In this document: positions 1 through 64,000 of the stretch, piece by piece
Numbering within the stretch: position 1 is the stretch's first letter
How the letters are laid out: each line of letters opens with the position of its first letter
NCBI GenBank assembly: GCA_965220065.1
Contig: OZ244804.1
Span: 4,416,915 to 4,480,914 of the forward strand
DNA from: Candidatus Poribacteria bacterium
GTDB taxonomy: Bacteria; Poribacteria; WGA-4E; WGA-3G
Length of the DNA: 64,000 nucleotides
Reading direction: 5' to 3'
Notes under the pieces: generated by a model
Database searches by the model: none
The model's input: only the letters and a program-made list of their open reading frames with translations
Told to the model about the DNA's origin: nothing
Made by a program: the position numbers and the translations under genes

Positions 1-1289
1 ACTGTCGCCAACATATCGTGCGGATTGACATAGTAAATCTCATGAGGTGTGCCGAGTTCCGCTCGGACACGGGTGATCGCAAAGGAGAGTAGGAAATAGA
101 CACCAAAGAAGATGCCCGCAACCCATAAGGACATCCCTGCGATAGAGGAAAAGACACCGAGCGCGACAAGTGAACCGAGAATCCCTAAGAAAGCGGCACG
201 ATACGGCATCGGTTCGTCCGAATCATCGAGACGCGATTTGAATCCAAGCACCTTTTTCATGACCTCAGTCAGATGCCGCCGTGTGACCCAGACAGCAAGT
301 AAAAAGAGCGCAATCCACGCCCCGTATGCTTGTTCGTTGAGGGCAGGGAAATAGCGCGTGCCGAGTGCCGCCCCAATGACAAATTCTGCTAAGCGAACAA
401 CAAAGAAAAACCAGCACGAAAACGAGAGATCCAACGGCAGGAAAAACGCCAATCCTACTGCGAATGGATAAACGGAGATACGGGTACCACGAATAACATT
501 CCATGGACGGTCGGTGAAGATGTCTCGGAAAACGGCTGTCCGTTTAATATAAGGGATCTCTGGGAATTGTGGGAAGAGGTAGTGAACCCCGTTAATCACA
601 CCGATAGCGACGGCGATACTGAATCCGATCCACATCATCCGATTTTTGAGGAGACTGATGCCGCCATCCTCCGAGAGCCGAAGGGGGAGTTGGATAATCG
701 GATACGCCAACTTTTCCTGTTCTGCCCACCGCTTTCGGACGAGCGTGTTGATGCAGAGCATCATGAACATCATAATCAGGAAGAAGAGTCCCCAAAACAG
801 TAACGGCTTTGTCCAGACTGTAAAGTTGTGGTTTGTGTAGAAGGTGGATTCCCCTTCATAAAACCCCTGTAAACTTTGCGCGTCAGAAACCGTAAGCCAC
901 GCGGGTAGATACCGAAAAAAGAGGGTCTGCCACTCGTTCTCTTCAGTCGCGAATCGGAACGGATGCGCGATACTGCCGAACATATTTTGCATCGTGTCGT
1001 GCCCCGCAAACGTGCAGGAGATCGCGACCATAATGTAGATCGCGAGCAGTTCCCCTTGCTGGAGCATCTGTCGCGGTGCGATGCGTTTCAATGCAAGGTT
1101 GGCGACGACACAGACGAACATGATGAAAACAGGTTGGATAAAGAGTGGAAGGCACGAACCGTCAAGGGAGTAATACTTCACCTCAACAAGTGTCATCCAG
1201 TAGACATTGACTGGAATGAGTAGGACACCTAAAAGAAGCGAGCGCCCTGTAACGCGTGACGATGAGATTGAGGTTTCACGATTCTTCAT
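1..1289 (-). CDS. Polytopic integral membrane protein of unknown function. It is partial: the C-terminus runs off the window start.
   Basis: Translating the minus strand from the ATG at 1289 by hand gives an open frame all the way to position 1 (MKNRETSISSSRVTGRSLLLGVLLIPVNVYW...), with many hydrophobic helices. It is absent from the ORF track only because there is no stop inside the window. Confidence 0.6.
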   Translation of the reverse strand, partial: MKNRETSISSSRVTGRSLLLGVLLIPVNVYWMTLVEVKYYSLDGSCLPLFIQPVFIMFVCVVANLALKRIAPRQMLQQGELLAIYIMVAISCTFAGHDTMQNMFGSIAHPFRFATEENEWQTLFFRYLPAWLTVSDAQSLQGFYEGESTFYTNHNFTVWTKPLLFWGLFFLIMMFMMLCINTLVRKRWAEQEKLAYPIIQLPLRLSEDGGISLLKNRMMWIGFSIAVAIGVINGVHYLFPQFPEIPYIKRTAVFRDIFTDRPWNVIRGTRISVYPFAVGLAFFLPLDLSFSCWFFFVVRLAEFVIGAALGTRYFPALNEQAYGAWIALFLLAVWVTRRHLTEVMKKVLGFKSRLDDSDEPMPYRAAFLGILGSLVALGVFSSIAGMSLWVAGIFFGVYFLLSFAITRVRAELGTPHEIYYVNPHDMLAT

Positions 1290-1296
1290 AGTGAAT

Positions 1297-1530
1297 GTAG
1301 GTTGGGTTGAGTCGTAAAAGACTAAGAGTCCTATAATTTGAACCAAGAATGCTGATTGTCAACCCCCTATTCTTGAAGATAGGCATAGCGAAATCCAACA
1401 AATCAAATGCTATGGGGCTAAGAATATGTTGGGTTTCACTTGGGTCTTGGGCATATCAGGTTTCTATCTGTCGGTTGCCAGTCTTCTGCCTTCTCCTGTT
1501 TTGAGTTTGTTCTCGTTCAACCCAACCTAC
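1297..1530. repeat. MITE-like dispersed element, copy 1, bounded by 18-bp terminal inverted repeats GTAGGTTGGGTTGA(ACGA).
   Basis: The left end is gtaggttgggttga at 1297-1310 and the right end is tcgttcaacccaacctac at 1513-1530. The internal motif gttgggtttcac is shared with copies at 6883-6970 and 14537-14805. Confidence 0.7.
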
Positions 1531-1591
1531 AAGAATCTGTTTCTTTTATCAAACTCACGTTAATTTAGGAGTAGCGGGCGCGGAGAAATCG

Positions 1592-3457
1592 TTAACGGTA
1601 GGCTTTAACGATTTCTGAGATGACACTGGCTCTGTTTTTCCAATTCATACGAGCAGGCGGAATCAGATAGATGCCATCGATTGCGCATTCATCTTGATTA
1701 CGGATCTCCTGAACCAATTCCAAGCACAGTCTCATACCAAGTTCATGTCCAGTGGTGTCTCCAAGATCCCGGAATTTGTCAACAATAAACTGCGGGATGT
1801 AAAGCCCCAAATTATCGCGTAGATAGGATGCGCTTCGGAAACTCGTGAGTGGTAGGATACCGTAGAGGATCTTTATATCGAGATGTTCCGTTGCTTGCTG
1901 GGCGCGTAAAATATCCTCATAGGTCCAGACGGGTTGTGTGTATGCAAACTTCGCGCCATGTGCCACTTTATTTGCAAGGTGCTTGACGTGTGGCTGTAGC
2001 TTCTCTGCAATCGTGAAGCCACCGCCATAATAGAAACTGCACGGCTCCCCGATCGACGAGCCATCGGCGAGTTCGCCTTGGTTCAGTCGGGCAATGAGCC
2101 TCATCAATTGAACCGCACCGCGAACATCCGGGACGAGACTGGCGGTCTCATAAGGTCCGGCTTTCGGATGGTCCCCGGATAGAGCAACAATGCCTCGGAT
2201 TCCCAATGCCTCCGCTTCCAGAAGATGAGATTGCATACTGATGAGATTACGGGATCGGGTCGTCCAATGGATGAGCGTCGGAATCTGGGTCGCCTGCTGG
2301 AGTCGATATGCTGTGGCAATAGCCCCAATGTTCACTGCGGCACCAGAATTGTCGGTTACGTCAAATAAGTCTACACCGGTTGCCGCGAGGTTTTTCGCTT
2401 CTTTCAGCATTGCTCGCAATTGCGGAAAAGTATTGGCGCGCATTTCTACACTTACAATGTGTTCGCGCGTTTCAAATACTTGTTGGACAGGATTATCGGT
2501 TGGTGCTTTAGACGTTGACGTAATTTTTGGGAGGACGAAAATGCGTTGCTCCCGTTGAACAGGTTCGCGTCCTACGAGAGCCTGTCGGATTTTTGCCGTA
2601 TAGGCAGGGGTCGTACCGCAACAGCCGCCGATCATGTTCGCGCCGAGTTCAACTAATTTTCCAACATAGTCGCTGAAAACCTCTGCCTCGACTGTGTAAG
2701 AGACGGCAATTTCACCCTGTTCTACTCTCGGATTTCCAGCGTTCGGTTGTACGGCAATAGGGACTTTGATAACGGGGGCAAGCAACTCCATCGCCTCAAC
2801 GAGATCATGCGGTCCTCTGCAATTGATGCCGACTGCGTGCGCGCCGAGTTGTTCTAACGTTTGTGCAAAAACGCGCACATCTAATCCTGCGCCTACAGTT
2901 CCTCCTGAAACCCCGCTGATTTCAACGACGACAGGGACATCATAGGTGAGTGCTTGCTTTGTAGCGATTTCTGCTTGTTTGGGGGAGACAAAAGTTTCGA
3001 GTACGAGAAGATCAACGCCTTCATCGACGAGCGCGTCCATCTGCTCCTTGAAAAGCCGTCGGAGTGCCTTCGTGGATGGAATCGGCGTATCTAAAGTTTG
3101 AAACGGAATTTGACCAACGGAGCCAGCAACATAGCATGTCTCTTGTGCCGCCGCTCGTGCCAGTGACACGCCTGTTCTGTTAATCTCTTCAACCTGTTCA
3201 GCCAAGCCGTGGACTGCTAATGCTTCTCTGTTTGCTTGATAGGTATTCGTCTGAATGACATCGGCACCCGCATCGATATAGGCGCGATGAACCGCTACAA
3301 CCCTCTCAGCATGCTCTGTAGAAATATTGCAGGCATCGATGCACTGTAAATGTGATGGGATCCGTTTGCGGAGTTCGGTTCCGATAGCACCGTCACACAC
3401 CAGAATCTGGCGGGCGAGGGCTTCCATAAAGTTATCTGGTCTTGAGTTAATAGCCAT
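1592..3457 (-). CDS. yitJ: Bifunctional homocysteine S-methyltransferase / 5,10-methylenetetrahydrofolate reductase (YitJ-like fusion).
   Basis: The N-terminal half has the Hcy-binding (Pfam S-methyl_trans) motifs: GAIGTEL, GADVIQTNTY, and a CCGTTP zinc ligand. The C-terminal half is an MTHFR (MetF) TIM-barrel. At 621 aa it matches the known Bacillus-type fusion. Confidence 0.8.
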   Translation of the reverse strand: MAINSRPDNFMEALARQILVCDGAIGTELRKRIPSHLQCIDACNISTEHAERVVAVHRAYIDAGADVIQTNTYQANREALAVHGLAEQVEEINRTGVSLARAAAQETCYVAGSVGQIPFQTLDTPIPSTKALRRLFKEQMDALVDEGVDLLVLETFVSPKQAEIATKQALTYDVPVVVEISGVSGGTVGAGLDVRVFAQTLEQLGAHAVGINCRGPHDLVEAMELLAPVIKVPIAVQPNAGNPRVEQGEIAVSYTVEAEVFSDYVGKLVELGANMIGGCCGTTPAYTAKIRQALVGREPVQREQRIFVLPKITSTSKAPTDNPVQQVFETREHIVSVEMRANTFPQLRAMLKEAKNLAATGVDLFDVTDNSGAAVNIGAIATAYRLQQATQIPTLIHWTTRSRNLISMQSHLLEAEALGIRGIVALSGDHPKAGPYETASLVPDVRGAVQLMRLIARLNQGELADGSSIGEPCSFYYGGGFTIAEKLQPHVKHLANKVAHGAKFAYTQPVWTYEDILRAQQATEHLDIKILYGILPLTSFRSASYLRDNLGLYIPQFIVDKFRDLGDTTGHELGMRLCLELVQEIRNQDECAIDGIYLIPPARMNWKNRASVISEIVKAYR

Positions 3458-3461
3458 CTAA

Positions 3462-3492
3462 GAGAAAAGCGCGCTTAGAAAGCGCGCCTTCC
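3462..3492 (-). terminator. Rho-independent terminator-like hairpin (GCGCGCTT-TCT-AAGCGCGC followed by TTTTCTCTT) between the stop of the 3512..5146 gene and the yitJ-like start.
   Basis: There is a perfect 8-bp GC-rich stem with a 3-nt loop, followed by a U-run on the minus strand. It sits 11 nt upstream of the yitJ-like ATG. Confidence 0.5.
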
Positions 3493-3511
3493 TATGTTTA
3501 TGAGGGAATTT

Positions 3512-5146
3512 CTATTTAATTATTTCTCCCGCACTTTCGGTTGGGATATAATAATAGCCAAAGATAATACACATCTCATCTTCAGACGTGAGTCCAAATA
3601 TAAGGGGTTCGTCCGTGTCGTAGTTGTTATGGGTACACTCGAACTTGAGTGTGTCGGCTGCATCTAAGCGAAGAACCGGATCGAAAGGGGTAATCGGGGC
3701 ATCATCATAAGAGATACTCCGATGTAGCAGATCGCCTGTTGAACCCTGAAAAATCTCGAACAGTTCCCCGTGCCGATGCATGTGAGATGTCAGCAGAAAG
3801 ACGTTCAAAGCTGTTCCTGCATCGTGTCCACGACGCTCCAACTCATCTTCAACGTACCACGTCATTTTAGCGACACGTGTTGTTCCGGGTGGGACGTTAA
3901 TTGACCGATTAGAAACGAAGATTTCAACGGCTTCGTATTGGACTTCCGCCTCCGGAATCGTGTAGATATTAACGTAAGTTTCACCAAGCAGCGTTTCGTC
4001 GCCGAGCAGATTGATGTAGTGGGAATTCAGATCGTAAATGGTATCACCGGGGAGCCGTAACCCTACACCCTCCGGGAACGCAAAGAGGGTGTCATCTGTT
4101 TGTGTTCCGACGACGAAAAGTCTGTCAACCCCGAAATTCCCAAGTACCAGCGGATCTTCAGTATCAAGTTCACGGAACTCATCTTCCGAATTAACACCGA
4201 TTCCGGGTGTAATGCCTCTCTCTGGCACACCTTGTGCCAAACCTTCTTCCGTGAATCGATATAAGATGAAGTGATGGCTACCCGCAGGATAGAAAATCTC
4301 TACTCTATTGATAAAGATATCTCCCTCTACGGGATCCCCATTTTCATCTCTGATTTGGGTGGCGTAGTAAATTTCCCGTTCGGTGCCGGGTTCAATTTTG
4401 AACGGCGGCAAATGGAGTTGATAGCCTTCCCCAGGCGCGGGAGGCGCAGGGGGTTCAAAGACTTCATCAGGATCGCGTAAAACACCAAGATCTCCAATAC
4501 CTGCTATTTTACCGGTCTGTGGTGCCCCTGCCTCGATCCATGTCCGAACCGCATCTATCTTACCATTGTGGAGTACGCCGCCACCGAACGGCATCCGCTG
4601 ACCCTGTTCCGCCACTGTCGGTCCCATCAATTTCGTCAAAAGAAAACTGTTCTCTGGGTTCCCTGGGTCAACGAGTTTCATACCCGCCGCTGCCGCCGCG
4701 GGATTCTGTGGCACAACTCCCACCAACTCTTCGTAGGAGAGACCATAGGTGAGATTCAAACCGAGGGCGTTTGCAGGCGCGGCATGGCAAGCACTGTTCG
4801 CACAGCTCTTATCAAAGAGGGCCTCCTGAATATCATGATACGTGGAGTTTTCATCCGGGGCAGTTTGTCCAAAACTGCTGCTCACGCGAACGAGGTCCAA
4901 GACGTTGACAATCCCGTCGCGGTTCACATCAGGATCCTGTTCTGCATTGCGATCCCTGGGTTGTCCGAAAGAACCAGCGACAAGCACCAAATCTTGGATG
5001 TTCACGACACCATCTTTATTAACGTCTTCCAGCAAGGTAGGGAGATTGCTGTGTCCGAACACCAGGAGCGATACGCCACCTACCAGTACAAGAACGAGTG
5101 CGGAATAAACTATTTTTTTTAACATAATTAGTAATTTAACCTCCAA
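3512..5146 (-). CDS. Secreted protein with two dockerin-like repeats and a planctomycete-type cytochrome-c-like (PSCyt-like) domain.
   Basis: The N-terminus is a hydrophobic signal/anchor. The dockerin-like repeats are DVNKDGVVNIQDLVLVAGSFGQ and DVNRDGIVNVLDLVRVSSSFGQ. The segment SCANSACHAA...NPENSFLLTKLMG...RMPFGG...WIEAGAP resembles the PSCyt family but has a CX4CH rather than a CXXCH motif. The C-terminal ~330 aa are unassigned. Confidence 0.55.
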   Translation of the reverse strand: MEVKLLIMLKKIVYSALVLVLVGGVSLLVFGHSNLPTLLEDVNKDGVVNIQDLVLVAGSFGQPRDRNAEQDPDVNRDGIVNVLDLVRVSSSFGQTAPDENSTYHDIQEALFDKSCANSACHAAPANALGLNLTYGLSYEELVGVVPQNPAAAAAGMKLVDPGNPENSFLLTKLMGPTVAEQGQRMPFGGGVLHNGKIDAVRTWIEAGAPQTGKIAGIGDLGVLRDPDEVFEPPAPPAPGEGYQLHLPPFKIEPGTEREIYYATQIRDENGDPVEGDIFINRVEIFYPAGSHHFILYRFTEEGLAQGVPERGITPGIGVNSEDEFRELDTEDPLVLGNFGVDRLFVVGTQTDDTLFAFPEGVGLRLPGDTIYDLNSHYINLLGDETLLGETYVNIYTIPEAEVQYEAVEIFVSNRSINVPPGTTRVAKMTWYVEDELERRGHDAGTALNVFLLTSHMHRHGELFEIFQGSTGDLLHRSISYDDAPITPFDPVLRLDAADTLKFECTHNNYDTDEPLIFGLTSEDEMCIIFGYYYIPTESAGEIIK

Positions 5147-5156
5147 ACATTGGATA

Positions 5157-5882
5157 TTAACGCAGTTGATTCTGCGTCATATTTTTAAAAAGTTCAGTTT
5201 CTGATATAAAACGGTATTTTAGAAGTGTCCATGCGGCAGAAAATCCATCTGACCAGAATCGGAGTTTCTTGCCCTCCTTCTTCGTGCGCGGGAAATAGGA
5301 AACCGGTACCTCGTAGATACGATAACCCGCACGCAAAATCTTTGCTGTGACCTCCGGACAGAATTCAAATCCTTCACACGTTAAATCTAAACGTGTGATG
5401 AGTTCTGTGGAGAAGGCTTTGTAGCCTGTTGATTCATCGGTAATTCGGCATCCGTAAAGGAGATTTGTGTAGATAGCGAGAATACGATTCGCTATGAAAT
5501 TATGAAGACTGGCGTTCCCTCGCCCATTCAGAAACCTTGATCCGTAGACGACGTGAATGTTCTCCTTTTCCAGTGGTCCCACAAGTTCAGGTAGATCTGC
5601 CGGAGTCAATTCCATGTCTGCATCTTGAATAACGACTACTTCTCCCTTCGCGTATGGAAGCCCGCTCCGAATTGCGAAACCCTTGCCTCTGTTCTCTTGG
5701 CAATGCACGACGGTCAGTTCATAAGTCGCACGCAATTCCTCAAGCACCTTGTAAGTTCCGTCGGTGGAACCGTCGTTGACAACAATCAATTGTTTCTCAA
5801 GTGGCAGGGTACATAGTGCCTCCAGCACCTGTCCGATTGTCTGCTCTTCGTTGAACGCAGGAACGATTACGGATATTAACAT
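5157..5882 (-). CDS. Family 2 glycosyltransferase (DPM1-like / polyprenyl-phosphate sugar synthase-like).
   Basis: It has the GT2 motifs ISVIVPAFNEE, VVNDGSTDGT and VIQDADMEL (DxD). Confidence 0.8.
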   Translation of the reverse strand: MLISVIVPAFNEEQTIGQVLEALCTLPLEKQLIVVNDGSTDGTYKVLEELRATYELTVVHCQENRGKGFAIRSGLPYAKGEVVVIQDADMELTPADLPELVGPLEKENIHVVYGSRFLNGRGNASLHNFIANRILAIYTNLLYGCRITDESTGYKAFSTELITRLDLTCEGFEFCPEVTAKILRAGYRIYEVPVSYFPRTKKEGKKLRFWSDGFSAAWTLLKYRFISETELFKNMTQNQLR

Positions 5883-5909
5883 CGTTCATCATGCCTCCGT
5901 TCAAGTGTA

Positions 5910-6701
5910 TCAGAGTAATGATTTTACCATGCCGCCGTCTACCTGAATCGTAGTGCCGGTGATGTAACTGGCGCGTTCCGATGCCAGAAAAACGACTAAG
6001 GTTGCAAACTCGTCTGGGTCGCCGATTCTACCGAGCGGAATATCTGCAGTCATATTTGCGAGTGCCTCATCAAACGTGATGCCACCCTCTTCTGCACGGA
6101 CGGTCGCGAGTTGTCGGATACGGTCGGTGAAGATAATACCGGGACAGACGTTGTTAACGAGAATTTTATCTGGTGCTAATTCTGTCGCGAGGGTCTTCGC
6201 GAATCCAATCACGCCTGTCCGTGCCATATTGGATAACATAAGTCCATCGACAGGTTGTTTGACAGAGACAGAAGTAAGATTGATAATCCGTCCACCACCA
6301 CGCACCCGCATCGTCGGGACAACAGCGCGACAGAGGTTTATCGTGCTCATCAGGTTCAATTGGACGGCGTCTTGATAGTCCTGTGCCTCCAAGTCATCGA
6401 ACCGTCCGGCTCTGGGTCCACCGGCATTGTTAACCAATATATCAATACCACCGAAGTGCTCTATCGCTGTGCTAATGAGATTTTCAACCTGATCTGGTTG
6501 GCTGACGTCGGTCGGTACCGCTAAAACTTCGGTGTCGGTCTGATTGCGAATGTCATCTGCTGTTGCTTCCAAAGCCTCTTTGTCTCTTGCGCAGATAGTG
6601 ACCTTCGCGCCTTCGTGTGCTAACCCAAGAGCGATCGCGCGCCCAAGTCCTTTGCTTGAGGCACCTACAACTGCAATTTTATCCGTGAGTCCAAGGTTCA
6701 T
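5910..6701 (-). CDS. SDR-family NAD(P)-dependent oxidoreductase (FabG-like).
   Basis: It has the glycine-rich KIAVVGASSKGLGRAIA motif, the NNAG motif and a YxxxK-type catalytic region. Length is 263 aa. Confidence 0.8.
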   Translation of the reverse strand: MNLGLTDKIAVVGASSKGLGRAIALGLAHEGAKVTICARDKEALEATADDIRNQTDTEVLAVPTDVSQPDQVENLISTAIEHFGGIDILVNNAGGPRAGRFDDLEAQDYQDAVQLNLMSTINLCRAVVPTMRVRGGGRIINLTSVSVKQPVDGLMLSNMARTGVIGFAKTLATELAPDKILVNNVCPGIIFTDRIRQLATVRAEEGGITFDEALANMTADIPLGRIGDPDEFATLVVFLASERASYITGTTIQVDGGMVKSLL

Positions 6702-6882
6702 TATGTTATGTTAATATGGGCTTACAAACTACGCCCTACATCCTTTCAAAAATAGAATCAATGTTACGCGATTAAGTATAACACTATGGTGGTGTAATGT
6801 CAAAGGTAATTTCTGTTGGCTGAAAACAGTAGTCGCAGTTTCATGAAAATTAAGGATTTAATTGGAGAATGTTGTGATCCTG

Positions 6883-6970
6883 TAGGTTGGGTTGAACGAG
6901 ACAGAAAACGGACGTTCCCTGTATTGGTCTTTTGCTGGATAATTTAGCGTGAAACCCAACTTATATTAGG
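6883..6970. repeat. Truncated copy of the MITE-like element: one terminal inverted repeat plus the internal gtgaaacccaac motif.
   Basis: gtaggttgggttgaacga occupies 6883-6899, and gtgaaacccaac follows about 45 nt later in the orientation of the right half of copy 1. Confidence 0.6.
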
Positions 6971-7110
6971 ACTTACTGACAATTACATAGATCTCTACTC
7001 TTTAACAAACAGCCGTTCGTAGTAGTGCGATTCATCGACATCGTGCCAAAAAGCACCAAATATTTTCAGACTTCACTATATGTGATATGTGCCGAAAGCG
7101 TTTCCAGACG

Positions 7111-9684
7111 CTACTTCTTTATCAACATTTTGCGTGTCATTGAGAAGTCTCCTACCGATAATGTAGAGAAATAAACGCCACTCGCCATGGGTTCACCGTG
7201 TTGATTTCTGCCATCCCAATACGCTGCGCGGCTTTTGCTGTGATACGTTCCTGCAGGTTGATGTCCCAACGCCAAGGTCCGCACCAGTGTTCCATCTATA
7301 GAGCGGATGTGCAACGTCACTTCCGCAGGCTTAGATAACTGATAGGGTATCCACGTCTCAGGGTTAAAAGGGTTCGGATAGTTTGCTAAGAGATGGGTTT
7401 CTGTTGGAATAGTTAAGGTTGCAAGGAGTTGTTCAAGCACAACAATCCCTCTTTTTGCAACCTCAACATTGGGGTGTGAAGAACCAACGTGGAGGTCATA
7501 GTCTTTCGCTTGTCTTATCCACTTCTGTAAGTCTGCGGTTGTAAACGCAGGCATTTCTTGGATATGTAACGCCGGTGCTGCCCGTACATCACTTAACAAA
7601 CTGGCAACTAAGAGGAGATCGGCAATATTGACAATCCCATCTCCGTTAACATCCGGATTTGGATGAACCCTGCCAACGATCGTTTTGCCGAAATTGGAAG
7701 CAACCAATACGAGGTCTGCTATGTTGACCGCTCCATCTCTGTTGACATCGGCGTTGTTTCCAGATACTAAGGCGTTCACTGCTCTGAGTGTGTAGTCCTG
7801 CCGTGTAATATTTCCGTGGACATCAATCACTTGGAGGACGACATTGTTGATTTGCTGTGCCGTTAAGGTCGGCGTGCTGAATTTAAGGAGACTGCTTGGC
7901 GTGTGTAAGTCCTTACAACTGTGTAACTTGACACCGGACGCTGGGTCCAACACGGTCGTCGGCACCAGTAACTGCGCTTGGTGGATACCGTCTACATCAC
8001 TGACGGAAAATTGGAGTGTAAAATTTCTCGCGTTTCGGGAGTACCTTGAAGGCGTGAGCATCTGAATCGTTGTCGGTTCATTGAAGGCGGTTTGACCGGT
8101 GTTAAAAAAGCGATTGGCGTTCAGCCAACTGGCGGCACACTTAGACAGTTGATTTGGTGCTACTCCGTATGACATGATGTATGTCGGATCTCGAAAGTCG
8201 TGCTCTAAACCGAAAGCGTGTCCGAGTTCGTGCGCTGTTACAACGACGCCATACGCCCCCTCGAAACACACACCCGAGGCAGGGATCACCGCGCGGCCCC
8301 CTCGAGCCCTGACCGAGGGTTCATTTTCAAACCAATTGCCGCCACCAACCCCGCATTTGTCTGTTGCACCAATGAACTCACTACTGATGTCTGCGACAAT
8401 GAGATAGACGTGTTTTTCCGTGTCAAACAGAGACGCGACTTCATCGTAGACCTTGTTTGCAGTATCCGTATGGTAATATTGGTCTCTGAACTGCCCCTCA
8501 ACTCGGTATGCAAGCATCTGACCATTTGCATCGGTTTCATACGTGAAGGTTTTTCGACCGAATCCATTAATTTGCATCTGGTCTGCATAAAAACGTTGAA
8601 CGCGCCTTATGAGTGTATCCACCTTCGTCCAGATGCTCGGTTGCATGTTCCGATCGCGCGGGAGGAAATAGATAATCCGCACCATATCCGGAGTGATAGA
8701 ACGATAGGGTGTGACATCCCAGAGTCGGAGTGTGCTGTCCGTACCACCGCTGATCAGCGAACTTCCGTCTGGAGAAAAGGCGGTACCCCTGACCCAATCT
8801 GTGTGTCCCATGAGCGTGCCGATATTCTCGCCGATGTTAACCCTCCATAGATTGACAGATGTATAGCCTGTGGTGGCAAGCGTGCTGCTATCGGGTGAGA
8901 AACTCATATTGGAGATTGTGCCGTTGGTGGTAAGCGTGCCATGGGGTATCCAATTCGGTGCTTTCCATAATTTCACTTTCCCTTCGTATCCCGCACCCGC
9001 AAGGATTTGGGCATCCGGAGAGAACTGAACGGTATAGACGGCCTCCGAATCAGCATGAAGTTGCGTAACAGCCTGTTGGCTTTGAACATCCCAGACGGTA
9101 ACCTGACCACTGTTATCTCCCGTGGCGAGTAGCCTGCCATCGTTGGAAAACGCAACTGCCCAGACCCAGTCGATATGTCTGAGCGTAACGATCTCGTTGT
9201 AGGTGCGTGCGTTCCAGAGCTTCGCATGTCTACCGCCAGTCGCTATCATGCTGCCGTTTGGAGAGAAGGTAACCGCTTTGACTTGTGAACGAGCGCGGTC
9301 AGTAATATGCTCATGGATTACGATATGGCGTTTGTGGTTGACATTCCACAATTTGAGGACATAATCGTCACCACCGCTGGCGAGAAACCTGCCGTCTGGG
9401 GAAAAAGCGATGGAATTGACAGTATCATCGTGGTGACCTAATGTTGCCACGGTCCCGTTCCGCAGATTCCACAACTTTATTACCCCATTATCGCCAGCAC
9501 TGGCAATCAGGAAAGGATTCACCGGGGAATATGCAACCGTTAGGACGCTACTGCCGTGTTTAAGTAAGGTGTGTTCTGTTTGAGCGACGGCGGTGAGTGA
9601 CAGCGTCAGCAAGAGGGGTATTATGAGAGATAGACGCTTGAATTGCATATTTCTAACGATTGGTTTCTGGGGCCTCTCCGTCAC
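7111..9684 (-). CDS. Secreted multidomain protein with WD40 beta-propeller, metzincin-type zinc metalloprotease, dockerin-like repeats and a T9SS C-terminal sorting domain.
   Basis: There is a signal peptide, and the real start is probably the internal ATG at 9648 (MQFKRLSLIIPLLLTLSLTAVA). About 7 WD40 repeats are present (WNxxxG, LWD, WDV). The HELGHAFGLEHD motif is HExxHxxGxxH. The two dockerin repeats are DVNRDGAVNIADLVLVASNFG and DVNGDGIVNIADLLLVASLL. The C-terminus NYPNPFNPETWIPYQL...SGVYFSTL...KMLIKK matches the TIGR04183-type Por secretion sorting domain. Confidence 0.7.
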   Translation of the reverse strand: MTERPQKPIVRNMQFKRLSLIIPLLLTLSLTAVAQTEHTLLKHGSSVLTVAYSPVNPFLIASAGDNGVIKLWNLRNGTVATLGHHDDTVNSIAFSPDGRFLASGGDDYVLKLWNVNHKRHIVIHEHITDRARSQVKAVTFSPNGSMIATGGRHAKLWNARTYNEIVTLRHIDWVWAVAFSNDGRLLATGDNSGQVTVWDVQSQQAVTQLHADSEAVYTVQFSPDAQILAGAGYEGKVKLWKAPNWIPHGTLTTNGTISNMSFSPDSSTLATTGYTSVNLWRVNIGENIGTLMGHTDWVRGTAFSPDGSSLISGGTDSTLRLWDVTPYRSITPDMVRIIYFLPRDRNMQPSIWTKVDTLIRRVQRFYADQMQINGFGRKTFTYETDANGQMLAYRVEGQFRDQYYHTDTANKVYDEVASLFDTEKHVYLIVADISSEFIGATDKCGVGGGNWFENEPSVRARGGRAVIPASGVCFEGAYGVVVTAHELGHAFGLEHDFRDPTYIMSYGVAPNQLSKCAASWLNANRFFNTGQTAFNEPTTIQMLTPSRYSRNARNFTLQFSVSDVDGIHQAQLLVPTTVLDPASGVKLHSCKDLHTPSSLLKFSTPTLTAQQINNVVLQVIDVHGNITRQDYTLRAVNALVSGNNADVNRDGAVNIADLVLVASNFGKTIVGRVHPNPDVNGDGIVNIADLLLVASLLSDVRAAPALHIQEMPAFTTADLQKWIRQAKDYDLHVGSSHPNVEVAKRGIVVLEQLLATLTIPTETHLLANYPNPFNPETWIPYQLSKPAEVTLHIRSIDGTLVRTLALGHQPAGTYHSKSRAAYWDGRNQHGEPMASGVYFSTLSVGDFSMTRKMLIKK

Positions 9685-9830
9685 ATTACGCGGGGGTTTT
9701 CGTTAAAGTCGCACTCCTTCTTGATGTTGAAAAGGGTTAGAGTTAACCGGAAACCGTTGTGTAATGAAGTGGAGCGACACCCAGGAGCCGATAAATTAAA
9801 AAAGATAACATGCTGCCCTTACAAACGAGA

Positions 9831-10868
9831 TTATTGGGTTTGTGCCATGGGCACATTCCATTTTTCGGCGCATTCGCGAAGCTGCTGGTAGATGGAGTCG
9901 GGGATATCAATCCCGTTTGCGAGGCGGCGTGCGCGAGTATTCGCTTCAAAATCCCCGGGGACTAACACCGCGTCGAAGCCGGGCGCGGGGGGTATCGTCT
10001 TGATTGCGTCTAAAAATGCCCGAACCCCTTTTTGGTACTCAGCAAGCGATGTGAACGCGTTGACATCAATCACTTGCATGTAGAGACCGCCTATCTGTCC
10101 AGTCTCGATGTTAAATGTTCCTGCCAATCCACCGAGTAGACAGACGAAGAGGGAGAGCGCATAGCCTTTATGCCTTCCAAAAGCAAGAAGATGTCCACCA
10201 TCGCGATACTCGGCAGTTTTGACAGTGGGATTTCCGTCTTTGTCAACAACACATCCTTCCGGCAAATCTCTATTTTCGCTGTCGGCAACGTAGGTTTTAC
10301 CGTTTGCGATCATACTGGTTGCGAAGTCGATGAGAAATGGAGTATCATCGCCTGTAGGGACACCGATGGCGATCGGATTCGTCCCGAGTGCGCCAACCGC
10401 ACCACCGAAGGGGAGGATGCGTCCACCGCCTTTTGAACCGCCACCGACGGTGATAATTCCAATATATCCGGATTCCGCGGCTTCTTGTGCGTATTCACCG
10501 ACCCTGCCGATATGTCCCGTCCGAGTAAGTGTCGCGAAGCAGGTGCGCGCAGTTTTCGCTTTTTCGATCGCACGCCGGACGGTGTATCGGGCAGTATAGT
10601 GCCCAAAACCGTTTCCACCATCAATATGGAGCGTGTTGTTGGTTTCTCGTAGCACATCCGGTTCGGCATCCGGACGGATACCGCCGCCCTCAATTCCGTC
10701 GAGGTAGGAGGGAATCCGAAGCACACCGTGCGAATCGTGTCCAGCGAGATTCGCTTTTATCAAAATCTCGGCAACGTTATCCGCGATGTGCTGCGGTGTG
10801 CCTGCCGCCACAAATATGGCGTTTGTAAATGCCTGAAGATGTGCGGCTTCAAATATGTGCCTCTTCAC
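9831..10868 (-). CDS. Ldh_2 family (malate/L-lactate dehydrogenase family 2) NAD(P)H-dependent oxidoreductase, paralog 1.
   Basis: The GHDSHGV motif and overall similarity to ComC/AllD/DpkA-type enzymes support the call. A GGAGG Shine-Dalgarno lies 8 nt upstream. Confidence 0.75.
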   Translation of the reverse strand: MKRHIFEAAHLQAFTNAIFVAAGTPQHIADNVAEILIKANLAGHDSHGVLRIPSYLDGIEGGGIRPDAEPDVLRETNNTLHIDGGNGFGHYTARYTVRRAIEKAKTARTCFATLTRTGHIGRVGEYAQEAAESGYIGIITVGGGSKGGGRILPFGGAVGALGTNPIAIGVPTGDDTPFLIDFATSMIANGKTYVADSENRDLPEGCVVDKDGNPTVKTAEYRDGGHLLAFGRHKGYALSLFVCLLGGLAGTFNIETGQIGGLYMQVIDVNAFTSLAEYQKGVRAFLDAIKTIPPAPGFDAVLVPGDFEANTRARRLANGIDIPDSIYQQLRECAEKWNVPMAQTQ

Positions 10869-10904
10869 GATGCGTTCCCTCCTATCTTATTCTCGTAAGC
10901 GCGG

Positions 10905-11984
10905 TTATGAAAGCGGACTATAGTGTGCCTTGTCGTCTTCCTCGACAGTGTCCTCACCGATGGAAATGCCGAGTTTGTCTGCGCATTCTTGAAGTTGATT
11001 GTAGATGGTGTCGGGGATCTCAATCCCATCCACTAACCGTTGTGTGCGGAATTGGTGTTCAAAATCACCGGGGACAAGGACTTCGTCGAAGCCGGGGGCT
11101 GGCGGTGTAGATTTAATGCCGTCTAAGAAGGCGCGCACACCTTTCTGGTATTCATCAACCGGTGTGAAGGCGTTGACATCGATGGCTTGCATGAAAATGC
11201 CGTTCATGGTGCCCTGCTCTACATCATAAGTTCCTGCCAAGCCACCAAGGAGGCATGTGAGCATAGCGAGTGCGTAGCCTTTATGTTTCCCAAACGCGAG
11301 AAGCGAACCGCCATCGTAGAAATCAGCGGGTTTGACGCTCGGCATTCCGTTTTTATCAAGAATACAACCTTCCGGTAAGTCGATGCCTTTGCTCCGTGCG
11401 ACCTGTATCTTACCTTCGGCAACCATACTCGTGGCATAGTCAACGATAAACGGACTGTCATCGCCGGTCGGCACACCGATGGCGATCGGGTTCGTCCCGA
11501 AAGCACCTTCCGCGCCACCAAAGGGGACAGTGGGTCCTCTGCCTCTACCGCCGCCACCGGTGGTAACAATTGAGATACATCCGGCTCTCGCCGCCGCTTC
11601 TGCATACTCACCCAAACGTCCAATATGTCCAGTGTTAATGATACTGATAGAACAAGAGATAGCGGTTTTTGCCTTTTCTATCGCTTTACTCATAGACCAG
11701 CGTGAGACGTAGTGTCCGAAGCCGCGTTGTCCATCGACACGTAAGGTATTCGCTGTCTCTGCGAGAACTTTGGGTTCCGCGGTCGGATCGAGTTGTTTGG
11801 TATCAATGCCGCGTAAATACGCAGGAACGCGCAGCACGCCGTGTGAGTCGTGACCCGCAAGGTTGGCATTGACGAGGATTTCGGAGACATCCTCTGCGAT
11901 GTGCCGCGATCCGCCAGCGGCGACAAAAATATTACGCGCAATTGCGTGGAGATGTGGTGCCTGAAGTAGATGCGTTTTTTCCAT
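10905..11984 (-). CDS. Ldh_2 family oxidoreductase, paralog 2, in tandem with paralog 1.
   Basis: It has the same GHDSHGV core and is collinear with the 9831..10868 product. I chose the internal start at 11984 (MEKTHLL...) because it aligns with the paralog's N-terminus. The ORF-track start at 12017 is the alternative. Confidence 0.7.
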   Translation of the reverse strand: MEKTHLLQAPHLHAIARNIFVAAGGSRHIAEDVSEILVNANLAGHDSHGVLRVPAYLRGIDTKQLDPTAEPKVLAETANTLRVDGQRGFGHYVSRWSMSKAIEKAKTAISCSISIINTGHIGRLGEYAEAAARAGCISIVTTGGGGRGRGPTVPFGGAEGAFGTNPIAIGVPTGDDSPFIVDYATSMVAEGKIQVARSKGIDLPEGCILDKNGMPSVKPADFYDGGSLLAFGKHKGYALAMLTCLLGGLAGTYDVEQGTMNGIFMQAIDVNAFTPVDEYQKGVRAFLDGIKSTPPAPGFDEVLVPGDFEHQFRTQRLVDGIEIPDTIYNQLQECADKLGISIGEDTVEEDDKAHYSPLS

Positions 11985-12145
11985 TTTTTTAACTATTGCT
12001 CCTGGACTGCCCTCCATTTCATTATGGGCAGGTTTCTGGTCAATTCGCGACTGTGTTTGCTAAAGTTGAAAGTCGTAGAAGAAATATGCACCCTATCTTA
12101 TCGGATTCGCTTTTTTTGTCAATTGAATTATGCGTCCAATCCGTA

Positions 12146-12166
12146 GCCTGCAACATCGGCGCAGGG
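12146..12166. repeat. REP-like palindromic element GCCTGCAACATCGGCGCAGG, followed by a T-run.
   Basis: It is a perfect 6-bp stem GCCTGC/GCAGGC with a 9-nt loop. The same 21-mer recurs at 61047 and 61133. Confidence 0.6.
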
Positions 12167-12245
12167 TTTTTGCTTGGGTGTTTCCTCAAGAGATGAAGAA
12201 CGCCCGTCAAAGTTCAAACGTCCGTTGTTCCTCCGCAAGGTAAAA

Positions 12246-13214
12246 TTAAAAAGCCATTTCAACGAGGGTACCCAATCCTTTGGCTTCTGCTTCTACAAGC
12301 ACCGCGGCTCCCGCGACCGCATCTTGCACCGCCACGCCGACCGATTTAAAGAATGTGATTTCGTCGTTTGATTGGCGTCCCTGCTTGTCGCCGTTGATGA
12401 TTTCTCCGATTTCGGCATCAATTTCAACGTTCGGGATAATCAGGTCTCCTGCTTCCTCTAAGCAGGCTTCCCGCGAATCGACCACAATTCGATCAGCCTT
12501 TCTTAGTGTCGTCGTGTCAACTTCTCGTTTCTCTGGGACAAACGTGCCAACAGCTGTGATGTGTGTACCGGGACGCAGGGCATTTCCGTCGAAAAGTGGG
12601 GTTGCCGATGTCGTCGCACAAATGACAATGTCAGCGTCCTCTACGGCCTGTTGAGGGTTCGGGACGAGATGAACTGCTGGGGCATCTGTCCACGCTGAAA
12701 TTTCAGTGGCGAGTTGTTGTGCTGAGGCTTTTGTGCGACTGATGAGGTTGACGCGCTTGATGTCTCTGACCGCCATCACCGCCTGCAGTTGTGCTCTCGC
12801 CTGTACGCCTGCTCCGAATAAACCAACCGTTTTCGCGTCCTTTCGGGCAAGAAGATCCGCCGCCACACCACCACCGGCTCCCGTTCGGATAGCGGTGAGA
12901 CTACTGCCGTCCATGATTGCTTTTGGGAGTCCTGTCGCTGGGTCGAGCACCAAAACTGTCGCGGTGATGCGGGGCAAGTCGAGGTTTGGATTATCGTCAT
13001 AAACCGAGACGACTTTGATACCGAACTCACTGCGCTCAGGCAGATGCGCAGGCATTAGAAGCGTGACCCCTTTGTCAGTGGAGATATGTTGCCGTGGCGG
13101 TGCGGTCACTTTGCCTGCTGAAAGTTGACCGTAGGCGTGCCGCATCGCATCAATGGCTTTGGGCATCGGCAAGGCTGCTCGGACATCGGCGGCAGAAAGG
13201 ATTCTAATACGCAT
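12246..13214 (-). CDS. Ornithine cyclodeaminase / mu-crystallin family protein (possible ketimine or pyrroline-2-carboxylate reductase, or OCD).
   Basis: It is an OCD/mu-crystallin-like Rossmann protein of about 320 aa. The start at 13214 (MRIRIL...) has a GGAG Shine-Dalgarno 8 nt upstream. It overlaps the upstream enolase-family gene by 8 nt, suggesting translational coupling. Confidence 0.7.
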   Translation of the reverse strand: MRIRILSAADVRAALPMPKAIDAMRHAYGQLSAGKVTAPPRQHISTDKGVTLLMPAHLPERSEFGIKVVSVYDDNPNLDLPRITATVLVLDPATGLPKAIMDGSSLTAIRTGAGGGVAADLLARKDAKTVGLFGAGVQARAQLQAVMAVRDIKRVNLISRTKASAQQLATEISAWTDAPAVHLVPNPQQAVEDADIVICATTSATPLFDGNALRPGTHITAVGTFVPEKREVDTTTLRKADRIVVDSREACLEEAGDLIIPNVEIDAEIGEIINGDKQGRQSNDEITFFKSVGVAVQDAVAGAAVLVEAEAKGLGTLVEMAF

Positions 13215-13218
13215 TCGA

Positions 13219-14322
13219 TTACTCCACATGAACGACCGCTTCACCTAACACATCCATATCAGGAGTGATTCCCAAGCCCGGTTGCGTTGAGGCTGCCATC
13301 CTGCCGTTAGTGCGTTGCGGCGCGCCTGCCGCTGTGCTGACAGTGACGTAACTGTTGAAATCTGTCGCCGTGAAGAGGAACGCTGTCGGTGTACTGTGCG
13401 CGAGATGGGCAATGGCGGCGGTTGTAATATCGCCACCCCAGCTATCTTCGATGGTCATCGCAATTCCGAGTTCGACGCATAAATCTCTCGCAAGTTTCGC
13501 TTTGGTGAGTCCACCGAATTTGCTAATCTTAATGTTGACGACATCCATCGCCCGATCGGCATGACCGCGTAACAACGTGTGAATGCTGTCTATCGTCTCG
13601 TCAAGCACAAAGGGGTGACCCGTACGCTGACGGATGGCGAGGCATTCTTCGTAGGAGAGACAGGGTTGTTCAATGTAGACATCCACATCGTTCACGCCTT
13701 GCACGACACGGGCGGCTTCGTGCATCAACCAACCCGTATTCGCATCCGCAATGAGTACATCTCCGGGTTGCATCAGTTCGGCGACTGCTCGGATGCGTTC
13801 AATATCGGTGTTCGGATCGCTCCCCACTTTTAACTGGAATTTGCGGTACCCTTCCGCACGATAGGTGGCAACTTTCGCCGCCATCTCGTCGGGAGATTGT
13901 TGGGAAATCGCACGATACAGCATGAAATCTGAACCGTACCTACCGCCAAGAAGTGTACAGACCGATTGGTTAGCGACCTTACCGAGGATATCCCAACACG
14001 CCATGTCGATTGCTGATTTCACGTATGGATGTCCCTTGAGGGCAATGTCCATGCGTTGGTTGAGCGGGAGCAGTTGTGTCGGATCTTCGCCAATGAGGTG
14101 CGGACCGAGCTCGGTGATACCTGTGCGGGTGCCTGCCGCATAAGCGGGAAGATAGAACGGTCCCAGCGGACACACCTCGCCGTAGCCGGTGATGCCTTCG
14201 TCCGTTTCAATTGAGACGATGGTGCTGTCAAATACGGATACAGATTTCCCGCCCGACCAGTTGTAACTGCCTTCATAGAGTGGGAGATCGACTTGGTAGG
14301 CGTTGATATAGCGAATTTTCAT
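13219..14322 (-). CDS. Enolase-superfamily enzyme of the mandelate racemase / muconate lactonizing enzyme (MR/MLE) subgroup.
   Basis: The N-terminal capping domain is followed by a TIM-barrel region with metal-ligand acidic residues (e.g. ...VDVYIEQP..., ...LDETIDS...). Length is 367 aa. Confidence 0.7.
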
Positions 14323-14536
14323 TTTTTTAACTATGCGCCAAGCGTGAAACGACGCGGTTGGTGACTTAACGGTTGTTGCTCAGGTTTCGCAAGTGCCGTT
14401 GTTGCTTGCTCCCGGCATTTTACCTAAGCCGTTGTGAAGATAATAACATGTTTGACCAAAACCGTCAAGAAAAGATCGGTTTAATAGCAAGCACATGGTT
14501 CTCCGGCAGAGAATGTTCAAATTTGAGCATAGGAAA

Positions 14537-14805
14537 GGTAGGTTGGGTTGAACGAATAGGACCAGAGTGTTGGTAATTCAAAATAGGACCAGAGTGTTGG
14601 TAATTCAAAAAATCGCGTCGTTTCCATGCGACTTCTACTCCAGAGATACCGAGAGGAACCCAACACTTTTCGTATGAGGATTCGGGAATCTGGAGGTATA
14701 AAGTTGGGTTTCACTTCATCCTTGATGGGGTATAATGGCTATGAGGTTGATGTGCATTTGGAATGTTGGCATCGCACTTTTCAGTGTCGTTCAACCCAAC
14801 CTACA
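14537..14805. repeat. MITE-like element, copy 3 (full length, 269 bp), carrying an internal 27-bp tandem duplication.
   Basis: The terminal inverted repeats are gtaggttgggttgaacga at 14537-14554 and tcgttcaacccaacctac at 14788-14805. The internal unit aataggaccagagtgttggtaattcaa is repeated twice (14554-14580, 14581-14607). The internal gttgggtttcac is at about 14704. Confidence 0.75.
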
Positions 14806-14854
14806 GGCTAAGTCGGCACTTAATGAGTTGAGCGAAAATGAACCTAACAAATAA

Positions 14855-16321
14855 CTATTCAAAATCACCGACCTTCGCAGCGGCAGGTGCTTGTTTCGGG
14901 AGTGCTTTTTTGATTAGTGCGGACTCAGGAACATAGCCGGAATAGTCCGAAATTGAACCGTGCGTCAGCGCATACACGACAACGTTTGTCATGAAACGGT
15001 AGACCCCTGGGGAATAGTGGACGCTCCGCGTCGGGTAGCTGACGGTCTCCATGGCGCACATGTAATCACGACGGACAACGATAACCGCTAATTTCTCACC
15101 AACGGAGATACCTTCGAGAAAGTTCCGTTTCGGCGGGCGGGTGCCCCACCAGAAAATGTCGAAACCGACAGGGGGACCCGCCATCGCATAGAAGTTATTA
15201 TAGACTTCGTGGTTGTTGGAGATCCGCTCGACGTGATATTCAGGCATGACGTAACGCATCTGTGAGAGGAAGAGGCGCACCATCGCCTGCGCGGGAGCAT
15301 TCACACCACAATCATCAAAGACGAGAAACCCACCTTTTTCAACGAGATAGCGACGCAACCCTGCGGCTTCAGACTCGCTGAGGCGACCATCTATCCTACC
15401 GGTACCATACTTCCATCCATACATCTTCCGAGAACGGACGAGTCCCGGATCGTGTCCTGTCATAAAGGCGAGCGGCGTTTTAAAGAGATTGGCGTCGTTG
15501 AGTTTCACGGCACCGCCCTCAACGTTCATATCGGTTTTGATTTCGGTCCGCTCGTTGAGCCATTGCGTCAATGCGTTGAGCGCAGAAGCATCCGCCCACC
15601 AGTCAGAAAGCTCATGCCGGACGCGTGCAAAACGGAGAATACCTCGGATGTCCTTACCTTTACCAATGACGCGCCCACCCGGTTCGCCTCTGGGAAGGGG
15701 TGGTACGACATAACTGGAAAGCGTGATGTTCTCGACGACATCGCCGAGTGCATCGCGTGCCGCACCGACGTTTTCAACCATTGAAAGTCCCGGTGGACGC
15801 TCAAGGGTTACCTTCAAGTGTCCAACGATACCGCGAAAGGCGGTTCTCGTTCGGGCAAACGGGACTCTTACTATAGGCGCGGAGAACGCCAAGGCATCAG
15901 GAGCATCCGACACCAACAAATCCGCGTGTATCACATCTGTCATCCCGGCTGGATTCAGTGTGATGACTTTCGGTAGGTTCGGATCTGTTGATGGTTTTAC
16001 TTTAACGGTTCGGGTTGAAAACCCGGGGACCATTTGTGGTTGGAAATTTAACTCGCGGATAAACAGAGTCTTCACACGGGATTGTACCTGAATCTGTTCA
16101 ATGACAATGTCTCGTGTTGGAACAGTCGGCTTCATAACAGGTTTCACGACGAATTTCCCCGCTTTAAGCTTCGGGGGTTCTTTGGGATAGAGAATTTCGA
16201 CACCTATTAAATCTCTAAACCGCTCGGTTTGCACGAGTAGATAGAGTCCAGCCACAAGTGCTATGACGACGTGAAGCACCAGCGAGGTCATTAGGGCACC
16301 TGAGGTTATTTTTCCGCGCAT
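14855..16321 (-). CDS. Membrane-anchored hypothetical protein, possibly with a DUF4159-like C-terminal domain.
   Basis: A single N-terminal transmembrane helix (LVLHVVIALVAGLYLLV) is followed by a Pro/Lys-rich linker. The C-terminal region (...VYNNFYAMAGPPVGFDIFWW...) is weakly reminiscent of DUF4159, and that domain assignment is tentative. Confidence 0.4.
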   Translation of the reverse strand: MRGKITSGALMTSLVLHVVIALVAGLYLLVQTERFRDLIGVEILYPKEPPKLKAGKFVVKPVMKPTVPTRDIVIEQIQVQSRVKTLFIRELNFQPQMVPGFSTRTVKVKPSTDPNLPKVITLNPAGMTDVIHADLLVSDAPDALAFSAPIVRVPFARTRTAFRGIVGHLKVTLERPPGLSMVENVGAARDALGDVVENITLSSYVVPPLPRGEPGGRVIGKGKDIRGILRFARVRHELSDWWADASALNALTQWLNERTEIKTDMNVEGGAVKLNDANLFKTPLAFMTGHDPGLVRSRKMYGWKYGTGRIDGRLSESEAAGLRRYLVEKGGFLVFDDCGVNAPAQAMVRLFLSQMRYVMPEYHVERISNNHEVYNNFYAMAGPPVGFDIFWWGTRPPKRNFLEGISVGEKLAVIVVRRDYMCAMETVSYPTRSVHYSPGVYRFMTNVVVYALTHGSISDYSGYVPESALIKKALPKQAPAAAKVGDFE

Positions 16322-16649
16322 GCATCTTTACCTCCAAGGGAAAAAGGTGTTGATATGGAGATAAGAGCAATTCCCGTGCCGACGCAAAAAGTGCTGAATT
16401 TGCGGGTATCCGTGTGATTATCGGGGTTAAGCTGCACGAAAAGGGACAGTTGTCTGTTTAAGTTGCACAAAAAGGGGCTATTTTCGGCGTTTCTACAGGC
16501 ATGCCACTGTTATAGTGGATTGGAGTGAAGAGGTCTACAGGATGGAGAACCGATGCGGTTGGGTGAAGTTTCAATAAATATTTCGATTTAAGTGTAGAAC
16601 CCATTCAAGCATCATGCCGAAAATCACAGATAGATAAATGGGCAATCTT

Positions 16650-16679
16650 AGCCCCGTAGGGGCGGCATCTCTGTAGAAC
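16650..16679. repeat. Small dispersed repeat AGCCCCnnnGGGGCGGCATCTnTGTAnAAC (hairpin plus conserved tail).
   Basis: It is nearly identical to 47231-47257 (gccccagcggggcggcatctgtataac), which places a GCCCC/GGGGC hairpin directly at a gene boundary. Confidence 0.55.
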
Positions 16680-17839
16680 TATCCTCTATACAGGGTTCGC
16701 ATTTGCTGGATGACCTTCGGTAATTTGGCGATGACCTCATCAATCTCGGCTTCGGTTGTGTTCCTGCCCAAGGAAAAGCGGACTGTGCCTTGTGCCAAAC
16801 GTGGCGGTAAGCCGAGCGCGGCGAGCACGTGTGATGGTTCCATAGAGCCGGAGGTACACGCGGAACCCGTCGAGACACAGATACCCTCCATGTCCAAACG
16901 TAAAATGAGGCTTTCACCTTCCACCGATTCAAACGAAACATTGAGAGTGCCGGGAGCGCAGTGGTCGGGATGTCCGTTATAGTGCAGGCGATCAATGTGC
17001 GCATCCAAGCCCTCGCGAAGTCTTTGGGTTAAAGCGTGGAGATGCTGTGCATAGGCGTTCTGCTCCTGTTTCGCAAGATCAGCAGCAATGCCTAAGCCGA
17101 CAATGGCAGGGACGTTCTCAGATCCGGCGCGTCGGTTGCGTTCATGTGCTCCCCCGTGAACGAGGTTTGCGAGTCGCGTGCCGCGTCGAATATAGAGGAC
17201 ACCGATCCCTTTGGGGGCGTAAATCTTATGACCGGAAAACGCGAGGAGATTCACACCGAGTTCTTGTACGTTCACTTCTAACTTCCCAACCGATTGCACG
17301 GCATCGGTGTGGAGAGGGATCTCGTGTTCTTGGGCGATTTCACACATCTCCTCAAGGGGTTGGACGGTGCCGTTCTCGTTGTTGACGTGCATGATAGAGA
17401 TCAGGACTGTCGTATCGCGGATTACTTCACGAAGTTGTTCAATGCGAATCCGTCCGTATCTATCCACGGGGAGATAGGTTACCTCGAAACCGCGTTGCTC
17501 CAGATATTGACAGGTATGCAAAACGGCGTGATGCTCCACAGAGGAAGTGATAATATGGTTGCCTTTGCCTCGACTTTTTTGGAGTTCGGTCAGCCCTTTA
17601 ATGGCGTGGTTATCTGCTTCGGTGCCACTTCCAGTGAAAACAATCTCACTCGGGCTTTTGGCACCGATAAGATCGGCGACCTGCTCGCGTGCGGTGTCGA
17701 TAGCCGTACGTGCCTCGCGTCCGTAAGCGTGAATACTGGAACCGTTACCGAATGCCTCGGTAAGATACGGCATGATTGCGTCCCGGACTTCGGGACGAAG
17801 AGGTGTTGTGGCGTTGTAGTCTAAATAAATGCGTTGCAT
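16679..17839 (-). CDS. iscS: Cysteine desulfurase (class I NifS/IscS, PLP-dependent).
   Basis: The N-terminus IYLDYNATTP, the SSIHAYGREA region and the active-site loop ...VSTGSACTSGSMEPSHVL are all present. Length is 386 aa. Confidence 0.85.
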   Translation of the reverse strand: MQRIYLDYNATTPLRPEVRDAIMPYLTEAFGNGSSIHAYGREARTAIDTAREQVADLIGAKSPSEIVFTGSGTEADNHAIKGLTELQKSRGKGNHIITSSVEHHAVLHTCQYLEQRGFEVTYLPVDRYGRIRIEQLREVIRDTTVLISIMHVNNENGTVQPLEEMCEIAQEHEIPLHTDAVQSVGKLEVNVQELGVNLLAFSGHKIYAPKGIGVLYIRRGTRLANLVHGGAHERNRRAGSENVPAIVGLGIAADLAKQEQNAYAQHLHALTQRLREGLDAHIDRLHYNGHPDHCAPGTLNVSFESVEGESLILRLDMEGICVSTGSACTSGSMEPSHVLAALGLPPRLAQGTVRFSLGRNTTEAEIDEVIAKLPKVIQQMRTLYRG

Positions 17840-17869
17840 ATCTTTCGTCCATCTTGCTATCTGGAGTGC

Positions 17870-19204
17870 TCATTCGTACGTGCGGTGATTCCAAAAAGTT
17901 ATCCGATTCGGGTTAATCTTGATATCTGGTACGGAGTCGCCGCCGCGGACTCGCCCGTTCTCACCTAAGAAGGAGAGGTTGAGTGTATGGGTGCCAGCGG
18001 GGAGTGGCATCCGTACCATAAAAATTTGATTCGGAAGTGTTTGCCATGACCGCTTATCCGCCTGTTCCGTCACGACACCGGCAAGGTTTACAAGCAACCC
18101 CAAGGCTTCATTTTCCTTGTTTGCCTTTCGGTAGATCAAATATTTGCCTACAGCCCGGACTAAGGTTCGCAAGAGAATCCCAGTCCGCTGCGCATTAAAG
18201 GTTTCTATTGCGATGGTCTCTACATCTCCTACAAGCACACCGTTCGCTTTTGCCGCTCCGGCTGCAACTTCGATCCCTGAGAGAAGCGGGCGATTGGAGT
18301 CAATTTTCGGGATCGCTACGCGTAAGAGATATTCCAATTCCACCTTTTTATAGGTCCTGCCCGCGCGTCCCATAAGCGTCGGTACAAACTTTTCATCGTC
18401 CACATCGTCTGTTTTCAGGATCGGAAACGTCAAAGCGTCCTCACCTTTCGGTGGAACGTAGCCGCTTTCATAAAAAAGAATCAGTTCACCGGTGTTTTCA
18501 GGACGCGCGGAAAACTCGCCATACTGTTCCTGGTAACGCTCCAACTCGTCAATAAAACCGAGTTTACGTGCCAACCGGACCAGCGAACGACCGATGTCCT
18601 CAGGCATCTCTACGCCGGTTTTCTCCGCGGCGTTTCGGTAGTATTCTGCCGCCTGTTTGTAAGAGATATAAGCGTCATTCCATTCACCAGTGGCTTCAAA
18701 GAGAACACCGGAGAGGTATGCCAAAAAACCCGCTCCGAAGAAATCATAATCCTCGTCTTCACCCTTGAAATAGTTGATGAGAGCCGTGGCGCGGCGACAT
18801 TCTACCAGCGCACCGTCTAATTGACCTTGATAGACATAATTGAGTGCCCGATAATAGTGACTCAGAAGTCGTTCATATCGGGTCCCAGAATATGGACGCA
18901 ATGTATCGGAGGTGACCAGTGAACCTACCTCTTTTGAAACGCTTTTGGTATAACGGTCCTCAGCGATGTCTTCTGCTTGATCGAACGCCGTGTTGCTTTC
19001 TGGGAAGTGGTTGGCGTAATGGGCGACCAATCCTAATTCAAACAGAAATGGGATGTCAGGCTTTTTCGGTGAATTTTTCTGAAGCTTCGTATAGGCTTTT
19101 TCTGGTTCTCCCGCCTCCAATGCGATTTGGAGGTCTTGCATCTTATAGCCGCCACATCCTATTATCAGACAAGTAATGAGCAGAAAGGGGAGTATTTTAA
19201 TCAT
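17870..19204 (-). CDS. Hypothetical lipoprotein.
   Basis: The lipobox is MIKILPFLLITCLIIGC, and the start is taken at the internal ATG at 19204. The mature portion is about 420 aa with no motif I can recognise. Confidence 0.5.
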   Translation of the reverse strand: MIKILPFLLITCLIIGCGGYKMQDLQIALEAGEPEKAYTKLQKNSPKKPDIPFLFELGLVAHYANHFPESNTAFDQAEDIAEDRYTKSVSKEVGSLVTSDTLRPYSGTRYERLLSHYYRALNYVYQGQLDGALVECRRATALINYFKGEDEDYDFFGAGFLAYLSGVLFEATGEWNDAYISYKQAAEYYRNAAEKTGVEMPEDIGRSLVRLARKLGFIDELERYQEQYGEFSARPENTGELILFYESGYVPPKGEDALTFPILKTDDVDDEKFVPTLMGRAGRTYKKVELEYLLRVAIPKIDSNRPLLSGIEVAAGAAKANGVLVGDVETIAIETFNAQRTGILLRTLVRAVGKYLIYRKANKENEALGLLVNLAGVVTEQADKRSWQTLPNQIFMVRMPLPAGTHTLNLSFLGENGRVRGGDSVPDIKINPNRITFWNHRTYE

Positions 19205-19278
19205 TGATTTCCGTGAGTCTTGAAAAATCGCGGTGGGCAGGCACGGGGACCTGCCCAAACGGTCACATCTGGAGTACC

Positions 19279-19911
19279 CTACATTTTAAACTTGTCACGT
19301 CCGACAAACTTTTTGATTTTCTTGTTACCGATCCAAATCTTCTCGTTGGTTTCGATGTTCGTCAATGTCAGATCTGTCTGATAAAAGATGACTTGGTCTC
19401 CGCCTTCACGATCTTCAATGGTGTTAATTTCGCCGGTCATCATGTAATCAGCACCGAGTTCGCGTCCCATCCTTTTAACGGTTTCGATTGCGGCGAATTC
19501 GCCCTGGTCGGCACGTTCTTCGCGGATTTCGCCGCGCTCACTTGAGCTTGAGACAGTCCGCACTTTTCCAGAGTTGATGAAGGCACGTTCGATATCGGTG
19601 ATAAACGTAGCGACGGGGATATGTTCCATACTCTTGTTGCGGATACCACCGACGATCACAACCGGTTTCGCGCCGCTATTTATACCGTGATCATTGATCC
19701 AAGGGTGTGTTAGGCAATCCTGAATAATGTCATCGGCGACCATGCGAGAGTCGGTGTCGTTCCAGCGTCCAGACAGATCGATTGTGGTGTCGGCATCAAC
19801 GCGGGTGACCTGTTTAGAGGAACTGCAACTGCTGAAAATTGTGATACCAACGAAGAGAGTAAAAATTATAAGGCTATATATGGAAGGCTTGACTGTCAAA
19901 ATTTTATACAT
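19279..19911 (-). CDS. LpoB-like (penicillin-binding-protein activator-like, COG3417-like) lipoprotein.
   Basis: The lipobox is ...ITIFSSCSSS. The central core ...KPVVIVGGIRNKS...GADYMMTGEI...IFYQTDLTLTNIETNEKIW is reminiscent of the LpoB fold family. The assignment is tentative. Confidence 0.4.
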   Translation of the reverse strand: MYKILTVKPSIYSLIIFTLFVGITIFSSCSSSKQVTRVDADTTIDLSGRWNDTDSRMVADDIIQDCLTHPWINDHGINSGAKPVVIVGGIRNKSMEHIPVATFITDIERAFINSGKVRTVSSSSERGEIREERADQGEFAAIETVKRMGRELGADYMMTGEINTIEDREGGDQVIFYQTDLTLTNIETNEKIWIGNKKIKKFVGRDKFKM

Positions 19912-20041
19912 TCGGTGTGCTCCTTTTTTATTCTTGTCGGCTCTCAGTTAATGGTTAAAGTTAGTTATCGGTTAAAGAGGAAGCTCTTGTAACCGATAAC
20001 TGATAACTGAAAGCCTGCGCAGCAGGCGAACCGACAACCAA

Positions 20042-21829
20042 TTAAAAGTCTAAGTCGGCTTCTTGAACAAATTTATCGACGAAGGTATCAAGTGCCATCG
20101 CACCGATGTCGCCTTCATCTCGGCTGCGGACACTGACTGTGCGGCTTTCCTGTTCACGTCCACCGATAATTAACATGTAGGGGACACGTTGTAAGCGGGC
20201 TTGGCGGATCTTCGCGCCAATCTTATCATCGCTATTGTCGAGTGTGACGCGACACCCTTTTTGCAACAGAAGTTGTTCGACCTCTCTGCCGTAATCAACG
20301 AAGCGTTGACTAATCGTCATCACAACGCACTGTACCGGTGAAAGCCATGTCGGAAATGCCCCGGCGTAATGCTCAATCAGCATCGCGATAAAACGTTCAA
20401 AACTCCCACAAATTGCACGATGGATAACCACCGGACGCTTCTCGGATCCATCTGGTGCGACGTAAATTAAATCAAATCGTTCTGGGAGTTGGAAGTCGAG
20501 TTGCACGGTGGCGCACTGAACGTCTCGATTGAGTGAATCCCGAACCTGAAAATCGAGTTTAGGACCGTAGAACGCGGCTTCGCCGGGATCGATGCTGTAC
20601 TCAATCTGATTATTTTTCAGGACATCTTCGAGTATCGTTTCGGCGCGATTCCAGACCTCTACATCACCCATAAACTTCTCAGGATTGCGTGTACTGAAAT
20701 CACATCGGAACGGCAGATCGAAAGTGCCATAGATGCGTTGGAAGAGTCCCAAGATACGCTCGTATTCATCGGCGATCTGATCTTCCGTGACAAAATTATG
20801 GGCATCGTCTTGGCACAGTTGGCGGACACGCGACAAGCCTGTCAACGTCCCCGTGGCTTCATTGCGATGCAACACCCCTTGGTCATGCAGGCGATAGGGT
20901 AGATCGCGATAACTGTGGCGCGCACTCTTATAGATTAACATGTGTGCGGGACAGTTCATCGGTTTCAAAGCGCTCGTCGGTTCGCCATCTTCATTTTCGA
21001 CGAGGAACATATCGTCTTTAAAATGTTCCCAATGCCCGGAGGTCTGCCAGAGACTGCTATCGTAGATGAGGGGTGTCCGCACCTCCTGATAGCCTTCACT
21101 GAGATAGAGTTTCCTTACCTTTTCGGAGAGGAGGTTATAGATGAGTGTGCCTTTGGGAAGCCAAAATGCACTGCCGGGGGATTCGGGATGCATCTGAAAG
21201 AGTTCCAACTCGCGTCCGAGTTTACGATGGTCGCGTTTGGCGGCTTCTTCGCGTTGTGTCAAGTATGCCTGAAGGTCGGCTTTGGTCTCCCATGCGGTGC
21301 CGTAAATTCGTTGCAACTGCTCACGGTTGCTATCACCGCGCCAATAGGCTCCTGAAACACGGAGCAGTTTGAAATATCGGCATTCGCTTGTTTTTTTAAC
21401 GTGTGGACCCTTGCAAAGGTCCGTGAAATCACCGTTGTGGTAGATGGAAACGCCTTCTTCATCGACACCCTCATCGGTCGCACTGACTTCACGATCCGAA
21501 ATCCCATCGATTAATTCGAGTTTGAATTTCTGATCTCGTTCGCCGAACCATGTACGAGCATCGTCGTAGGACCATGTCTCTTGCTCGAAAGGCACATTGG
21601 ATTTTATCATCGCCTTCATGTGCTTTTCGATTTCAGGGAAATCTTCGGGTGTAATCGGGCGTGGCACCTCCATATCGTAATAGAACTCGTTCTCAATCGG
21701 CGGTCCGATTGCGAGTCTAACGGTACGTTCGCCATCTGGGAATAGTTGTTGTACAGCATACGCCATGATATGCGCGGTTGAATGACGTAGGCGTTGTAAG
21801 TAATCTTCAGGTTGATTGGGTTCACGCAT
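20042..21829 (-). CDS. thrS: Threonine--tRNA ligase lacking the N-terminal TGS (N1) domain.
   Basis: It has the class II core motifs, the RHSTAHI zinc/editing-domain signature and an anticodon-binding C-terminus. The protein begins at the N2 editing domain and is 595 aa, compared with about 640 aa for typical enzymes. Confidence 0.9.
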   Translation of the reverse strand: MREPNQPEDYLQRLRHSTAHIMAYAVQQLFPDGERTVRLAIGPPIENEFYYDMEVPRPITPEDFPEIEKHMKAMIKSNVPFEQETWSYDDARTWFGERDQKFKLELIDGISDREVSATDEGVDEEGVSIYHNGDFTDLCKGPHVKKTSECRYFKLLRVSGAYWRGDSNREQLQRIYGTAWETKADLQAYLTQREEAAKRDHRKLGRELELFQMHPESPGSAFWLPKGTLIYNLLSEKVRKLYLSEGYQEVRTPLIYDSSLWQTSGHWEHFKDDMFLVENEDGEPTSALKPMNCPAHMLIYKSARHSYRDLPYRLHDQGVLHRNEATGTLTGLSRVRQLCQDDAHNFVTEDQIADEYERILGLFQRIYGTFDLPFRCDFSTRNPEKFMGDVEVWNRAETILEDVLKNNQIEYSIDPGEAAFYGPKLDFQVRDSLNRDVQCATVQLDFQLPERFDLIYVAPDGSEKRPVVIHRAICGSFERFIAMLIEHYAGAFPTWLSPVQCVVMTISQRFVDYGREVEQLLLQKGCRVTLDNSDDKIGAKIRQARLQRVPYMLIIGGREQESRTVSVRSRDEGDIGAMALDTFVDKFVQEADLDF

Positions 21830-22047
21830 TGCGGTTCACTCTCTATATGTCAATTCGTATAGGTTTCAAAATTGTTCTTAATAGACTTAACGTCTTTCTT
21901 ACGACACTGTTTACGAAATAATTCTACACGATTTAAACAGGGAATGCCAATAAAAAACGTGAGGATGGAAGTGTTTTGTGCTTGGAAAATATTATTTGGA
22001 GAAGATAATCCAAGTTTGAATGAGTTGGAGTAATAGTTTTGGGAGAA

Positions 22048-22121
22048 TGGGCGATGCTGGACTTGAACCAGCGACCTCTTGCATGTCAAGCAAACGCTCT
22101 AGCCACCTGAGCTAATCGCCC
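22048..22121 (-). tRNA. tRNA-Val (anticodon GAC).
   Basis: I folded the cloverleaf manually. The acceptor is GGGCGAT/ATCGCCC, the D-arm is GCTC...GAGC, the anticodon loop is TTGACAT and the T-loop is TTCAAGT. Confidence 0.85.
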
Positions 22122-22135
22122 ATCGGAGAAAAGAA

Positions 22136-22210
22136 TGGAGGTGGCGGTCGGAATCGAACCGACGAATAAGAGTTTTGCAGACTCTGGCCTTACCACTTGG
22201 CTACGCCACC
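22136..22210 (-). tRNA. tRNA-Cys (anticodon GCA), with encoded CCA.
   Basis: The acceptor is GGTGGCG/CGCCACC, the anticodon loop is CTGCAAA, the T-arm is GTCGG-TTCGATT-CCGAC and the discriminator is U. Confidence 0.85.
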
Positions 22211-22218
22211 ATAGAAGA

Positions 22219-22293
22219 TGGAGCGGGAGACGAGATTTGAACTCGCGACCTCCACCTTGGCAAGGTGGAGCTCTACCACTGAGCTACTCCCGC
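22219..22293 (-). tRNA. tRNA-Gly (anticodon GCC), with encoded CCA.
   Basis: The acceptor is GCGGGAG/CTCCCGC, the anticodon stem-loop is CCACC-TTGCCAA-GGTGG and the T-loop is TTCAAAT. Confidence 0.85.
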
Positions 22294-22479
22294 ATCATTT
22301 TGACAATTCTCACAGAAGAGATTGCACTTCTCAAAAACATATATAGTTTAATATATTTGCCTTTGAATGTCAAGTTAATTTTCGATTAAAATAGCAAAAA
22401 TGTGGATTCTTGTCAAAAAATTTTTGACAGCACTGAGACATCCCGCGGCTTCCGTTAAGTTTCACACCGCTCAACTTGT

Positions 22480-22893
22480 TCAGAGTTGCTCTTCGATCCA
22501 ATCATCTCCATGTGCGGGATTGTAGATGAGTCCCCTTTTCATATCGACGCAAAGATCCAGTTCTTCCAGTACCATGTGTCCAATGAGTACGGGTGAACCT
22601 TCTGGGAGATTGGTTACCCGGATGGCACTGCTTCGGTCTAAAAGGGTATATTCGACCTCGGAATAGGCGGTGCGCTCTACGATGCCGGCAGCGGTTCGGG
22701 CAGCCCTCACGCTGACAGGTGTGAGACCGAGGTGTTCAATGAGTGATGTGGGCATACAGAGACGCGTCGCACCAGTGTCGACGAGTGCATCTTCAACGGT
22801 GAGCCTCCTCACGTCTTCAGGGTTCATAGCACCCGTTTGCACCAAAAACAGATCTCTGAGATTTGCGAGTTTGATTTCAGCTGTGTGTCTCAT
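22480..22893 (-). CDS. Retropepsin-like (clan AA) aspartic peptidase domain protein.
   Basis: It has the DTGAT active-site motif (ALVDTGATRLCMP) in a ~137-aa single-domain protein typical of bacterial retropepsin-like proteins. Confidence 0.65.
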   Translation of the reverse strand: MRHTAEIKLANLRDLFLVQTGAMNPEDVRRLTVEDALVDTGATRLCMPTSLIEHLGLTPVSVRAARTAAGIVERTAYSEVEYTLLDRSSAIRVTNLPEGSPVLIGHMVLEELDLCVDMKRGLIYNPAHGDDWIEEQL

Positions 22894-22914
22894 TTTTTTC
22901 TTCTTCTTGTAACC

Positions 22915-24120
22915 TTATGTCCGGTAATCCGCATTAATCCGAATATAATCGTAGGAATAATCGCAAGTCCACATCGTTATCTCTGTGTCACCCGCACGGA
23001 GGTCAATCGTGATACGCACCGGATCTTGTGCGAACAGCGCGGTGGCTTTGTCTTCATCGTAGCCAGCGTCCATCCCGTTTTTGACGAGTCGATAATCCGC
23101 AAGCCAGACATCCACCTGATACGGATCGAATTCGGCATCCGATTTTCCGATTGCCATCATAATCCGTCCCCAGTTTGCATCGTTGGCGAAAACGGCGGTT
23201 TTGACGAGCGGTGATTCCGCAACGGCACGCGCCGCTTTTTCGGCATCGTCCCGATTTTTGGCATGTTTTACTATCACCTCGACGAGTTTCGTCGCACCCT
23301 CACCATCACGGGCGAGCATCTTCACCAATTCCGTGCAAACGAACTGCAATCCCTCACAAAAAGCGTCGTAATCTTCCCCGTCTGCGGCAACAATCTCGGT
23401 GTTGTCGGCATGACCGGTCGCGAGGATCAACACTGTATCGTTTGTGCTGCGATCGGTGTCAACCGTCAAAAGGTTATAGGTGTCGTCTACGACACGGTTT
23501 AGAGCGGTTTGGAGCGTCTCGGGGTTGATTCGAGCATCCGTGGTCAGATAGGAGAGCATCGTCGCCATATTCGGTGCGATCATCCCCGAACCTTTCGCAA
23601 TCCCGCCGATCCTCACGGGTGTCCCGTCGATTTCGATCTCTGCAGCGACAGATTTTGGGTGTGTATCCGTTGTCATAATCGCTTCGGCGGCATCGGCACC
23701 GCCTTCATTGCTAAGTGCGCTTGCGGCGGATTGGATCCCGTATTCGATTTTGTCCATCGGCAATTGCTGTCCAATAACACCAGTAGAGGAGACGAGGACG
23801 AGGTTTGCATCTATACCGAGCTGTTCGGCTGTTGCGGTAGCCATCTGTCGTGCGTTTGCCATGCCGATCTCGCCGGTGCATGCGTTGGCGTTTCCGCTAT
23901 TGACAATAACGGCTTGTGCGTATCCGTCGCTGAGATGCTCGCGGCATACAAGAACGGGTGCGGCGGTAACGCTGTTTTTTGTGAAGACTCCAGCGGCAGT
24001 CGCCGGGGAATCGGTAACGATGAGTGCCACGTCCTTCGCGTCTGGGGCTTTAATGCCTGCGTGGAGACCTGCTGCGCGGATACCGGCGACCGCGGTGATT
24101 CCTCCATCTATCTGTATCAT
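22915..24120 (-). CDS. argJ: Bifunctional glutamate N-acetyltransferase / amino-acid acetyltransferase ArgJ (ornithine acetyltransferase).
   Basis: The ...GIAKGSGMIAPNMATMLSYLTTDA... autoproteolysis/active-site region is present (ATML threonine). The start was moved to the internal ATG at 24120 (MIQIDGG...), which has a GGAG Shine-Dalgarno 7 nt upstream. The ORF-track start at 24231 would add 37 unconserved residues. Confidence 0.85.
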   Translation of the reverse strand: MIQIDGGITAVAGIRAAGLHAGIKAPDAKDVALIVTDSPATAAGVFTKNSVTAAPVLVCREHLSDGYAQAVIVNSGNANACTGEIGMANARQMATATAEQLGIDANLVLVSSTGVIGQQLPMDKIEYGIQSAASALSNEGGADAAEAIMTTDTHPKSVAAEIEIDGTPVRIGGIAKGSGMIAPNMATMLSYLTTDARINPETLQTALNRVVDDTYNLLTVDTDRSTNDTVLILATGHADNTEIVAADGEDYDAFCEGLQFVCTELVKMLARDGEGATKLVEVIVKHAKNRDDAEKAARAVAESPLVKTAVFANDANWGRIMMAIGKSDAEFDPYQVDVWLADYRLVKNGMDAGYDEDKATALFAQDPVRITIDLRAGDTEITMWTCDYSYDYIRINADYRT

Positions 24121-24424
24121 GAAACGCTCCTCGAGAAATAATGTAAACGCCAGTTTGATAAAAGTGGGATGTCGGGTTTCACTACCGCTACTTAGGCGAG
24201 AAGTGTCTTGAAAAACGCTGTATTTGTTCAACGCGTCCAGTTTTTCGTGTGTATTTACCGCTCTACCCGACCTACAGATTTATTTTCAAGCTCACGTTAA
24301 TGTAAAGAAAATATTATACTACGTCTTGAAGGGAATGTCAAAAGGTAAAATTAAGAAGCAAATAAAATGAAAATATGATATAATTTTTTTCAAAATCTAT
24401 ATCTGAGTTACGAGGTGAAAAAAG

Positions 24425-25771
24425 ATGCACACCATTTTAGAACGCTACCAAAAGACTTTCGCAAAAGATCGAGAGATGTCCGATGCCGCAAATCATCTCT
24501 TTCCAGATGGCGTAACGCACGATGGACGCTATATGTCCCCCTTTCCGGTTTATATCACGCGTGCCGATGGCTCGAAGAAATGGGGACTTGACGACAAGCA
24601 ATTTATTGACTATTGGGCGGGACACGGTGCCCTACTCCTCGGGCATAATCCCCCAGAGGTTGTCGAAGCGGTGACAGAACAGATGCATCGAGGAACGCAC
24701 TACGGCGCGTGCCATCCGTTGGAGATGGAATGGGGTTCGCTCGTGACGCAATTGATACCCTCAGCGGAACGCGTCCGATTCGTCAGTTCCGGGACAGAGG
24801 CGACACTGATGGCGATCCGGCTTGCACGCACGTATACGGGTAAGAATAAGGTGCTGAAATTTGCCGGACATTTCCACGGTTGGCATGACAGCGTCATCTT
24901 AGGCGCGTACCCGCCTTTTGATATGAACGTTCCTGGTATTCCTCAGGAGGTGCGTGAGACAACCCTGTTATGCCCACCGAACGACATTGATGCCGTTGAA
25001 ACACTCTTGAAAACGGACAAAGACATCGCTTGTATTATCCTCGAACCGACAGGCGCATCCTTCGGTATTGTCCCTACGAACGGTACTTTTTTAAAGCAAC
25101 TCCGTGAGTTGACGGAGGCACATGGGGTCCTGCTGATTTTCGACGAAGTTATCACAGGATTCCGGGTCTCACCCGGCGGTGCCCAAGCGCATTACAACGT
25201 CACACCAGATATGACGACGCTGGCGAAGATTTTGGCGGGTGGACTTCCCGGTGGGGCGCTTGCCGGCAAAACGGAGGTGCTTGAACTCATTTCCATGAAA
25301 TCGGAACGCGATGGCTTAAAAATGCCGCATCCTGGTACCTTTAATGCGAATCCACTCTCTGCCGCTGCAGGCATCGCGATGCTCAACATCGTCAAGACAG
25401 GCGAACCTCACAAGCGAGCACATCGAACTGCAGATCGACTTCGCACCGAACTGAACAGCATCATTGATGACTATGAGCTGGACTGGGTCGTTTACGGCGA
25501 GTTTTCAGGGCTTAGATTGCTCGTCGGACACGGTGAAAAGGGGATGCGGACTTCGGATTTCGATCCATACACATGGGATTACCGGAAACTGAAAGGGAGT
25601 AACGATGCCGACATGCTGATGCGTCTCCGGTGCGGTCTACTGCTCAACGGGATCGATCTCGCCAGTAATGGTGGGATGACAACCGCCGCGCACACAGAAG
25701 AAGATATTACAGAGACAGTTGCGGCATTTGAACAGACGCTTGAATGGCTAAAGGCGGAGAAAGCATTGTAA
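24425..25771 (+). CDS. Class III (GSA-like) PLP-dependent aminotransferase.
   Basis: It is similar to glutamate-1-semialdehyde aminomutase / acetylornithine aminotransferase-type enzymes (...VSSGTEATLMAIRLARTYTGKNKVLKF...IFDEVITGFR...). A GAGGTG Shine-Dalgarno is present. Confidence 0.75.
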   Translation: MHTILERYQKTFAKDREMSDAANHLFPDGVTHDGRYMSPFPVYITRADGSKKWGLDDKQFIDYWAGHGALLLGHNPPEVVEAVTEQMHRGTHYGACHPLEMEWGSLVTQLIPSAERVRFVSSGTEATLMAIRLARTYTGKNKVLKFAGHFHGWHDSVILGAYPPFDMNVPGIPQEVRETTLLCPPNDIDAVETLLKTDKDIACIILEPTGASFGIVPTNGTFLKQLRELTEAHGVLLIFDEVITGFRVSPGGAQAHYNVTPDMTTLAKILAGGLPGGALAGKTEVLELISMKSERDGLKMPHPGTFNANPLSAAAGIAMLNIVKTGEPHKRAHRTADRLRTELNSIIDDYELDWVVYGEFSGLRLLVGHGEKGMRTSDFDPYTWDYRKLKGSNDADMLMRLRCGLLLNGIDLASNGGMTTAAHTEEDITETVAAFEQTLEWLKAEKAL

Positions 25772-25899
25772 TTTTTGAACGTGCGATAAATCGCACTACT
25801 ACGAGCAGTCTCGTTGTAGTAGGGAGACCATGTGCAAATCGCGTGTGGACTTGCGGGACAATGCCCGTCGATTACCACATTTTACACAGAGGAGAATGA

Positions 25900-26883
25900 A
25901 TGAGAACGATTACGTATCGCGACGCGCTCAAGGAAGCACTCGTAGAGGAAATGGAACGCGATGATGCCGTCTTTTTGATGGGCGAGGATATCGCTGAATA
26001 CGGTGGTGCCTATAAAGTCACGGACGGACTGTTCCAAGAATTCGGGAAAGACCGAATCCGAAACACGCCGATCTCGGAAGCCGCTATCATCGGGACCGCG
26101 CTCGGCGCGGCAGTCACAGGCATGCGTCCCGTTGCGGAGTTGATGTACATCGACTTCACAGCCGTAGGCATGGACCAAATCGTGAACCAAGTCGCCAAGA
26201 TCCGTTATATGGTGGGTGGACAGTTGGATGTGCCACTCGTGATTCGGACGCAGGGCGGTGCGGGTCGATCCTCTGCGGCGCAACACGCACAGAGTCTTGA
26301 AGCATGGTTTGTGCATATCCCTGGGCTACTCGTCGTGATGCCCTCTACACCCTATGATGCGAAAGGCTTGCTGAAAACAGCCATCCGGGACGACAACCCG
26401 ATTATGTTTATTGAGCACAAACTTCTCTACACAGAGGAGGGAGAGATCCCTGAGGCAGAATATACCATTCCGTTGGGTGTGGCGGATGTTAAACGTGAGG
26501 GTGAAGACATTACGATTCTCGCGACATCGCGGATGGTCTTGAACGCGCTTATCGCCGCGGACACGCTTGCGGCTGAAGGTATCTCTGCTGAAATCATTGA
26601 TCCACGGACGTTGATGCCGCTCGACAAAGATAGTATTCTCGACTCTGTAAAGAAGACGAATCGGTTGCTGATCGCGCACGAAGCGGTCGGTAGGGCGGGG
26701 TTCGGGGCAGAAATCGCCGCATTGGTCGTCCGGGAGGCGTTTGACTATCTCGATGCCCCGATTGAGCGGGTCGCTGCGATACCGGTACCCGTTCCCTTCG
26801 CGCCGGTGATGGAAAATTTCGTTATCCCGAATGCAGAGCAGATCGCGGATGCCGCACGAAAACTTGTCCGATATGAAATCTAA
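25900..26883 (+). CDS. 2-oxoacid dehydrogenase E1 component beta subunit (transketolase-like pyrimidine-binding + C-terminal domain).
   Basis: The sequence FLMGEDIAEYGGAYKVTDGLFQEFG...NTPISEAAIIGTALGAAVTGMRPVAE is classical PdhB/AcoB/BkdA2. No alpha subunit gene is adjacent. Confidence 0.8.
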   Translation: MRTITYRDALKEALVEEMERDDAVFLMGEDIAEYGGAYKVTDGLFQEFGKDRIRNTPISEAAIIGTALGAAVTGMRPVAELMYIDFTAVGMDQIVNQVAKIRYMVGGQLDVPLVIRTQGGAGRSSAAQHAQSLEAWFVHIPGLLVVMPSTPYDAKGLLKTAIRDDNPIMFIEHKLLYTEEGEIPEAEYTIPLGVADVKREGEDITILATSRMVLNALIAADTLAAEGISAEIIDPRTLMPLDKDSILDSVKKTNRLLIAHEAVGRAGFGAEIAALVVREAFDYLDAPIERVAAIPVPVPFAPVMENFVIPNAEQIADAARKLVRYEI

Positions 26884-26943
26884 GCAATAGACCTCTGGCA
26901 CGCTTGTATAGTGTGCCAGCAAACGGCGGGATTCAGGTAAGAT

Positions 26944-28176
26944 TTAGGTCTCCTCTGTTTTCACCAACTTCTGGTACATCCGCGCCAAACCGAAAGCGAT
27001 GGGTCCCCACAACACCGCTACCACCATCGCCGTGATGGAATAGGCAACACCCGCAATTGTCCCAACGCCTAATCTCACCAATTCAATCACACCTGCGCTC
27101 CCACCTTTCGAGAAGCGGTATCCAAACGAATCAATAACCTGTTTCGCGCGATAGCGAGAATCGTAAGAGAGCGGCATATAGAACAATTCCTTTCCCGCCC
27201 GAAAAAGTGAGTAGTCTAAGGCTTTAAAAATCACATACGCCGCTGTTCCGGTTCGGAGTGAGGGAGAAACCGTTAATATAAGACTACTGACGAAGTGGAC
27301 TATCGGGATAGTGAGATGGATATACCGGAGCGCGATGAATCTGAGTGCGAGGGGTACAGCTACCAGTTGCAAAATACCCGCCGCCAGTCCGAGGTTCCCA
27401 TAGACCGAACCGAAAAATGCAGTCCGCATATCCGTGTCAGGTCTCTCCATTTCAGCCAACATATTGAACCGCAGATCCAGCACGGTGGACACTATCTGCG
27501 TGCTTATGATTAGCACCCCGATAAAAATCAGGTATCTGGAACGAAAGAGTGTTTTTATGCCGATGTGTCCGAGTCTACCCCCCGCCTCTTCTGCGCTGGG
27601 TTTAGGTTCTCCGCCAAACTTGTAGGCAATTACTCCGAGAATCGCCGTTGGGACGAGAGATCCTGCTGTGAACAGCAATAATGCTTCAGTGCCTAATACA
27701 GGTGCCAATTTGCTCACAAGTGTGCCACCGAGAAACGAACCCATAGACGCTACGGCACAGAAAGGTCCGTTAATACGCTTCGCCTGTTCAGTTGTCAGCA
27801 CGCTGTTCACAAACGACCAGAACTGTTCAATGACGATCACGATGTATGCTTCGCGGAATACGTAGATGATCGCCGCTGCGAGATTCATACCGCGAGACAG
27901 CGCAATATAACAACCAAGAATTAAGATGGCAGAAAAAAGCGAAGTTATCACCAAAGCACGAGTTGCCCCCTGCCACGAGAGCAGACGACCGTAGCAGTAT
28001 AGCATCACGATCATACTCGGTGGTACCGCCACCATACCGCGCGGGAGATTCTCAGCACCATACGCTTCAATAAACAGAGACGAGGACACGGAACGGATAA
28101 ATTCGTAACCGAATAGCACAAAAAGGGCGGCACTACTGATTGAAATCGCCGCGAAGATAAGTCGTCGTGAAAACAT
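26944..28176 (-). CDS. TLC (ATP:ADP antiporter / nucleotide transporter family)-like multi-pass membrane transporter.
   Basis: It has about 11-12 predicted helices. The motif AGKELFYMPLSYDSRYRAKQVIDSFGYRFSKGGSAGV resembles the conserved K-E-x-L-Y-x-P...K-A-x-I-D...R-x-G-K-x-G signature of PF03219 proteins. It is shorter than canonical NTTs at 410 aa. Confidence 0.5.
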   Translation of the reverse strand: MFSRRLIFAAISISSAALFVLFGYEFIRSVSSSLFIEAYGAENLPRGMVAVPPSMIVMLYCYGRLLSWQGATRALVITSLFSAILILGCYIALSRGMNLAAAIIYVFREAYIVIVIEQFWSFVNSVLTTEQAKRINGPFCAVASMGSFLGGTLVSKLAPVLGTEALLLFTAGSLVPTAILGVIAYKFGGEPKPSAEEAGGRLGHIGIKTLFRSRYLIFIGVLIISTQIVSTVLDLRFNMLAEMERPDTDMRTAFFGSVYGNLGLAAGILQLVAVPLALRFIALRYIHLTIPIVHFVSSLILTVSPSLRTGTAAYVIFKALDYSLFRAGKELFYMPLSYDSRYRAKQVIDSFGYRFSKGGSAGVIELVRLGVGTIAGVAYSITAMVVAVLWGPIAFGLARMYQKLVKTEET

Positions 28177-28202
28177 AGGTAGGATTGCCCCTCAAAAAAT
28201 TT

Positions 28203-29030
28203 TTATCGTTCTGGAATGCTATCCTCAGCTGGACGGAGGTTATGCACCCAGTGTCCACTCGGATCGCTGCCTCTGGCGACAATTGCACGTCGGTTCCAGT
28301 CGTTTGCGGCGCGGACTTCAGGCGGCACGAACCGCATCGTCAACCCACAACGCCGTCGATCTGAGGTGTTCGGTTCAGAACCGTGCAATAGCAGATCCGA
28401 ATGCAGCGACATCTGCCCGGCTTTCATCTCGAATGGGAACGGTGCGTCCCCGTATTGCGTAGCCCCATGCACCGTCTGACCCAGCACATTCTTTTCCTCG
28501 GCAGTGCTCGGCTCAAATGCGATTTGCCCGTGCAGGTGCGATTTGGGGATAACGGTCATTGCACCATTTTCGACCGCCGCATCGTCAATCGCGAGCCATA
28601 CGGTAACCGTCTTGCTCGGAGAGAGGGGCCAATAGGAAGCATCCTGATGCCAACTCACCTGTTTCACATCGCCTGGTAATTTGCAAAAGTAGTGCGTTCC
28701 CCAACAGATGAGCGTTTCACCGAGTAGGTCTTGCACGTAATCGAGAATTCTGCCTTCAGTAATCAGATCATGGATACCCGGACAGGTAGTATGCCATCCG
28801 TTAATGGAGTAGCTATTCATCCCTGCTGCGAATGCTTTCTCCATGAGCTGATCGAAATAGGCGCGGTGTTCCACCATCTCCGATTCGGAAAAGACATCCA
28901 AAGGTGAGATAAAACCTCTCTCATTAAAGTGGTCAATTTGGGCATGCGTTAGGGTTGATGGATTTTCGTTTTCAACCGGAAAAAACTGAAGTGTTCGATT
29001 GAGTTCCGGCATTGCATCCGTAATTGGCAT
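28203..29030 (-). CDS. Phytanoyl-CoA dioxygenase (PhyH) family Fe(II)/2-oxoglutarate-dependent oxygenase.
   Basis: The HxD...H facial triad context (WHQDASYWPL...; ...HSDLLLHGSEPNTSDRRR) is present in a 275-aa protein. Confidence 0.75.
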   Translation of the reverse strand: MPITDAMPELNRTLQFFPVENENPSTLTHAQIDHFNERGFISPLDVFSESEMVEHRAYFDQLMEKAFAAGMNSYSINGWHTTCPGIHDLITEGRILDYVQDLLGETLICWGTHYFCKLPGDVKQVSWHQDASYWPLSPSKTVTVWLAIDDAAVENGAMTVIPKSHLHGQIAFEPSTAEEKNVLGQTVHGATQYGDAPFPFEMKAGQMSLHSDLLLHGSEPNTSDRRRCGLTMRFVPPEVRAANDWNRRAIVARGSDPSGHWVHNLRPAEDSIPER

Positions 29031-29082
29031 CGGCGTGTCCTCTTTTCTCCACGTAGGTTAGAAGTTTATTGTTTCCTGTTCG

Positions 29083-29751
29083 CTACTGACTCCGAACATC
29101 TGCTTTCAACTGTCCCCAGCGAGTGGCGAGTTTGCCATTCGGTTCGACAGCGAAGGCGGGGATCTCCTCTCCGTCGATAATCAGATTGTCGTAATGGGCG
29201 TTTGCCTCGTATGTAATGAAACCGATACGTCCGCTGTCACGAAATTTCGCATCATCGTCACCCTCGAACAGGAGTTCATCATCGACAAAGCATTCGTAAT
29301 TCTGTCCCTCTGAGATGACCTTAAGACGATAGGTTTCGCCGACTTCCGGTTCAAGGGGTAGAGGGGTAGCGATGTGATCCCATTGATTCTCTCTCCATCG
29401 GGAGAATTGGCATTTGTGCTGATCTGTACGAATCCAGAATCGCATGCCGTTGTCTCCCTCCGCGTCAGCACGGATTAACAAACCCGCGGCATTCACCCCC
29501 ACGTCTTTCACCAGTGTCAGGTCCACCTCAATAGTGTAATCCGTCCAATCTTCATCACCGAACATCGTCTTGGCGTACTGTCCGCCAGAGGTCTCGGCAT
29601 AGGCATCCTTCACAATCTTCCACTCGCCACTGACATCGTTCCAGCCATCGGGCAATCCTTTATCGAAATTTTCCTGCCATACCCCTGCCGAAGCAATAGA
29701 TGTTAGTGTGGTGACCATGAGTATGACAGATACAATATATGAATAGCGCAT
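29083..29751 (-). CDS. Secreted DUF1080 (LamG-like jelly-roll, 3-keto-disaccharide hydrolase-like) domain protein.
   Basis: A signal peptide precedes the W...G.W motif; the region YTIEVDLTLV...AGLLIRA...GYEANAHYDNLIIDG is typical of PF06439. Confidence 0.65.
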   Translation of the reverse strand: MRYSYIVSVILMVTTLTSIASAGVWQENFDKGLPDGWNDVSGEWKIVKDAYAETSGGQYAKTMFGDEDWTDYTIEVDLTLVKDVGVNAAGLLIRADAEGDNGMRFWIRTDQHKCQFSRWRENQWDHIATPLPLEPEVGETYRLKVISEGQNYECFVDDELLFEGDDDAKFRDSGRIGFITYEANAHYDNLIIDGEEIPAFAVEPNGKLATRWGQLKADVRSQ

Positions 29752-29952
29752 CGGTTCCTCCAGTCTATCGGATCATCATCCTACAAATCCTGACTCAGAC
29801 AACTAAACACAACTGCCGATAATTATATTTATATTGCTTGGTAAGTCAAGTTAAACCTGCTGATAAACACAGATATGCGGGATTTGGGAGTTTACTGACT
29901 GCTGACCGCTGATTGCTGACGGCTAAAAGGTTTTACCCCGTTTCCCCGAAAA

Positions 29953-29987
29953 CTTGACATAAAAGAGGCTCTATGATAAGATGCAAC
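29953..29987 (+). promoter_or_regulatory. Sigma70-like promoter (TTGACA - 17 nt - TAAGAT) upstream of the methyltransferase gene.
   Basis: ttgacat aaaagaggctctatga taagat lies about 95 nt upstream of the 30084 ATG. Confidence 0.45.
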
Positions 29988-30083
29988 ACTGAACTTTGTT
30001 ATGTTATGCCATGTGAACCTAAATTTTGAACAAAAGAACAGACATCTCTACAAAGACCTACCTATTAGATAAACACTAAGCAA

Positions 30084-31091
30084 ATGGACGAAAAACGAGC
30101 GAGTGGACGCTACTATACACGCGGAAATCCGTTTCAGTTGGAACCGTTCCAGACGTGGGCAACCGCCTCCAATTTAGAACAGCAAATGGTTTTAGAACCC
30201 TTTGCAGGTGCGAGAGATATTCCACGTTTGATCGACGCAGCGCATTTGCAGTGCCGAGATTGGGCATTTTTTGACATCGAGCCGGGTGCGAAAGGGATCG
30301 TGCAACGCGATACACTCGCCGATTTTCCCAAGGGGTTCGATGTCTGCATCACCAATCCGCCGTGGTTGGCACGCAACTCGGCAACGCGCCGCGGCTTACC
30401 TTTCCCAGAAGCGACCCGTTACGATGACCTCTACAAATACGCCCTTGAGCAGTGCTTGACGCATTGTGGGTGGGTCGCCGCAATTATTCCAGAGGCATTT
30501 ATTCGGAGCGGTCTGTTTCTGGAACGGCTGTGCGATTTCATCTCTTTAGTCCCACAAGAACAAGATAAGACAAATTATCCCCCTGATAAGGGGGACAGGG
30601 GGGTTTCGGTTATGTTTGAGGACACCGAACATCCCGTAGGGCTTGCTCTATTCGCATCGGACGCGACATCGGACGTTAGGATCTGGCGCAACAATCAGTT
30701 TCTCGGCACCATGCGTGAACTACGCAGACACCTTCCACAACCCTCCTCCAATCGTAACATTGTGTTCAACGACCCACACGGAAATCTCGGGCTCATTGCT
30801 ATAGACAATACCGTCTCTGCCTCTATTCGCTTTTGTCCAGCAGAAGAGCTGAAAGACTATCCTATCCGTGTCCATTGCCGTTCCATTACAAAGATTGGCG
30901 TGCCGTGGCGTGTGGATATCGATATGCTCAATACCCGTTTGGCAAGAATCCGCGAAAAAACCCACGATGTTTTTCTGACAGCGTTCAAGGGTATACGCCG
31001 TGATGGACACTACCGACGACGGTTGGATTGGGCTTTGACGCGAGCAATTGTTGACGCGCAGCATCTACAACTTAAAATAAACATGGAGTAA
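30084..31091 (+). CDS. Gamma-class N6-adenine-specific DNA methyltransferase (M.TaqI-like architecture), apparently orphan.
   Basis: Motif I is EPFAGAR (compare EPACAHG in M.TaqI) and motif IV is NPPW. The motif order I then IV, with the target-recognition region C-terminal, indicates the gamma class. No restriction endonuclease-like ORF is adjacent. Confidence 0.7.
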   Translation: MDEKRASGRYYTRGNPFQLEPFQTWATASNLEQQMVLEPFAGARDIPRLIDAAHLQCRDWAFFDIEPGAKGIVQRDTLADFPKGFDVCITNPPWLARNSATRRGLPFPEATRYDDLYKYALEQCLTHCGWVAAIIPEAFIRSGLFLERLCDFISLVPQEQDKTNYPPDKGDRGVSVMFEDTEHPVGLALFASDATSDVRIWRNNQFLGTMRELRRHLPQPSSNRNIVFNDPHGNLGLIAIDNTVSASIRFCPAEELKDYPIRVHCRSITKIGVPWRVDIDMLNTRLARIREKTHDVFLTAFKGIRRDGHYRRRLDWALTRAIVDAQHLQLKINME

Positions 31092-31095
31092 GAAA

Positions 31096-31398
31096 ATGAA
31101 CATCCAAAAATTAATTTGTCTACTGCTATTGATAGCCATCATCACCATCGTGGGGTGTGTGCCCGGCGATGGAAATCACACTGCTGATGAACCCGCTGGG
31201 TTTTTCTGGGGTGTTTGGCACGGATTGATCGCGCCGATCTCACTCATCTGGGGACTGTTTAACTCAGAAATTCGTCTCTATGAACCCCAAAACACTGGCT
31301 GGGCTTATGATCTCGGATTCTATCTCGCTGTTATCGGCGGTTTCAGCGGTTTTTCCTCTTCGAGTGGTAGCAAAGGACGGAAGAAGGCTGAAACATAG
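31096..31398 (+). CDS. Small lipoprotein / membrane protein of unknown function.
   Basis: The lipobox is LIAIITIVGC, followed by two hydrophobic helices and a Ser/Gly/Lys-rich tail. The gene starts 5 nt after the methyltransferase stop. Confidence 0.45.
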   Translation: MNIQKLICLLLLIAIITIVGCVPGDGNHTADEPAGFFWGVWHGLIAPISLIWGLFNSEIRLYEPQNTGWAYDLGFYLAVIGGFSGFSSSSGSKGRKKAET

Positions 31399-31605
31399 GA
31401 AAGTAGTGGTGCTGAATAGAGATTTTCAGAAGAGATTTGAATATTTATGGTGAATTACGGGAGTAAGTTTAAATCTTGTAGAGGCACCTCTTGTGGGTGC
31501 CCACAAATGCACCAACCGCGATGTTAAAGTAATTCTAAAATCTACCGTAGAATAACACAAATTAACGACCGCAGAGATCGCCTTAGTAGAGAAAGGAAAT
31601 AACCA

Positions 31606-32598
31606 ATGAAAATCTTAGTCATCGGTGGGACGGGCAACATCAGTCGTGGGATTGTTGCCGCGCTGCAAAACCAGAACCATGAAGTCGTCCTATTCAACCG
31701 CGGACAACACGCCGATCCGCCACCTCCAGATGTCCGTGTCATTCATGGCGACCGAAAGAATCGTGAGGATTTCGAGGCGAAAGTCGGTGCCGAAGAATGG
31801 GGTGCAGTGATTGATATGATTAGTTTCAACGCCGAGGATGCCGCCTCCGCGCTCCGCGCATGTCAGGGACGCGTTGGACATTTCGTTCACTGCTCGACGG
31901 TGATGACCTACGGACCGCCGTTCAGCGGGATTAATCTCCCAGAGACGGCACCGTTGCAAGGCACATCGGGCTATGGACTCGGCAAAATCGAAGCGGATAA
32001 CCTCCTATTGGACGCTCACACGCGCGACGGGTTTCCCGTAACCATTTTCAAGCCGTCCTATACACACGGTCCGGGCATGAACCTACATCGACAGGTGGGT
32101 GGAGACGGCAGTTGGATTGATCGGTTACGGAAGGGGAAACCGATCCTCTCCGCAGGTGATGGACTGAATTATTTTCAATTCCTGTCATCTCGCGACGCCG
32201 GAATTGCGTTTACAGAAGTACTCGGTAGATCTGACTGCTTCGGTGAAATATACAACATCGTTCATCCGCAGGCGCGAACGTGGGACGAGTGGCACCGTGC
32301 CGCGGCGGCGGCACTCGGCGTTGACATAGAGATTGTGCATGTATCCCAAGAGACACTCATCGCGATGGCACCTGAACGGTTTAGCGGTTTGCGGGGCAAC
32401 TTCGGGCATACCCAAATCTATAGCCACGAGAAACTCGCAACAGTATTATCTGAATTTACGCCACAGGTTCCGGTTACAGAAAGTGTCGCGGAAAACATCG
32501 CGTGGATGGACAAACACAATCTGGTTCCAGATAGCGATGCAGACGATCTGGAGGATCAGGTTATTGAGACGGTTCGCAATCTACCGCGTATTCGGTAG
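31606..32598 (+). CDS. NAD-dependent epimerase/dehydratase (extended SDR) family protein.
   Basis: It has the MKILVIGGTGNISRGIV Rossmann motif in a 330-aa protein. Confidence 0.75.
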   Translation: MKILVIGGTGNISRGIVAALQNQNHEVVLFNRGQHADPPPPDVRVIHGDRKNREDFEAKVGAEEWGAVIDMISFNAEDAASALRACQGRVGHFVHCSTVMTYGPPFSGINLPETAPLQGTSGYGLGKIEADNLLLDAHTRDGFPVTIFKPSYTHGPGMNLHRQVGGDGSWIDRLRKGKPILSAGDGLNYFQFLSSRDAGIAFTEVLGRSDCFGEIYNIVHPQARTWDEWHRAAAAALGVDIEIVHVSQETLIAMAPERFSGLRGNFGHTQIYSHEKLATVLSEFTPQVPVTESVAENIAWMDKHNLVPDSDADDLEDQVIETVRNLPRIR

Positions 32599-32612
32599 GA
32601 CAGAGGTGAAAC

Positions 32613-33425
32613 ATGATACAAATCAAATCAGCGTTGGATTCAGAGAGGCTTGATGTTGTCGAAAACGACCTCCGCGAAGTCGGTTTCCATGTCATTGAGA
32701 ATGTGATTACCGACGAAGAGGCAGACGCAGCGCGCGAGGTAATCTGGAAATTAATCGAAGAGGATATTGCCAACGGATATGACCACAGTTACGGCGACGG
32801 CAAAATCCGTCGTGTCTGGGCAATCGTTGGGAAATCCCCAATCTTCCGCTATTTCATCCAGCACCCGACCGTCGTGGCAGTATGGAAACGGATGCTCGGT
32901 GAGGATGTCATCGCTTCCACATTTACAGCGAATATCGTTGGACCCGGTGCACCCGCAGGCGGTTGGCATATCGACTATCCGTATTGGGCGATGCAATCGC
33001 CGTTCCCGTCCGGTTCGTTGACGGGACAGACGGTCTGGATGTTAGACGATTTCACGGAAGAGAACGGGGCAACGGCGTGTATTCCAGAGTCACACAAAAC
33101 GCTCCGTCGTCCGGAGTTGGGAGAAGCCGAGGGACTTGAGATGAGCATCGCTGTTGCACCGAAAGGCTCTATCATGTTCACGAACGGTGCGATCTGGCAT
33201 CAGTCGCGGGCGAACCTAACGGACACACCCCGCGTCGGACTGCTCGGTATGTATAACAGATCGGTCATTTACCCGCAGGAGGATATGCCTCGGCAGTTGA
33301 CTGATGCCGAGTTAGCAGGTGAGAGCGATGTCTTAAAGCAGTTGTTGGGCAGAAATATCCAGTTTCGCGATCCAGATCACGCGCAAAATTGGCATCGCAC
33401 GGACGCAGGGTTTCGCGAAGCGTAG
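32613..33425 (+). CDS. Phytanoyl-CoA dioxygenase (PhyH) family oxygenase, second copy.
   Basis: The iron-binding context is ...GGWHIDYPYW... and ...GAIWHQSRANL.... Length is 270 aa. Confidence 0.7.
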   Translation: MIQIKSALDSERLDVVENDLREVGFHVIENVITDEEADAAREVIWKLIEEDIANGYDHSYGDGKIRRVWAIVGKSPIFRYFIQHPTVVAVWKRMLGEDVIASTFTANIVGPGAPAGGWHIDYPYWAMQSPFPSGSLTGQTVWMLDDFTEENGATACIPESHKTLRRPELGEAEGLEMSIAVAPKGSIMFTNGAIWHQSRANLTDTPRVGLLGMYNRSVIYPQEDMPRQLTDAELAGESDVLKQLLGRNIQFRDPDHAQNWHRTDAGFREA

Positions 33426-33470
33426 GGACAAGCGTTCGGTTCCCTGTAGGAGGGATCTCCGAATCCCGAC
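33423..33470. repeat. Small dispersed repeat TAGGGACA...GGAGGRATCTCCGAATCCCGAC, overlapping the stop codon.
   Basis: A second copy lies at 57543-57587, also overlapping a + strand stop codon (TAG). It contains a GGAG-n-CTCC hairpin. Confidence 0.55.
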
Positions 33471-33619
33471 TTCTTCTATGGGAACGATTTCCTGATCGCG
33501 ACTCACGGTTTCATGAAATGGGAACTCAGATCGGAAACTGGATTCTCTAATAATATAGATAGGTTTCGCTGAACACTTTGCTATAATGTATTATTGTTTC
33601 AGATGTAAGGAGGGCATTT

Positions 33620-34666
33620 ATGCCAGTTGTATCTCATGATGTTTTGAGAAAGTTTGTGTATGACATATATCGCGGGGCGGGTGGTACGGAGGAAGATGCC
33701 CGTATCGTCAGTGACCACGTTGTCGATTCTAATCTCGTCGGACACGATTCACACGGCGTCATCAACGCGCCGAACTACATCGGGGGGATGGAAGGCGGTC
33801 CCGCCGCAGATAAGATGGAGATTGTCAGAGAAAGTGGTGCCGCCACCGTCATCAATGCCAACGGCGCACTCGGGATGGTTGCCGCCCGTAAAGCGATGGA
33901 GATGGCTATTGAAAAAGCGGAAAGTTGCACGATCGGTGCGGTCGGCTTGCATCGGTGTGGGCACGCAGGACGGATGGGAGAATATCCGCCAATCGCTGCC
34001 CGTGCTGGCATGATCGGGATCGTTCTGCTCAACGGTGGTGGACGTTTCATGCATCCGCACGGTGGTACCTCTCGGAGACTGCCCCCGAATCCGATTGCGA
34101 TCTCAGTGCCGCGTCAGGGGGGTGAACCGCTTCTCCTTGATATGACACTCAGCGTTGTCGCGGGTGGAAAACTGCTCGTCCAGACGGCGCGCGGTGAGCC
34201 GATACCGGAAGGCTGGATGATAGATGCCGAAGGTCAACCGCTCACAGATCCGAATGCGTTTCGTGAACGTCCGCAGGACACAGCCGTTATGCCACTCGGT
34301 GGTTTTCAGTTCGGGCATAAAGGGTTCGGACTCGGTGTGATGATAGATGCTATCGCTGGCGGACTTTCTTGGGCAGGATGTAGTCGTGAACAACCGACCC
34401 GCGGCGCAAGTGGCATTGTGATGTTCGCAATTAAAATCGGGGATTTCATCGATTTAGCAGACTATGAACAGGAGATCGCATATCTTGCGGAGTGGGTGAA
34501 GTCATCCGCTCGGTTGCCCGGTGTTGATGAAATCTATGTACCTGGAGAGTTTGAGGAACGGAGCCGTGAGAAACGCCTGTGTGAAGGGATACCCATAGAG
34601 GAGCCGACTTGGAATCGCCTCGTTGAAGCCGCAGAACGTTTTGATGTTGCGGTACCCAGTTTCTAA
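33620..34666 (+). CDS. Ldh_2 family oxidoreductase, paralog 3.
   Basis: It has the VGHDSHGV motif and is collinear with the other two paralogs at 9831-11984. Confidence 0.75.
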   Translation: MPVVSHDVLRKFVYDIYRGAGGTEEDARIVSDHVVDSNLVGHDSHGVINAPNYIGGMEGGPAADKMEIVRESGAATVINANGALGMVAARKAMEMAIEKAESCTIGAVGLHRCGHAGRMGEYPPIAARAGMIGIVLLNGGGRFMHPHGGTSRRLPPNPIAISVPRQGGEPLLLDMTLSVVAGGKLLVQTARGEPIPEGWMIDAEGQPLTDPNAFRERPQDTAVMPLGGFQFGHKGFGLGVMIDAIAGGLSWAGCSREQPTRGASGIVMFAIKIGDFIDLADYEQEIAYLAEWVKSSARLPGVDEIYVPGEFEERSREKRLCEGIPIEEPTWNRLVEAAERFDVAVPSF

Positions 34667-34778
34667 TGTAAGTCAACGCGAGTGGTTATCATAGACCAAT
34701 AACTGACAACCGAAAGGAAATCTGTGTAGTAGATTTCCGTACTGACTGCTGATTGCTAATACGCAACAGGAGAAAAAA

Positions 34779-35378
34779 ATGAGAATCTACGGTTTGTTTG
34801 TTTTGCTTATCGGCATTACGGGGTGTGCTGCACTGAATCAGCCTATTGGTGAAATGCCAGTCTCACGCCTCACTTGTGAGTCTAACCCGGAATTTGTAGA
34901 TGGGAATCTGGAGACAGAGAGTACATTCGCAGTGAGGGGGTTTGTCCGAAAAGCGTATCTACTGCACGAGGGTGAGGGACGGCGGCTCGCCTATGCACAA
35001 CAGCGTTATATAACGCAGGTTGAAGGGCAACGCCGTACGGAGGCGATTATCAAACTGGACGTGCCTACCTATATTGCGTATGTGGAAGTCTATCCCGGCT
35101 CACGGCGGATCCAGAATTTCGCGATGATGACGACGACCGATGATCCGCCACGCTTTGATGTCGCCTTTGAACGAGTATCCGATAAGCAGCATCAGGACAT
35201 AGAAGGGTTAAACCCCGTGCGTTTTCGCATCGAGCGAGAAGTACTTTATCTACGAATGAGCGCAGACGGAATAGAGGACAGACAGAATTCCGTCCGAACC
35301 GCAAACTCAGGCGTTGAGATTCCACTGAAAGGTGCTTCCATCCGCGAAGTCAAATTTTACATCCGGCAGACGCCGTAA
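34779..35378 (+). CDS. Lipoprotein, member 1 of a tandem four-gene paralogous family; possibly a discoidin-like (galactose-binding-like) fold.
   Basis: The lipobox is LLIGITGCAAL. All four genes share the blocks SRLTCESNPEFVDGNLET, IKLDVPTYIAYVEVYPGS, PVRFRIEREVLYLRMSA and IPLKGASIREVKFY. An AGGAG Shine-Dalgarno is present. Confidence 0.65.
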   Translation: MRIYGLFVLLIGITGCAALNQPIGEMPVSRLTCESNPEFVDGNLETESTFAVRGFVRKAYLLHEGEGRRLAYAQQRYITQVEGQRRTEAIIKLDVPTYIAYVEVYPGSRRIQNFAMMTTTDDPPRFDVAFERVSDKQHQDIEGLNPVRFRIEREVLYLRMSADGIEDRQNSVRTANSGVEIPLKGASIREVKFYIRQTP

Positions 35379-35396
35379 CTAATAAGGAGTAAAAAA

Positions 35397-36089
35397 ATGA
35401 ATAAATGGGTTTTCAGCATTCTATTATTTTTGTCGTTCAGCCTCGCGGGTTGTGTGGGACTTCAAGGGAAATCGGGAACGGAAATTCTGCCATCGCGTTT
35501 GTCTTGGCTTCAGGACACGCCTATTGAGCAAATCGTATCTTCACGGTTGACCTGCGACACTCATCCCGAAATAGTCGATGGTAATTTGGAAACAGTCGGA
35601 ACTTTTGAAGTGCACGGAGATGTGAAAAAGCAGCATGATATCGTGGAGGGCGAGACGCGTTTCTACGGCAAAAGCCAGTATGTAACGAATCTGGGCGGAA
35701 CCATTCGAGGCGAGATTTTGGTTAAGCTGGAAAAGCCGATGTACGTAAGTATTGTTGAAGTCTACCCTGCGTCGCGCATCTCCAATTTGGCACTGAGCAC
35801 AGCCTTGGATGAATCCGAACGTCACTTCGGCCAATCCGGTACGGGATTCAAGCCTGTGCATGACAAACAGTATAGAGATATAGAAGGCACAAAACCGGTG
35901 AAATTCCAAGTGGGACGGGAACTGCTTTACCTACGCGTGACAGCAGATACAATGGCGGATCGGCGGAATGCCACGCGGTTTGATGACAGAGTCAGTGACG
36001 AAGGAATAGACATTCCTTTGAAAGGTGGTTCCATCCGTGAGATTAAACTCTACGGGCGACAACCGTTATATGGTAAAACCGAAAAATGA
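35397..36089 (+). CDS. Lipoprotein, member 2 of the tandem family.
   Basis: The lipobox is SLAGCVGL. Its blocks are SRLTCDTHPEIVDGNLETVGTFEV, VKLEKPMYVSIVEVYPAS, PVKFQVGRELLYLRVTAD and IPLKGGSIREIKLY. Confidence 0.65.
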   Translation: MNKWVFSILLFLSFSLAGCVGLQGKSGTEILPSRLSWLQDTPIEQIVSSRLTCDTHPEIVDGNLETVGTFEVHGDVKKQHDIVEGETRFYGKSQYVTNLGGTIRGEILVKLEKPMYVSIVEVYPASRISNLALSTALDESERHFGQSGTGFKPVHDKQYRDIEGTKPVKFQVGRELLYLRVTADTMADRRNATRFDDRVSDEGIDIPLKGGSIREIKLYGRQPLYGKTEK

Positions 36090-36691
36090 AGATGCGAATG
36101 TTCGGCGTTCTCTTGTTTTTGTTGTTCGGCGTTCTCGGATGCGCGCTGTTGCAAGGGTCTCCATCCGTCGAAATACCGGCTTCGCGCCTTTTCTGTGCAC
36201 AAAATCCTGAGATGGTGGATGGCGACTTGTCGACGATAGGTGCCTTTGCTCCACAGGGTTCAATCACAAAAGAGTTTGTGGTAAACAGGGTAAACAGAAG
36301 GTCCGCGCCTCGACAGTATCAGCGTCGAGTGAGAGGCAGTCTCAAAACGGAAACATTGATTAAACTGGACGCGCCAACCTATATCAAGTATATCGAAGTC
36401 TACCCCGCATCAACCATCCCCAACTTTGCTCTGGATACCACTGCCGAAGAGAAATCCCCGAAGTGGATGCTTTCGTTTGCGGCTGTGGAAGACAAACGTA
36501 CCCAGAGAGTGGAAGGTACATTGCCAGTAAGATTCCAAATTGAACGGGAAGTCCTTTATGTGCGATTGACGGCTAACGCATTGGAAGATTTAGATAATGT
36601 CGCGCACGGTAACGAAACAGGCGAATTGCGAATTCCGCTCAAAGGTGCCTCGATTCGAGAAGTTAAGTTTTTCGAGCGGCAGTCCTTTTGA
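36086..36691 (+). CDS. Lipoprotein, member 3 of the tandem family.
   Basis: The lipobox is GVLGCALL. Its blocks are SRLFCAQNPEMVDGDLSTIGAFA, IKLDAPTYIKYIEVYPAS, PVRFQIEREVLYVRLTA and IPLKGASIREVKFF. Its start overlaps the stop of member 2 by 4 nt (ATGA). Confidence 0.65.
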   Translation: MKMRMFGVLLFLLFGVLGCALLQGSPSVEIPASRLFCAQNPEMVDGDLSTIGAFAPQGSITKEFVVNRVNRRSAPRQYQRRVRGSLKTETLIKLDAPTYIKYIEVYPASTIPNFALDTTAEEKSPKWMLSFAAVEDKRTQRVEGTLPVRFQIEREVLYVRLTANALEDLDNVAHGNETGELRIPLKGASIREVKFFERQSF

Positions 36692-36738
36692 ATGTGTAAT
36701 GGCATCTTACAAGCGGCTGTCCGTGACGGAGGAATATC

Positions 36739-37455
36739 GTGAACGGAAAATGGACAACCTATAACTTTAGACGTATCTTGGAGAGGTCCCACTGTCTTGT
36801 GGGACTTGCGTTAATCTTCGGTCTTGCGGGATGTGCGATATTGCAAGAGACACCATCCATTGAAATAGCGTCTTCGCGTCTTTCCTGTGAGAGAAATCCT
36901 GAAATGGTAGATGGTAAATTGGAAACGGTAAGTGTCTTTGAGACAAGTGGAACTATCCGAAAAGGATTCGAGAGAGGTGGGAGCCAACGGCAGTATCAAC
37001 GTGAAGTGATAGGCAACTTGAAGACGGAAACCTTAATCAAATTGGACGCGCCGACATACATTGATTATATCGAAATCTATCCCGCCTCAACTATCCCTCG
37101 TTTGATTTTAGATACCACTACTGAAGAGAAGTCATCAAAGTGGTTGCTCTCGTTTGAGGCTGTTGAAGACCAGCGCGGCGAAAAGATCGTAGGCACGCAG
37201 CCAGTGAGGTTCCGGATTGGACGAAAGATGCTTTATCTGCGGTTAACGGCTTACGCATTGCAAGACTCGGAGAGTGTGGCGGTCTACAGCGAGGCTGCTA
37301 TTGAAGAGATGGAGGCTTCCCTCAAAGAGATGAACACGAGTCCAGAGATGACCGAGAGGGCGCGTCAACAGTGGCAGAAGCAGAGGAGAGAAGGGGAGAT
37401 GCAAATTCCACTTAAAGGGGCGGCGATCCGAGAAATTAAATTCTATGCAAGGTAA
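36739..37455 (+). CDS. Lipoprotein, member 4 of the tandem family, with a ~35-aa charged insertion.
   Basis: It uses a GTG start with a GGAGG Shine-Dalgarno, and the lipobox is GLAGCAIL. Its blocks are SRLSCERNPEMVDGKLETVSVFE, IKLDAPTYIDYIEIYPAS, PVRFRIGRKMLYLRLTA and IPLKGAAIREIKFY. The insertion EAAIEEMEASLKEMNTSPEMTERARQQWQKQRREGEM sits before the last block. Confidence 0.65.
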   Translation: MNGKWTTYNFRRILERSHCLVGLALIFGLAGCAILQETPSIEIASSRLSCERNPEMVDGKLETVSVFETSGTIRKGFERGGSQRQYQREVIGNLKTETLIKLDAPTYIDYIEIYPASTIPRLILDTTTEEKSSKWLLSFEAVEDQRGEKIVGTQPVRFRIGRKMLYLRLTAYALQDSESVAVYSEAAIEEMEASLKEMNTSPEMTERARQQWQKQRREGEMQIPLKGAAIREIKFYAR

Positions 37456-37684
37456 TAAAATTCGCTTGACTTTTGTTTTAGGTTCTTGTAAAATAAAAGT
37501 GATTAATGGGATTTATTCACAACAATTTCTGCTGGTACTGTTTGAAAATTTGCCAGTCGAGAAAGCAAATTGTGTGTAACTCCTAAAATTTGACATTTTT
37601 TCACAATTGCGTTAAGGTTAGACAGAACATACAAGGTGAAACCTATAGGTTTCCCATTTAAAAAGCCGGAGGATTAGAATCCGA

Positions 37685-38701
37685 TTGCAAAAACAAGAAT
37701 CGAAGGGTGTTCCCATACAGAGCAATGCTGAAGTGCAAGCCCTCTTCGGGCAGAGTGATGCCTTCTTGAAAATCATTGAAGATGGATTTGATGTTCGCGT
37801 TGTTTTGAAAAGTGATAGCGTTGCTGTCGTTGGTGAAGATGCCACAGAAGTTAACCGGGTGACAGCGGTTCTCGAATCACTACTTCACCGCATCCGGAAA
37901 GGAGAACGTATTCAGGCAACCGATGTCAACTATGTAATTCGAGCGTCGGGTGCTGGTGAACGAGACACTTTAGGTGAGACTGGTGCTGAGTCTATTCCAG
38001 TATTCTCAAAACGTGGCGTCATTCGTCCGAAAACCGCTGGACAGAAAAGGTATGTTGAGGCAATTAAGCATAACGACTTGGTCTTCGGCATCGGACCGGC
38101 GGGAACAGGAAAGACGTATCTCGCGATGGCGATGGCAGTTTCCGCACTCAAAAGCGGACAAGTGAGTCGTATTATTCTCACACGCCCGGCTGTTGAAGCC
38201 GGTGAACGTCTCGGTTTTTTACCCGGTGACATCGCAGACAAGGTCCATCCATATCTACGTCCGTTATACGATGCCCTCTACGATATGATGCCGCCAGAGG
38301 CACTCGACAAATATATTGAGCGAAATGTTATTGAAGTCGCACCTATCGCTTTCATGCGAGGCAGGACACTCAATAATTCGTTTGTCGTCCTTGATGAAGC
38401 ACAAAACGCCACTATTGAGCAGATGAAGATGTTTTTGACTCGACTCGGTTTCGATTCAAAAGCTGTGGTGACCGGCGATATTACGCAGACGGATCTTCCG
38501 AACCATAAGGTCTCAGGGCTCGCGGACGCACAAGAAGTGCTTTCGGACATCAAAGGAATCCAGTTCGTCTATTTTTCTAAAGTTGATGTCGTACGGCATG
38601 AACTGGTCCAACGGATTGTCGAGGCTTATGAACAAGCATCGCCCCACAATACGAGACGGAACGGGATAGATCCATCGGATGTCTCCAGTAGAGAAGGATA
38701 A
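37685..38701 (+). CDS. ybeZ: PhoH-like ATPase (PhoH/YbeZ) with an N-terminal KH-like domain.
   Basis: The Walker A is GPAGTGKTYLA and the conserved ...ILTRPAVEAGERLGFLPGD... region is present. It uses a TTG start after a GGAGGA Shine-Dalgarno. Confidence 0.85.
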   Translation: MQKQESKGVPIQSNAEVQALFGQSDAFLKIIEDGFDVRVVLKSDSVAVVGEDATEVNRVTAVLESLLHRIRKGERIQATDVNYVIRASGAGERDTLGETGAESIPVFSKRGVIRPKTAGQKRYVEAIKHNDLVFGIGPAGTGKTYLAMAMAVSALKSGQVSRIILTRPAVEAGERLGFLPGDIADKVHPYLRPLYDALYDMMPPEALDKYIERNVIEVAPIAFMRGRTLNNSFVVLDEAQNATIEQMKMFLTRLGFDSKAVVTGDITQTDLPNHKVSGLADAQEVLSDIKGIQFVYFSKVDVVRHELVQRIVEAYEQASPHNTRRNGIDPSDVSSREG

Positions 38702-38706
38702 CCGTT

Positions 38707-39159
38707 TTGATTCGGGTTACCAATACGAGTCGCAACACCGCTTTTGATATAGAAGTGGTTTACAGTGCCGTGCGTGCAACGTTAAAGGCGCATGACGCAG
38801 AACCGTGTGAGGTCAGCGTCCTTTTAACAGATGATGTTGATATTAGACAACTCAACCGTGACTATCGTGGCATCGATGCACCGACGGATGTGTTAGCGTT
38901 TTCAATGCGTGAAGGTGAAGATGGTGATGTGAACCCAAGTTTGCTCGGAGATCTCGTCGTATCCCTTGAAACCGCAGCGCGACAAGCATCGACAAGGGAC
39001 GGACTCGCTGGCGTTTGCGGTAACCTTGAAACCGAAATCGCGTTGCTCACAGTACACGGCGTGTTACACCTGCTCGGTTACGACCATCAAACGCAAAAAG
39101 AAGCCGAAGTTATGTTTGAAAAGCAGGAGAGTATTTTCCGTCTACTGCAGGAACCGTAG
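38707..39159 (+). CDS. ybeY: Endoribonuclease YbeY (rRNA maturation factor).
   Basis: It has the HGVLHLLGYDH metal-binding motif in a 150-aa protein. Confidence 0.85.
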   Translation: MIRVTNTSRNTAFDIEVVYSAVRATLKAHDAEPCEVSVLLTDDVDIRQLNRDYRGIDAPTDVLAFSMREGEDGDVNPSLLGDLVVSLETAARQASTRDGLAGVCGNLETEIALLTVHGVLHLLGYDHQTQKEAEVMFEKQESIFRLLQEP

Positions 39160-39211
39160 TTTGTTGTCTGTTATCTTCTAAACACCGCGAAATTGGTCCG
39201 TTATTAGGAGT

Positions 39212-40498
39212 GTGATTTTACGTTTGGACGACCTAGACTTAGTCATCAAACTCGTTAGCTTAGGTATACTTTTAATCCTCAATGCGCTGTTTTCAGCTGC
39301 CGAAGCGTTACTCGCTCGGTTAACGCGAGATGATATTCTCAGGTTTGCCGAGGAAGGGGGTAAACGCTACGAGCTACTGACCTCCCTATTGCGCAACCCA
39401 CGCCGCTACTCGCTGACTATTATCACGGCAAAAACTATTCTGATAGTGGTAAGCGTTATGATATTTATAACGTTTTGGGAATACCAATATCCAGTGGCAA
39501 ATGCGGCACTCGCAGTCGCATGCTTCGTTGTCTTTACTGAATTGTTTCCCAAAAATTATGTACAGGGCAGTACAGGGGAAGCAACGATTCGAGCACTCAG
39601 CGTACTCCGCGTCATCTATTGGGGCGGATTTTTGGTTTTAATCCCATTGAATTTCCTCGCAAATCTCATTGTCCGTGTCTTTGGGGGCAAGGTTACCTCA
39701 GCACAAGACAGCCTTGTATCCCCAGAGGTTTTGGAGACACTCGACAACGTCGCCGATAGCCAAGAACTTTTAGAACCAGATGACCGAGAAATGATCTCTC
39801 GGATTTTAGATTTGCCAGACAAAGTCGTCCGAGAAATCATGGTCGCGCGAACCGATATGGTTTGCCTTGAAGTCGACACACCCGGCACCGAGGTTCTACA
39901 GACAACGATTACCTGCCGACACACCCGTATTCCCATCTACGAAGAAACCATCGACCGCATTATCGGGATCTTGCACGTTAAAGATATGTTGGATTGTTGG
40001 GAGGAAGACCAGCCAATCAATCTCAGGGAGTTAATCGTCGGTCGGAGCCCTTTTTTCACACCAGAGAGCAAGAATATTTCAGAACTCTTCCGAGAACTTC
40101 GGGCGCATAAGCAACACATCGCGATCGTTGTGGATGAATACGGTGGCACCGCTGGGATTGTGACCTTAGAAAACATCATCGAAGAGATCGTCGGTGAAAT
40201 CCATGATGAAGACGAAATGGATGAGCAGGATGACTATATTCAGATGGATGCCAACACCTATTCGGTGGATGCGAGGCTAAATCTTGTCGAGTTAAACGAA
40301 AGACTTGGAACGGAACTTGAGGCAGAGAACATTGACACAATCGGTGGGTTCGTTGTCGATCATCGCGGGCGCGTGCCTGAACAGGGCGATCAATTTACTT
40401 ACCGCGGGATCCGTTTTGCTGTATTTGAGGCAGACGAACGACGTATCCATAGGATTCATATCCAGATGCCGGATATCGATATCGATGATGCATCTTAA
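39212..40498 (+). CDS. corC: CorC/HlyC (TlyC) family protein with DUF21 membrane domain, CBS pair and CorC_HlyC domains.
   Basis: It has an N-terminal multi-helix membrane domain followed by CBS-type segments and a C-terminal transporter-associated domain. The gene sits in the conserved phoH-ybeY-corC order. Confidence 0.8.
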   Translation: MILRLDDLDLVIKLVSLGILLILNALFSAAEALLARLTRDDILRFAEEGGKRYELLTSLLRNPRRYSLTIITAKTILIVVSVMIFITFWEYQYPVANAALAVACFVVFTELFPKNYVQGSTGEATIRALSVLRVIYWGGFLVLIPLNFLANLIVRVFGGKVTSAQDSLVSPEVLETLDNVADSQELLEPDDREMISRILDLPDKVVREIMVARTDMVCLEVDTPGTEVLQTTITCRHTRIPIYEETIDRIIGILHVKDMLDCWEEDQPINLRELIVGRSPFFTPESKNISELFRELRAHKQHIAIVVDEYGGTAGIVTLENIIEEIVGEIHDEDEMDEQDDYIQMDANTYSVDARLNLVELNERLGTELEAENIDTIGGFVVDHRGRVPEQGDQFTYRGIRFAVFEADERRIHRIHIQMPDIDIDDAS

Positions 40499-40600
40499 AA
40501 AGTAGGAATTGCTGACATCCATTCCACTAACGGACTTTTGAAGGGGACCCGTTTCCGAAGGGAATGCAATTTGTCCGAACGTTGCAATTTTGAAATTAAT

Positions 40601-40629
40601 TTGACAACACCGAACAAGCACGGTATAAT
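40601..40629 (+). promoter_or_regulatory. Consensus sigma70 promoter (TTGACA - 17 nt - TATAAT) driving tRNA-Pro.
   Basis: TTGACA is at 40601-40606 and TATAAT at 40624-40629, both perfect hexamers with a 17-nt spacer. The tRNA begins 13 nt downstream. Confidence 0.65.
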
Positions 40630-40641
40630 TAAACATAAGAA

Positions 40642-40716
<75 letters not shown>

Positions 40717-40758
40717 TTCTATTCCTTCAAGAAAAGCACAGCCATCACAGTTAAAACC

Positions 40759-41523
40759 ATGGCAGCTCAAAAGACCCAAGCGATTGTCATTCGCACCTTT
40801 CCCCTTCAAGAATTCCATAAAATCATTACCTTCTACACGCCTGACTTCGGGAAAGTTAAAGCAGTCGCTTACGGCGTAAAAAGTCCAAAGAGTCGCCTCG
40901 GTGGAAGCTTAGAACTTCTCAATCACGGGACACTCCTCTTTCAGCATCGCGAAAATCGGGAATTGCAGAACATTACTGACTTCAATCTGATTGACGGGTT
41001 TGACGCAATTCGCTCCGATTTCACACGCATCACCTACGGGTGCTATTTCGCCGAATTGGTGGATAGCATTGCATCAGAGGGCATCGCCAGTCCTGAAATT
41101 TTCAATCTCCTCCACACCACTTACCAATCTTTAGCTCATGCGGAGGATGTCCCGTTGCTTGCACGAGGATTTGAGATCAAATTCCTTGATTGTGCGGGAT
41201 ACGGACCGGAACTTTCTCGGTGTGTGCATTGTGGTTCAGCTGTGGAAGGCGGAACCACAGATAAATTCGGCATCGCCTTCAGCGTCCGGTACGGCGGTGT
41301 GTTTTGTGGCGAGTGCGAAAATCGAGACGGTGCTGCCTTTACAATTGCACTCGGTAGTTGCGAATTGCTGAAAGTACTTCGGAGGTCTGAATGGGAGCGG
41401 TTCAACCGGATCCGAGCCTCTACCCGCAATCATCAGGAACTTAAGCGTCTTCTCGGAAACTTCATTGAATATCATACCGAACGGAAATTAAAAAGCCTCA
41501 AATTCATTGAGAATGTTTTGTAG
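40759..41523 (+). CDS. recO: DNA repair protein RecO.
   Basis: An N-terminal OB-fold region (AIVIRTFPLQEFHKIITFYTPDFGKV) is followed by a C-terminal zinc-finger with CVHCGS...CGEC. Length is 254 aa. Confidence 0.8.
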   Translation: MAAQKTQAIVIRTFPLQEFHKIITFYTPDFGKVKAVAYGVKSPKSRLGGSLELLNHGTLLFQHRENRELQNITDFNLIDGFDAIRSDFTRITYGCYFAELVDSIASEGIASPEIFNLLHTTYQSLAHAEDVPLLARGFEIKFLDCAGYGPELSRCVHCGSAVEGGTTDKFGIAFSVRYGGVFCGECENRDGAAFTIALGSCELLKVLRRSEWERFNRIRASTRNHQELKRLLGNFIEYHTERKLKSLKFIENVL

Positions 41524-41604
41524 ACCCTAAGCAGTTTAGCGTTTAGGTCTCTCGCTTCAAGATTCATACCGTGTCTGGAAACATTCAGAACATATTAAGG
41601 AGTC

Positions 41605-44600
41605 ATGAAATTGAAAAAATATAACCCCTTGCAATCTTTGAGTCGTAAGTATCCGAAACTTGCGAGTTTCACCAAAGTAGCATCTTTCTTCTTCGTTGCT
41701 GTGTATATGGCAATAGTGGTTAACTTTGATGTCTCTGCGGCGATCACCGGAAAAATTTCTGGGGTAATCACCGCTGAAGAAACGGATTCCCCGCTTGCGA
41801 CTGTCACGGTAACACTCGTTGGTACAAGCACTACCGCGACAACGAACAGTGCTGGCTATTATGTTATGACCAACGTCCCACCCGGAAGTTATGATGTAAA
41901 GGTCGAGCTCACGGGTTATGCGGCAGAAACTGTAGCGGCGACAAGCGTGCTCGCCGGTCTTACGACAACGTTGGACTTTACCCTAAAGAGTACGGCTGTG
42001 CAACTTGAAGGTATAACGGTAACGGCTGTTAAGCCGCTAATTAAGAAAGATGTCACGCAGTCGACAAGAATCATTGAATCAGATAATATTGAGGCTATGC
42101 CCCGCGATACCGTGAATGGGATTTTACAAACCCTTCCTGGGGTTGCGGTGCTGAACTCAACCGGTTCAACGCATGTTCGCGGGGGTAGGTCAATGGAGAT
42201 TCGGTATCTCATTGATGGTATCCCGATTAATAATCCGATCAGCAGAAGTTTGGGGTTGAGTATCGGCACGAATTCCCTTGAGCAGATGGAGGTCATCACC
42301 GGTGGATTTAATGCGGAGCACGGTGATGCGCAATCCGGTATTGTGAATCTCATCACGAAGGTTGGAACGAATAAATTTTCTGGTAGAGTCCGATACCGAG
42401 TTGGACAGTGGGGGACGCACCACGGCGATCCGTTGTACGGTCCATGGCTTGATCCAGATAATGGATTTCGACCCGTTGCGATTGAACCCTTCAGAGGTAT
42501 CTTTTTTGGGCAACCCTACGACTATCAAAAGCCGTATCGCGGACGGGATGTCACGGTTGCAGAGTTAGCGGAACGCGAAGGCGACGAACAGGTCGTCTTT
42601 ACGGAGATTTTCCCCGGCGTATATGCCGACAGGACAGAAAACCCGCTCCAGCCCGTGATGGACCCAGAAACGGGTGAACCGCAGGTTAACCCCGATACGG
42701 GTGAACCGATTATGACGCGTCAACCTTATAAGGATGCCGATGGTACTGTTATCGACTATGAGAAGAAACAGGTTACTTTGTTAGACGGCTACGTCGTGGA
42801 TCTCGAACAGTATAAGGGATTGTTCAACGACACGAAAAAGTACGAGCTGTCTCCGAGCCATATCGGTGAATTCGCGCTCAGCGGACCGATATGGGGAAAT
42901 CGGTTGACGTTCGCTGTCTCCAGTCAGCTAAGTCGGAATCACAGTTTTTTTCCGAATAGTGGGGGAACGGGATATATCTTCCAAGGAAAGCTGAAGTTTG
43001 AAGTAACACCGAGTCTCAAACTCACTACAAGTGGGCTTTTCAATAGGTCGGAAGGTTACTCCTATGGGGGTTCGCTGCGCTTTTGGCCCAGTGCCGTTCC
43101 GGAGTCAAATTCAAACGCTCGGAATATGTCCGTGCGACTCTCACATAATATCAACTCTGGTACTTTCTATACGTTGACACTTGGGCAATTTCATCGTTCT
43201 GGTGAGGCACATCAACCCGGAAAGGTGTGGGATCCGTTGGAGAAGACGTTTGATGAAAACGCTTGGGATCCCGATAAATCCTTTGAGCAGAATCAGGAAG
43301 AAGGCAGAATCAGGAACCCACCCCAACAGGCATATAACGATACAACCTATTTAGTCGCCGGGGACAGCAATTCTTGGGGAACCAGCACTGCGACAACCTC
43401 AATCGCAAGAGCGGATTTTTCCAGCCAAGTTACGGCGAACCACCTGATCCAGACAGGCGTTGAGTTCTTGGGATACGATCTCTATAATCTCAGCACGACG
43501 AATTACGGAAGCTCCAACCTTTACATGGAGTACTACGATGTCCAACCGCAATCCTTGAGTATGTATCTCCAAGACAAGATGGAGTATGAAGGCATGATCG
43601 TCAACGCCGGGTTACGATATGACCTGTATAATCCATCTGGTGTTTCACCCCAAGACCCGTTTGATCCGCTCGAATTGAACGACGATGGCACCATCAAACT
43701 CGATAAAAGCACCCATAAAGTCGGACTCCCTATCATCAAAGATCCTGTTCAGGCTTCCACCAAACACATGATCGCCCCACGTCTCGGCATCTCCTTCCCG
43801 GTTACCGACCGATCGAAGTTGCACTTCACGTACGGGCATTACTATCAGATTCCACGAGGTGATGATCTCTACGAAAACCTCAATTTTGACATGCGGGGCG
43901 CAATCCGAAGAAGAGGGAATCCTGACTTAGATCCAGAGCGGACGATCGCTTATGAAGTCGGTATCATACGTCAATTCACCGATGACTTGACGATTGACAT
44001 CACCGGATTCACCAAGGATATTGACAAACTCGTCAATAGCGTACACGTTGACATTACCAACGATTATAGCTACTTCCTCAATAGTGAATTCGAGGGAATG
44101 CTCCACGGCATCTATGGTCGGGTGCAAGGGTTTGAACTCACGATTCGCAAATGGCGCACAGGTGGAAGTCCGGTTTCTGGACTGCTCAGTTATACCTATT
44201 CCGTCGCGAAGGGAAAAGGTTCCAGCCGAAATCTGGGCTATCTCACCTACTACCGGCAACAGCCTGACGTAACCGAAAGCCACCCGTTGGCATGGGATCA
44301 ACGTCACATTTTCTCTGGAATGTTGGACATCCAATTGCCATTTGATTCCTCTGTCAATCTGATTGGCAGGTATGGGAGCGGTTTGCCCTACACGCCGAAT
44401 CCGAGAGCACCCGTCAAACCCGACATCAACTCGAAGCGTTACCCGCCGACCTACAATGTGGATGCCCTTATCAGCAAACGGAGTCGGATTGGTGGGTTGA
44501 CTTATACCTTCTTTGCCGACATTCGGAACATCTTCAATACGAAGAATCTCGACGATATCTTAGATGCGGTGACCTATGACCGATACGGTATCCCGCTCAA

Positions 44601-44676
44601 CAGCCAAAAACATTCGCATCCGCTGTCGTGGAGTTCACCACGGTTGATTATGATGGGCGTGAGTCTGGATTTTTAG
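41605..44676 (+). CDS. TonB-dependent receptor-like outer-membrane beta-barrel with an N-terminal carboxypeptidase-regulatory-like domain.
   Basis: A signal/anchor is followed by a CarbopepD_reg-like segment (GVITAEETDSPLATVTVTLVG...GYYVMTNVPPGSYDV), a plug-like region and a long barrel ending in ...GVSLDF (terminal aromatic). Confidence 0.7.
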   Translation: MKLKKYNPLQSLSRKYPKLASFTKVASFFFVAVYMAIVVNFDVSAAITGKISGVITAEETDSPLATVTVTLVGTSTTATTNSAGYYVMTNVPPGSYDVKVELTGYAAETVAATSVLAGLTTTLDFTLKSTAVQLEGITVTAVKPLIKKDVTQSTRIIESDNIEAMPRDTVNGILQTLPGVAVLNSTGSTHVRGGRSMEIRYLIDGIPINNPISRSLGLSIGTNSLEQMEVITGGFNAEHGDAQSGIVNLITKVGTNKFSGRVRYRVGQWGTHHGDPLYGPWLDPDNGFRPVAIEPFRGIFFGQPYDYQKPYRGRDVTVAELAEREGDEQVVFTEIFPGVYADRTENPLQPVMDPETGEPQVNPDTGEPIMTRQPYKDADGTVIDYEKKQVTLLDGYVVDLEQYKGLFNDTKKYELSPSHIGEFALSGPIWGNRLTFAVSSQLSRNHSFFPNSGGTGYIFQGKLKFEVTPSLKLTTSGLFNRSEGYSYGGSLRFWPSAVPESNSNARNMSVRLSHNINSGTFYTLTLGQFHRSGEAHQPGKVWDPLEKTFDENAWDPDKSFEQNQEEGRIRNPPQQAYNDTTYLVAGDSNSWGTSTATTSIARADFSSQVTANHLIQTGVEFLGYDLYNLSTTNYGSSNLYMEYYDVQPQSLSMYLQDKMEYEGMIVNAGLRYDLYNPSGVSPQDPFDPLELNDDGTIKLDKSTHKVGLPIIKDPVQASTKHMIAPRLGISFPVTDRSKLHFTYGHYYQIPRGDDLYENLNFDMRGAIRRRGNPDLDPERTIAYEVGIIRQFTDDLTIDITGFTKDIDKLVNSVHVDITNDYSYFLNSEFEGMLHGIYGRVQGFELTIRKWRTGGSPVSGLLSYTYSVAKGKGSSRNLGYLTYYRQQPDVTESHPLAWDQRHIFSGMLDIQLPFDSSVNLIGRYGSGLPYTPNPRAPVKPDINSKRYPPTYNVDALISKRSRIGGLTYTFFADIRNIFNTKNLDDILDAVTYDRYGIPLNSQKHSHPLSWSSPRLIMMGVSLDF

Positions 44677-44703
44677 TCGAATAAGATAATATGGAGGCGA
44701 ACA

Positions 44704-44952
44704 ATGCGAATACAAGAAATCGCAGAAGCCATAGAAACGTTAAGTCCCACTGATCGGTCCCACTTACGGAGACTATTAAAAGCGCAGGACGAAGCCGATA
44801 AACTGGAAATATTTCATCAAGTCTTGCTGTCGAAAGGCTTAGTTAAAGAAGTGAAAAAGCCTCCTGTCCCTGACACGATTGAACGGCAACTCATTGAGGT
44901 CAACGGGAAACCTGTCTCACAAACAATTATTGAAGAACGGAATAGGCGATGA
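44704..44952 (+). CDS. Putative type II antitoxin (VapB-like), partner of the downstream PIN toxin.
   Basis: It is an 82-aa protein whose stop overlaps the start of the PIN gene by 4 nt (ATGA). Confidence 0.5.
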   Translation: MRIQEIAEAIETLSPTDRSHLRRLLKAQDEADKLEIFHQVLLSKGLVKEVKKPPVPDTIERQLIEVNGKPVSQTIIEERNRR

Positions 44953-45410
44953 TCTACTATATGGATAGTAGTTGTCTTGTTAAACGTTATGTCAGTGAAG
45001 TTGGTTCAGGATGGGTTCTCAGTATCACTAACCCTGTTGCAGGAAACGAAATTTACACTGTCCGCATTACAAGTGTTGAGATTGTTTCTGCCATCTCGCG
45101 GCGGAAACGGGATGGCACAATTATCTCTGCTGATGCAGCAATGGTAATTGCCACCTTGAAAAATGACTTACTGAACGAGTATCAGATTATTGAAGTGACT
45201 GAGCCGCTGGTTAATCGGGCGATGACCTTAGCTGAAACTTATGGTTTACGCGGCTTTGATGCTGTACAGCTTGCAGCAGCATGTGAAGTTCAAGCACTTT
45301 GCATCGCAAGTGGAATTCCGCCGCTCTCTTTTCTCTCAGCAGATAAGGTGCTCAATGCCGCAGCTACAGCTGAAGGACTGTCAGTGGATGATCCAAATGA
45401 CCACCCTTAA
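44949..45410 (+). CDS. vapC: PIN-domain ribonuclease toxin (VapC-like).
   Basis: It has an N-terminal Asp cluster (MIYYMDSSCLVKRY), conserved acidic residues and a ...GFDAVQLAAA segment in a 153-aa protein. Confidence 0.7.
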   Translation: MIYYMDSSCLVKRYVSEVGSGWVLSITNPVAGNEIYTVRITSVEIVSAISRRKRDGTIISADAAMVIATLKNDLLNEYQIIEVTEPLVNRAMTLAETYGLRGFDAVQLAAACEVQALCIASGIPPLSFLSADKVLNAAATAEGLSVDDPNDHP

Positions 45411-45454
45411 ATACAATAAATGTGGGTTTGGATTTTTAAGAAGGAAAATACTGA

Positions 45455-46240
45455 ATGAAGAAAATCAACATTGCAGAGGCTGATGTGATCACTGTGGCGA
45501 CGCGGCTAAAACAGTTATCACCTAATATCCCCGGATTCGGATCCGTCGATCCTGCATGGACGCGCCCCCCTGCTGTTCTTGTCATTGACTGTGTCCTTTC
45601 GCTCAACAGGAATTACGACACGTTCTTAGTTCCACGTCTGAAAACTTTCATGAGTAACCATCCTGAGACACAGCGGATAACCGACTTGGCTAAGTTGATG
45701 GCGAGTTACCCAACGCCCCATGCGTTCGTGCAACAGGAACTCAATTACAAGCACGAAAGCCGCGCAAGGACACTTCAGGCTGTCGTGGACTTCGTGTGCC
45801 AAATCGTTGAGGGAACACAAACTATTCAGGCAGAAAAAGAGGTTCTTAAACAGTGGGCAATTCTGGCTAAACCGTCGGACTACCAAACGCTAAACATCCG
45901 GGGTTTTGGGATCGCCGGTTTTCAGTACCTTCGAATGCTCTTTGGCGCGGACACTACAAAACCTGATGTACACATTATTGGATTTCTATCTGAGCTCTTG
46001 AACCGGAGGATCTCGGAGGTTGAGGCACTTCGCCTTTTGGAAGCAGCGTCTGAAAGTGTAGGGCTTTCTGTCCGGGACGTTGACACATACGTCTGGCAAA
46101 TTAGGGCGCGTGGAGAGCAAAATGCTGATGAGACAAACGCTGTTCGACTTGATCCAGACATTGCCGCCGCTTTTCCTACTGCAAAAGCCGTTAATGAAGC
46201 TTTGCGATCTGTGTTGAAAGAGAGAGGTAAGAAGAAATAA
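45455..46240 (+). CDS. Hypothetical protein with a divergent helix-hairpin-helix (HhH-GPD-like) segment.
   Basis: The segment LNIRGFGIAGFQYLRMLFGADTTKPDVHIIGFL resembles the HhH-GPD motif of EndoIII/DNA-glycosylase superfamily proteins (LpGVG...vDtHV). I recognise nothing else in the protein. Confidence 0.35.
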   Translation: MKKINIAEADVITVATRLKQLSPNIPGFGSVDPAWTRPPAVLVIDCVLSLNRNYDTFLVPRLKTFMSNHPETQRITDLAKLMASYPTPHAFVQQELNYKHESRARTLQAVVDFVCQIVEGTQTIQAEKEVLKQWAILAKPSDYQTLNIRGFGIAGFQYLRMLFGADTTKPDVHIIGFLSELLNRRISEVEALRLLEAASESVGLSVRDVDTYVWQIRARGEQNADETNAVRLDPDIAAAFPTAKAVNEALRSVLKERGKKK

Positions 46241-46274
46241 CTGTGTCTGTAACGATTGAGGGCATAACAGTCAA

Positions 46275-47105
46275 ATGAAGCATCAGGAAACAATACCGTT
46301 ATCAAATATTTACAATCGAGAAGAAGATTTCTCTACAGATCTTGCTAATAATCTTGATATTCTCAAAGTTGGCAGTTTTGAAGACGTGGAGACGGAATCC
46401 AACGTCGGGACACGCAGAGCAGATATTGTCGCTGTCGGTGAGGATGGCATCCTCGTGGTTGAAAATCAGTTTGGGAAGGCAGATTGGGATCATTGGGGCA
46501 GACTTGAGGCTTACGCCCGATTGAAAAAAGCCAATGTTGCTGTGCTGGTAGCTGAAGACTTTGAGGAAGTAATGATTGTTACTTGCAATCTACGCAATGA
46601 AGACAGCAGAATTGACTGGTATCTCATTCAAGCACAGGCGAATGGACACAAAGAACTTTCATTTCATCACGTTGCTCGACCTGCAATAGATATTCAAACC
46701 GAGAGACAACTGGACACTGAATATGATGAATTCTGGGCACCGATTCGCAGTGGTGAACTCGGAAAAGTGTTTATGGGACCACCTATGTCTGATCACAATA
46801 ACGGCTGGATGGGTAATAAAACTATTCCCGGTGTAGAAGTGTGGCTTAGACTTATTAACCAGAAATGCTATGTTCGATTGTACTTTCTGAAACCTAACCC
46901 CTTTGAACGCCGAGACAAGATCATGGAGTTATTTCCGGGATCGGAATACGATTACGAATACAAGGATACACCCACCCGTACAACGGTGATTTTTCCTGTC
47001 ATTAACAAAGGCAAAAACGACCGCGATGATTGGGATGAAATTCGCGAGAAATTAGTTGCCACGGGCACCGATATCTACAATAAAATCAACGAATCTAACC
47101 TATAG
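46275..47105 (+). CDS. Paralog A: NucS/PD-(D/E)xK-like N-terminal domain fused to a conserved ~140-aa C-terminal domain of unknown function.
   Basis: The N-terminal RRADIVAVGEDGILVVENQFGKAD resembles the GEIDLLA..G.LVVIElK core of NucS/RecB-like nucleases, but the canonical Lys is not in place. The C-terminal blocks HHVARPAIDIQTE, EFWAPIRSG, ERRDKIMELFP, VIFPVINKGKNDRDDWDEIRE and GTDIYNKINESNL are shared with the downstream paralog. Confidence 0.5.
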   Translation: MKHQETIPLSNIYNREEDFSTDLANNLDILKVGSFEDVETESNVGTRRADIVAVGEDGILVVENQFGKADWDHWGRLEAYARLKKANVAVLVAEDFEEVMIVTCNLRNEDSRIDWYLIQAQANGHKELSFHHVARPAIDIQTERQLDTEYDEFWAPIRSGELGKVFMGPPMSDHNNGWMGNKTIPGVEVWLRLINQKCYVRLYFLKPNPFERRDKIMELFPGSEYDYEYKDTPTRTTVIFPVINKGKNDRDDWDEIREKLVATGTDIYNKINESNL

Positions 47106-47230
47106 CCACTAAAGTTTGAATGATTCGTATTGCGTGCATATTGAGTTTTCAAGGCGTTCTCTATTTTTCTGTGAGTTTTGCACAAAGCGGTAACTCATAA
47201 ACAAAAAGATTTCAAGCAGAGAGAAGCGCA

Positions 47231-47257
47231 GCCCCAGCGGGGCGGCATCTGTATAAC
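47231..47257. repeat. Second copy of the GCCCCnnnGGGGCGGCATCTGTATAAC repeat.
   Basis: It matches 16650-16679 and lies about 25 nt upstream of the paralog-B start. Confidence 0.55.
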
Positions 47258-47281
47258 GTAAAACACTAAAAGGAAATCGAA

Positions 47282-48250
47282 ATGCTAAATGTAGGCGAAC
47301 AACTTGTATCTTCATACCTACGATACATCCGGGGTTGTGATTTTATCCAAACGAATTTGTACACGATCGAATCCCAAGGCGAAATTGACGTTGTCGGATT
47401 GAACATGGTGGAACAACAAGTCTACATTTGTGAGGTAGCCATTCACCTAACAACTGGACTCCAGTACGTCAAAAACAAGAGACCCAACAATGTGCAGAAA
47501 CTTACCGATAAGTTCTCCAGAGACATTGAATACGCACAAAAATACTTTGATAAACACAATCAACATTTTATGCTTTGGAGCCCGATAGTTAAAGACACAA
47601 AAGGAAAGCCTGAATACAATCAAATGCGGCATCTCGCAGAAATTAAAGCAAATATCAAAAGGCAGTATGACGTTGATATTGAATGCATAGTTAACGAAAA
47701 GTTTTACGCCTGTTTAGAAGAGTTAAGACTTCATGCAGCGGCCCAAACTGTCGCACTCCAATGTCCCTTGATGCGTTTAATGCAAATAGAGGAACTTTTG
47801 GGTAAACATGTATCAAATCATCACGCCACGCGACCGGCAATGAATATCCAAACTCAGAAGAAAACCGAGCGGGAATACAGTGAATTCTGGGCCCCGATTC
47901 GCTCTGGAGACAGTTTATTTGCGGGAAAGCCTGTCCCTATCCGAGACGAAGGTTGGGTACGTAAGAATATCCGCAATATCGGTGTGACACTCTTTCTTAA
48001 CAACCAACAATGCTATATTTTGTTGTACTTTGAAGGAGAAAATCCCTTAGAGCGTAGGGACCGGATCATGACGCTATTTCCAAAATCAGATTATATTTGG
48101 GAATGTAAGGATTCACCTAAGGAGACAAAAGTTATATTCCCAGTCCTTGACAAAGGTAAGAAGAATCGAGACGATTGGGATGAGATTCGAGAAACATTAG
48201 TCAACATGGGCACCGACATTTACAGTAAAATCAACGAGTCTGACTTATAG
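47282..48250 (+). CDS. Paralog B: NucS/PD-(D/E)xK-like N-terminal domain plus the same conserved C-terminal domain as paralog A.
   Basis: The N-terminal core is GEIDVVGLNMVEQQVYICEVAIH. The C-terminal blocks are HHATRPAMNIQTQ, EFWAPIRSG, ERRDRIMTLFP, VIFPVLDKGKKNRDDWDEIRE and GTDIYSKINESDL. Confidence 0.5.
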   Translation: MLNVGEQLVSSYLRYIRGCDFIQTNLYTIESQGEIDVVGLNMVEQQVYICEVAIHLTTGLQYVKNKRPNNVQKLTDKFSRDIEYAQKYFDKHNQHFMLWSPIVKDTKGKPEYNQMRHLAEIKANIKRQYDVDIECIVNEKFYACLEELRLHAAAQTVALQCPLMRLMQIEELLGKHVSNHHATRPAMNIQTQKKTEREYSEFWAPIRSGDSLFAGKPVPIRDEGWVRKNIRNIGVTLFLNNQQCYILLYFEGENPLERRDRIMTLFPKSDYIWECKDSPKETKVIFPVLDKGKKNRDDWDEIRETLVNMGTDIYSKINESDL

Positions 48251-48260
48251 TACACGACTT

Positions 48261-48749
48261 ATGGATTATACCATTATAGAAGCCGGTATTGACGATGTCG
48301 AAGCCATCGTGGATGTGACATTCCAAAGTTTTGAGGACGCGTTCAACAAACTGTTCTACATGGAACGTGAAGTCGCTGTCCACAGATGGAAAGCGTATAT
48401 GCGAAAGGAGCATCATCCGCGAGACGCAAAAGACCCTCGGATTGTTTACATCGCAATCGCCGATGGAAAGATAGTAGGTTTCGTTGCGGGACATCTGACA
48501 AAACGGCTCGGATTGGAAGGTGAACTCCAATCTATCTATGTTCTCCCGAAGTTCCAGGGACAGGGACTCGGAACGCAATTAGTCATTGTCCTTGCGAAGT
48601 GGTTCAAAAAGTGGGATGCGAAAGAGGTCTGTGTCGATCACAAGAACGGTAGTGAGGGTTTTTACATCAAACTGGGGGCGAGGTTCAACGATCACGGATG
48701 GTTGGTATGGGACAATTTTTTTGATGTCCTTGCGTATGAGAAAGCATAA
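48261..48749 (+). CDS. GNAT-family N-acetyltransferase.
   Basis: It has the acetyl-CoA binding region ...IYVLPKFQGQGLGTQLV... in a 162-aa protein. Confidence 0.7.
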   Translation: MDYTIIEAGIDDVEAIVDVTFQSFEDAFNKLFYMEREVAVHRWKAYMRKEHHPRDAKDPRIVYIAIADGKIVGFVAGHLTKRLGLEGELQSIYVLPKFQGQGLGTQLVIVLAKWFKKWDAKEVCVDHKNGSEGFYIKLGARFNDHGWLVWDNFFDVLAYEKA

Positions 48750-48788
48750 GGGACGACTACGAAATGATATCTGTTAAAGAGGTTATGT

Positions 48789-49418
48789 ATGCCGTTTGTT
48801 GCTGAATTGTATTTTGATCCCGCAACCGAGGAGTGCATTCGCGATGCGTGGAAAGCCATTGATGAAGCAGGAATTAGTGATTCTATGCCCAAAGGTGGTT
48901 ATCGCCCACATATATCGCTTGGGATTTGCGAGCATCTTGAACTCGAGGCGTTTGCGAAGGAACTTTCAACCTTTGCGGCGGGTATTACGCCGTTTCGATT
49001 GTCGTTCCCCAATATAGGTATTTTTTCTACATCGGAAGGGGTCGTTTACTTGGGCGCAACGGCAACCAAGCAATTGCTGAATCTACACACGAAATTTCAT
49101 GAAATCTTCAAGAAATACGCAAAGGAGCAACGCGAATATTACACTGTTGGACAGTGGGTGCCGCACTGCACACTCGCTTTTGGTTTGTCAGAGGACCAGA
49201 TCGCTGAAGCAGTAAACGTTTGTCGGCAGATTGATTTACCCGTTTCCACGGAAATCAAGGAGATTGGAGTGATGGAGGTTTCTCCTACGGATTGTCGCAC
49301 GCTATCTTCGTTTAGTCTCAAAACGAGTGATAGCATTGAACTGGATGACGAATTACGCCCCGAATACGACGAAACACTGCTAAAAAACGGCATTCAGGGG
49401 AAATACGCGAAACAGTAA
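48789..49418 (+). CDS. 2H phosphoesterase superfamily protein (LigT / 2'-5' RNA ligase-like).
   Basis: It has two H-x-S/T-x motifs (PHISLG and PHCTLA) with the spacing typical of the 2H fold. Confidence 0.6.
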   Translation: MPFVAELYFDPATEECIRDAWKAIDEAGISDSMPKGGYRPHISLGICEHLELEAFAKELSTFAAGITPFRLSFPNIGIFSTSEGVVYLGATATKQLLNLHTKFHEIFKKYAKEQREYYTVGQWVPHCTLAFGLSEDQIAEAVNVCRQIDLPVSTEIKEIGVMEVSPTDCRTLSSFSLKTSDSIELDDELRPEYDETLLKNGIQGKYAKQ

Positions 49419-49443
49419 ATGATCAATAAGGGAAAAATTTACC

Positions 49444-49839
49444 ATGAGAATATATGAATTCACACTCATTTTAACAGTCGACCCAAATGAAGAAGAAACC
49501 GATCGGCTCTACAGTATCTTTGACGATGGGACAATTGCCACGATTGGCGGGGTGCCGCGGATTCATTTTCACCGTGAGGCATTTTCGTTGGAGTCCGCAG
49601 TTGTTTCGGCACTCTTGGATATTCAAAAGGCAGGTTTTGATGCTGACCATGTGCATATTAAACCGAAGGTTGTCCTTGGCACAGTAGGCAGTATAGATTT
49701 ACGCGAGCGCGGTATTGACGAAGCACAGGCGGCAGAAATGCGGGCACGTCTCGCTTCCTTTGCCGAAGATTGGGAAAGTCCCGAGATGGATGCCTATGAC
49801 AACTATGACGAGGAAAAAGCCAAGTTACAAACGCGGTGA
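49444..49839 (+). CDS. Hypothetical acidic-tailed protein, a candidate antitoxin for the downstream MazF/PemK-like toxin.
   Basis: It is a 131-aa protein with a C-terminal acidic stretch DWESPEMDAYDNYDEEKAK. Its 3' end overlaps the toxin gene start region. Confidence 0.4.
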   Translation: MRIYEFTLILTVDPNEEETDRLYSIFDDGTIATIGGVPRIHFHREAFSLESAVVSALLDIQKAGFDADHVHIKPKVVLGTVGSIDLRERGIDEAQAAEMRARLASFAEDWESPEMDAYDNYDEEKAKLQTR

Positions 49840-50164
49840 TGTCATTCTATCACGTTTTCCGGATTCCAATTTGCATACAGCCAAACTACGTCCGGGATTA
49901 ATCGTTCAAGCGGACAATCTTCAAACCAATTTGCCGCAACTGATTGTAGCGATGATTACCAGCAAGATGTTCCGTGCTAATCACCTGAGCCGTGTTACCA
50001 TTTTAGTTTCCACACCGGAGGGGCAACAATCTGGATTAATCATGGACTCGGTAGTGATGACTGATAATCTTGCCACAGTTGTTGAAGCAACCATTGAACG
50101 GGTTGTTGGCTCGATTCCAATGAAAAAAATTAACATAGCTTTGCGGCATACCTTGAATCTATAA
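49805..50164 (+). CDS. MazF/PemK-family endoribonuclease toxin.
   Basis: The region ...KRGDVILSRFPDSN....RPGLIVQADNLQ...LIVAMITSK...IMDSVVMTDNLATV follows the PemK/MazF pattern. The start was chosen at the internal ATG at 49805 to give the usual ~119 aa. The ORF-track start at 49715 is the alternative. Confidence 0.6.
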   Translation: MTRKKPSYKRGDVILSRFPDSNLHTAKLRPGLIVQADNLQTNLPQLIVAMITSKMFRANHLSRVTILVSTPEGQQSGLIMDSVVMTDNLATVVEATIERVVGSIPMKKINIALRHTLNL

Positions 50165-50170
50165 CCGTTG

Positions 50171-51976
50171 ATGGATATTGACGGAGCACGCTTAAACAGC
50201 GAATTTACACTCGTAAAAATCGTCCTACTCTGTATTCTGATTGCCTCAGCGGTTTTAGTGCTGCGGAATCTCGGACATAGTGGGATTACGTATTGGGACG
50301 AAGGGTTTCACGCCGTCGTTGCACGGAATTTGACGAAACATCCGCTCAAATTCACGCTCTACGATCAACCGTGGCTCCCTTATGACTACAAAGGTTGGGG
50401 TGAGAACCATATCTGGCTCCATAAACCGCCTGTCGCCATGTGGACGATCTGGCTCTCGCACCTTCTTTTCGGTATCAATACGTTCGCGCTCCGGTTGCCA
50501 TCTGCAATCAGTTTGGTTGTGACGACGTGGTTGACATTCCGAATTGCTGCGGATCTCTTTGACAAACGGGCAGGACTCATTGCGGCATTCCTCCAGGCGT
50601 TTAACCCGTTTCTCTTTGAGTCCGTTCACGGCTATCGTTATTCGGATCACATCGACATCGCTTTGTTGCTCTGGGTACAGGTTTCGTGTTGGTTCCTGCT
50701 CCGTGCGATTCGGACAGGCAAACGGCGAAATTACATCTTATCCGGCGTTGCAATGGGTGTTGCGTATCTGTCGAAAAGCTACCTCGCACTCATCACTTTT
50801 GGCATCGCGCTTGTCGTTTGGTGTGTTAAGTGGGCCAGGCAAATCTATCGCGAGAGATGTGTCTCGGATAATAGCGCGCAAAACGAGGTGCAAGAAGCAA
50901 AAATTCGTCTCAGGGACATCGGTTTACAACTCTTAGCCGCACTTGCGACGGTGGCACCGTGGGTCATCTATTGCCTGATTTACTATCGCAAGGAATTCCT
51001 TTGGGAACATAAACGCGTGTTGGATCACCTCAACACCGATGTCGAGAGTTGGGGAGCAAGTTGGGACCGACCGTTGTTTGATTACATGCCGCTGTTTTAT
51101 CCGGTGTTCTATGCCGCACTCATTGCGGCGGTGTTGTGTCTGATAGTCGTCCTGTTCAAACGGTGGCAGTTAGCAGAACTTTTCGTGTTAGCGTGGGGTA
51201 TCGGCGTGATTGTCCCGCATACACTCGCAGAGACGAAAACGCCATCGGCGACGATGATTGCCGTGCCACCGCTACTGATGTGTCTCGCCGCGGTCATCAG
51301 CCGAGCATGGCAACGACGGGATTGGGTTTACACCTCTATTTGGATGGCGGGAATGCTTGCGGTGACTATCATCTCTGGTGGACGTACGCTCGTCCAGAGT
51401 CGTGACCAGTTTGATGGACTCAAAAAGATCGCACCCTTTATCCAAACGAATTTCTGGATTGTTGAGCAACTGATCGGATTTGGCGTACTATTGGCAATTT
51501 TCGCGGGTGTGTACATGCTGGTTCGCCACCGCAATGTGCAAAGATGGATATGGTTTGGTCTCCGAACCGTGGCACTGATAATTGCGTTATTCTATGCAGG
51601 ACGCTATGTGCATGCCGCTTACAGCGTCACAGAACGGAATAGTCAAGTCCCTCTATATGAAACGAGTGGACCACGTCTCCAACGTGAAATGCCAGAGAAC
51701 GCCTGTTTCTTTCTTGACGATGAGCGTGTTGGGGCACATTTCGATTTGATGTATTACGCAGATCGGTCAACGTATCAGATTTACAATAAGCACATGAAGA
51801 AGCCTCGCGATTTCAAGAGCCAAGCCAAGATAGCTCGTGAAGCCGGTGCAATTCCCTATCTTTTCTCTGTCAAAGAGACAGTCTACAATTATCCGCTGTT
51901 CATTGAAGATGAAGTGGACATCGGGAATGGAAAAATGCAACAGTATCGGGTTTTTGAAATTACGGAAACCCGATGA
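50171..51976 (+). CDS. GT-C fold glycosyltransferase (ArnT / PMT-like, GT39/83-type) integral membrane protein.
   Basis: It has about 12+ transmembrane helices. A DEG motif with an acidic first loop (YWDEGFHAV) sits near the N-terminus, as in ArnT/PMT lipid-linked sugar transferases. Length is about 600 aa. Confidence 0.65.
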   Translation: MDIDGARLNSEFTLVKIVLLCILIASAVLVLRNLGHSGITYWDEGFHAVVARNLTKHPLKFTLYDQPWLPYDYKGWGENHIWLHKPPVAMWTIWLSHLLFGINTFALRLPSAISLVVTTWLTFRIAADLFDKRAGLIAAFLQAFNPFLFESVHGYRYSDHIDIALLLWVQVSCWFLLRAIRTGKRRNYILSGVAMGVAYLSKSYLALITFGIALVVWCVKWARQIYRERCVSDNSAQNEVQEAKIRLRDIGLQLLAALATVAPWVIYCLIYYRKEFLWEHKRVLDHLNTDVESWGASWDRPLFDYMPLFYPVFYAALIAAVLCLIVVLFKRWQLAELFVLAWGIGVIVPHTLAETKTPSATMIAVPPLLMCLAAVISRAWQRRDWVYTSIWMAGMLAVTIISGGRTLVQSRDQFDGLKKIAPFIQTNFWIVEQLIGFGVLLAIFAGVYMLVRHRNVQRWIWFGLRTVALIIALFYAGRYVHAAYSVTERNSQVPLYETSGPRLQREMPENACFFLDDERVGAHFDLMYYADRSTYQIYNKHMKKPRDFKSQAKIAREAGAIPYLFSVKETVYNYPLFIEDEVDIGNGKMQQYRVFEITETR

Positions 51977-52077
51977 ACATTTTTGATATTTACTGGAATC
52001 ATTTCTTGCCTATATTTTCCAGCAAGAACGCTTTGTTATTGCAACATTCAATAAATATATGAGGTGAAACGTAACCT

Positions 52078-55053
52078 ATGAAATTATTACGATATATTTA
52101 TCTATCCACAATTTTAGCACTCGTAGCACTACCCACAAGTGCACAAGTGGATTGGAAAGCACTCGATGTGGGTAACCTATCGTCTGCTATCTATAACACC
52201 GCGGTTGTCGGGTTTCCGAGTAACCCTACCGCGAACCCATCGGGATGGTGGCCCGCGGGCACAAACGATTCCTATATCTTCGAGGGAGATATCTGGATCG
52301 GTGCCAAAAAGAACGGTGAGGTCGGTGTGTCTGCCTCAGATGGCAGGCACAGCGAAATTTGGCCCACCGACGACGCGCCAGAGGTTATCTCAGACAAACC
52401 CGGTGTAACGACGAAGGGAACCCCCACCAACCAAGCACTCATGTTCAAATGCTCGGACACAAATCCCGAAGCAAATAAAGATTTGATCCTCGGTTTAGAA
52501 CTCGTAGTCAACGGCTTCCAATGGAGTTACGCACCCCTCTACGACTTCTTTATTCTCGAGTATAACGTCAAGAATGTCGGTAGCGACACGCTTGAAGACG
52601 TATTTATGGCGTTCCGATACGACGTGGACATCTCCAGTAACGAGACGGGGACAGCGAGTTACTCCGCTGATGACTTTGTTGCCTTGGATCAAACACCGGA
52701 TGCGCTCAATCCAGTGGATCACCCAAACCGTTACCTCTCTTACGGATTCTCCAACGCCTCCGCACCCGGGTATATCGGCTTGCGGGTATTAGATGCGTAT
52801 ATCGGGGAAAACGCGGACGACCCTGCGGCAAAAATTCCTTTCACAGCACACAAACGGATTACGATCACCACCGACCCAACCACGGATGCGGAGATGTACG
52901 CCCTCATCAGCACCCCCGGTGTTGAACCGCTCCCCGCAAACTACGATGATCAACGTTTTATCCAATCCTATGGACCTGTTGAATCCTTTGCTCCCGGTGA
53001 GTCATTCAACGTCATTATCGCTGTGGCAATCGGTGAGGGACTTGCGGGTTTGCAAGCGTCGTCCGACTGGGCACAGAAGTTATATGACGATGGCTACGTC
53101 GCACCGGCACCGCCGCCATCCCCGTTGGTAACGGCTTATCCTGCTGATAAACAGGTGACACTCGTCTGGGAGAGCGAGGGACGCTGGGTTGACGCTGGGG
53201 AGAGCAAGCGCATTGAGGAATACATTGATGTGACCGACCCAGAAAAAATCTTTGAAGGCTATCGGGTTTATAGACGCGATGTCTCTTATGATGAATCCAC
53301 TGGCGATCCGGTCGAGGATTGGACGATGCTCATGGAGTTCGACAAGCCGAGTGCAACGGGTAATTTCTTTACGGTCTCGCATGTCGGTAAGCAGTCGGAT
53401 GCCACCATCGAAAGCGAGGGGGATGAACCCTTCTTCGCCGATTTCTTCAAAAACGCTGTCTACGTCATCAAATTTAACTCCAGCACAGAGTTTGAAGTGG
53501 TTAACACGACGCTATGGGAAGTTATGGCGTATAACCCCGCCTTTCCAGCAAACGGCGGCGGATACGTCATCATCAAAGATCCGAATACAGGTGAACCGTA
53601 TCCGGACGGTGCCTATCGTTCCGGTGCTCGAATCTATTTTGGTGGACTCTACGTGCAAATTGCCGATGGACCTTCAGGACCGCCTGTCGCTGGCGACATC
53701 TTCCAAGTCGTCTCGACCCCTTCGCAAGCACTCGGTGAGGACGCAGGTATCAAGAATTTCTACACCGATGAAGGCTTAACCAACGGACTTGAATACACCT
53801 ATGCGGTGACCTCGTATGATACAGGCAACCCGAAAACGGGGCTGATCGCGATGGAGAGCAGCCAGATCGAGACGATGGTACACGTTGTGCCACGCGCCCA
53901 ACCCGCAGGATACCGCGGACCTACTGCTGATATAGAACAGCAGGGACAAGGAATCGTTACCGTTGAACCGATGGTGCTCGCACCGAACAAGGTAACGGGG
54001 CATCAATACAAAATGGTCTGGTACGGTGCAAAGCAAATAGGTCCCGCCGCATACATCACAGGTCCCGGATATCAGCCACCCGCTTATGAGATCGTCGATA
54101 TGACGACCGACCAGACTGTTGTTGAGCTACAATCCTTTGATTGGTATGACCCGGAGCATCAAGAGGCTATTGAAGTTCTTTCACCGATGTTTGATGGCGT
54201 AGTTCTGAGGATAACAGGTGTTAATGTATCCTACGGCACGCCCATGGAAAATCCGATTAACGACGTTAAACTGACAGCAGGCACAGTCACAGATTGGTCG
54301 GTAGATATCCAATCCCCCGGGTTTGGTGAGAATACATGGCCCAACGTCTGGTGGTCGACGTATTATCGTCCACATACCTACTCGATCACATTTGTTGATG
54401 ATACCCACGTCAAAGTGGTCGATGAAGATACGGGTGAGGAAATTCAATTCAGTGACCAGCGTGCCGCTGGATACGCGATCCTGACAGCCACAGGCTGGCG
54501 TGATACATATAATCCTGCAGAGACCCCAGGGTTCTTCCGTATTTACATCCGAGGCGGCTACGTCTTTATAAAGGATCCGAATGGCGAAGTCTCTGCCGGA
54601 GATGTCTTCACTGTTGAAATGGGTGGGGTCAGCGCACCACAGGACGGGGATCAGTTTCTTCTCAATACAAAAGGGGAGAGCCTCTCACCTGAAGACATTG
54701 AAGCCGATCTTGGAAAAATTCGGGTCGTTCCCAATCCTTATTTCGTCACAAATAGAGCGGTACTTTCCGAAGGAACAGACAAAATTTTCTTCACACATCT
54801 CCCACCGCGGTGTACAATACGGATTTATACGTTAGCCGGTGAATTGGTCCGAACCCTTGAACACGAGAGCACTGCCCTTTTCAATCCTGGTGAACGGACA
54901 CAGGGCGACAAGGGCGGGACAGAGACATTTGAACTCCTCAATCGCTACAATCAAGCACTCGCAAGTGGTGTTTATATCTATCATGTTGAAGCCAGAGACG
55001 AAAGTGATGAAGTCGTCGGTAACAAAATCGGCAGATTTGCAATCATTCGGTAA
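52078..55053 (+). CDS. Large secreted protein with a T9SS C-terminal sorting domain.
   Basis: A signal peptide (MKLLRYIYLSTILALVALPTSAQ) precedes a ~990-aa body with no motif I can name. The C-terminus IRVVPNPYFV...IYTLAGELVRTLEH...ASGVYIYHVEA...KIGRFAIIR matches the Por-secretion C-terminal-domain pattern. Confidence 0.6.
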   Translation: MKLLRYIYLSTILALVALPTSAQVDWKALDVGNLSSAIYNTAVVGFPSNPTANPSGWWPAGTNDSYIFEGDIWIGAKKNGEVGVSASDGRHSEIWPTDDAPEVISDKPGVTTKGTPTNQALMFKCSDTNPEANKDLILGLELVVNGFQWSYAPLYDFFILEYNVKNVGSDTLEDVFMAFRYDVDISSNETGTASYSADDFVALDQTPDALNPVDHPNRYLSYGFSNASAPGYIGLRVLDAYIGENADDPAAKIPFTAHKRITITTDPTTDAEMYALISTPGVEPLPANYDDQRFIQSYGPVESFAPGESFNVIIAVAIGEGLAGLQASSDWAQKLYDDGYVAPAPPPSPLVTAYPADKQVTLVWESEGRWVDAGESKRIEEYIDVTDPEKIFEGYRVYRRDVSYDESTGDPVEDWTMLMEFDKPSATGNFFTVSHVGKQSDATIESEGDEPFFADFFKNAVYVIKFNSSTEFEVVNTTLWEVMAYNPAFPANGGGYVIIKDPNTGEPYPDGAYRSGARIYFGGLYVQIADGPSGPPVAGDIFQVVSTPSQALGEDAGIKNFYTDEGLTNGLEYTYAVTSYDTGNPKTGLIAMESSQIETMVHVVPRAQPAGYRGPTADIEQQGQGIVTVEPMVLAPNKVTGHQYKMVWYGAKQIGPAAYITGPGYQPPAYEIVDMTTDQTVVELQSFDWYDPEHQEAIEVLSPMFDGVVLRITGVNVSYGTPMENPINDVKLTAGTVTDWSVDIQSPGFGENTWPNVWWSTYYRPHTYSITFVDDTHVKVVDEDTGEEIQFSDQRAAGYAILTATGWRDTYNPAETPGFFRIYIRGGYVFIKDPNGEVSAGDVFTVEMGGVSAPQDGDQFLLNTKGESLSPEDIEADLGKIRVVPNPYFVTNRAVLSEGTDKIFFTHLPPRCTIRIYTLAGELVRTLEHESTALFNPGERTQGDKGGTETFELLNRYNQALASGVYIYHVEARDESDEVVGNKIGRFAIIR

Positions 55054-55065
55054 CAGGAGAAATGC

Positions 55066-56130
55066 ATGCAACGTATAATTTATATGCTATTATTCATATT
55101 TCTTTTACTCTGGGATGTTCCCAGTCATGCCACAACCAATGTTGGCACGGCGGGTGCCCAGTTTCTGAAAATCGGTCCCGGTGCACGGGTAGACAGTCTT
55201 GGAGGGGCGTTTGGCGCGCTCGCCGACGACGTAACCAGTATCTACTGGAACCCAGCAGGGATAAGCCAACTCGAAAAAACCAGTTTTTCGGACACACATA
55301 CCGTCTGGCTTGCCGATGTCCGTTATAACTATCTGGCGTTCGCTACACCGATAAAAAACATCGGCACTGTGGGCGCGAGCGTCACATTCCTCAATGTCCC
55401 GGATACGGAGATTACCACACTGGCAAAACCCGATGGGACGGGTCTCTGGTATTCTGCTTATGATACCGCTGTCTCGTTGGCGTATGCCCGTCAACTTTAC
55501 GAACAGGAATCCGGCGTTAAATTATCTGTCGGTATTAATGCCAAATACATCCACCAGCAGATCCATAGAGAAAGTGCCAGAGGCGTTGCTATTGATGTCG
55601 GCACCCTGTACCATACCGGCTGGCGCAGTCTACGAATCGGGATGTGTTTCTCGAACTTTGGACCGGAAATGCGCTTCGGCGGTCCTGATTTAGAGAGTGG
55701 GGCAGAAGTTGCAGGAGACCCACGGATAGGGAGTTACCGCCCGTTTCCAGACACAACGAATCCGGCACGGAAAGCAGAATTAGAGACGATTGAGTTCCCG
55801 CTACCCTCCAATTTCCGACTCGGACTCGCCTATGACATTATTGATTCTGGTAGCAATCTCCTCACGCTTGCCCTTGACGCCAACCATCCCAACGATAATA
55901 GTGAACGGTTGAACATCGGCATGGAGTACTGGTACAGAAAAATGGCAGCAATTCGGGGCGGTTACAAATTCCGATTAGGAGAAGACCGCACCGACGATGA
56001 AGAGGGGCTTACACTCGGTTTAGGCATCCACCTGAACCTTGGCAGAAGGGTCCTTTCTCTCGATTATGCCTATGCTGATTTCGGACGCCTACAACAGGTA
56101 CACCGAGTGAGTTTGGGATTACAGTTCTAA
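55066..56130 (+). CDS. PorV/PorQ-family outer-membrane beta-barrel protein (T9SS-associated, FadL-like).
   Basis: After a signal peptide, GTAGAQFLKIGPGARVDSLGGAFGALADDVTSIYWNPAGIS is a strong match to the conserved N-terminal signature of PorV/PorQ-like proteins. The gene sits immediately downstream of the T9SS cargo gene (12-nt gap, AGGAG Shine-Dalgarno). Confidence 0.6.
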   Translation: MQRIIYMLLFIFLLLWDVPSHATTNVGTAGAQFLKIGPGARVDSLGGAFGALADDVTSIYWNPAGISQLEKTSFSDTHTVWLADVRYNYLAFATPIKNIGTVGASVTFLNVPDTEITTLAKPDGTGLWYSAYDTAVSLAYARQLYEQESGVKLSVGINAKYIHQQIHRESARGVAIDVGTLYHTGWRSLRIGMCFSNFGPEMRFGGPDLESGAEVAGDPRIGSYRPFPDTTNPARKAELETIEFPLPSNFRLGLAYDIIDSGSNLLTLALDANHPNDNSERLNIGMEYWYRKMAAIRGGYKFRLGEDRTDDEEGLTLGLGIHLNLGRRVLSLDYAYADFGRLQQVHRVSLGLQF

Positions 56131-56141
56131 GGACACCAAAT

Positions 56142-57545
56142 ATGACAGACAAACCAAACATCGTTTATCTTCTGGCGGATCAAATTCGTGCGTGCTCGTT
56201 GCCGGTATATGGCGATACACAGATCGAAACGCCGCACATTGATCGACTCGCACAGGAGGGCACGGTCTTTTCAAATGCAATCGCTACCGCGCCCGTCTGC
56301 ACCCCTTACCGTTCTATGATGCTCACGGGACGGCATCCACAGACGACTGGACATCTCATTAATTTCGTCAGAACCCGACACGACGAAATCGGACTCGGTG
56401 ACGTTTTCAACAGAAACGGCTATCGGACGGCATGGGTCGGCAAATGGCATCTCCACACCGGTTCGTTCCCGGAAATCGGTGGTCGAGACTATGTTCCCGA
56501 AGGGCGTGACCGTCTCGGATTCCAACACTGGCGCGGCTATAACTTCCACACCGACTATTTCAACGGCACAGTAAACCTTGACGACTGGCGGAACGAAACG
56601 TGGGAAGGTTACGAAACCGATGCGTTAAACCGATACGCCTTCCAGTTTATGGATGACATGGACGATGATACCCCATTCTGTCTATTTATCTCTCCACACC
56701 AAGCGCACTCCACGCCTTATGAATTTGCACCATCGGAATACTACGACCGGCTCCCTAATGAACTCCAACTACCAGAAAATGTTCCAGATTCGCTCAAAGA
56801 ACAATCGTTAGAAATTTACCGACACTATCTCGCAATGACACTAACAGTGGACGATATGCTCGGTGAACTGATGGCGTATCTCGAAAGGACGGGACGTGTC
56901 GAAAACACGTTGCTCGTTTTCGGATCCGACCACGGAACGCAGGGCGGCGGACAAGGCATCAATTTCTGGGCGAAGCGCGAACCTTACGAAGAATCCATCA
57001 AGGTGCCACTGATTATGCGTCTGCCCGGCGTTTTCGATGGAAATCGCACCTGTGACACGCTCACCTCCCCCGTTGATCTGTTCCCATCGCTTTGCGGTTT
57101 ATGTGGCATCCAACCACCCCGCACCGTTGAAGGTTATGACCTTTCTGCCTCTTGGCGCGGTAATGCTGATGCATTTGAACAGGATGCCGTCTTAACGATG
57201 AACTTCGGATCGACCTACGATTACCTCATTGATGGTAACGAGTGGCGTGGCGTGCGTACAAAAACGCATAGTTACGCACGTTGGCTCGGTGGCAAACGGA
57301 TGTTATACGATGTGGAAGCAGACCCGCTGCAGATGAAGAATCTGATTGACGCATCCGAAGCAGAGTCGTTAGCGGGCGAAATGGAGAACACCCTCACAAA
57401 TTTGATGGATGCCCGGAACGATAGACTCCAACCCGCGACCGGTTATACAGATTGGTATGATGCGCAACGTCGTATTGTGCGTAACGCCCACGGTCCCCTC
57501 GGTGATCCCGAAGATGAACCCGATTGGTCGCTCTTAAAGAGTTAG
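56142..57545 (+). CDS. Sulfatase (formylglycine-dependent arylsulfatase family).
   Basis: It has the C-x-P-x-R signature (APVCTPYRSMMLTGR), the N-terminal LLADQ metal-binding region and the downstream GKWHLH motif. Length is 467 aa. Confidence 0.85.
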   Translation: MTDKPNIVYLLADQIRACSLPVYGDTQIETPHIDRLAQEGTVFSNAIATAPVCTPYRSMMLTGRHPQTTGHLINFVRTRHDEIGLGDVFNRNGYRTAWVGKWHLHTGSFPEIGGRDYVPEGRDRLGFQHWRGYNFHTDYFNGTVNLDDWRNETWEGYETDALNRYAFQFMDDMDDDTPFCLFISPHQAHSTPYEFAPSEYYDRLPNELQLPENVPDSLKEQSLEIYRHYLAMTLTVDDMLGELMAYLERTGRVENTLLVFGSDHGTQGGGQGINFWAKREPYEESIKVPLIMRLPGVFDGNRTCDTLTSPVDLFPSLCGLCGIQPPRTVEGYDLSASWRGNADAFEQDAVLTMNFGSTYDYLIDGNEWRGVRTKTHSYARWLGGKRMLYDVEADPLQMKNLIDASEAESLAGEMENTLTNLMDARNDRLQPATGYTDWYDAQRRIVRNAHGPLGDPEDEPDWSLLKS

Positions 57546-57587
57546 GGACATTTGGTTCTTGTGTCGGAGGAATCTCCGAATCCCGAC
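57543..57587. repeat. Second copy of the TAGGGACA...GGAGGAATCTCCGAATCCCGAC repeat, overlapping the sulfatase stop codon.
   Basis: It matches 33423-33470. Confidence 0.55.
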
Positions 57588-57943
57588 GCTACTTTTCGCA
57601 GAATCATATCACTTCAGCAAGAACGCTCAAAAAATGTTACGCTTTCCGTCAAATTATTTTTTTTCAACAGAAAATCTCAACCGAGAAATACACAAGAAAC
57701 CCACGTCCCCACTGCGTTCTCAACCGAAAACCTGCACACAAATGCCAATTTAAAAATGTTATAAAAATGTAACATTTTAGCGAAATCCGTGTCATCCGCG
57801 TCAATCCGCGATTTGCGACTTACTCGTCCAAATGCGACGTGCATTCAGACAAACACCCACCAACTGCCTAATCCTGAAAATCCGTTGAATTAAAAATATC
57901 TATTGTGATACAATAACTACTTGAATTAATCAATCCAAACGGA

Positions 57944-60900
57944 GTGTACGAACAAAAAACAGATATGACTCTTCAAGAAATAATTTTAGCGTTAGAGAAA
58001 TTTTGGGCAGATCACGGGTGCGTCATCCAGCAACCGTGCGATATAGAAGTCGGCGCAGGCACATTTAACCCCGCAACATTTTTGCGATGCCTCGGTCCAG
58101 AACCGTGGCGAGTCGCCTACGTAGAGCCTGTGCGGCGTCCAACCGATGGCAGATATGCCGAAAACCCTTTCCGTGTCGGAGCGTATTACCAGTATCAGGT
58201 GATACTCAAACCTGCCCCTGAGAATGTGCTTCCCCTCTACCTTGAAAGCCTCTATAGTCTCGGTATCTCTCCCCGCAAGAACGACATCCGATTTGTGGAA
58301 GACGATTGGGAATCACCAACACTCGGTGCCTCTGGACTCGGTTGGGAAGTCTGGTGGAACGGTGCAGAAGTTACACAGTTTACCTACTTCCAACAGATGG
58401 GAAGCATAGACCTTGATCCCGTATGTGCTGAGATTACCTATGGGCTTGAGCGCATTGCTCTCTATTTGCAAGATGTTGACGACTTTTTTGACATCCGCTG
58501 GAACGAACAGGTCAATTACGGTGATGTTCACCGGCAGAGCGAGATAGAATACTCGATTTACAACTTCGAGCGCGCGGATGTAGACATGCTTTTTGAGTTG
58601 TTTAGCACGTATGAGAGGGAAACCCACGCATGCTTGGATGCAGGGTTAGTGCTACCGGCAACCGATCATGTCTTGAAATGCTCACATACCTTCAACATGT
58701 TAGACGCGCGCGGGGTCATCAGCGTCACGGAGCGGGTGAGTTACATTGAGCGCGTACGGCGGCTTGCTCAACGGATAGCACGCGCCTACGTCAAACAGCG
58801 TGAGGAGATGGAACATCCCCTCATGGGACGTTTTAATATAGAGACGATCCCCACCGCGGTAGGTGCGGTTTCTAACCGCACTGAATCTGACAAGGAACAA
58901 GAGACCACTGATCTCCTATTTGAAATCGGCACGGAAGAGATACCCGCGGGTTATGTCCCGCCTGTTCTTGAACAACTGAGCAAGCTCGCAACCGAATCCC
59001 TGACGAACCACAGAATCCCATTTGGCGATGTTGACACTCTCGGCACACCGCGTCGTATCACGCTCAGTATCAAGGACATAAAGATGCTTCAAGAAAGCCA
59101 GGAGACAGAGGTCGTAGGACCCCCGAAACGTATCGCCTATGATGAGAACGGCGAACCGACAAAAGCCGCAATCGGTTTCGCAAAGACGCAGGGTGTTGAT
59201 CTCAGTGCACTCCGCATCGTTGAAACCGAACGAGGGGAGTATGTCGCCGCCTCCAAACTCGAAACAGGAGTTCCAACACGAGAGATCTTGACAACGTTGC
59301 TAACTGAATGGATCGAAGCACTCCGTTTTCCGAAAACCATGCGCTGGGAGACCGAATCCGAAGAACCGAGTGCGTTCGCTCGATTTGCGCGTCCCATCCG
59401 ATGGCTCGTGGCATTATTGGGCGATGCGGTCGTCAATTGCACTTATGGTGCGGCACACGCAGGACGGTTAACCTACGGGCATCGCGCCTTACATCCTGAA
59501 CCGATAACTTTGACTTCCGCTGACTTAAGCACCTATATTGAAAAACTACGCGCTGTTGGTGTTGTCGTCTGTCCAAAGGAGCGTAGGAACACAATCGAGA
59601 AACAGGTGAGAGACGTTTTAGAGGTCGAAAGATGCCTTCCGAGGTTGGATGAAGAATTGCTGGATACAGTGAATTATCTCGTGGAGAACCCGCAACCGAT
59701 CGTCGGCAATTTTAGTGAGTCGCATTTGGAGATACCGTCAGAAGTGCTGATTACTGCAATGAAGACACATCAACGCTATTTTCCGATGTGGAAGAGTGAA
59801 TCCGAACTCACCGCGAAATTTATTACAATTTCCAACGGGACAGACGGCAATTTTGACGGAGTTCGACACGGGAATGAACGCGTCCTCCACGCAAGACTCA
59901 ATGATGCTGAGTTCTTCTACAGCGAAGACCAGAAAACCAGCCTCGCCGATAAAGTTGAACGCTTGGGCGCGGTTGTCTTCCACGCAAAGCTCGGTTCACT
60001 CTTGGATAAAGCGGAGCGACTTAAAGCGTTAGTTCAGTTCATCGGTACGGAACTGCAAGTGCCGGAAACAACTGCCTCTCAGGCAGAACGCGCAGCGTGG
60101 CTCTGTAAAGCAGATCTGACGACACACATGGTAATTGAATTCCCATCATTGCAGGGAATTACGGGGAAATATTACGCACAGAATAGTGGAGAAGCGGAAC
60201 CTGTCGCGGCTGCTATTGCTGAGCATTACCAACCGCTCGGTGCCGATACGCCACTACCCGAAACCGATGTCGGTGTCCTTGTTGCGATCGCCGATAAGCT
60301 CGACACGATTGTCGGATATTTCGGTATAGAAGAACGTCCCACAGGTTCGCAAGATCCATACTCGTTACGACGGCATGTCCTCGGCACAATTCGTATTCTC
60401 CAGCATCAACAGTTGTCAATCTCAATGGATGCAGTCGTTGAGAAGGCTATTTCCCTGTATGCTGTAGAATTAGCGGCAGATACAAAAGCGAGCGTCCTCA
60501 GTTTTATCAAGGAGCGTCTACGGAGCGTCTTGATTTTGCCGGAATTGGCAATCCAATATTTAAACTTACAGACACAGCATTACACGCCCGATCTTATTGA
60601 TGCGGTCTTGGAAGTCGGTGATGTGGATGTTATTGATATCCTCAAGCGCGTCAGGGCACTTGCCGAATTTCGCTTGACACCAAATTTTGAGGAAATATAT
60701 AATGCACTCAATCGGGTCCTGAGAATTTTACCGCCAGATGCTCCAGAAACTGTAGACGCTGCGTTCCTACGCGACGATGCTGAAAAGCAATTATATACCT
60801 GTATTACCGAAGCGGAACTTGGTTTCCAACAAAGTATTCGGGAACGCGACTACGCTAAACTGCTGACGCAACTTGCCGCTTTACAACCCGCGATCGACGC

Positions 60901-61033
60901 ATTCTTTGACGATGTTTTAGTGATGGCGGAGGAGCCGGCACTACGCGCCAACAGATTGGCTTTATTGAACCAGATCGGACGGAATATCTACGCCGTCGCG
61001 GACCTGACGAAACTTGTAATTGCTGGGAATTAA
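57944..61033 (+). CDS. glyQS: Fused glycine--tRNA ligase alpha+beta subunits (GlyQ-GlyS fusion).
   Basis: The N-terminal ~290 aa are GlyQ ([22 protein letters not shown]...GAGTFNP...). The remainder is GlyS with its HD-like and anticodon-binding regions. The real start is likely the ATG at 57965 (MTLQEII...). Length is 1029 aa. Confidence 0.85.
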
Positions 61034-61046
61034 TAAAGTTCCTGTC

Positions 61047-61218
61047 GCCTGCAACATCGGCGCAGGCGGGTATATGGGCAGGCACGTTATTTTCAGAACT
61101 AACCTGACCGAACCGCAAGGAAAAATTAGAAAGCCTGCAACATCGGCGCAGGCGGATATACGTCGAGAATCCTTCTTCCTTCAACATGCTTGACCGAACC
61201 GCAAGGAAAAATTTAAAA
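61047..61218. repeat. Tandem ~86-bp duplication, each unit starting with the REP-like palindrome GCCTGCAACATCGGCGCAGGCGG and ending with TGACCGAACCGCAAGGAAAAATT.
   Basis: The units are 61047-61132 and 61133-61218. The palindrome is identical to 12146-12166. Confidence 0.7.
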
Positions 61219-61293
61219 ATGAAGCAACACCTGAAAAATAACGTTCGGATCTCAGACGCAGTTGGGATTCACTGGAAACCACCGCGAACTGTA

Positions 61294-64000
61294 ATGGAGC
61301 GGTGCTCAGATTTAATAATTAAAAAAATCCATCTCTCACTCATTGTGACAATTGTCCTCGCGATAGGCTGTGGTGAGAAGGAGAACAGGGACATTATTGA
61401 AGCGCGAGCCGCTATTGTTCGCGGAGATTATGCTGCCGCACAAACGGCGGTTCAGAAGACAGACGCCGGGAATCAGGAGGCGCGACATCTGAAAGCGTTC
61501 CTACAAAATCGGACGCGCACGGAGGCAGAAAGTTGGCACCAAGCGATTGCGCAATCGAACGCTTATCTTGAGACCTTAGCGACAGACATCCTTGCTATCT
61601 CGTTGCAGGAAGATCCGGATTCTGACGAACTTGATCGACAGGAAAGACTCGTCCGCTCGCAGAACTCCATCTCTGGACTCTTTGCTCTATCGCTTGCTGA
61701 AGCGGTCGAAAAACGCTCAGGATTGCTCTCTGAACTCGTAGCGTATCCGGATGCCGCTGTCGTTATAGGGATTTTAGCCGCGGAAAAATGCTATCAACCC
61801 AACGCCCTCGCAGCAGTCTCGGAACTCAGGGCAAAACTCGGAGATGGGGAAGCAGTTGTTGAACTGTTACAGCAGGCGATGCATCATAAAGATACAGCCA
61901 TACAAAAAGAGGCTGTCCGTTATCTCGGTGCGATGCGAAACCCTGAACTCATCCCAATTTTTGAGGAAACGCTTGCCACAACCACGAGTGCCCCTGAAGT
62001 TGCCTATAGAGCAATTGTCGCACTTGAACAATCAATCGGTTCAGGTGCTGAGATTACAGCCATTGTGCCGGGACTCCAACTCGCCCTCAGAAACAACAGC
62101 GCGCAGGTCCGGATGCACGCCGCTAAGCTCCTCGGGAACATACAAGCAGAAACGGCTATTCCTGATCTTGTCCGGCTTCTCTCAGATCCGAACAGTTACG
62201 TCAAGGATACCGCCATAGATGCGCTGAATCGTATTGGGGAACCCGCTGTTGCGCCGCTCCTTGAGGTGTTGGACACGGGCGCGCGAAACCTCATTCCCGA
62301 TGAGGACACCGGCTTCGCCACAGAATACCAATACATCGCGAGTGCTTATATTGATGGTTTGTGGATGAAAAAATATAGGATCGGAACCTTATCAGCCGCG
62401 ATCCAAGCACTCGGGTTGCTCAAATCGGGAGACGGGGTAGAAACGCTCATAGATGCGTTAGCAAACGAGGAATTACAGGATGAAGCATTGGCGGCACTCG
62501 TTGAGATGCGCGGTGTTGCTGTTCCGCCGATGATCGATGCGCTCAAAAGCAGCACAGATGAAATTCGGGTGAAGGTCGCTGATGCGCTTGGGCAAATCGG
62601 TGACCGGCGCGCAATTGTTCCGCTCATTGAAGCATTGGACAGCGATCCATATAAAGAGGTAAAAGCACTCGCAGCGGTTGGGCTTGGTAATATACATGCA
62701 CGTGGTGAGAATAACAGGGCGGTCATCGCCCTCACGAACGCGCTCTCCTATGACGACACTACTGCAACAAATGCCGCAGAGGCACTCGGAAAAATCGCGG
62801 TAACCACGGAAGATACCGTTCAGAAGTTAAATATCGTAGCGATGGATAAAAATATGCGTGAGACCTTACGCATTGCGGCTCTTACGGCACTCTGGCGACT
62901 CAAACCTGAAGCCGCAACACAACCGATGTTACTCCTGATGTTCAGTGACGAAACCAGTCCCGTCCTACGCGCAAACGCCGTCAAGGTGTTGAGCCGAATC
63001 CAAGCCCCTGAATCTGTGTCTGTGTTACTTTGGGTGCTTTCTACACAATTTGACGAAATTTCGGATTTTCAACGGCACATGAAACGGGAGTACAAAACGC
63101 TGGATGCACTCCGCGCACAGGTTGATTCCTTCCAGATTCAGTGGACGCCTGACTATCCACGCGCAAACTATCGGACATGGGGTGAACTCAAACCGATCCC
63201 GAGTCTTGTCCGAAGTGAGGTCGCTCGAGCATTGGGTATTATTAAGGGGGAGACTGTCGTAGAGCCTCTGGCAAATGCACTCCGGGACGATGGACGCGCA
63301 ACCGTGCGACAAAGTGCAGCGTGGGCACTCGGTGAAGTCAAGGGTGATGACGCAATTCCGCCGTTGGTTACTGCGTTGAGAAAAGATAAACAGGGGGCTG
63401 TCCGACAGGAAGCGGCGATCGCACTTGGGAAAATAAAGGGGCCGAAGGTTGTTGATCCGCTGGTGGACGTTCTGAAAAACGATAAGTATGAAACGACGCG
63501 CTTTCAAGCCGCAAAGGCACTCCTGGAGATTCAAGCCGGAGATAAAGGGCTTGTTGATATTATCAAGAAGGGCTTGGGGAGTTTTGATGATGGATACGAG
63601 GTGCAATCTGTCCAAGACCAGGTCATTGCCTCATTAATCAAAGATAACAACATTCCAACAGCCGAATTTGCACTTGATGCTCTGAAATCTGCGGATGATG
63701 AGTGGACGAGATGGGCACTCGTTCATGTCATCGGAGCGAGTGCGAAAAAGGTTGCCGTTGATGCAATGCTGGTGGAATTGGAAAATCCAAGTTATGTCGT
63801 TCGGAGACGCGCCGCGGAATCGTTAGGTGGGTTCAAAGAACGCCGGGTTGTTGATCCGTTAATTCCTGTTCTCGAAAACAGAGATGAGATGAAATCCGTT
63901 CGCGCAGCAGCAGCCGTATCCCTTGGTGTTCTCAAAGATGAACGGGCCTCTACCGCGTTGCTAACTGCACTCTCCGATGAAAATGCCGAAATCCGATTAA
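61294..64000 (+). CDS. HEAT-repeat (PBS-lyase/E-Z type HEAT-like) lipoprotein. It is partial: the ORF continues past the window end.
   Basis: Translating by hand from the ATG at 61294 gives more than 900 codons with no stop to the window end. The lipobox is IVLAIGCGEKE. There are many ~30-aa repeats of the form (A/V)R..AA.ALG.I....A...L..AL.D....VR; the ORF track lists only antisense fragments in this region. Confidence 0.7.
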   Translation, partial: MERCSDLIIKKIHLSLIVTIVLAIGCGEKENRDIIEARAAIVRGDYAAAQTAVQKTDAGNQEARHLKAFLQNRTRTEAESWHQAIAQSNAYLETLATDILAISLQEDPDSDELDRQERLVRSQNSISGLFALSLAEAVEKRSGLLSELVAYPDAAVVIGILAAEKCYQPNALAAVSELRAKLGDGEAVVELLQQAMHHKDTAIQKEAVRYLGAMRNPELIPIFEETLATTTSAPEVAYRAIVALEQSIGSGAEITAIVPGLQLALRNNSAQVRMHAAKLLGNIQAETAIPDLVRLLSDPNSYVKDTAIDALNRIGEPAVAPLLEVLDTGARNLIPDEDTGFATEYQYIASAYIDGLWMKKYRIGTLSAAIQALGLLKSGDGVETLIDALANEELQDEALAALVEMRGVAVPPMIDALKSSTDEIRVKVADALGQIGDRRAIVPLIEALDSDPYKEVKALAAVGLGNIHARGENNRAVIALTNALSYDDTTATNAAEALGKIAVTTEDTVQKLNIVAMDKNMRETLRIAALTALWRLKPEAATQPMLLLMFSDETSPVLRANAVKVLSRIQAPESVSVLLWVLSTQFDEISDFQRHMKREYKTLDALRAQVDSFQIQWTPDYPRANYRTWGELKPIPSLVRSEVARALGIIKGETVVEPLANALRDDGRATVRQSAAWALGEVKGDDAIPPLVTALRKDKQGAVRQEAAIALGKIKGPKVVDPLVDVLKNDKYETTRFQAAKALLEIQAGDKGLVDIIKKGLGSFDDGYEVQSVQDQVIASLIKDNNIPTAEFALDALKSADDEWTRWALVHVIGASAKKVAVDAMLVELENPSYVVRRRAAESLGGFKERRVVDPLIPVLENRDEMKSVRAAAAVSLGVLKDERASTALLTALSDENAEIRL

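Follow-up and report, generated by a model that had tools for sequence, protein, structure and literature searches.

The core defence hotspots of Pseudomonas aeruginosa are sites flanked by core genes and occupied by defence genes. Among the toxin-antitoxin systems, MazE, the antitoxin of MazF, ends in an acidic, Trp-containing tail. With respect to defence against phages, PDC-S11 (Madara) restricts the glucosyl-hmC phage T4 but not T4(C), and the mutation D63A abolishes this defence (bioRxiv 10.64898/2026.09.05.749240). MdgA and MdgB, two different nucleases which both carry DUF4268, both act in modification-dependent defence (bioRxiv 10.1101/2025.02.28.640651), and the Dag proteins, unannotated glycosylases of HhH fold, provide defence against phages whose guanines are modified (bioRxiv 10.1101/2025.10.29.685425). 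In sponge symbionts, restriction-modification and toxin-antitoxin genes are enriched (PMC5649159).

The present locus comes from the genome of a sponge symbiont of the Candidatus Poribacteria, from a 64-kb stretch of DNA hereafter called the window (the whole stretch that was analysed), in which nine ORFs, all on the + strand, occupy positions 44704-50164 (5.5 kb), flanked by the genes of a TonB-dependent receptor and of a GT-C glycosyltransferase. They quite probably represent what a variable slot of the chromosome presently contains, a slot used as an addiction and defence hot-spot across the Candidatus Poribacteria. Similar to the hotspots of Pseudomonas aeruginosa, this is a fixed site between conserved genes, which varies in its defence and addiction content from genome to genome, needs no dedicated integrase and has an atypical composition. 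It differs from them by its conservation over many species of a candidate phylum instead of within one species, by a collinear and uniformly co-directional content in which toxin-antitoxin modules and single-gene nucleases dominate, and by PADLOC matches limited to O4 and, weakly, O8. The slot belongs to a familiar type of site, unusually well documented here, and some of its component variants are new.

Organization of the Island and Its Flanks

The island ORFs were submitted to profile searches against the Pfam, NCBIfam, PADLOC and PHROG (phrog) families, and their identities are given at the level of families or folds:

41605..44676, + strand: TonB-dependent receptor, left conserved flank, 1023 aa (NCBIfam TonB-receptor families)
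44704..44952, + strand: O1, VapB-like antitoxin candidate, 82 aa, ATGA overlap with O2
44949..45410, + strand: O2, PIN-domain (VapC-like) toxin candidate, 153 aa (Pfam PIN)
45455..46240, + strand: O3, predicted HhH-GPD DNA-glycosylase-like fold, 261 aa, core at residues ~1-220 (predicted structure)
46275..47105, + strand: O4, Madara/PDC-S11-type protein, 276 aa (PADLOC PDC-S11, 3.8e-21)
47230..47250, + strand: hairpin repeat AGCCCCAGCGGGGCGGCATCT, in the O4-O5 spacer, at the 5' edge of the O5 unit
47282..48250, + strand: O5, fusion of a YraN/PD-(D/E)XK-like head (residues 1 to ~180) with a DUF4268-like C-terminal domain, 322 aa
48261..48749, + strand: O6, GNAT N-acetyltransferase, 162 aa (Pfam Acetyltransf_1, 3e-15)
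48789..49418, + strand: O7, 2H (LigT-like) phosphoesterase, 209 aa (Pfam 2_5_RNA_ligase2, 3.8e-17)
49444..49839, + strand: O8, chimeric MazF antitoxin candidate, 131 aa, ~85-aa N-domain plus 45-aa acidic tail IDLRERGIDEAQAAEMRARLASFAEDWESPEMDAYDNYDEEKAKLQTR
49796..50164, + strand: O9, MazF/PemK-family toxin, 122 aa (Pfam PemK_toxin, 6e-14)
50168..51976, + strand: GT-C (PMT_2) glycosyltransferase, right conserved flank (Pfam PMT_2, 1e-24)

The accessory island announced by the original prediction was recovered with all of its nine ORFs, and both flanks were recognized by Pfam/NCBIfam; the calls of a GNAT, a LigT-like 2H phosphoesterase and a PemK/MazF toxin are firm (3e-15, 4e-17 and 6e-14 in Pfam, respectively). 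In L001, a profile search of the TonB-dependent receptor gene matches Pfam CarboxypepD_reg, Plug and TonB_dep_Rec. This gene sits upstream of the slot in ~60 relatives, and the GT-C gene has 80 orthologous loci in Poribacteria genomes, with 62-96% identity. The identities of the flanks co-vary (rho 0.87-0.93; 0.91 for the TonB-dependent receptor versus GT-C).

The GC profile, proposed earlier as a check, sets the island (44.5%) apart from the 42 other genes of the window (50.9±2.2%). For VapB, PIN, O4, O5 and MazF, the gene GC is lower by 2.5 to 4.4 sd, and for O3, GNAT, 2H and O8 it remains within ~2 sd. This low GC, a cargo typical of mobile elements and the tight packing of same-strand genes, reminiscent of integron cassettes, would suit a recently inserted mobile element, e.g., an integrative island, a prophage remnant or an integron cassette array. 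Such an origin is nevertheless largely refuted and hardly credible. No integrase ORF was found and no direct repeats flank positions 44704-50164, as already noticed from the sequence, nor do inverted repeats; no tRNA adjoins the island, the nearest one being tRNA-Pro at 40642. No attC site was found, the inter-gene spacers being, with 3-44 nt, too short for such sites, and the search for inverted repeats was negative. Moreover, overlapping subsets of the same families occupy the site in ~60 species, and the O5 head gave no match in phage collections.

Variability of the Slot among Relatives

A synteny comparison of the slot between the TonB-dependent receptor and GT-C genes, performed on 63 Poribacteria species representatives, revealed lengths between ~0.44 kb, for an empty slot, and 6.8 kb. 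The two flanking genes adjoin in a single genome (L055, 441-bp slot), an adjacency which the original prediction had taken as the sign of an insertion, and all other slots have a variable content measuring 0.9 to 6.8 kb. Among the 63 slots, 58 distinct gene architectures were distinguished and none is identical to that of the window, so that the same gene block is not shared by all relatives; the earlier preference for a chromosomal hot-spot over a recent mobile insertion is borne out. The flanks of the closest relative are 93-95% identical to those of the window and its O4 gene 77% identical (nucleotides), VapBC, O3, O5 and MazF do not occur in its slot, and the homology breaks fall at gene boundaries. 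The gene pool comprises ~20 families. In the relatives, it includes toxin-antitoxin modules of the HicAB, BrnTA and DUF4258/MqsA-like types. Several residents are devoid of any defence signature: the 2H phosphoesterase, as well as a GFO oxidoreductase and a membrane protein of 211 aa that occur in relatives.

The families of this pool are co-directional and nearly fixed in order: all of the labelled slot genes (260/260) are on the + strand, and 269 of the 279 ordered pairs keep the common gene order, which is broken by the other 10. Such a near-fixed order implies that genes were lost differentially from an ordered array to the same extent as they were acquired, and the order itself could stem mostly from losses out of an ancestral array instead of gains. 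A stricter reading consists of a decaying operon, one long ordered array of the Poribacteria ancestor that was lost piecemeal, without any ongoing exchange or acquisition. Besides gene order and co-directionality, it would account for the many gene remnants across slots, the orphan antitoxins, the collapsed slot of L017, and the identities of 2H and, partly, of O3, which follow those of the flanks (rho 0.72 and 0.50, respectively). However, this strict decay is unlikely in view of the low GC of VapBC, O4, O5 and MazF, and of the O4 identity, which is uncoupled from that of the flanks (rho -0.05, n=45) and points to allele exchange between lineages. The occurrence of O5-head homologues in Proteobacteria and the replacement of MazF by a hairpin-led O5 unit in L006/L064, both described below, also argue against it. 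For the variable slot preferred here, turnover would result from whole-gene deletion and from homologous recombination via the conserved flanks and the common resident genes, requiring neither an integrase nor a mobile element; it is the identity patterns that suggest recombination as the probable mechanism of exchange.

Toxin-Antitoxin Modules

The VapB-like/PIN and MazF pairs of the window would represent type II toxin-antitoxin modules. The first pair was anticipated together with its ATGA overlap, which is present in the sequence. O2 matches Pfam PIN with an E-value of 1e-4 and a borderline score of 23.3 bits, 0.3 bits under the cut-off of 23.6, over 105 of the 120 model positions. By inspection, the acidic residues D6, E43, D104 and D132 occupy the expected PIN positions; the GC3 of O2 is 3.9 sd below that of the window's genes. 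O1 occurs upstream of every intact PIN copy in the relatives (7/7), PIN never occurs without O1, and in at least 5 slots O1 is an orphan; over the slots, orphan antitoxins are more numerous than the toxins. The pair shares with the type II VapBC systems a small ORF preceding a PIN toxin, a 4-nt overlap and a strict co-inheritance. In contrast, O1 matches no Pfam, NCBIfam or PADLOC family, falling outside the VapB, AbrB, RHH and Phd families, and is devoid of any known DNA-binding domain, and the PIN score of O2 stays just below the Pfam threshold. From this organization, O1/O2 probably form an active toxin-antitoxin module.

O9, which also matches the MazF-like phrog_1936 (5e-12), starts at ATG 49796, so that its first 44 nt are shared with the 3' end of O8 (35 nt if the alternative ATG at 49805 is used); the MazF gene call in L001 is 122 aa long. 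MazF occurs in 11 of the 63 slots, and a tail-bearing ORF lies upstream of every intact MazF (11/11). The partner, described in the original prediction as an atypical 131-aa antitoxin with an acidic tail, is atypical indeed, since O8 matches no MazE/AbrB or other antitoxin family in profile searches. Its N-domain matches PADLOC PDC-M06B (2e-7) and phrog_2620 (5.5e-7), and is elsewhere found alone or fused to HTH regulators. The pair resembles MazEF by its PemK/MazF toxin, by the upstream gene that overlaps the toxin gene and by the acidic Trp-containing tail. Unlike MazE, O8 has no AbrB/SpoVT DNA-binding domain: here the neutralising tail is joined either to an AF2212-like domain, in the common 86-aa protein present in 36 slots, or, as in O8, to the 85-aa domain found elsewhere in fusion with HTH regulators. 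O8/O9 would constitute a second active module.

Candidate Nucleases and the Hairpin Repeat

O4 and O5, together with O3, are candidate anti-phage enzymes that may be aimed at modified DNA. O4 associates an N-terminal NucS-like PD-(D/E)XK domain with a divergent DUF4268-like C-terminal domain. Using hhalign, it aligns over 263 columns (prob 99.9, E 2e-35) with a nuclease+DUF4268 family whose members carry Pfam DUF4268, although O4 itself gives no direct Pfam DUF4268 match. Residues D50, E63, Q65, H73 and Y80 are invariant (motif D50, E63-x-Q65). Full-length O4 occurs in 45 relatives' slots; over all 45 orthologues, the C-domain (60% identity) evolves faster than the nuclease head (80%). Elsewhere, C-domains of this type are fused to HSDR_N, HEPN_Swt1, a 5'-3' exonuclease domain, RAMA or TPR. 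O4 resembles Madara/PDC-S11 by its NucS-like PD-(D/E)XK head with the D...E-x-Q motif and its DUF4268-type C-domain, but is shorter (276 aa versus ~310) and its C-domain is too divergent for the Pfam DUF4268 model. By analogy, O4 may cut modified phage DNA, with the DUF4268-like domain as a sensor.

The original prediction saw O4 and O5 as two NucS-like paralogues. The NucS-like nature of O4 was retained via PDC-S11/Madara, but the paralogy is restricted to the DUF4268-like C-terminal domain (55% identity over 160 aa, E 2e-58) because the N-terminal domains are unrelated, which rules out full-length paralogues. The AF2 model of O5 (pLDDT 86.6) shows two domains connected by a disordered linker (residues 181-196), with weak fold matches to the PD-(D/E)XK nucleases N.BspD6I, R2 endonuclease, Avs3, Card1 and AF1548 and, for the C-domain, to T3SS-chaperone/YbjN-like proteins. 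The head also exists as stand-alone proteins of 180-210 aa, 58-88% identical, including in Proteobacteria, where homologues are carried by a megaplasmid of Variovorax and by a prophage of Accumulibacter. The gene has the lowest GC of the island (41.1%). Judging from sequence, O5 is similar to MdgB in carrying the DUF4268-type C-domain, common with O4, on a different nuclease; it differs from both MdgA and MdgB by a head family which has no Pfam model and lacks the canonical Lys, here after E51. O5 could likewise cut modified phage DNA.

The GCCCC... repeat noticed in the middle of the island is present upstream of O5, but within the window it is just a two-copy hairpin, the second copy being located at 16650-16670. 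Two copies, versus 0.27 expected, do not amount to a significant enrichment, since at least two were reached in 3 of 100 shuffles. Over 1.9 Mb of loci, six of the nine unique copies lie inside slots. In L035, which has two copies, the motif and the following ~45 nt directly precede O5. In L006/L064, a degenerate copy upstream of O5 abuts a truncated MazF start, the hairpin-led O5 unit replacing the MazF gene after its first codons.

The HhH-GPD-like Protein O3

The HhH-GPD-like character first attributed to O3 is supported by Foldseek. The AF2 model is all-helical (pLDDT 86), and its best nine PDB matches are all HhH-GPD glycosylases (MagIII, Ogg, MUTYH, Mag2, AlkA; E 0.02-0.5), with MagIII at prob 1.0 and TM 0.43-0.50. 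O3 is accordingly modelled with an HhH-GPD glycosylase fold, through a weak match (E ≥0.02, TM ≤0.5); it has no sequence-level match in Pfam or PDB, where the Pfam HhH-GPD model is silent. A putative catalytic Asp, D171, was assigned by eye alone. As modelled, O3 might excise a modified base. It occurs in 25 of the 63 slots and is essentially confined to Poribacteria. Its C-terminal tail aligns with the C-terminal half of X72, a BrnA-like antitoxin. O3 is comparable to the Dag glycosylases as an unannotated protein of a defence locus known by its predicted HhH-glycosylase fold alone, a weak fold match (TM ≤0.5); its antitoxin-derived extra tail and its near-restriction to Poribacteria distinguish it from them.

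The GNAT and the 2H Phosphoesterase

O6 and O7 are further residents of the slot, alongside the toxin-antitoxin and anti-phage candidates. O6, present in 5 of the 63 slots, also matches Pfam Acetyltransf_7 and Acetyltransf_10; it has no equivalog-level NCBIfam match and no DUF1778/TacA-type partner. O7 possesses both HxS/HxT motifs (RPHISLG and VPHCTLA). The claim that every ORF is of a mobile- or defence-island type does not extend to 2H, whose coupling to the flanks (rho 0.72) suggests vertical descent and differs from the behaviour of mobile cargo.

2H enzymes process 2',3'-cyclic phosphate ends, the type of end produced by MazF-type cleavage, and in 5 of the 11 MazF-bearing slots 2H immediately precedes the MazF pair. 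Together with the close spacing and single direction of the genes, and with the glycosylase-like gene adjoining the nuclease genes, this could mean that the nine genes form one integrated system, e.g., a defence or nucleic-acid repair operon combining glycosylase, nucleases, GNAT and 2H. That is very improbable, the genes occurring independently of each other in the 58 architectures, none of which reproduces the window's set: at least 15 slots have 2H but no MazF, 6 have MazF but no 2H, and the components differ in both GC and inheritance pattern. As regards the hot-spot residents themselves, O7 relatives exist as 179-aa (tail-less) and 209-aa forms, and the last ~25 residues of O7 align with the N-half of the same BrnA-like antitoxin X72.

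Organization of the island

The segment 44704-50164 of the window is filled by nine open reading frames (ORFs), all located on the + strand and designated O1 to O9 from left to right. As anticipated in the original prediction, they lie between a gene encoding a TonB-dependent receptor (TBDR) and a gene encoding a GT-C glycosyltransferase. Profile searches assigned the following features, no family match being obtained for O1, O3 and O5:

41605-44676, + strand: TonB-dependent receptor gene, left flank (NCBIfam)
44949-45410, + strand: O2, PIN domain, E 1e-4, 23.3 bits for a Pfam cut-off of 23.6
46275-47105, + strand: O4, PADLOC candidate system PDC-S11, 3.8e-21
48261-48749, + strand: O6, GNAT, 3e-15
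48789-49418, + strand: O7, 2H phosphoesterase, 3.8e-17, with both H-x-S/T motifs
49444-49839, + strand: O8, MazF antitoxin candidate, N-terminal 77 residues matching PADLOC PDC-M06B (2e-7) and phrog_2620 (5.5e-7)
49796-50164, + strand: O9, PemK/MazF toxin, 6e-14
50168-51976, + strand: PMT_2-type GT-C glycosyltransferase gene, right flank (Pfam)

Sequence searches of the PDB with O2, O3, O4, O5 and O8 returned chance-level matches only, and a profile built for O3 did no better. The GC profiling proposed at the outset gave 44.5% for the island vs 50.9±2.2% for 42 other genes of the window; the VapB-like gene O1, the PIN gene, O4, O5 and the MazF gene fall 2.5 to 4.4 sd below the window genes, and the GC contents of O3, GNAT, 2H and O8 do not clearly deviate. 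No integrase was found among the island ORFs and no direct repeats flank the island, as already noticed from the sequence; inverted repeats at the flanks and an adjoining tRNA are equally absent. A search of 44000-51000 against Rfam yielded zero matches, promoter-like and terminator-like patterns across the island are no commoner than in shuffled sequences, and inspection of the intergenic sequences by eye revealed no junction motif common to cassettes. An integron cassette array, in the context of which the spacers were considered (3-44 nt, save the single 176-nt gap between O4 and O5), an integrase-borne genomic island and a mobile island were all rejected, no integrase, adjacent tRNA, flanking direct repeats, inverted repeats or bounding attC/att sites having been found.

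A variable slot in conserved surroundings

The O4 protein is found unchanged on a metagenome-assembled contig of 5.39 Mb, and homologues carry the name Candidatus Poribacteria. With the GT-C protein as a query, 80 species-representative loci of Poribacteria were fetched (designated by L numbers), the window proteins were placed in them by tblastn, and ORFs were called and clustered in 63 slots, including that of the window, the slot being the variable gap between the TBDR and GT-C genes. The surrounding gene order is conserved as PhoH-YbeY-CorC-RecO-TBDR-[slot]-GT-C-991-aa protein-PorV-like. Depending on the species, the slot measures from 441 bp in L055, where the TBDR and GT-C genes are adjacent, to 6.8 kb in L071, and the 63 slots display 58 distinct architectures, none of which matches that of the window. 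The comparison of synteny thus shows a variable content rather than an identical block kept in all relatives and, together with the lack of integrase, tRNA and repeats, supports the earlier view of a chromosomal addiction or defence hot-spot rather than a recent element insertion.

All of the labelled slot genes (260/260) occupy the + strand, usually in the order VapB, PIN, O3, X72 (a 72-aa BrnA-like antitoxin), O4/O5, HicB, HicA, GNAT, 2H or GFO oxidoreductase, and membrane protein, an order broken in just 10 of 279 gene pairs. Additional residents in the relatives include BrnT (Pfam 2e-26), HicA, and a DUF4258 protein, which is partnered by an MqsA-like zinc-finger protein.

Occurrence of gene families in the 63 slots
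O4/O5: 53/63
86-aa antitoxin: 36/63
211-aa membrane protein: 33/63
O3: 25/63
GFO_IDH_MocA: 23/63
2H: 20/63
HicB-like (DUF7387): 12/63
MazF: 11/63
X72: 11/63
VapB: 9/63
PIN: 6/63
HicA: 6/63
GNAT: 5/63

In several Poribacteria, genes for an IS605-type TnpB (OrfB_IS605/Cas12f1-like_TNB) occur less than 10 kb from the slot, e.g., at L002 791-1900 and from L003 20027, for which no link with slot turnover was established.

O4 and the modification-dependent nucleases

The PADLOC profile PDLC04914 matches O4 over residues 5-232 (3.8e-21), and the O4 family is a small one, with 469 representative clusters at E <=1e-3 among 1.84 billion proteins. PDC-S11 has recently been characterised under the name Madara, in which an EVE-like C-domain follows a head of the NucS-like PD-(D/E)XK type; Madara from E. 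coli restricts T4 with glucosyl-hmC but not T4(C), and the D63A mutation kills the defence (bioRxiv 10.64898/2026.09.05.749240). In independent work, MdgA and MdgB proved to be two different nucleases, each bearing DUF4268, and both provide modification-dependent defence, the MdgA mutant E77A being inactive in vitro (bioRxiv 10.1101/2025.02.28.640651). Pfam DUF4268 is present in distant relatives of O4 of ~310 aa, to which O4 was aligned by hhalign with a probability of 99.93 and an E of 2e-35 along 263 columns covering both domains. The invariant residues D50, E63, Q65, H73 and Y80 of the O4 family align with the invariant D/E/Q/H/Y of the DUF4268 proteins. The positions of Madara D63 and MdgA E77 are 14 residues apart, as are the D and E of the aligned DUF4268 proteins, and on this ground D50 and E63 of O4 would be their equivalents. 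O4 accordingly resembles Madara/PDC-S11 by the profile match over both domains and by the motif residues of the nuclease, but differs in that O4 itself gives no match to Pfam DUF4268 at E <=0.1, the link being provided by the profile-profile alignment.

Among 45 orthologues of O4, identity amounts to 80±4% in the nuclease head and to 60±6% in the C-domain, which is the less conserved of the two in 45/45 (p 5e-9), a pattern that a target-sensing domain engaged in an arms race would be expected to show.

O5 and a promiscuous C-terminal domain

O4 and O5 had been proposed as NucS-like paralogs, which holds for the NucS-like head of O4, but O5 is related to O4 through its last 160 residues only (55% identity). 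The AF2 model of O5 (pLDDT 86.6) consists of two domains connected by a disordered linker. The fold matches are weak (E >=0.015) yet consistent, those of the head pointing to PD-(D/E)XK nucleases (N.BspD6I, the R2 endonuclease, Avs3, Card1 and AF1548) and those of the C-domain to T3SS-chaperone/YbjN-like folds. Residues E6, D36, E51 and H55 and the helix lysines K64, K73 and K77 of the head are conserved, the residue at E51+2 not being a Lys.

The O5 head also occurs as a stand-alone protein of 180-210 aa, 58-88% identical, in e.g., Steroidobacter, Billgrantia, Accumulibacter and Variovorax. Such stand-alone homologues reside in the head module of an Accumulibacter prophage, with its protease gene on one side and its capsid gene on the other (L094-L096 5001-5627), on a Variovorax megaplasmid (L007-L010 8001-8642), tail-to-tail with an IS605 TnpB gene (L007 8639-9844), and, in a lineage with smaller genomes and no GT-C at this place, in the corresponding TBDR-to-991-aa slot (L091/L092 5001-5564). 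The homologues from these three contexts are 66-77% identical to the O5 head, and such a high identity across phyla suggests a recent horizontal spread of the head. Searches with the head gave zero matches in the phage collection or IMG/VR, and just 8 plasmid records matched.

The O4-type C-domain is in turn fused to HSDR_N nucleases, to a 5'-3' exonuclease domain, to RAMA and to TPR arrays. In addition, the slots L060 (5936-7381) and L071 (5307-6824) encode a protein of 481-505 aa in which a Swt1-like HEPN domain (scoring 29.1 bits, over the cut-off) is joined to a coiled coil, to the DUF4268-like domain of the O4/O5 type and to a DprA winged helix, and which thus provides a third effector head for this sensor-like domain. 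A single sensor-like domain shared by many effector heads is what conflict systems typically display. Concerted evolution of the C-domains of O4 and O5 was discarded, their identity within genomes (54-58%) not exceeding that between genomes (52-59%) in the three genomes compared.

O3, a candidate of the HhH-GPD fold

The original prediction of an HhH-GPD-like protein fits the modelled fold of O3, but the sequence profiles are blank, Pfam HhH-GPD included, and the fold matches are of modest significance. The all-helical AF2 model (pLDDT 86) has nine best Foldseek matches in the PDB that are all HhH-GPD glycosylases (MagIII, SsOgg, MUTYH, Mag2, hOGG1 and AlkA), MagIII with a probability of 1.0 and a TM of 0.43-0.50, and all nine with a TM of 0.33-0.50 and an E of just 0.02-0.5. 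The stretch G150-F-G...F163-G...K169-P170-D171-V-H is near-invariant, with K169 and P170 invariant and D171 at least 90% conserved; we take it to resemble the HhH-loop-Asp motif GVG...VD138-T-H of EndoIII, as a lead only, with D171 as the candidate for the catalytic Asp expected ~20 residues after the hairpin. The relatives of O3 share a core of ~220 aa prolonged by variable C-terminal add-ons, including DUF7387. A sole relative was found in IMG/VR (L097 4857-5570, UViG_3300048837_002360), 42% identical over residues 35-214, on a GC-rich viral contig of 30.6 kb. O3 may be analogous to Dag, a group of unannotated HhH-fold glycosylases which protect Vibrio from modified-guanine phages (bioRxiv 10.1101/2025.10.29.685425).

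Toxin-antitoxin modules and accompanying enzymes

With respect to the VapB-like/PIN pair, the ATGA overlap of the O1 and O2 genes stands, and O1 precedes 7/7 intact PIN copies in the relatives, a PIN without O1 never being seen. O1 and O2 thus resemble VapBC by a small upstream gene that overlaps and is co-inherited with the toxin gene, but O1 differs by the lack of any DNA-binding antitoxin domain (AbrB, RHH, Phd or HTH) recognized in Pfam, NCBIfam or PADLOC, and the PIN match of O2 is borderline, 0.3 bits under the cut-off, its residues D6, E43, D104 and D132 being recognized by inspection only.

The toxin O9 is a clear PemK/MazF protein (Pfam PemK_toxin, 52.6 bits vs a cut-off of 23.1). The 131-aa partner O8 had rightly been considered unlike a typical MazE: it gives no match to the AbrB/SpoVT fold and consists of an unrelated N-domain followed by an acidic tail. 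The pair resembles MazEF by the toxin and its constant upstream partner but departs from it by this missing fold. A tail-bearing ORF precedes 11/11 intact MazF copies whatever its N-domain, in two forms sharing a 45-residue tail IDLRERGIDEAQAAEMRARLASFAEDWESPEM..YDNYDEEKAKLQTR. The commoner form, of 86 aa, is AF2212-like at its N-terminus (E 0.018, below the Pfam threshold); in O8 the tail follows an 85-aa N-domain which is also found solo (89-93 aa; L029, L039, L070) and elsewhere fused to HTH regulators. Because one tail is carried by two forms of N-domain, the tail is likely the MazF-neutralising element, and the N-domain would be interchangeable.

The assignments of the two enzymes are upheld, O7 as a LigT-like 2H phosphoesterase (Pfam 2_5_RNA_ligase2) with HIS and HCT motifs in its translation, and O6 as a GNAT. 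A TacT/AtaT-type toxin was ruled out for the GNAT, no DUF1778/RHH antitoxin partner being found upstream of O6; its upstream neighbour differs among slots, being O5, O4 or O3.

Turnover and decay of the slot

The identity of the GT-C protein co-varies with that of TBDR (rho 0.91), the 991-aa protein (0.93) and RecO (0.87). That of 2H follows the flanks (rho 0.72) and that of O3 does so in part (rho 0.50); the identity of O4 bears no relation to that of GT-C (rho -0.05, n=45). In L011, the closest species, the flanks are 93-95% identical at the nucleotide level, O4 77% and GNAT-2H-O8 89%, the slot being without VapBC, O3, O5 and MazF. In all slot comparisons, the breaks of homology coincide with gene boundaries. 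From this uncoupling of O4 from the flanks and the position of the breaks, we infer that the slot would change by loss of whole genes and by exchange of alleles or cassettes, probably via homologous recombination through shared genes.

Orphan antitoxins outnumber toxins: 36 tail-bearing ORFs stand against 11 MazF, and at least 5 VapB have no intact PIN beside them. The collapsed 916-bp slot of L017 is a snapshot of the erosion of the array, containing remnants only (9099-9368, 9688-9960), i.e., an O4 shortened by an in-frame deletion to 89 aa that join its N- and C-termini, two hairpin repeats and a 90-aa remnant of 2H. The last ~25 residues of O7 (49340-49418) correspond to the N-half of X72 and the last ~35 residues of O3 (46127-46240) to its C-half, and both tails appear to be left over from earlier fusions or deletions. 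X72 itself is intact in the slots of 11 relatives, e.g., at L057 6877-7095, and adjoins BrnT in L071 and L079.

Possible significance of the slot

Defence hotspots between core genes are reportedly already known from a study of Pseudomonas aeruginosa. This type of locus is thus known, the newer parts being the fusions of O5 and HEPN heads with a DUF4268-like domain, the orphan protein with a glycosylase fold and the MazF antitoxin with its modular build; well documented as it is, the slot exemplifies current ideas and overturns none. Toxin-antitoxin and restriction-modification genes are enriched in sponge symbionts (PMC5649159). Phage defence in these uncultured symbionts has mostly been described through counts of gene categories; the slot offers a concrete hotspot, alignable across ~60 species, which directly shows how toxin-antitoxin and anti-phage genes are gained and lost, decay and swap domains. 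It would also extend the recently validated modification-dependent nucleases of the Madara/MdgA type to a new phylum, and yields two candidate architectures with the same sensor domain besides the glycosylase-fold protein.

The functions proposed for the island genes derive from homology, fold and context. A tentative proposal, which we hold to be possible rather than probable, is that the slot forms a Poribacteria-wide collinear store of modules surveying modified DNA, in which a fast-evolving DUF4268-like sensor would be recombined, at this one site, onto at least three unrelated effector heads, NucS-like in O4, YraN-like in O5 and, in relatives, a HEPN RNase of the Swt1 type combined with a DprA winged helix, an orphan HhH-GPD glycosylase being its neighbour. 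In that case, the O5 and HEPN fusions would represent new architectures resembling type-IV restriction or abortive infection, hypermodified DNA would be common in the phages of sponge symbionts, and the O8 tail would be a portable MazF-neutralising peptide, graftable onto different carrier domains.

Hairpin and other repeats

The mid-island GCCCC repeat of the original prediction exists as a hairpin, AGCCCCnnnGGGGCGGCATCT, at 47230-47250, but the window contains just two copies (16650 and 47230), and its candidacy as a repeat enriched within the window was dropped. This GC-rich hairpin recurs in the intergenic DNA of Poribacteria, with variants such as AGTCCCGTAGGGACGATATGT; the fetched loci, 1.9 Mb in total, contain nine unique copies, six of which fall inside slots. 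Followed by the same ~45 nt, it directly precedes O5 in L035 (copies at 7790 and 7839) as it does in the window, and a degenerate copy precedes O5 in L006 and L064, abutting a truncated MazF gene at its first codons; by this position the hairpin marks the 5' edge of the O5 unit. Other copies occur in L017 (9495 and 9545) and L067 (6436), with variants in L088 upstream of 7145. The hairpin may belong to the REP-like elements, or it may form the boundary of a cassette.

Another short repeat, TGTAGGAGGGATCTCCGAATCCCGAC, with a GTAG start and an internal palindrome, is found at 33445-33470 and 57562-57587 of the window in two copies 92% identical, and resembles REP elements. Outside the island, the window also contains an 86-nt tandem duplication of 76% identity (61047-61218), a perfect 27-nt tandem duplication (14555-14608) and a 300-nt direct repeat of 70% identity (9945-10244 and 11058-11357), whose units are spaced 1113 nt and fall in two neighbouring genes of the minus strand.

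What the first reader, a model, noticed from the sequence alone, without database searches (positions are those of the whole stretch)
46275..48250. Two adjacent paralogs pairing a NucS-like PD-(D/E)xK-type N-terminus with a shared uncharacterised C-terminal domain, a candidate defence or nucleic-acid-processing module
The two genes have different N-terminal halves. Each has a beta-strand pair resembling the GEIDLLA..G.LVVIE(L)K core of NucS/RecB-family nucleases (A: RRADIVAVGEDGILVVENQFGK; B: GEIDVVGLNMVEQQVYICEVAIH), but neither has the canonical Lys directly after the Glu. Their C-terminal ~140 aa are nearly collinear (HH.(A/T)RPA(I/M)(D/N)IQT, EFWAPIRSG, ERRD(K/R)IM.LFP, VIFPV(I/L)(N/D)KGK(N/K)(D/N)RDDWDEIRE, GTDIY(N/S)KINES(N/D)L). 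A duplicated, diverged nuclease-like pair inside a toxin-antitoxin-rich accessory island is the genomic signature of many recently described anti-phage systems. The shared C-terminal domain may correspond to an existing DUF, or it may be undescribed.
Basis: partly seen in the sequence, partly recalled or inferred. Interest (0 to 1): 0.72.

Follow-up and report, generated by a model that had tools for sequence, protein, structure and literature searches.

The report
Two adjacent DUF4268-type restriction-like nucleases
Two neighbouring genes in a sponge-symbiont (Poribacteria) genome each join a different DNA-cutting domain to the same fast-evolving domain, an architecture recently shown elsewhere to destroy phage DNA carrying modified bases, so they are probably two independent anti-phage nucleases rather than a new kind of system.

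Summary
ORF A (46275-47105, 276 aa) and ORF B (47282-48250, 322 aa) share only their C-terminal ~160 aa (55% identity, E 2e-58).

- **A** is a divergent member of the PADLOC candidate PDC-S11. This is the NucS-like nuclease + DUF4268 architecture shown experimentally as MdgA (2025) and Madara (2026) to be a single-gene, modification-dependent anti-phage nuclease. A keeps the family's D...E-N-Q site.
- **The shared C-domain** is a divergent DUF4268: Pfam misses it, but hhalign gives 95.8%, E 7e-9. Its predicted fold is YbjN/T3SS-chaperone-like.
- **Not an obligate pair.** A sits in a syntenic variable slot (TonB receptor ... PMT_2) in about 80 species-level genomes, mostly Poribacteria. B's N-domain is in 2 of those 80 loci, and B occupies the slot without A in two other genomes.

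Most likely these are two independent type IV-like restriction nucleases. That is a new variant of a known kind, of moderate interest. No function was tested here.

The parts
46275..47105 (+). Gene A, 276 aa: divergent PDC-S11 / MdgA / Madara-type protein (NucS-like nuclease + DUF4268-like domain)
   Evidence: ORF. PADLOC PDC-S11 model PDLC04914, E 3.8e-21, A residues 5-232. Collinear BLASTP to a bona fide PDC-S11/DUF4268 protein of Sinorhizobium over A 5-263, E 4e-15. About 690 homologues, the top 120 at 69-100% identity, in Poribacteria where a source names the organism.
46275..46628 (+). A N-domain (aa 1-118): NucS-like PD-(D/E)xK nuclease. Putative site E41, D50 (46422-46424), E63 (46461-46463), Q65 (46467-46469).
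46629..46718 (+). A linker (aa 119-148), predicted disordered
   Evidence: pLDDT below 50 for residues 96-149. The same linker sequence is found in the B-type protein P0129.
46719..47102 (+). A C-domain (aa 149-276): divergent DUF4268, alpha-beta-beta-beta-alpha-beta-beta-alpha, YbjN/T3SS-chaperone-like fold. Inferred to be the sensor or specificity domain.
47282..48250 (+). Gene B, 322 aa: chimera of an uncharacterised PD-(D/E)xK domain and a copy of the A-type C-domain
   Evidence: ORF. About 30 full-length clusters; the three with a source name are Poribacteria. AF2 mean pLDDT 82.6. dN/dS 0.06-0.23 in both domains.
47282..47818 (+). B N-domain (aa 1-179): PD-(D/E)xK fold closest to AF1548 and the FokI cleavage domain. 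Invariant E6, E34, D36 (47387-47389), E51 (47432-47434), H55, K77 (47510-47512); Ala at the canonical Lys position.
47819..47869 (+). B linker (aa 180-196)
   Evidence: pLDDT below 50 for residues 180-196.
47870..48247 (+). B C-domain (aa 197-322): second copy of the DUF4268-like domain
   Evidence: 55-61% identical to A's C-domain. C-domain identities A-A 0.56, B-B 0.65, A-B 0.58, so B's copy nests within the diversity of A-type domains.
45455..46240 (+). Upstream gene 'unk261' (261 aa, no family). A possible third N-terminal module of the same system type; here it has no C-domain.
   Evidence: Its residues 1-236 are 63% identical to the N-part of L023:5166-6284 (373 aa), which ends in the same C-domain. 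No Pfam or PDB hit even with a profile.
44704..50164 (.). Variable island between the TonB-dependent receptor (41605-44676) and the PMT_2 glycosyltransferase (50168-51976)
   Evidence: Of 80 loci (mostly Poribacteria), TonB lies upstream in 62 and PMT_2 downstream in 55. The genes between them vary: LigT 49, unk131 47, unk261 37, MazF 21, GNAT 9, PIN 8. Pfam assignments.

Best explanation
A and B are two separate single-protein restriction-like nucleases of the 'nuclease + DUF4268' type, that is, type IV-like and modification-dependent. They sit side by side in a variable defence slot of a Poribacteria chromosome.

In each protein the C-terminal DUF4268-like domain is inferred to be the target-recognition module. 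In the characterised relatives the target is phage DNA carrying hypermodified bases. The N-terminal PD-(D/E)xK domain, probably acting as a dimer, is inferred to cleave the recognised DNA.

A is the lineage's long-resident PDC-S11/MdgA/Madara-type gene. B arose when a horizontally mobile stand-alone PD-(D/E)xK gene replaced the N-half of a duplicated copy of A. The cell therefore holds two different cutters with two diverged sensor variants (about 55-61% identical).

**Shown here:** the domain architecture, homology to PDC-S11 and DUF4268, the PD-(D/E)xK fold of B's N-domain, retention of putative catalytic residues, purifying selection on both genes, faster evolution of the C-domain, the modular spread of the C-domain, and the lack of obligate A-B linkage.

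**Inferred only:** nuclease activity, dependence on DNA modification, the sensor role of the C-domain, and dimerisation.
For: 1. **A belongs to PDC-S11.** PADLOC E 3.8e-21. The N-domain profile matches at 99.15%, E 4e-19, with D50/E63-N-Q65 aligned to the family's D...E-N-Q. ENQ is universal in bona fide PDC-S11 sequences.
2. **The C-domain is a divergent DUF4268.** Collinear BLASTP to a Pfam-positive DUF4268 protein. hhalign 95.8%, E 7e-9 over 112 columns.
3. **Experiments on relatives.** MdgA (NucS + DUF4268) and MdgB (PD(D/E)XK + DUF4268) are each sufficient for defence against T4 but not unmodified T4-GT7. Purified MdgA degrades T4 DNA far better than T4-GT7 DNA, and E77A abolishes this (bioRxiv 10.1101/2025.02.28.640651). 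PDC-S11 'Madara' restricts T4(5ghmC) but not T4(C), and D63A abolishes defence (bioRxiv 10.64898/2026.09.05.749240). DUF4268 also decorates GmrSD type IV enzymes (PMC4619093).
4. **B's N-domain is a restriction-endonuclease fold**. E6, E34, D36, E51, H55 and K77 are invariant down to 26-32% identity in archaea and Bacillota.
5. **The C-domain subfamily is a swappable module.** It is fused to HSDR_N (5 representatives), HEPN_Swt1 (4), RAMA, 5'-3' exonuclease-N, TPR, a receiver domain, unk261, the NucS-like domain and B's N-domain. One such protein is cargo of an integrase element.
6. **Selection.** Both genes are under purifying selection (dN/dS 0.06-0.29). The C-domain evolves about 2.5 times faster than the nuclease domain, and its variable part is the beta-sheet 169-240.
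7. **Independence.** B's N-domain is in 2 of 80 A loci. B is present without A in L089 and L091 and with A in the window and L090. Tandem extra copies of A or of its C-domain occur in several species.
8. **Setting.** Low-GC, TA-rich variable island.
Against: - No biochemical or phage data exist for A, B or any member of this divergent C-domain subfamily.
- A scores only 73.6 bits against PDC-S11 models, where true members score 200-455 bits. Pfam DUF4268 does not detect the C-domain at E<=0.1.
- B lacks the canonical Lys (E-V-A) in every family member. B has no PADLOC hit.
- A is kept at one syntenic position across about 80 species with dN/dS 0.10. Such stability is unusual for a defence gene.
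- dS values are near saturation, so the dN/dS figures are rough.
- A's N-domain model is of low confidence.
Confidence: 0.55

Rival explanations
1. A and B form an obligate two-component system. Their similar C-domains heterodimerise, bringing two different nuclease domains together for double-strand cleavage, in the manner of a FokI-like or BspD6I-like heterodimer.
For: The genes are adjacent, on the same strand, and 176 bp apart. The A-then-B order recurs in L090. B's N-domain resembles the FokI and BspD6I cleavage domains, which work as dimers or heterodimers. A tandem PDC-S11 pair also exists in Sinorhizobium.
Against: B's N-domain occurs in only 2 of 80 A loci, and there it is not fused to the C-domain. 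B-type genes occupy the slot without A in L089 and L091. A occurs alone in most species. MdgA, MdgB and Madara each work as single genes. No multimer prediction was possible with these tools.
Confidence: 0.1
2. The C-domain senses something other than modified DNA, for example a phage protein or peptide. This would fit its YbjN/T3SS-chaperone-like fold. The nuclease would then act as an abortive-infection effector.
Confidence: 0.15
3. A is a housekeeping DNA-repair or DNA-maintenance nuclease of Poribacteria, analogous to NucS/EndoMS, and B is an accessory variant. Neither is a defence gene.
Against: The NucS model score is 11 bits against a cutoff of 216. The match covers only NucS's nuclease domain (profile 126-197), and A has a DUF4268-like C-domain instead. 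Family membership is with PDC-S11, which has a shown defence phenotype. The slot around A is variable and TA-rich. A is tandemly duplicated and domain-shuffled in several species, and its C-domain evolves fast. These are defence-like traits.
Confidence: 0.1
4. B is catalytically inactive. Its N-domain lacks the Lys of (D/E)xK. B would then act as a DNA-binding regulator, decoy or inhibitor of A rather than as a nuclease.
For: Ala replaces the canonical Lys in all 34 + 8 family members examined. Some homologues carry an HTH-like C-terminus instead of the DUF4268-like domain (P0237, P0221, P0157; my reading of the sequences, not tested against a family library). No defence-library hit.
Against: E6, E34, D36 and E51 are invariant, as are H55 and K77, which could replace the Lys. 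Known PD-(D/E)xK enzymes tolerate substitutions at the Lys position, for example Gln in BglII (established knowledge), and Gln is the norm in PDC-S11. Very strong conservation (58-88% across phyla) fits an enzyme.
Confidence: 0.1

Closest known systems
PDC-S11 (PADLOC candidate) = 'Madara' of E. coli ECOR34 (bioRxiv 10.64898/2026.09.05.749240)
   Same: A shares the single-polypeptide architecture: N-terminal NucS-like PD-(D/E)xK domain, linker, C-terminal DUF4268-type domain. It hits the PDC-S11 HMMs, and its catalytic D...E-N-Q aligns.
   Different: A is shorter (276 aa against about 315). It scores 73.6 bits where true members score 200-455. Its C-domain falls outside the Pfam DUF4268 model. 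A is chromosomal and syntenic across a phylum rather than patchy. Here the C-domain's predicted fold matched YbjN/T3SS chaperones, whereas the authors describe theirs as 'distantly EVE-like'. B does not hit PDC-S11 at all.
MdgA and MdgB (bioRxiv 10.1101/2025.02.28.640651)
   Same: Two unrelated nuclease domains (NucS-like; another PD(D/E)XK), each combined with DUF4268. Each is sufficient for modification-dependent defence. This is the same logic as A and B.
   Different: MdgA and MdgB came from different organisms, not from adjacent genes. MdgA has E77-N-K where A has E-N-Q (primer sequence). Whether MdgB's nuclease is related to B's N-domain could not be checked, because no sequence is held.
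GmrSD / BrxU-type type IV restriction enzymes with an extra DUF4268 domain (PMC4619093, PMC5714182)
   Same: DUF4268 is an accessory C-terminal domain on nucleases that target glucosyl-hmC DNA.
   Different: The nuclease modules are DUF262 (ParB-like) and DUF1524 (HNH), with NTPase activity. None of these is present in A or B.
NucS / EndoMS mismatch endonuclease
   Different: The score is far below the cutoff (11 bits against 216). The match covers only NucS's nuclease domain, and A carries a DUF4268-like domain after its nuclease domain. A has Gln at the motif's third position (E63-N-Q65) where the canonical (D/E)xK motif has Lys.
FokI cleavage domain / AF1548 (PDB 2fok, 1y88) and N.BspD6I
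   Different: Only 11-15% sequence identity. B has E-V-A instead of D-x-K. The recognition domain is C-terminal and DUF4268-like.
MspJI / AspBHI / SRA- and EVE-type modification-dependent enzymes
   Different: Their reader domains (SRA-like) are unrelated in fold to the DUF4268-like domain.

Membership tests
PDC-S11 / Madara / MdgA (gene A) | Match to the PADLOC PDC-S11 profile HMMs | tested here: met
   PDLC04914 E 3.8e-21 (A 5-232), PDLC04911 2.5e-16, PDLC04912 2.1e-14. The match is weak compared with true members at 200-455 bits. PADLOC's own score and coverage cut-offs were not applied.
PDC-S11 / Madara / MdgA (gene A) | N-terminal NucS-like PD-(D/E)xK domain with catalytic Asp and Glu | tested here: met
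   hhalign 99.15%, E 4e-19. D50 and E63-N-Q65 align with the family's D and E-N-Q. That these positions equal Madara D63 and MdgA E77 is inferred from spacing, not from an alignment.
PDC-S11 / Madara / MdgA (gene A) | C-terminal DUF4268 domain (PF14088) | tested here: inconclusive
   The Pfam HMM gives no hit at E<=0.1. Profile-profile comparison gives 95.8%, E 7e-9, and BLASTP is collinear with a Pfam-positive protein. A is homologous but lies outside the curated model.
PDC-S11 / Madara / MdgA (gene A) | A single gene is sufficient for modification-dependent phage restriction | not testable with these tools
   Needs plaque assays with T4, T4(hmC) and T4(C).
PDC-S11 (gene B) | Match to PDC-S11 HMMs, or a NucS-like N-domain | tested here: not met
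   No PADLOC hit at E<=1. hhalign of B's N-domain against the PDC-S11 N-domain gives 0.2%. B is not a PDC-S11 member, although it shares the C-domain.
DUF4268 (PF14088), shared C-domain | Score above the Pfam gathering threshold (27 bits) | tested here: not met
   A and B have no DUF4268 hit at E<=0.1. DUF4268 is absent from the 25 families listed for the 50 subfamily representatives, a list that reaches down to single-member families, so at most one member matches it.
DUF4268 (PF14088), shared C-domain | Remote homology by profile-profile comparison, same position in the protein, same conserved Trp pattern | tested here: met
   hhalign 95.8%, E 7e-9, 112 columns. FW/WW, sW(I/M)G and (D/E)W motifs are aligned.
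NucS / EndoMS | NCBIfam NF003270 above cutoff, and a two-domain NucS architecture | tested here: not met
   11.1 bits against a cutoff of 216. Only A 12-83 aligns, to NucS positions 126-197.
PD-(D/E)xK nuclease superfamily (B N-domain) | Restriction-endonuclease-like alpha-beta-beta-beta-alpha-beta fold | tested here: met
PD-(D/E)xK nuclease superfamily (B N-domain) | Canonical D...(D/E)xK catalytic motif | tested here: inconclusive
   D36 and E51 are invariant but the Lys position is Ala. H55 and K77 are invariant candidates to replace it.
Type II toxin-antitoxin pair (A/B) | A small antitoxin and a toxin, overlapping or tightly coupled, matching TA family models | tested here: not met
   No TA family hit for A or B. 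The intergenic gap is 176 bp. The TA genes in the island are separate (PIN, PemK).

The most novel reading that the evidence does not exclude
The DUF4268-like domain may be a general, swappable sensor cassette with a YbjN/T3SS-chaperone-like fold, not an EVE/SRA-type base reader. It appears combined with at least eight different N-terminal modules: two DNase types, HSDR_N, HEPN RNase, a PIN-like exonuclease, RAMA, TPR or receiver domains, and the unknown unk261.

In Poribacteria, one chromosomal slot has kept a resident copy (A) over phylum-level time. That slot serves as a site where new effector heads are grafted onto duplicated sensor tails.

Under this reading A could have a quasi-housekeeping role. 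It might police modified or foreign DNA in a filter-feeding sponge host. Alternatively, the domain might recognise a ligand other than modified DNA.
Probability: 0.15. Interest if true: 0.65.

Novelty: new variant of a known kind. Interest (0 to 1): 0.4.

Why it matters
Nuclease + DUF4268 proteins have only just been shown (2025-2026 preprints) to be modification-dependent anti-phage nucleases. What DUF4268 itself does is still unknown.

This locus adds four things:
- A divergent DUF4268 subfamily that Pfam does not detect.
- A new fusion partner: a widespread, uncharacterised PD-(D/E)xK family with a non-canonical active site.
- A natural case in which the same sensor-type domain is grafted onto different effector heads within a single chromosomal slot.
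- A comparison across about 80 species showing where the domain varies (the beta-sheet 169-240) and where it is fixed (FWxPIR, DDWDEIR).

Together these give concrete residues and chimeras for testing whether DUF4268 is the specificity module. They also extend this defence type to sponge symbionts, whose phages and DNA modifications are largely unknown.

The locus does not reveal a new kind of system.

Tried and rejected
- **Family libraries.** Pfam, NCBIfam and PHROGs scans of A, B and unk261 gave nothing significant.
- **PDB sequence searches.** A, B and unk261 as single sequences, and an unk261 profile, gave nothing.
- **afdb50 fold search.** The library was not available, so no AlphaFold-DB neighbours or UniProt names were obtained.
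- **Conserved partner for stand-alone homologues of B's N-domain.** Contexts differ each time: a hypothetical-rich island, next to IS605 TnpB, inside a prophage head module, on archaeal and Bacillota megaplasmids. No partner was found.
- **Phage origin.** A has no relatives in IMG/VR. B's N-domain has none in INPHARED phages and only 5 on IMG/VR viral contigs, within 2-5 kb of a contig end in the four long ones.
- **Operon signals.** Promoter and terminator scans were at chance level. No Rfam hit over 41-53 kb. No inverted repeats or att-like repeats in the island.
- **Positive selection.** Pairwise NG86 found no dN/dS above 1 in the C-domain, only relaxed constraint. dS is near saturation, and no site-model test was run.
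- **unk261 as a DNA glycosylase.** The idea came from my reading of 'GFGIAGFQYLRMLFGADTTKPDVHII' as HhH-GPD-like. It got no support from Pfam or PDB profile searches and remains untested.
- **EVE-like fold.** The fold reported for Madara's C-domain was not seen: no EVE, PUA or YTH hit appears in the top 50-60 hits listed by each fold search.
- **Taxonomy of other C-domain fusion proteins.** Cluster look-up returned almost no names.
Full report
**1. Observation**

A is 46275..47105 (+, 276 aa) and B is 47282..48250 (+, 322 aa), separated by 176 bp.
- BLASTP aligns only the C-terminal parts: A117-276 with B166-322, 55% identity, E 2e-58.
- The last 210 nt of the two genes are still 72% identical as DNA.
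- The N-terminal halves are unrelated in sequence (hhalign probability below 1%).
- The quoted motifs are present.
- The surrounding genes match the description: a small gene plus a PIN toxin (44704-45410), a 261-aa unknown (45455-46240), GNAT (48261-48749), a 2'-5' RNA ligase/LigT-like gene (48789-49418), and a 131-aa gene plus PemK/MazF (49444-50164).
- GC falls to 0.43 over 46-49 kb.

**2. What A is**

Pfam, NCBIfam and PHROGs give nothing significant for A. PADLOC's candidate system PDC-S11 matches A at E 3.8e-21 over residues 5-232.

tblastn of A against plasmids finds genes annotated 'DUF4268 domain-containing protein'. These are strong PDC-S11 members (200-455 bits) with Pfam DUF4268 in their last 140 residues. 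A aligns collinearly with one of them, from Sinorhizobium, over A 5-263.

Profile-profile comparison confirms both halves:
- N-domain: 99.15%, E 4e-19.
- C-domain: 95.8%, E 7e-9.

A's D50 and E63-N-Q65 align with the family's D...E-N-Q. 'ENQ' is present in 120 of 120 PDC-S11 and 119 of 120 A-family sequences.

**3. What is known about that family**

Two recent preprints characterise it.
[quoted passage not shown] Each alone protects E. coli from T4 but not from unmodified T4-GT7. Purified MdgA degrades T4 DNA far better than T4-GT7 DNA, and E77A abolishes this. The mutagenic primer encodes V-I-V-E-N-K (10.1101/2025.02.28.640651).
- *Madara.* PDC-S11 of E. coli ECOR34 was renamed Madara. It restricts T4(5ghmC) but not T4(C), and D63A abolishes defence. 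The authors describe its C-domain as distantly EVE-like (10.64898/2026.09.05.749240).

Earlier bioinformatic work found DUF4268 as an accessory domain of GmrSD type IV enzymes and predicted that it binds DNA (PMC4619093, PMC5714182).

**4. What B is**

The AF2 model of B is good (mean pLDDT 82.6): N-domain 1-179, a disordered linker 180-196, and C-domain 197-322.

In sequence, this domain is a family with no entry in any of the libraries searched. It occurs mainly as a stand-alone 180-210 aa protein.
- It is remarkably conserved: 58-88% identity to B in Steroidobacter, Variovorax, Accumulibacter and Billgrantia.
- More distant copies, at 26-32% identity, lie on Rossellomorea and haloarchaeal plasmids.
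- Its neighbourhoods differ every time: hypothetical-rich islands, next to IS605 TnpB, inside a prophage head module, beside transposases.
- Across all of these, E6, E34, D36, E51, H55 and K77 are invariant, while the canonical Lys position is always Ala. I read this as an active but non-canonical site.
- A few homologues carry what reads as an HTH-like tail instead of the DUF4268-like domain (my reading, not tested against a family library).

**5. B is a chimera built on a copy of A**
- In the B-type protein P0129, the linker contains A's own linker sequence, QAQANSHNELSFHHVARPAIDIQTEK.
- C-domain identities are A-A 0.56, B-B 0.65 and A-B 0.58, so B's C-domain nests within A-type diversity.
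- Full-length B-type proteins form only about 30 clusters; the three that carry a source name are Poribacteria.
- The four B-type loci examined, the window included, all lie in the same chromosomal slot as A.
- B-type genes are under purifying selection in both domains (dN/dS 0.06-0.23), so B is not a decaying fusion.

**6. The locus across genomes**

A scan of one genome per species found 96 relatives of A. Most of the 80 kept loci are from Poribacteria, and a few come from MAGs labelled Latescibacteria, Neomarinimicrobiota, Phycisphaeraceae or Binatia.
- In the 80 loci, the TonB-dependent receptor gene lies upstream in 62 and the PMT_2 glycosyltransferase gene downstream in 55. The small genes between them vary from species to species.
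- B's N-domain is present in only 2 of the 80 loci. There it lies upstream of A and is not fused to the C-domain.
- Among other genomes carrying B-type genes, L090 has A followed by B. L089 and L091 have B in the slot without A.
- Several species have tandem extra copies of A (three in L049) or extra C-domain genes.

A and B are therefore not an obligate pair. The slot is a place where this gene type is duplicated and rebuilt.

**7. The C-domain as a module**

An exhaustive HMMER search with the A/B C-domain profile found only 86 representatives at 50% clustering. None of the N-terminal or partner domains below is shared by all of them:

| Partner domain | Representatives |
|---|---|
| HSDR_N (PD-(D/E)xK) | 5 |
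| HEPN_Swt1 | 4, one also with a DprA winged helix |
| RAMA | 1 |
| 5'-3' exonuclease N | 1 |
| TPR | 3 |
| Receiver domain | 1 |
| None (stand-alone 110-170 aa forms) | several |

- In L023, the window's upstream gene unk261 supplies the N-part of a 373-aa protein ending in the same C-domain.
- L039 has a HEPN(RNRASH)-coil-C-domain-winged-helix protein in the slot.
- One HSDR_N fusion is cargo of an integrase/HTH_17/AAA_25 element.

Structurally the domain is alpha-beta-beta-beta-alpha-beta-beta-alpha. Its nearest solved folds are:
- E. coli YbjN by Foldseek (probability 0.96, E 9.5e-3).

No EVE, PUA, SRA or YTH hit appears. These similarities are weak, and no DUF4268 structure appears to have been solved.

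**8. Evolutionary rates**

Among 82 A orthologues, mean pairwise identity is 77% for the N-domain, 70% for the linker and 56% for the C-domain. The C-domain is the more divergent in 98% of pairs.

| Region of A | NG86 dN/dS |
|---|---|
| N-domain | 0.10 |
| Linker | 0.17 |
| C-domain | 0.24 |
| C-domain core, 169-240 | 0.29 |

 dS is about 1.2, close to saturation, so these values are rough. The flanks of the C-domain (EFWxPIR, DDWDEIRxxLV...GTDIY) are fixed and the beta-sheet between them varies. This fits a recognition surface that diversifies on a conserved scaffold. It equally fits relaxed constraint, and no site-level test was run.

**9. Mechanism proposed**

Each protein is a self-contained, type IV-like nuclease. 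The DUF4268-like domain recognises the target, most likely hypermodified phage DNA by analogy with MdgA, MdgB and Madara. The tethered PD-(D/E)xK domain, probably dimerising as FokI-like and NucS-like domains do, cleaves it. Carrying two cutters with two sensor variants that are 55-61% identical would broaden or back up coverage.

Architecture, homology, fold, residue conservation, selection and lack of linkage are shown. Activity, modification dependence, the sensor role and dimerisation are inferred. Confidence is about 0.55, higher for A than for B.

**10. Rivals**
- An obligate A-B heterodimer (0.1). Co-occurrence argues against it.
- A protein- or ligand-sensing abortive-infection nuclease (0.15). 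The chaperone-like fold and the non-DNase fusions favour it. MdgA's in vitro discrimination of DNA argues against it.
- A housekeeping repair role for A (0.1). Phylum-wide synteny and strong constraint favour it. PDC-S11 membership, the variable TA-rich slot, and duplication and shuffling argue against it.
- An inactive or regulatory B (0.1). The missing Lys favours it. The invariant acidic residues plus H55 and K77 argue against it.

**11. Verdict**

This is a defence-type nuclease locus, and the 'unknown' domain is a divergent DUF4268. It is not a duplicated nuclease pair or a two-gene module, and the architecture has already been described and tested in relatives.

Novelty: a new variant of a known kind. 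What is new is B's fusion, the divergent DUF4268 subfamily, and the syntenic shuffling slot in Poribacteria. Interest 0.4.

Noticed in passing
window 45455-46240 (+); L023:5166-6284: The 261-aa gene directly upstream of A has no family assignment. Its first ~236 residues form the N-part of a 373-aa protein in another Poribacteria genome that ends in the same DUF4268-like domain. It may be a third effector head of this system type. A stretch 'GFGIAGFQYLRMLFGADTTKPDVHII' looks HhH-GPD-like to me, but Pfam and PDB profile searches gave no support.
   Followed up: partly
window 49326-49418 (LigT tail) and 46100-46219 (unk261 tail); L090:7954-8187: The last ~30 aa of the LigT-like protein (DDELRPEYDETLLKNGIQGKY) and residues 216-255 of unk261 (VRLDPDIAAAFPTAKAVNEALR) are the two halves of a 77-aa ORF. 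In L090 that ORF follows a BrnT toxin gene. Fragments of a BrnA-like antitoxin therefore appear fused to the 3' ends of two unrelated genes in this island, a sign of frequent recombination there.
   Followed up: partly
L039:4999-6516: In the same slot of another Poribacteria genome lies a 505-aa protein. It combines a HEPN-like RNRASH motif, a coiled coil, the DUF4268-like domain and a C-terminal DprA-type winged helix (the same architecture as P0244).
   Followed up: partly
L092:3965-4915 and 5032-5967 (Sinorhizobium fredii pSfreGR64c): Two adjacent full-length PDC-S11/DUF4268 paralogs (316 and 311 aa) sit on a rhizobial megaplasmid. Tandem pairs of this gene type therefore recur outside Poribacteria.
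   Followed up: partly
L049:7001-9916; L088:7001-8500: Three tandem copies of A lie in one Poribacteria genome. Their C-domains are only 61-77% identical to each other. Another genome has two copies.
   Followed up: partly
L006-L008:6001-6627 (Accumulibacter): A stand-alone homologue of B's N-domain sits between the prohead protease and the major capsid gene of a prophage-like head module, in a moron-like position.
   Followed up: no
L103:4130-5203: An HSDR_N + DUF4268-like protein (P0265) lies next to AAA_25, HTH_17 and a phage-type integrase. This looks like cargo of a small integrative element.
   Followed up: no
window 46000-49000: GC content is 0.43 here, against 0.45-0.49 in the neighbouring windows and up to 0.53 elsewhere in the window. 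This is consistent with horizontally acquired or AT-rich island DNA.
   Followed up: no
window 22047-22293 (-) and 40642-40716 (+): A tRNA-Val/Cys/Gly cluster and a tRNA-Pro gene. Neither borders the island.
   Followed up: no

Follow-up and report, generated by a model that had tools for sequence, protein, structure and literature searches.

In the SusC/SusD PULs of Bacteroidota, a receptor of the CarboxypepD_reg-Plug-barrel build is immediately followed by the gene for a non-catalytic surface protein, secreted or surface enzymes are encoded alongside, and the loci are highly diversified and multi-copy. To our knowledge, each type B CTD cargo has its own barrel from an adjacent gene. In Flavobacterium johnsoniae and Porphyromonas gingivalis, CTD proteins of type B are anchored at the surface through association with an outer-membrane barrel resembling PorP (PMC9143113). 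Similarly, in the T9SS attachment complex of P. gingivalis, 14-strand barrels of the PorV/PorQ family (PorQ for PorZ, PorV for PorU) were described to retain large surface proteins, with an uncleaved C-terminal beta-sandwich as the point of attachment (PMC5562754, PMC10947112). Dedicated CTD-barrel anchoring has precedents (PMC5562754, PMC10947112, PMC9143113). Here we describe a gene pair at positions 52078-56130 of a 64-kb window, the whole stretch of DNA analysed, which is two-thirds of a widespread and previously undescribed three-gene outer-membrane cassette. Its order is a TonB-dependent receptor, a secreted all-beta protein of ~1000 aa ('BIG') and a small PorV/PorQ-family barrel, and it is carried by sponge-symbiont Poribacteria and several uncultivated phyla.

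Both genes of the pair lie on the forward strand, BIG (991 aa) at 52078..55053 and the barrel gene (354 aa) at 55066..56130. The stop codon of BIG (TAA, 55051-55053) is separated from the barrel ATG at 55066 by a 12-nt spacer containing an AGGAG Shine-Dalgarno sequence (55055..55059, 6 nt before the ATG), so that the close arrangement reported in an earlier note on this DNA was confirmed. BIG itself has a GAGGTG 11 nt 5' of its ATG. BIG is preceded at short distance by a hairpin (51944-51975, 13-bp stem) and by a sequence resembling a promoter (51989-52016), but sites of this kind occur overall at chance frequency. The tight spacing is not peculiar to these two genes, as a sulfatase gene (467 aa, 56142..57545, forward strand; Pfam Sulfatase 173 bits) starts 11 nt after the barrel gene. 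A 5-mer Shine-Dalgarno core was found at -20 to -4 in 21 of the 41 window genes compared to a background of 4.8%. The organism is a Candidatus Poribacteria, in agreement with the Shine-Dalgarno use and the non-Bacteroidota lineage that had been proposed from the letters.

The barrel gene was located directly 3' of BIG in 79 of 80 Poribacteria loci, and the flanking genes differ between these loci. Relatives of BIG fall into 3241 representative clusters at 50% identity (E<=1e-3). Among 34 non-redundant distant loci (22-29% identity), whose named relatives belong to Marinimicrobia, Fermentibacteria, WOR-3, Calditrichota and other groups, the barrel gene was found downstream of BIG in 29 of the 30 that were testable, and a CarboxypepD_reg-Plug TonB-dependent receptor directly upstream in all 27 testable ones, with intergenic gaps mostly below 200 nt. 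All three proteins of the window are mutually orthologous to those of the Fermentibacteria, Marinimicrobia and metagenome cassettes. As the combination of BIG and barrel is kept across phyla, the dedicated pairing suggested before is real. The receptor is a third gene of the set, which in our preferred reading is not a generic T9SS cargo with a general shuttle. More than one cassette is found on some contigs, and at one locus (L109) two stand in tandem. Together with the number of BIG clusters, this looks like a PUL-style diversification and not like a single housekeeping component.

In the window the receptor (1023 aa, 41605..44676, forward strand) had been missed because an insertion of 7.4 kb separates it from the pair. 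Pfam and NCBIfam hits assign it a CarboxypepD_reg domain, a Plug and a barrel of the 22-strand type, and it is the first gene of the ancestral cassette. In 55 other Poribacteria loci an orthologue (73-95% identity) precedes BIG on the same strand; the gap between receptor and BIG varies among Poribacteria (233 to 6307 nt) and measures only 233-801 nt in two loci (L072, L059). By sequence, the window receptor matches the other cassette receptors partially (28-31% identity), and its assignment to the cassette rests on synteny. The lineage-specific insertion (44677..52077, forward strand) comprises three ORFs without family match, a GNAT acetyltransferase, a LigT-like ligase, an antitoxin with a PemK toxin, and a PMT_2 GT-C glycosyltransferase (50168-51976) that is present at 52 of the 80 Poribacteria loci.

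BIG is the founding member of an unannotated superfamily, and a Pfam search of the protein matched no family. Its AlphaFold model, of moderate confidence (pLDDT 73.5, pTM 0.65), is all-beta and multi-domain. The sequence starts with a Sec-type signal peptide (MKLLRYIYLSTILALVALPTSAQ, ~residues 1-23, 52078..52146) with a putative cleavage site, which forms an N-terminal helix (residues 2-16) in the model. Foldseek matched BIG to the non-catalytic N-domains of GH116, GH65 and GH94 with a probability of 1.0 over 280-376 aligned columns. It gave no residues, and from the run of long strands this match probably falls in the conserved N-terminal region (~residues 24-340, 52147..53097), a predicted beta-supersandwich with an invariant acidic cluster (D127, D182, D184, D198, D199, D291, R293). 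A proline-rich linker (APAPPPSP) precedes a predicted array of FN3/Ig-like beta-sandwiches (~residues 350-875, 53123..54702), for which the secondary structure of the model and Foldseek speak. The matches include multi-FN3 ectodomains, and one BIG relative is labelled 'Fibronectin type-III domain-containing protein' in UniRef. In the model, BIG combines a GH-N-domain-like supersandwich with FN3/Ig repeats and has no catalytic domain.

At its C-terminus (~residues 880-991, 54715..55050) BIG has a seven-strand beta-sandwich with the pattern VVPNPY...CTIRIYT..GELV...ASGVYIYHV...GRFAIIR, which had been described as a Por-secretion CTD. Regarding the fold this was correct, but the tail stayed below the cutoffs of TIGR04183 (18.9 versus 23, tail scored alone) and Pfam Por_Secre_tail (12.4 versus 27). 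The best curated matches, also sub-threshold, were the CTDs of PorZ (E 6.5e-6) and PorU (6.2e-5), and the BIG family profile matched the CTDs of the same proteins in the PDB (5M11 and 6ZA2). An HMM derived from cassette tails outside Poribacteria gave the BIG tail 97.6 bits compared to 24.3 from a canonical-tail HMM; it is a cassette-specific subclass of the T9SS-type CTD. The resemblance to PorZ is unspecific, as the PorZ CTD scored 23 on the cassette-tail and 33 on the canonical-tail HMM. Outside the cassette, a gene at 7111..9684 on the reverse strand encodes a WD40 propeller, a reprolysin-type metzincin, a dockerin and a CTD for which the same type as in BIG had been claimed. The two tails are related, yet that of the metzincin is a canonical type A CTD (TIGR04183 24.9-28.1, FlgD_ig 40.5; 83.2 on the canonical-tail versus 21.4 on the cassette-tail HMM), whereas the BIG tail belongs to a separate subclass. 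Canonical CTD cargo therefore exists in this genome.

The profile search placed the barrel in the PorV/PorQ family over its full length (NF033709, 230.9 bits versus a cutoff of 90), in accordance with the earlier assignment, and the N-terminal signature GTAGAQFLKIGPGAR...IYWNPAG noticed before is conserved in all distant orthologues. All equivalog models failed, with 88 bits of 250 required for PorV, 105 of 220 for PorQ and 92 of 325 for PorV2; PorQ was the top equivalog for the window barrel and for two out of three further cassette barrels examined. The barrel has an N-terminal plug, and its model (pLDDT 78.8) shows 14 strands. The closest solved structures are those of F. johnsoniae PorV in the SprA translocon (8GL6_F and 6H3I_F; Foldseek E 1e-14, TM 0.65-0.67), of which 8GL6 is listed as a RemA-CTD substrate-bound T9SS complex containing PorV. 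By sequence, PorV (6H3I_F) is the sole relative of the barrel in the PDB. However, the barrel misses the PorV equivalog, shares only 18% identity with F. johnsoniae PorV, and has no known SprA in its genome.

The cassette resembles the PorQ-PorZ and PorV-PorU pairs of the P. gingivalis T9SS attachment complex in the best matches of its tail and in the top equivalog of its barrel. Unlike them, BIG has neither the propellers of PorZ nor the C25 peptidase domain of PorU, its tail forms its own sequence class, no equivalog cutoff is reached, and its genes lie side by side, come with a receptor and also occur as tandem copies. Compared to the pairs of type B CTD proteins with PorP/SprF-like barrels, which have no receptor partner, the cassette uses a PorV/PorQ-family barrel and another tail class. 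With the SusC/SusD PULs it shares the receptor build, the directly following gene for a non-catalytic and, in BIG, putatively surface-located protein, the secreted or surface enzymes encoded alongside, and the diversified, multi-copy nature. However, a SusD-like lipoprotein is missing from the cassette, BIG is not a lipoprotein but has a CTD-type tail and its own putative anchor barrel, and the receptor scored 47 on the SusC/RagA model, far under the cutoff of 368.

As PorV-family barrels are FadL homologues, the barrel could be a simple channel of the FadL type that passes hydrophobic compounds, with no functional meaning in its position next to BIG, a reading that we regard as highly improbable. 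Weak Toluene_X and UPF0164 matches would fit, and spirochaetes, which are not known to have a T9SS, also carry PorV/PorQ-family annotations. However, Toluene_X remained under its cutoff (17.6 versus 29.7) while NF033709 was far over its own, and PorV outranked both FadL (E 5e-8, TM ~0.5) and BamG, its E-value being six or seven orders of magnitude better than that of FadL. A generic FadL was accordingly rejected, and by the synteny kept across phyla down to 22-29% identity the channel reading is largely refuted. It is unlikely, though less remote, that BIG is a T9SS cargo like any other, with the barrel acting as the PorV of this organism and shuttling CTD cargo in general from an SprA-type translocon to an attachment complex. 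The family and nearest structure of the barrel agree with this, as do the canonical type A CTD proteins encoded in the genome (also Kamke 2014) and the canonical CTD cargo genes, including M6 and S8 peptidases, which adjoin the cassette in FCB candidate phyla. On the other hand, the PorV equivalog failed, the barrel is always tied to one protein family and a receptor, and the BIG tail falls under TIGR04183, unlike canonical tails in the same loci. Several cassettes per contig with canonical CTD cargo alongside do not fit a single general shuttle. Moreover, the 64-kb window contains no T9SS core gene, and none was reported from single-cell genomes of Poribacteria (Kamke 2014); the T9SS-like export route proposed for this lineage in the earlier note is therefore conjectural.

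A pair equivalent to PorZ and PorQ, as an attachment-complex module of a divergent non-Bacteroidota T9SS, seems quite improbable. PorZ provides the best curated matches of the tail and, with 5M11, the top Foldseek match of the whole BIG model; PorQ is the best equivalog of most cassette barrels tested, and PorQ specifically recruits the CTD of PorZ, which remains uncleaved and is 'neither type A nor B'. Nevertheless, the PorZ model scored only 22 of 260 and over the tail only, the TM-score to 5M11 was about 0.1 with no beta-propellers in the BIG model, and the PorZ CTD is not specifically near the cassette tail class. An obligatory receptor, tandem copies and thousands of diverged clusters also suit a single-copy machine part poorly. 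Oar of Myxococcus xanthus has the CarboxypepD_reg-Plug-barrel build found in the cassette receptor, and the cassette might be a self-contained export and display device in which the receptor exports BIG, as Oar does PopC, and the PorV-like barrel anchors it. We consider this improbable, but if true it would account for the occurrence of CTD-type proteins in a phylum lacking T9SS core genes. The invariant adjacency of receptor and BIG and the persistence of the cassette in Poribacteria, where T9SS structural genes were not found (Kamke 2014), are consistent with it. That a TonB-dependent transporter is needed for protein secretion has been documented for Oar and PopC (PMC6434023); it is the one precedent, and the Oar system involves neither a CTD-type tail nor a PorV-like barrel. 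Furthermore, a multi-domain protein of ~100 kDa fits a plugged 22-strand barrel poorly. Most carriers belong to FCB candidate phyla; for these a T9SS is allowed by the literature and canonical CTD cargo adjoins the cassette, so that a new exporter is not needed there.

Instead, we favor, with about an even chance of being right, a SusC/SusD-like capture module in which a dedicated tail-barrel anchor holds the non-catalytic beta-sandwich protein BIG at the outer membrane beside the receptor. As far as synteny and fold indicate, BIG would be exported by its Sec signal peptide, and the cognate barrel would recognise and hold the C-terminal seven-strand sandwich, probably uncleaved, in the manner of PorQ with PorZ, PorV with PorU and PorP-like barrels with type B CTD proteins. 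The N-terminal supersandwich and the FN3-like array would then be displayed next to the receptor, where BIG may capture or present a substrate for TonB-powered import, a task performed for SusC in Bacteroidota by SusD and surface glycan-binding lipoproteins. The sulfatase gene, present in 57 of the 80 Poribacteria loci, is a Poribacteria-specific accessory gene; it was absent from the distant cassettes, in whose place peptidases with CTD tags and other cargo are found. In Poribacteria, the sulfatase at the locus points to sulfated glycans as the substrate. For the FCB candidate phyla, the neighbouring M6 and S8 peptidases with their CTD tags point to proteins or peptides.

The secreted protein BIG is encoded at window positions 52078-55053 (+, 991 aa) and the PorV-like barrel at 55066-56130 (+, 354 aa), which confirms the extent of both open reading frames (ORFs) in the earlier note. 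At their junction the stop codon of BIG (TAA, 55051-55053) is followed by a C, an AGGAG motif (55055-59), six bases and the ATG of the barrel at 55066. For BIG itself, a GAGGTG was found 11 nt 5' of the ATG. Since a sulfatase gene starts only 11 nt past the stop codon of the barrel, such tight packing is not unique to the pair. A Shine-Dalgarno core (5-mer, -20 to -4) was present at 21 of 41 gene starts in the window compared to 4.8% of random positions, and Shine-Dalgarno use is general within the window. The earlier note had also suggested a source outside the Bacteroidota. Close homologues of both proteins were found solely in Candidatus Poribacteria, a phylum of sponge symbionts that does not belong to the Bacteroidota. 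A scan for promoters and terminators remained at chance level overall and hence gives at most a weak hint.

We compared 80 Poribacteria loci from species representatives with barrel identities of 79-98%. In 79 of them BIG is the gene immediately before the barrel, and the remaining locus is cut by a contig end. The flanking genes include a sulfatase in 57 loci and, in 52, a PMT_2 gene upstream of BIG (window 50168-51976, +). The initial homologue search yielded relatives of at least 79% identity only, and the family emerged from an exhaustive search of representative sequences. This BIG superfamily comprises 3241 representative clusters (50% identity) at E<=1e-3 and 1281 at E<=1e-10, with members of typically 900-1300 aa and 30-39% identity. 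Named members originate from Fermentibacteria, Eisenbacteria, Marinimicrobia, WOR-3, Edwardsbacteria, Calditrichota and pelagic Poribacteria and are annotated as 'hypothetical', one as 'fibronectin type-III domain-containing'. One protein cluster (P0124), from pelagic 'Candidatus Poribacteria' MAGs, contains a shorter relative of BIG (690 aa, 43% identity), seemingly without the N-terminal domain.

In three distant members the gene order is a TonB-dependent receptor of about 1000 aa (CarboxypepD_reg, Plug and barrel domains), a BIG-family protein and a PorV-like barrel. All three cassette proteins of the distant loci are mutually orthologous with those of the window. A metagenome scan with the BIG-family alignment added 50 further loci, which were scored by HMMs from four cassettes. 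The counts for distant loci refer to 34 non-redundant loci outside Poribacteria with a strong BIG-family match. Proteins of the P0335 cluster type (loci L087 and L137) and the protein of locus L135 share part of BIG without a barrel or receptor and were therefore left out of the cassette statistics. The barrel was located downstream of BIG in 29 of the 30 distant loci with enough sequence, and the receptor upstream in all 27 (27/27), with gaps of mostly less than 200 nt. A dedicated pairing of BIG and barrel, raised as a possibility in the earlier note, thus holds both among the Poribacteria and in the distant loci. On one metagenomic contig (L109, 3430-14395) two cassettes lie in tandem in the order receptor, BIG, barrel, receptor, BIG. 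A second contig from the same sample as the window (L082, 4715-7692) carries an identical barrel and a BIG split into ORFs of 136 and 856 aa; downstream, the region is swapped for a type I restriction-modification system, an AAA_15 ATPase and an IS3-type transposase. This contig reflects either strain variation or an error of the assembly. We found no prior description of the cassette in the open-access literature. The cassette, its tail class and its spread over uncultivated phyla appear to be undescribed, its components being of known kinds.

In the window the TonB-dependent receptor (41605-44676), BIG and the barrel likewise follow each other on one strand, with an insertion of 7.4 kb. The window receptor shares 28-31% identity with the cassette receptors over partial alignments, which is insufficient as proof of orthology from sequence alone. 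Its membership in the cassette was settled by synteny in other Poribacteria, as 55 further loci have a receptor orthologue upstream of BIG in the same orientation. The distance between receptor and BIG in these Poribacteria ranges from 233 nt (locus L072) and 801 nt (locus L059) to more than 6300 nt, and the cassette is contiguous in L059, L072 and in 27-29 distant loci. The interval in the window (44677-52077) encodes an antitoxin/PemK toxin pair, a GNAT acetyltransferase, a LigT-like ligase, PMT_2 and three ORFs of 261, 276 and 322 aa without a match in Pfam. Given the distances elsewhere and this gene content, the ancestral cassette had three genes and the interval is inserted in it; the stretch between receptor and BIG is an insertion hotspot. 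Diverged copies of the 322-aa ORF occur in many loci. The resemblance to a SusC/SusD-type utilisation locus concerns architecture and gene order and is analogous only: the receptor reached 47 bits with the SusC/RagA model TIGR04056 (cutoff 368) over its N-terminal part only, and none of the cassette neighbours matched a SusD family.

The barrel was assigned to the PorV/PorQ family by NCBIfam NF033709 with 230.9 bits (cutoff 90) over the complete profile (1-326 of 326). The barrels of distant cassettes are members as well (128-174 bits), and NCBI names the orthologues from Poribacteria and Marinimicrobia 'PorV/PorQ family protein'. Annotations of this family are also known from spirochaetes. 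However, the barrel remained below the cutoffs of the equivalogs for PorV (NF033710, 88.2 against 250), PorQ (NF033711, 104.9 against 220) and PorV2 (NF052325, 91.6 against 325) and of the Pfam PorV model (26.0 against 27). Its sole sequence relative in the PDB is PorV of F. johnsoniae (E 3.8e-5). The AlphaFold model (pLDDT 78.8) predicts a FadL-superfamily barrel of 14 strands that has a plug at its N-terminus and comes closest to PorV. The best Foldseek matches were PorV in 8GL6_F (E 1.2e-14), a complex with bound CTD substrate, and in 6H3I_F (2e-12), the SprA translocon, with TM values of 0.65-0.67; FadL (about 5e-8, TM ~0.5) and BamG (TM 0.40-0.46) followed. Judged by profile scores and predicted fold, the protein belongs to the PorV/PorQ superfamily but is neither PorV nor PorQ proper, so the PorV/PorQ-type assignment in the earlier note stands at the family level only. 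The profile of this barrel family retrieved 2156 proteins at E<=1e-10, Tara Oceans sequences among them.

BIG matched no Pfam family. Profile matches were confined to the last ~110 residues and comprised the CTDs of PorZ and PorU and TIGR04183. PorZ (NF052228) scored 22.2 (cutoff 260) and the PorU sortase (NF033707) 15.4 (cutoff 420), both matches being confined to the last ~100 residues, without the propellers or the C25 peptidase domain. The T9SS type A CTD models gave no match at E<=0.01 on full-length BIG; with the tail scanned alone, TIGR04183 reached 18.9 (cutoff 23) and PF18962 12.4 (cutoff 27). In the model the extreme C-terminus (residues 882-990) is an Ig-like seven-strand beta-sandwich, and the tail carries the motifs VVPNPY, ASGVYIY and GRFAIIR, corresponding to the PNP..., GxY and basic terminal strand of CTD-type tails. 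The Por-secretion CTD proposed in the earlier note is therefore seen in fold and motifs but not in the TIGR04183 score. The single BIG sequence had no match in the PDB, whereas a search with the family profile led to the PorZ and PorU CTDs. We built one HMM from the cassette tails outside Poribacteria, with the Poribacteria tails held out, and another from the canonical tails of neighbouring cargo. The held-out BIG tails scored 84-98 bits on the cassette-tail HMM compared to 22-27 bits on the canonical one. These scores set the tail of BIG apart as a separate class among CTD-type tails. A 'PorZ-like' label was considered and dropped, as the PorZ CTD scored 23 bits on the cassette-tail HMM compared to 33 on the canonical one.

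The AlphaFold model of BIG (52-sequence alignment, pLDDT 73.5, pTM 0.65) is all-beta. In Foldseek it matched the non-catalytic supersandwich domains at the N-terminus of GH116, GH65 and GH94 enzymes (probability 1.0, 280-376 columns) and also chains of FN3/Ig domains. No catalytic domain was detected in BIG by the model and fold search. The overall top match was PorZ (5M11, TM about 0.1); Foldseek gave no aligned residues for it, and we attribute the match to the shared CTD. The N-terminal region contains the most conserved motif of the family, [GA][YF][FR][MY]D[NV]D[VI][GS], together with a cluster of invariant Asp residues. A Gln directly follows the likely signal-peptidase site of BIG (TSA|Q, 52078-52150) and of the WD40-metzincin protein (AVA|Q, 9600-9684, -), which recalls the 'Q-rule' for secreted proteins of Bacteroidota.

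The WD40-metzincin gene (7111-9684, -) lies outside the cassette and encodes a WD40 propeller, a reprolysin-type metzincin with HELGHAFGLEH, a dockerin and a canonical CTD tail. The dockerin, of type I (Dockerin_1, 37.3 bits), is placed between the protease and the CTD. TIGR04183 recognised the whole protein with 24.9 bits and the tail alone with 28.1 (cutoff 23), and FlgD_ig the tail with 40.5 (cutoff 27). The earlier note had ascribed the same type of tail to this protein and to BIG. The two tails are indeed related (E 4e-6), but their HMM preferences are opposite, as the WD40-metzincin tail scored 21 bits on the cassette-tail HMM and 83 on the canonical one. Canonical tails are also common around the distant cassettes: among 73 flanking non-cassette ORFs, 24 had FlgD_ig and 18 Por_Secre_tail, and three recurrent downstream families, which include M6 and S8 peptidases, BNR proteins and DUF6055 proteins, end in such tails. 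Furthermore, TMEM260-like and TPR genes directly follow the barrel in three distant loci (L094:11013-13271, L101:6914-9142 and L114:10813-13035). The TMEM260-like genes and the PMT_2 genes of Poribacteria are GT-C mannosyltransferase-like, and their recurrence hints at a possible glycosylation of a cassette component.

Elsewhere in the window, a 410-aa protein with a Pfam TLC (ATP/ADP translocase) domain (26944-28176, -) is possibly a nucleotide-exchange transporter of the sponge symbiont. A single ORF of 1029 aa (57944-61033, +) encodes a glycyl-tRNA synthetase with fused alpha and beta parts (GlyQ-GlyS). Two PhyH (phytanoyl-CoA dioxygenase-like) paralogues lie a few kb apart (28203-29030, -; 32613-33425, +), and a third just past the window end.

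Overall, a dedicated anchor for the tail within a receptor-centred module fits our data better than a T9SS cargo with a general PorV shuttle. What the data show directly are the family memberships, the folds, the separate class of tail and the synteny of all three genes across phyla. We infer that the barrel binds the cassette-specific tail of BIG and would hold the protein at the outer membrane, beside the TonB-dependent receptor. In this position BIG may use its N-terminal supersandwich and FN3 array to capture a substrate for import in cooperation with the receptor. Such a module would follow a SusC/SusD-like logic with components of the T9SS type. Surface anchorage by association with PorP-like barrels has been described for type B CTD proteins (PMC9143113). 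In the cargo-shuttle reading of the earlier note the pairing is real and meaningful, but the barrel is no PorV equivalog and the receptor is a third partner. Moreover, no T9SS core genes, SprA/Sov included, were found within the 64-kb window. We consider a general PorV shuttle with BIG as its T9SS cargo unlikely. A 2024 paper reported T9SS genes to be absent outside FCB phyla. PorU and PorZ are held at the surface by PorV and PorQ with both CTDs uncleaved, and the PorZ CTD has been described as 'neither type A nor B' (PMC5562754, PMC10947112). BIG and its barrel could form an attachment module of this PorZ/PorQ type; the tail HMMs and the score of the PorZ model speak against it, and it is highly doubtful.

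PorV-family barrels are FadL homologues, and the barrel could be a FadL-type channel unrelated to BIG. However, the FadL/Toluene_X model (PF03349) gave 17.6 bits (cutoff 29.7) over residues 50-88 only. As NF033709 was passed, this model failed and PorV was ahead of FadL as the best structural match, a generic FadL identity was rejected, and we regard such a channel as extremely improbable. The receptor, in turn, might act as an exporter, since secretion of PopC needs Oar, a TonB-dependent transporter (PMC6434023); we consider this quite unlikely. A further possibility is that the Poribacteria cassette is self-sufficient and T9SS-independent. By itself or together with the PorV-like barrel, the TonB-dependent barrel would then export and display BIG and possibly also the many canonical CTD proteins, the WD40-metzincins among them. 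According to Kamke et al. 2014, numerous eukaryote-like proteins of Poribacteria, including WD40 proteins, carry TIGR04183 tails; Por structural genes were not found in the single-cell genomes of the phylum, and the authors did not settle how the tailed proteins are exported. A T9SS-independent route, although a long shot in our view, would answer how CTD proteins are exported without Por structural genes.

If the dedicated anchor exists as proposed, the role of PorV/PorQ barrels and CTD-type tails extends beyond the T9SS of Bacteroidota, and the two would provide a general docking of large proteins on the outer membrane, wired here to TonB-dependent transport. The cassette is abundant, and its carriers are uncultivated and ecologically relevant: sponge-dwelling Poribacteria, deep-ocean Marinimicrobia, and Fermentibacteria, WOR-3 and Calditrichota from sediments and digesters. 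For Poribacteria the cassette offers a concrete handle on their unexplained CTD-tagged proteins. It could be a functional counterpart of SusC/SusD outside the Bacteroidota and is potentially a major system by which Marinimicrobia and related phyla capture nutrients.
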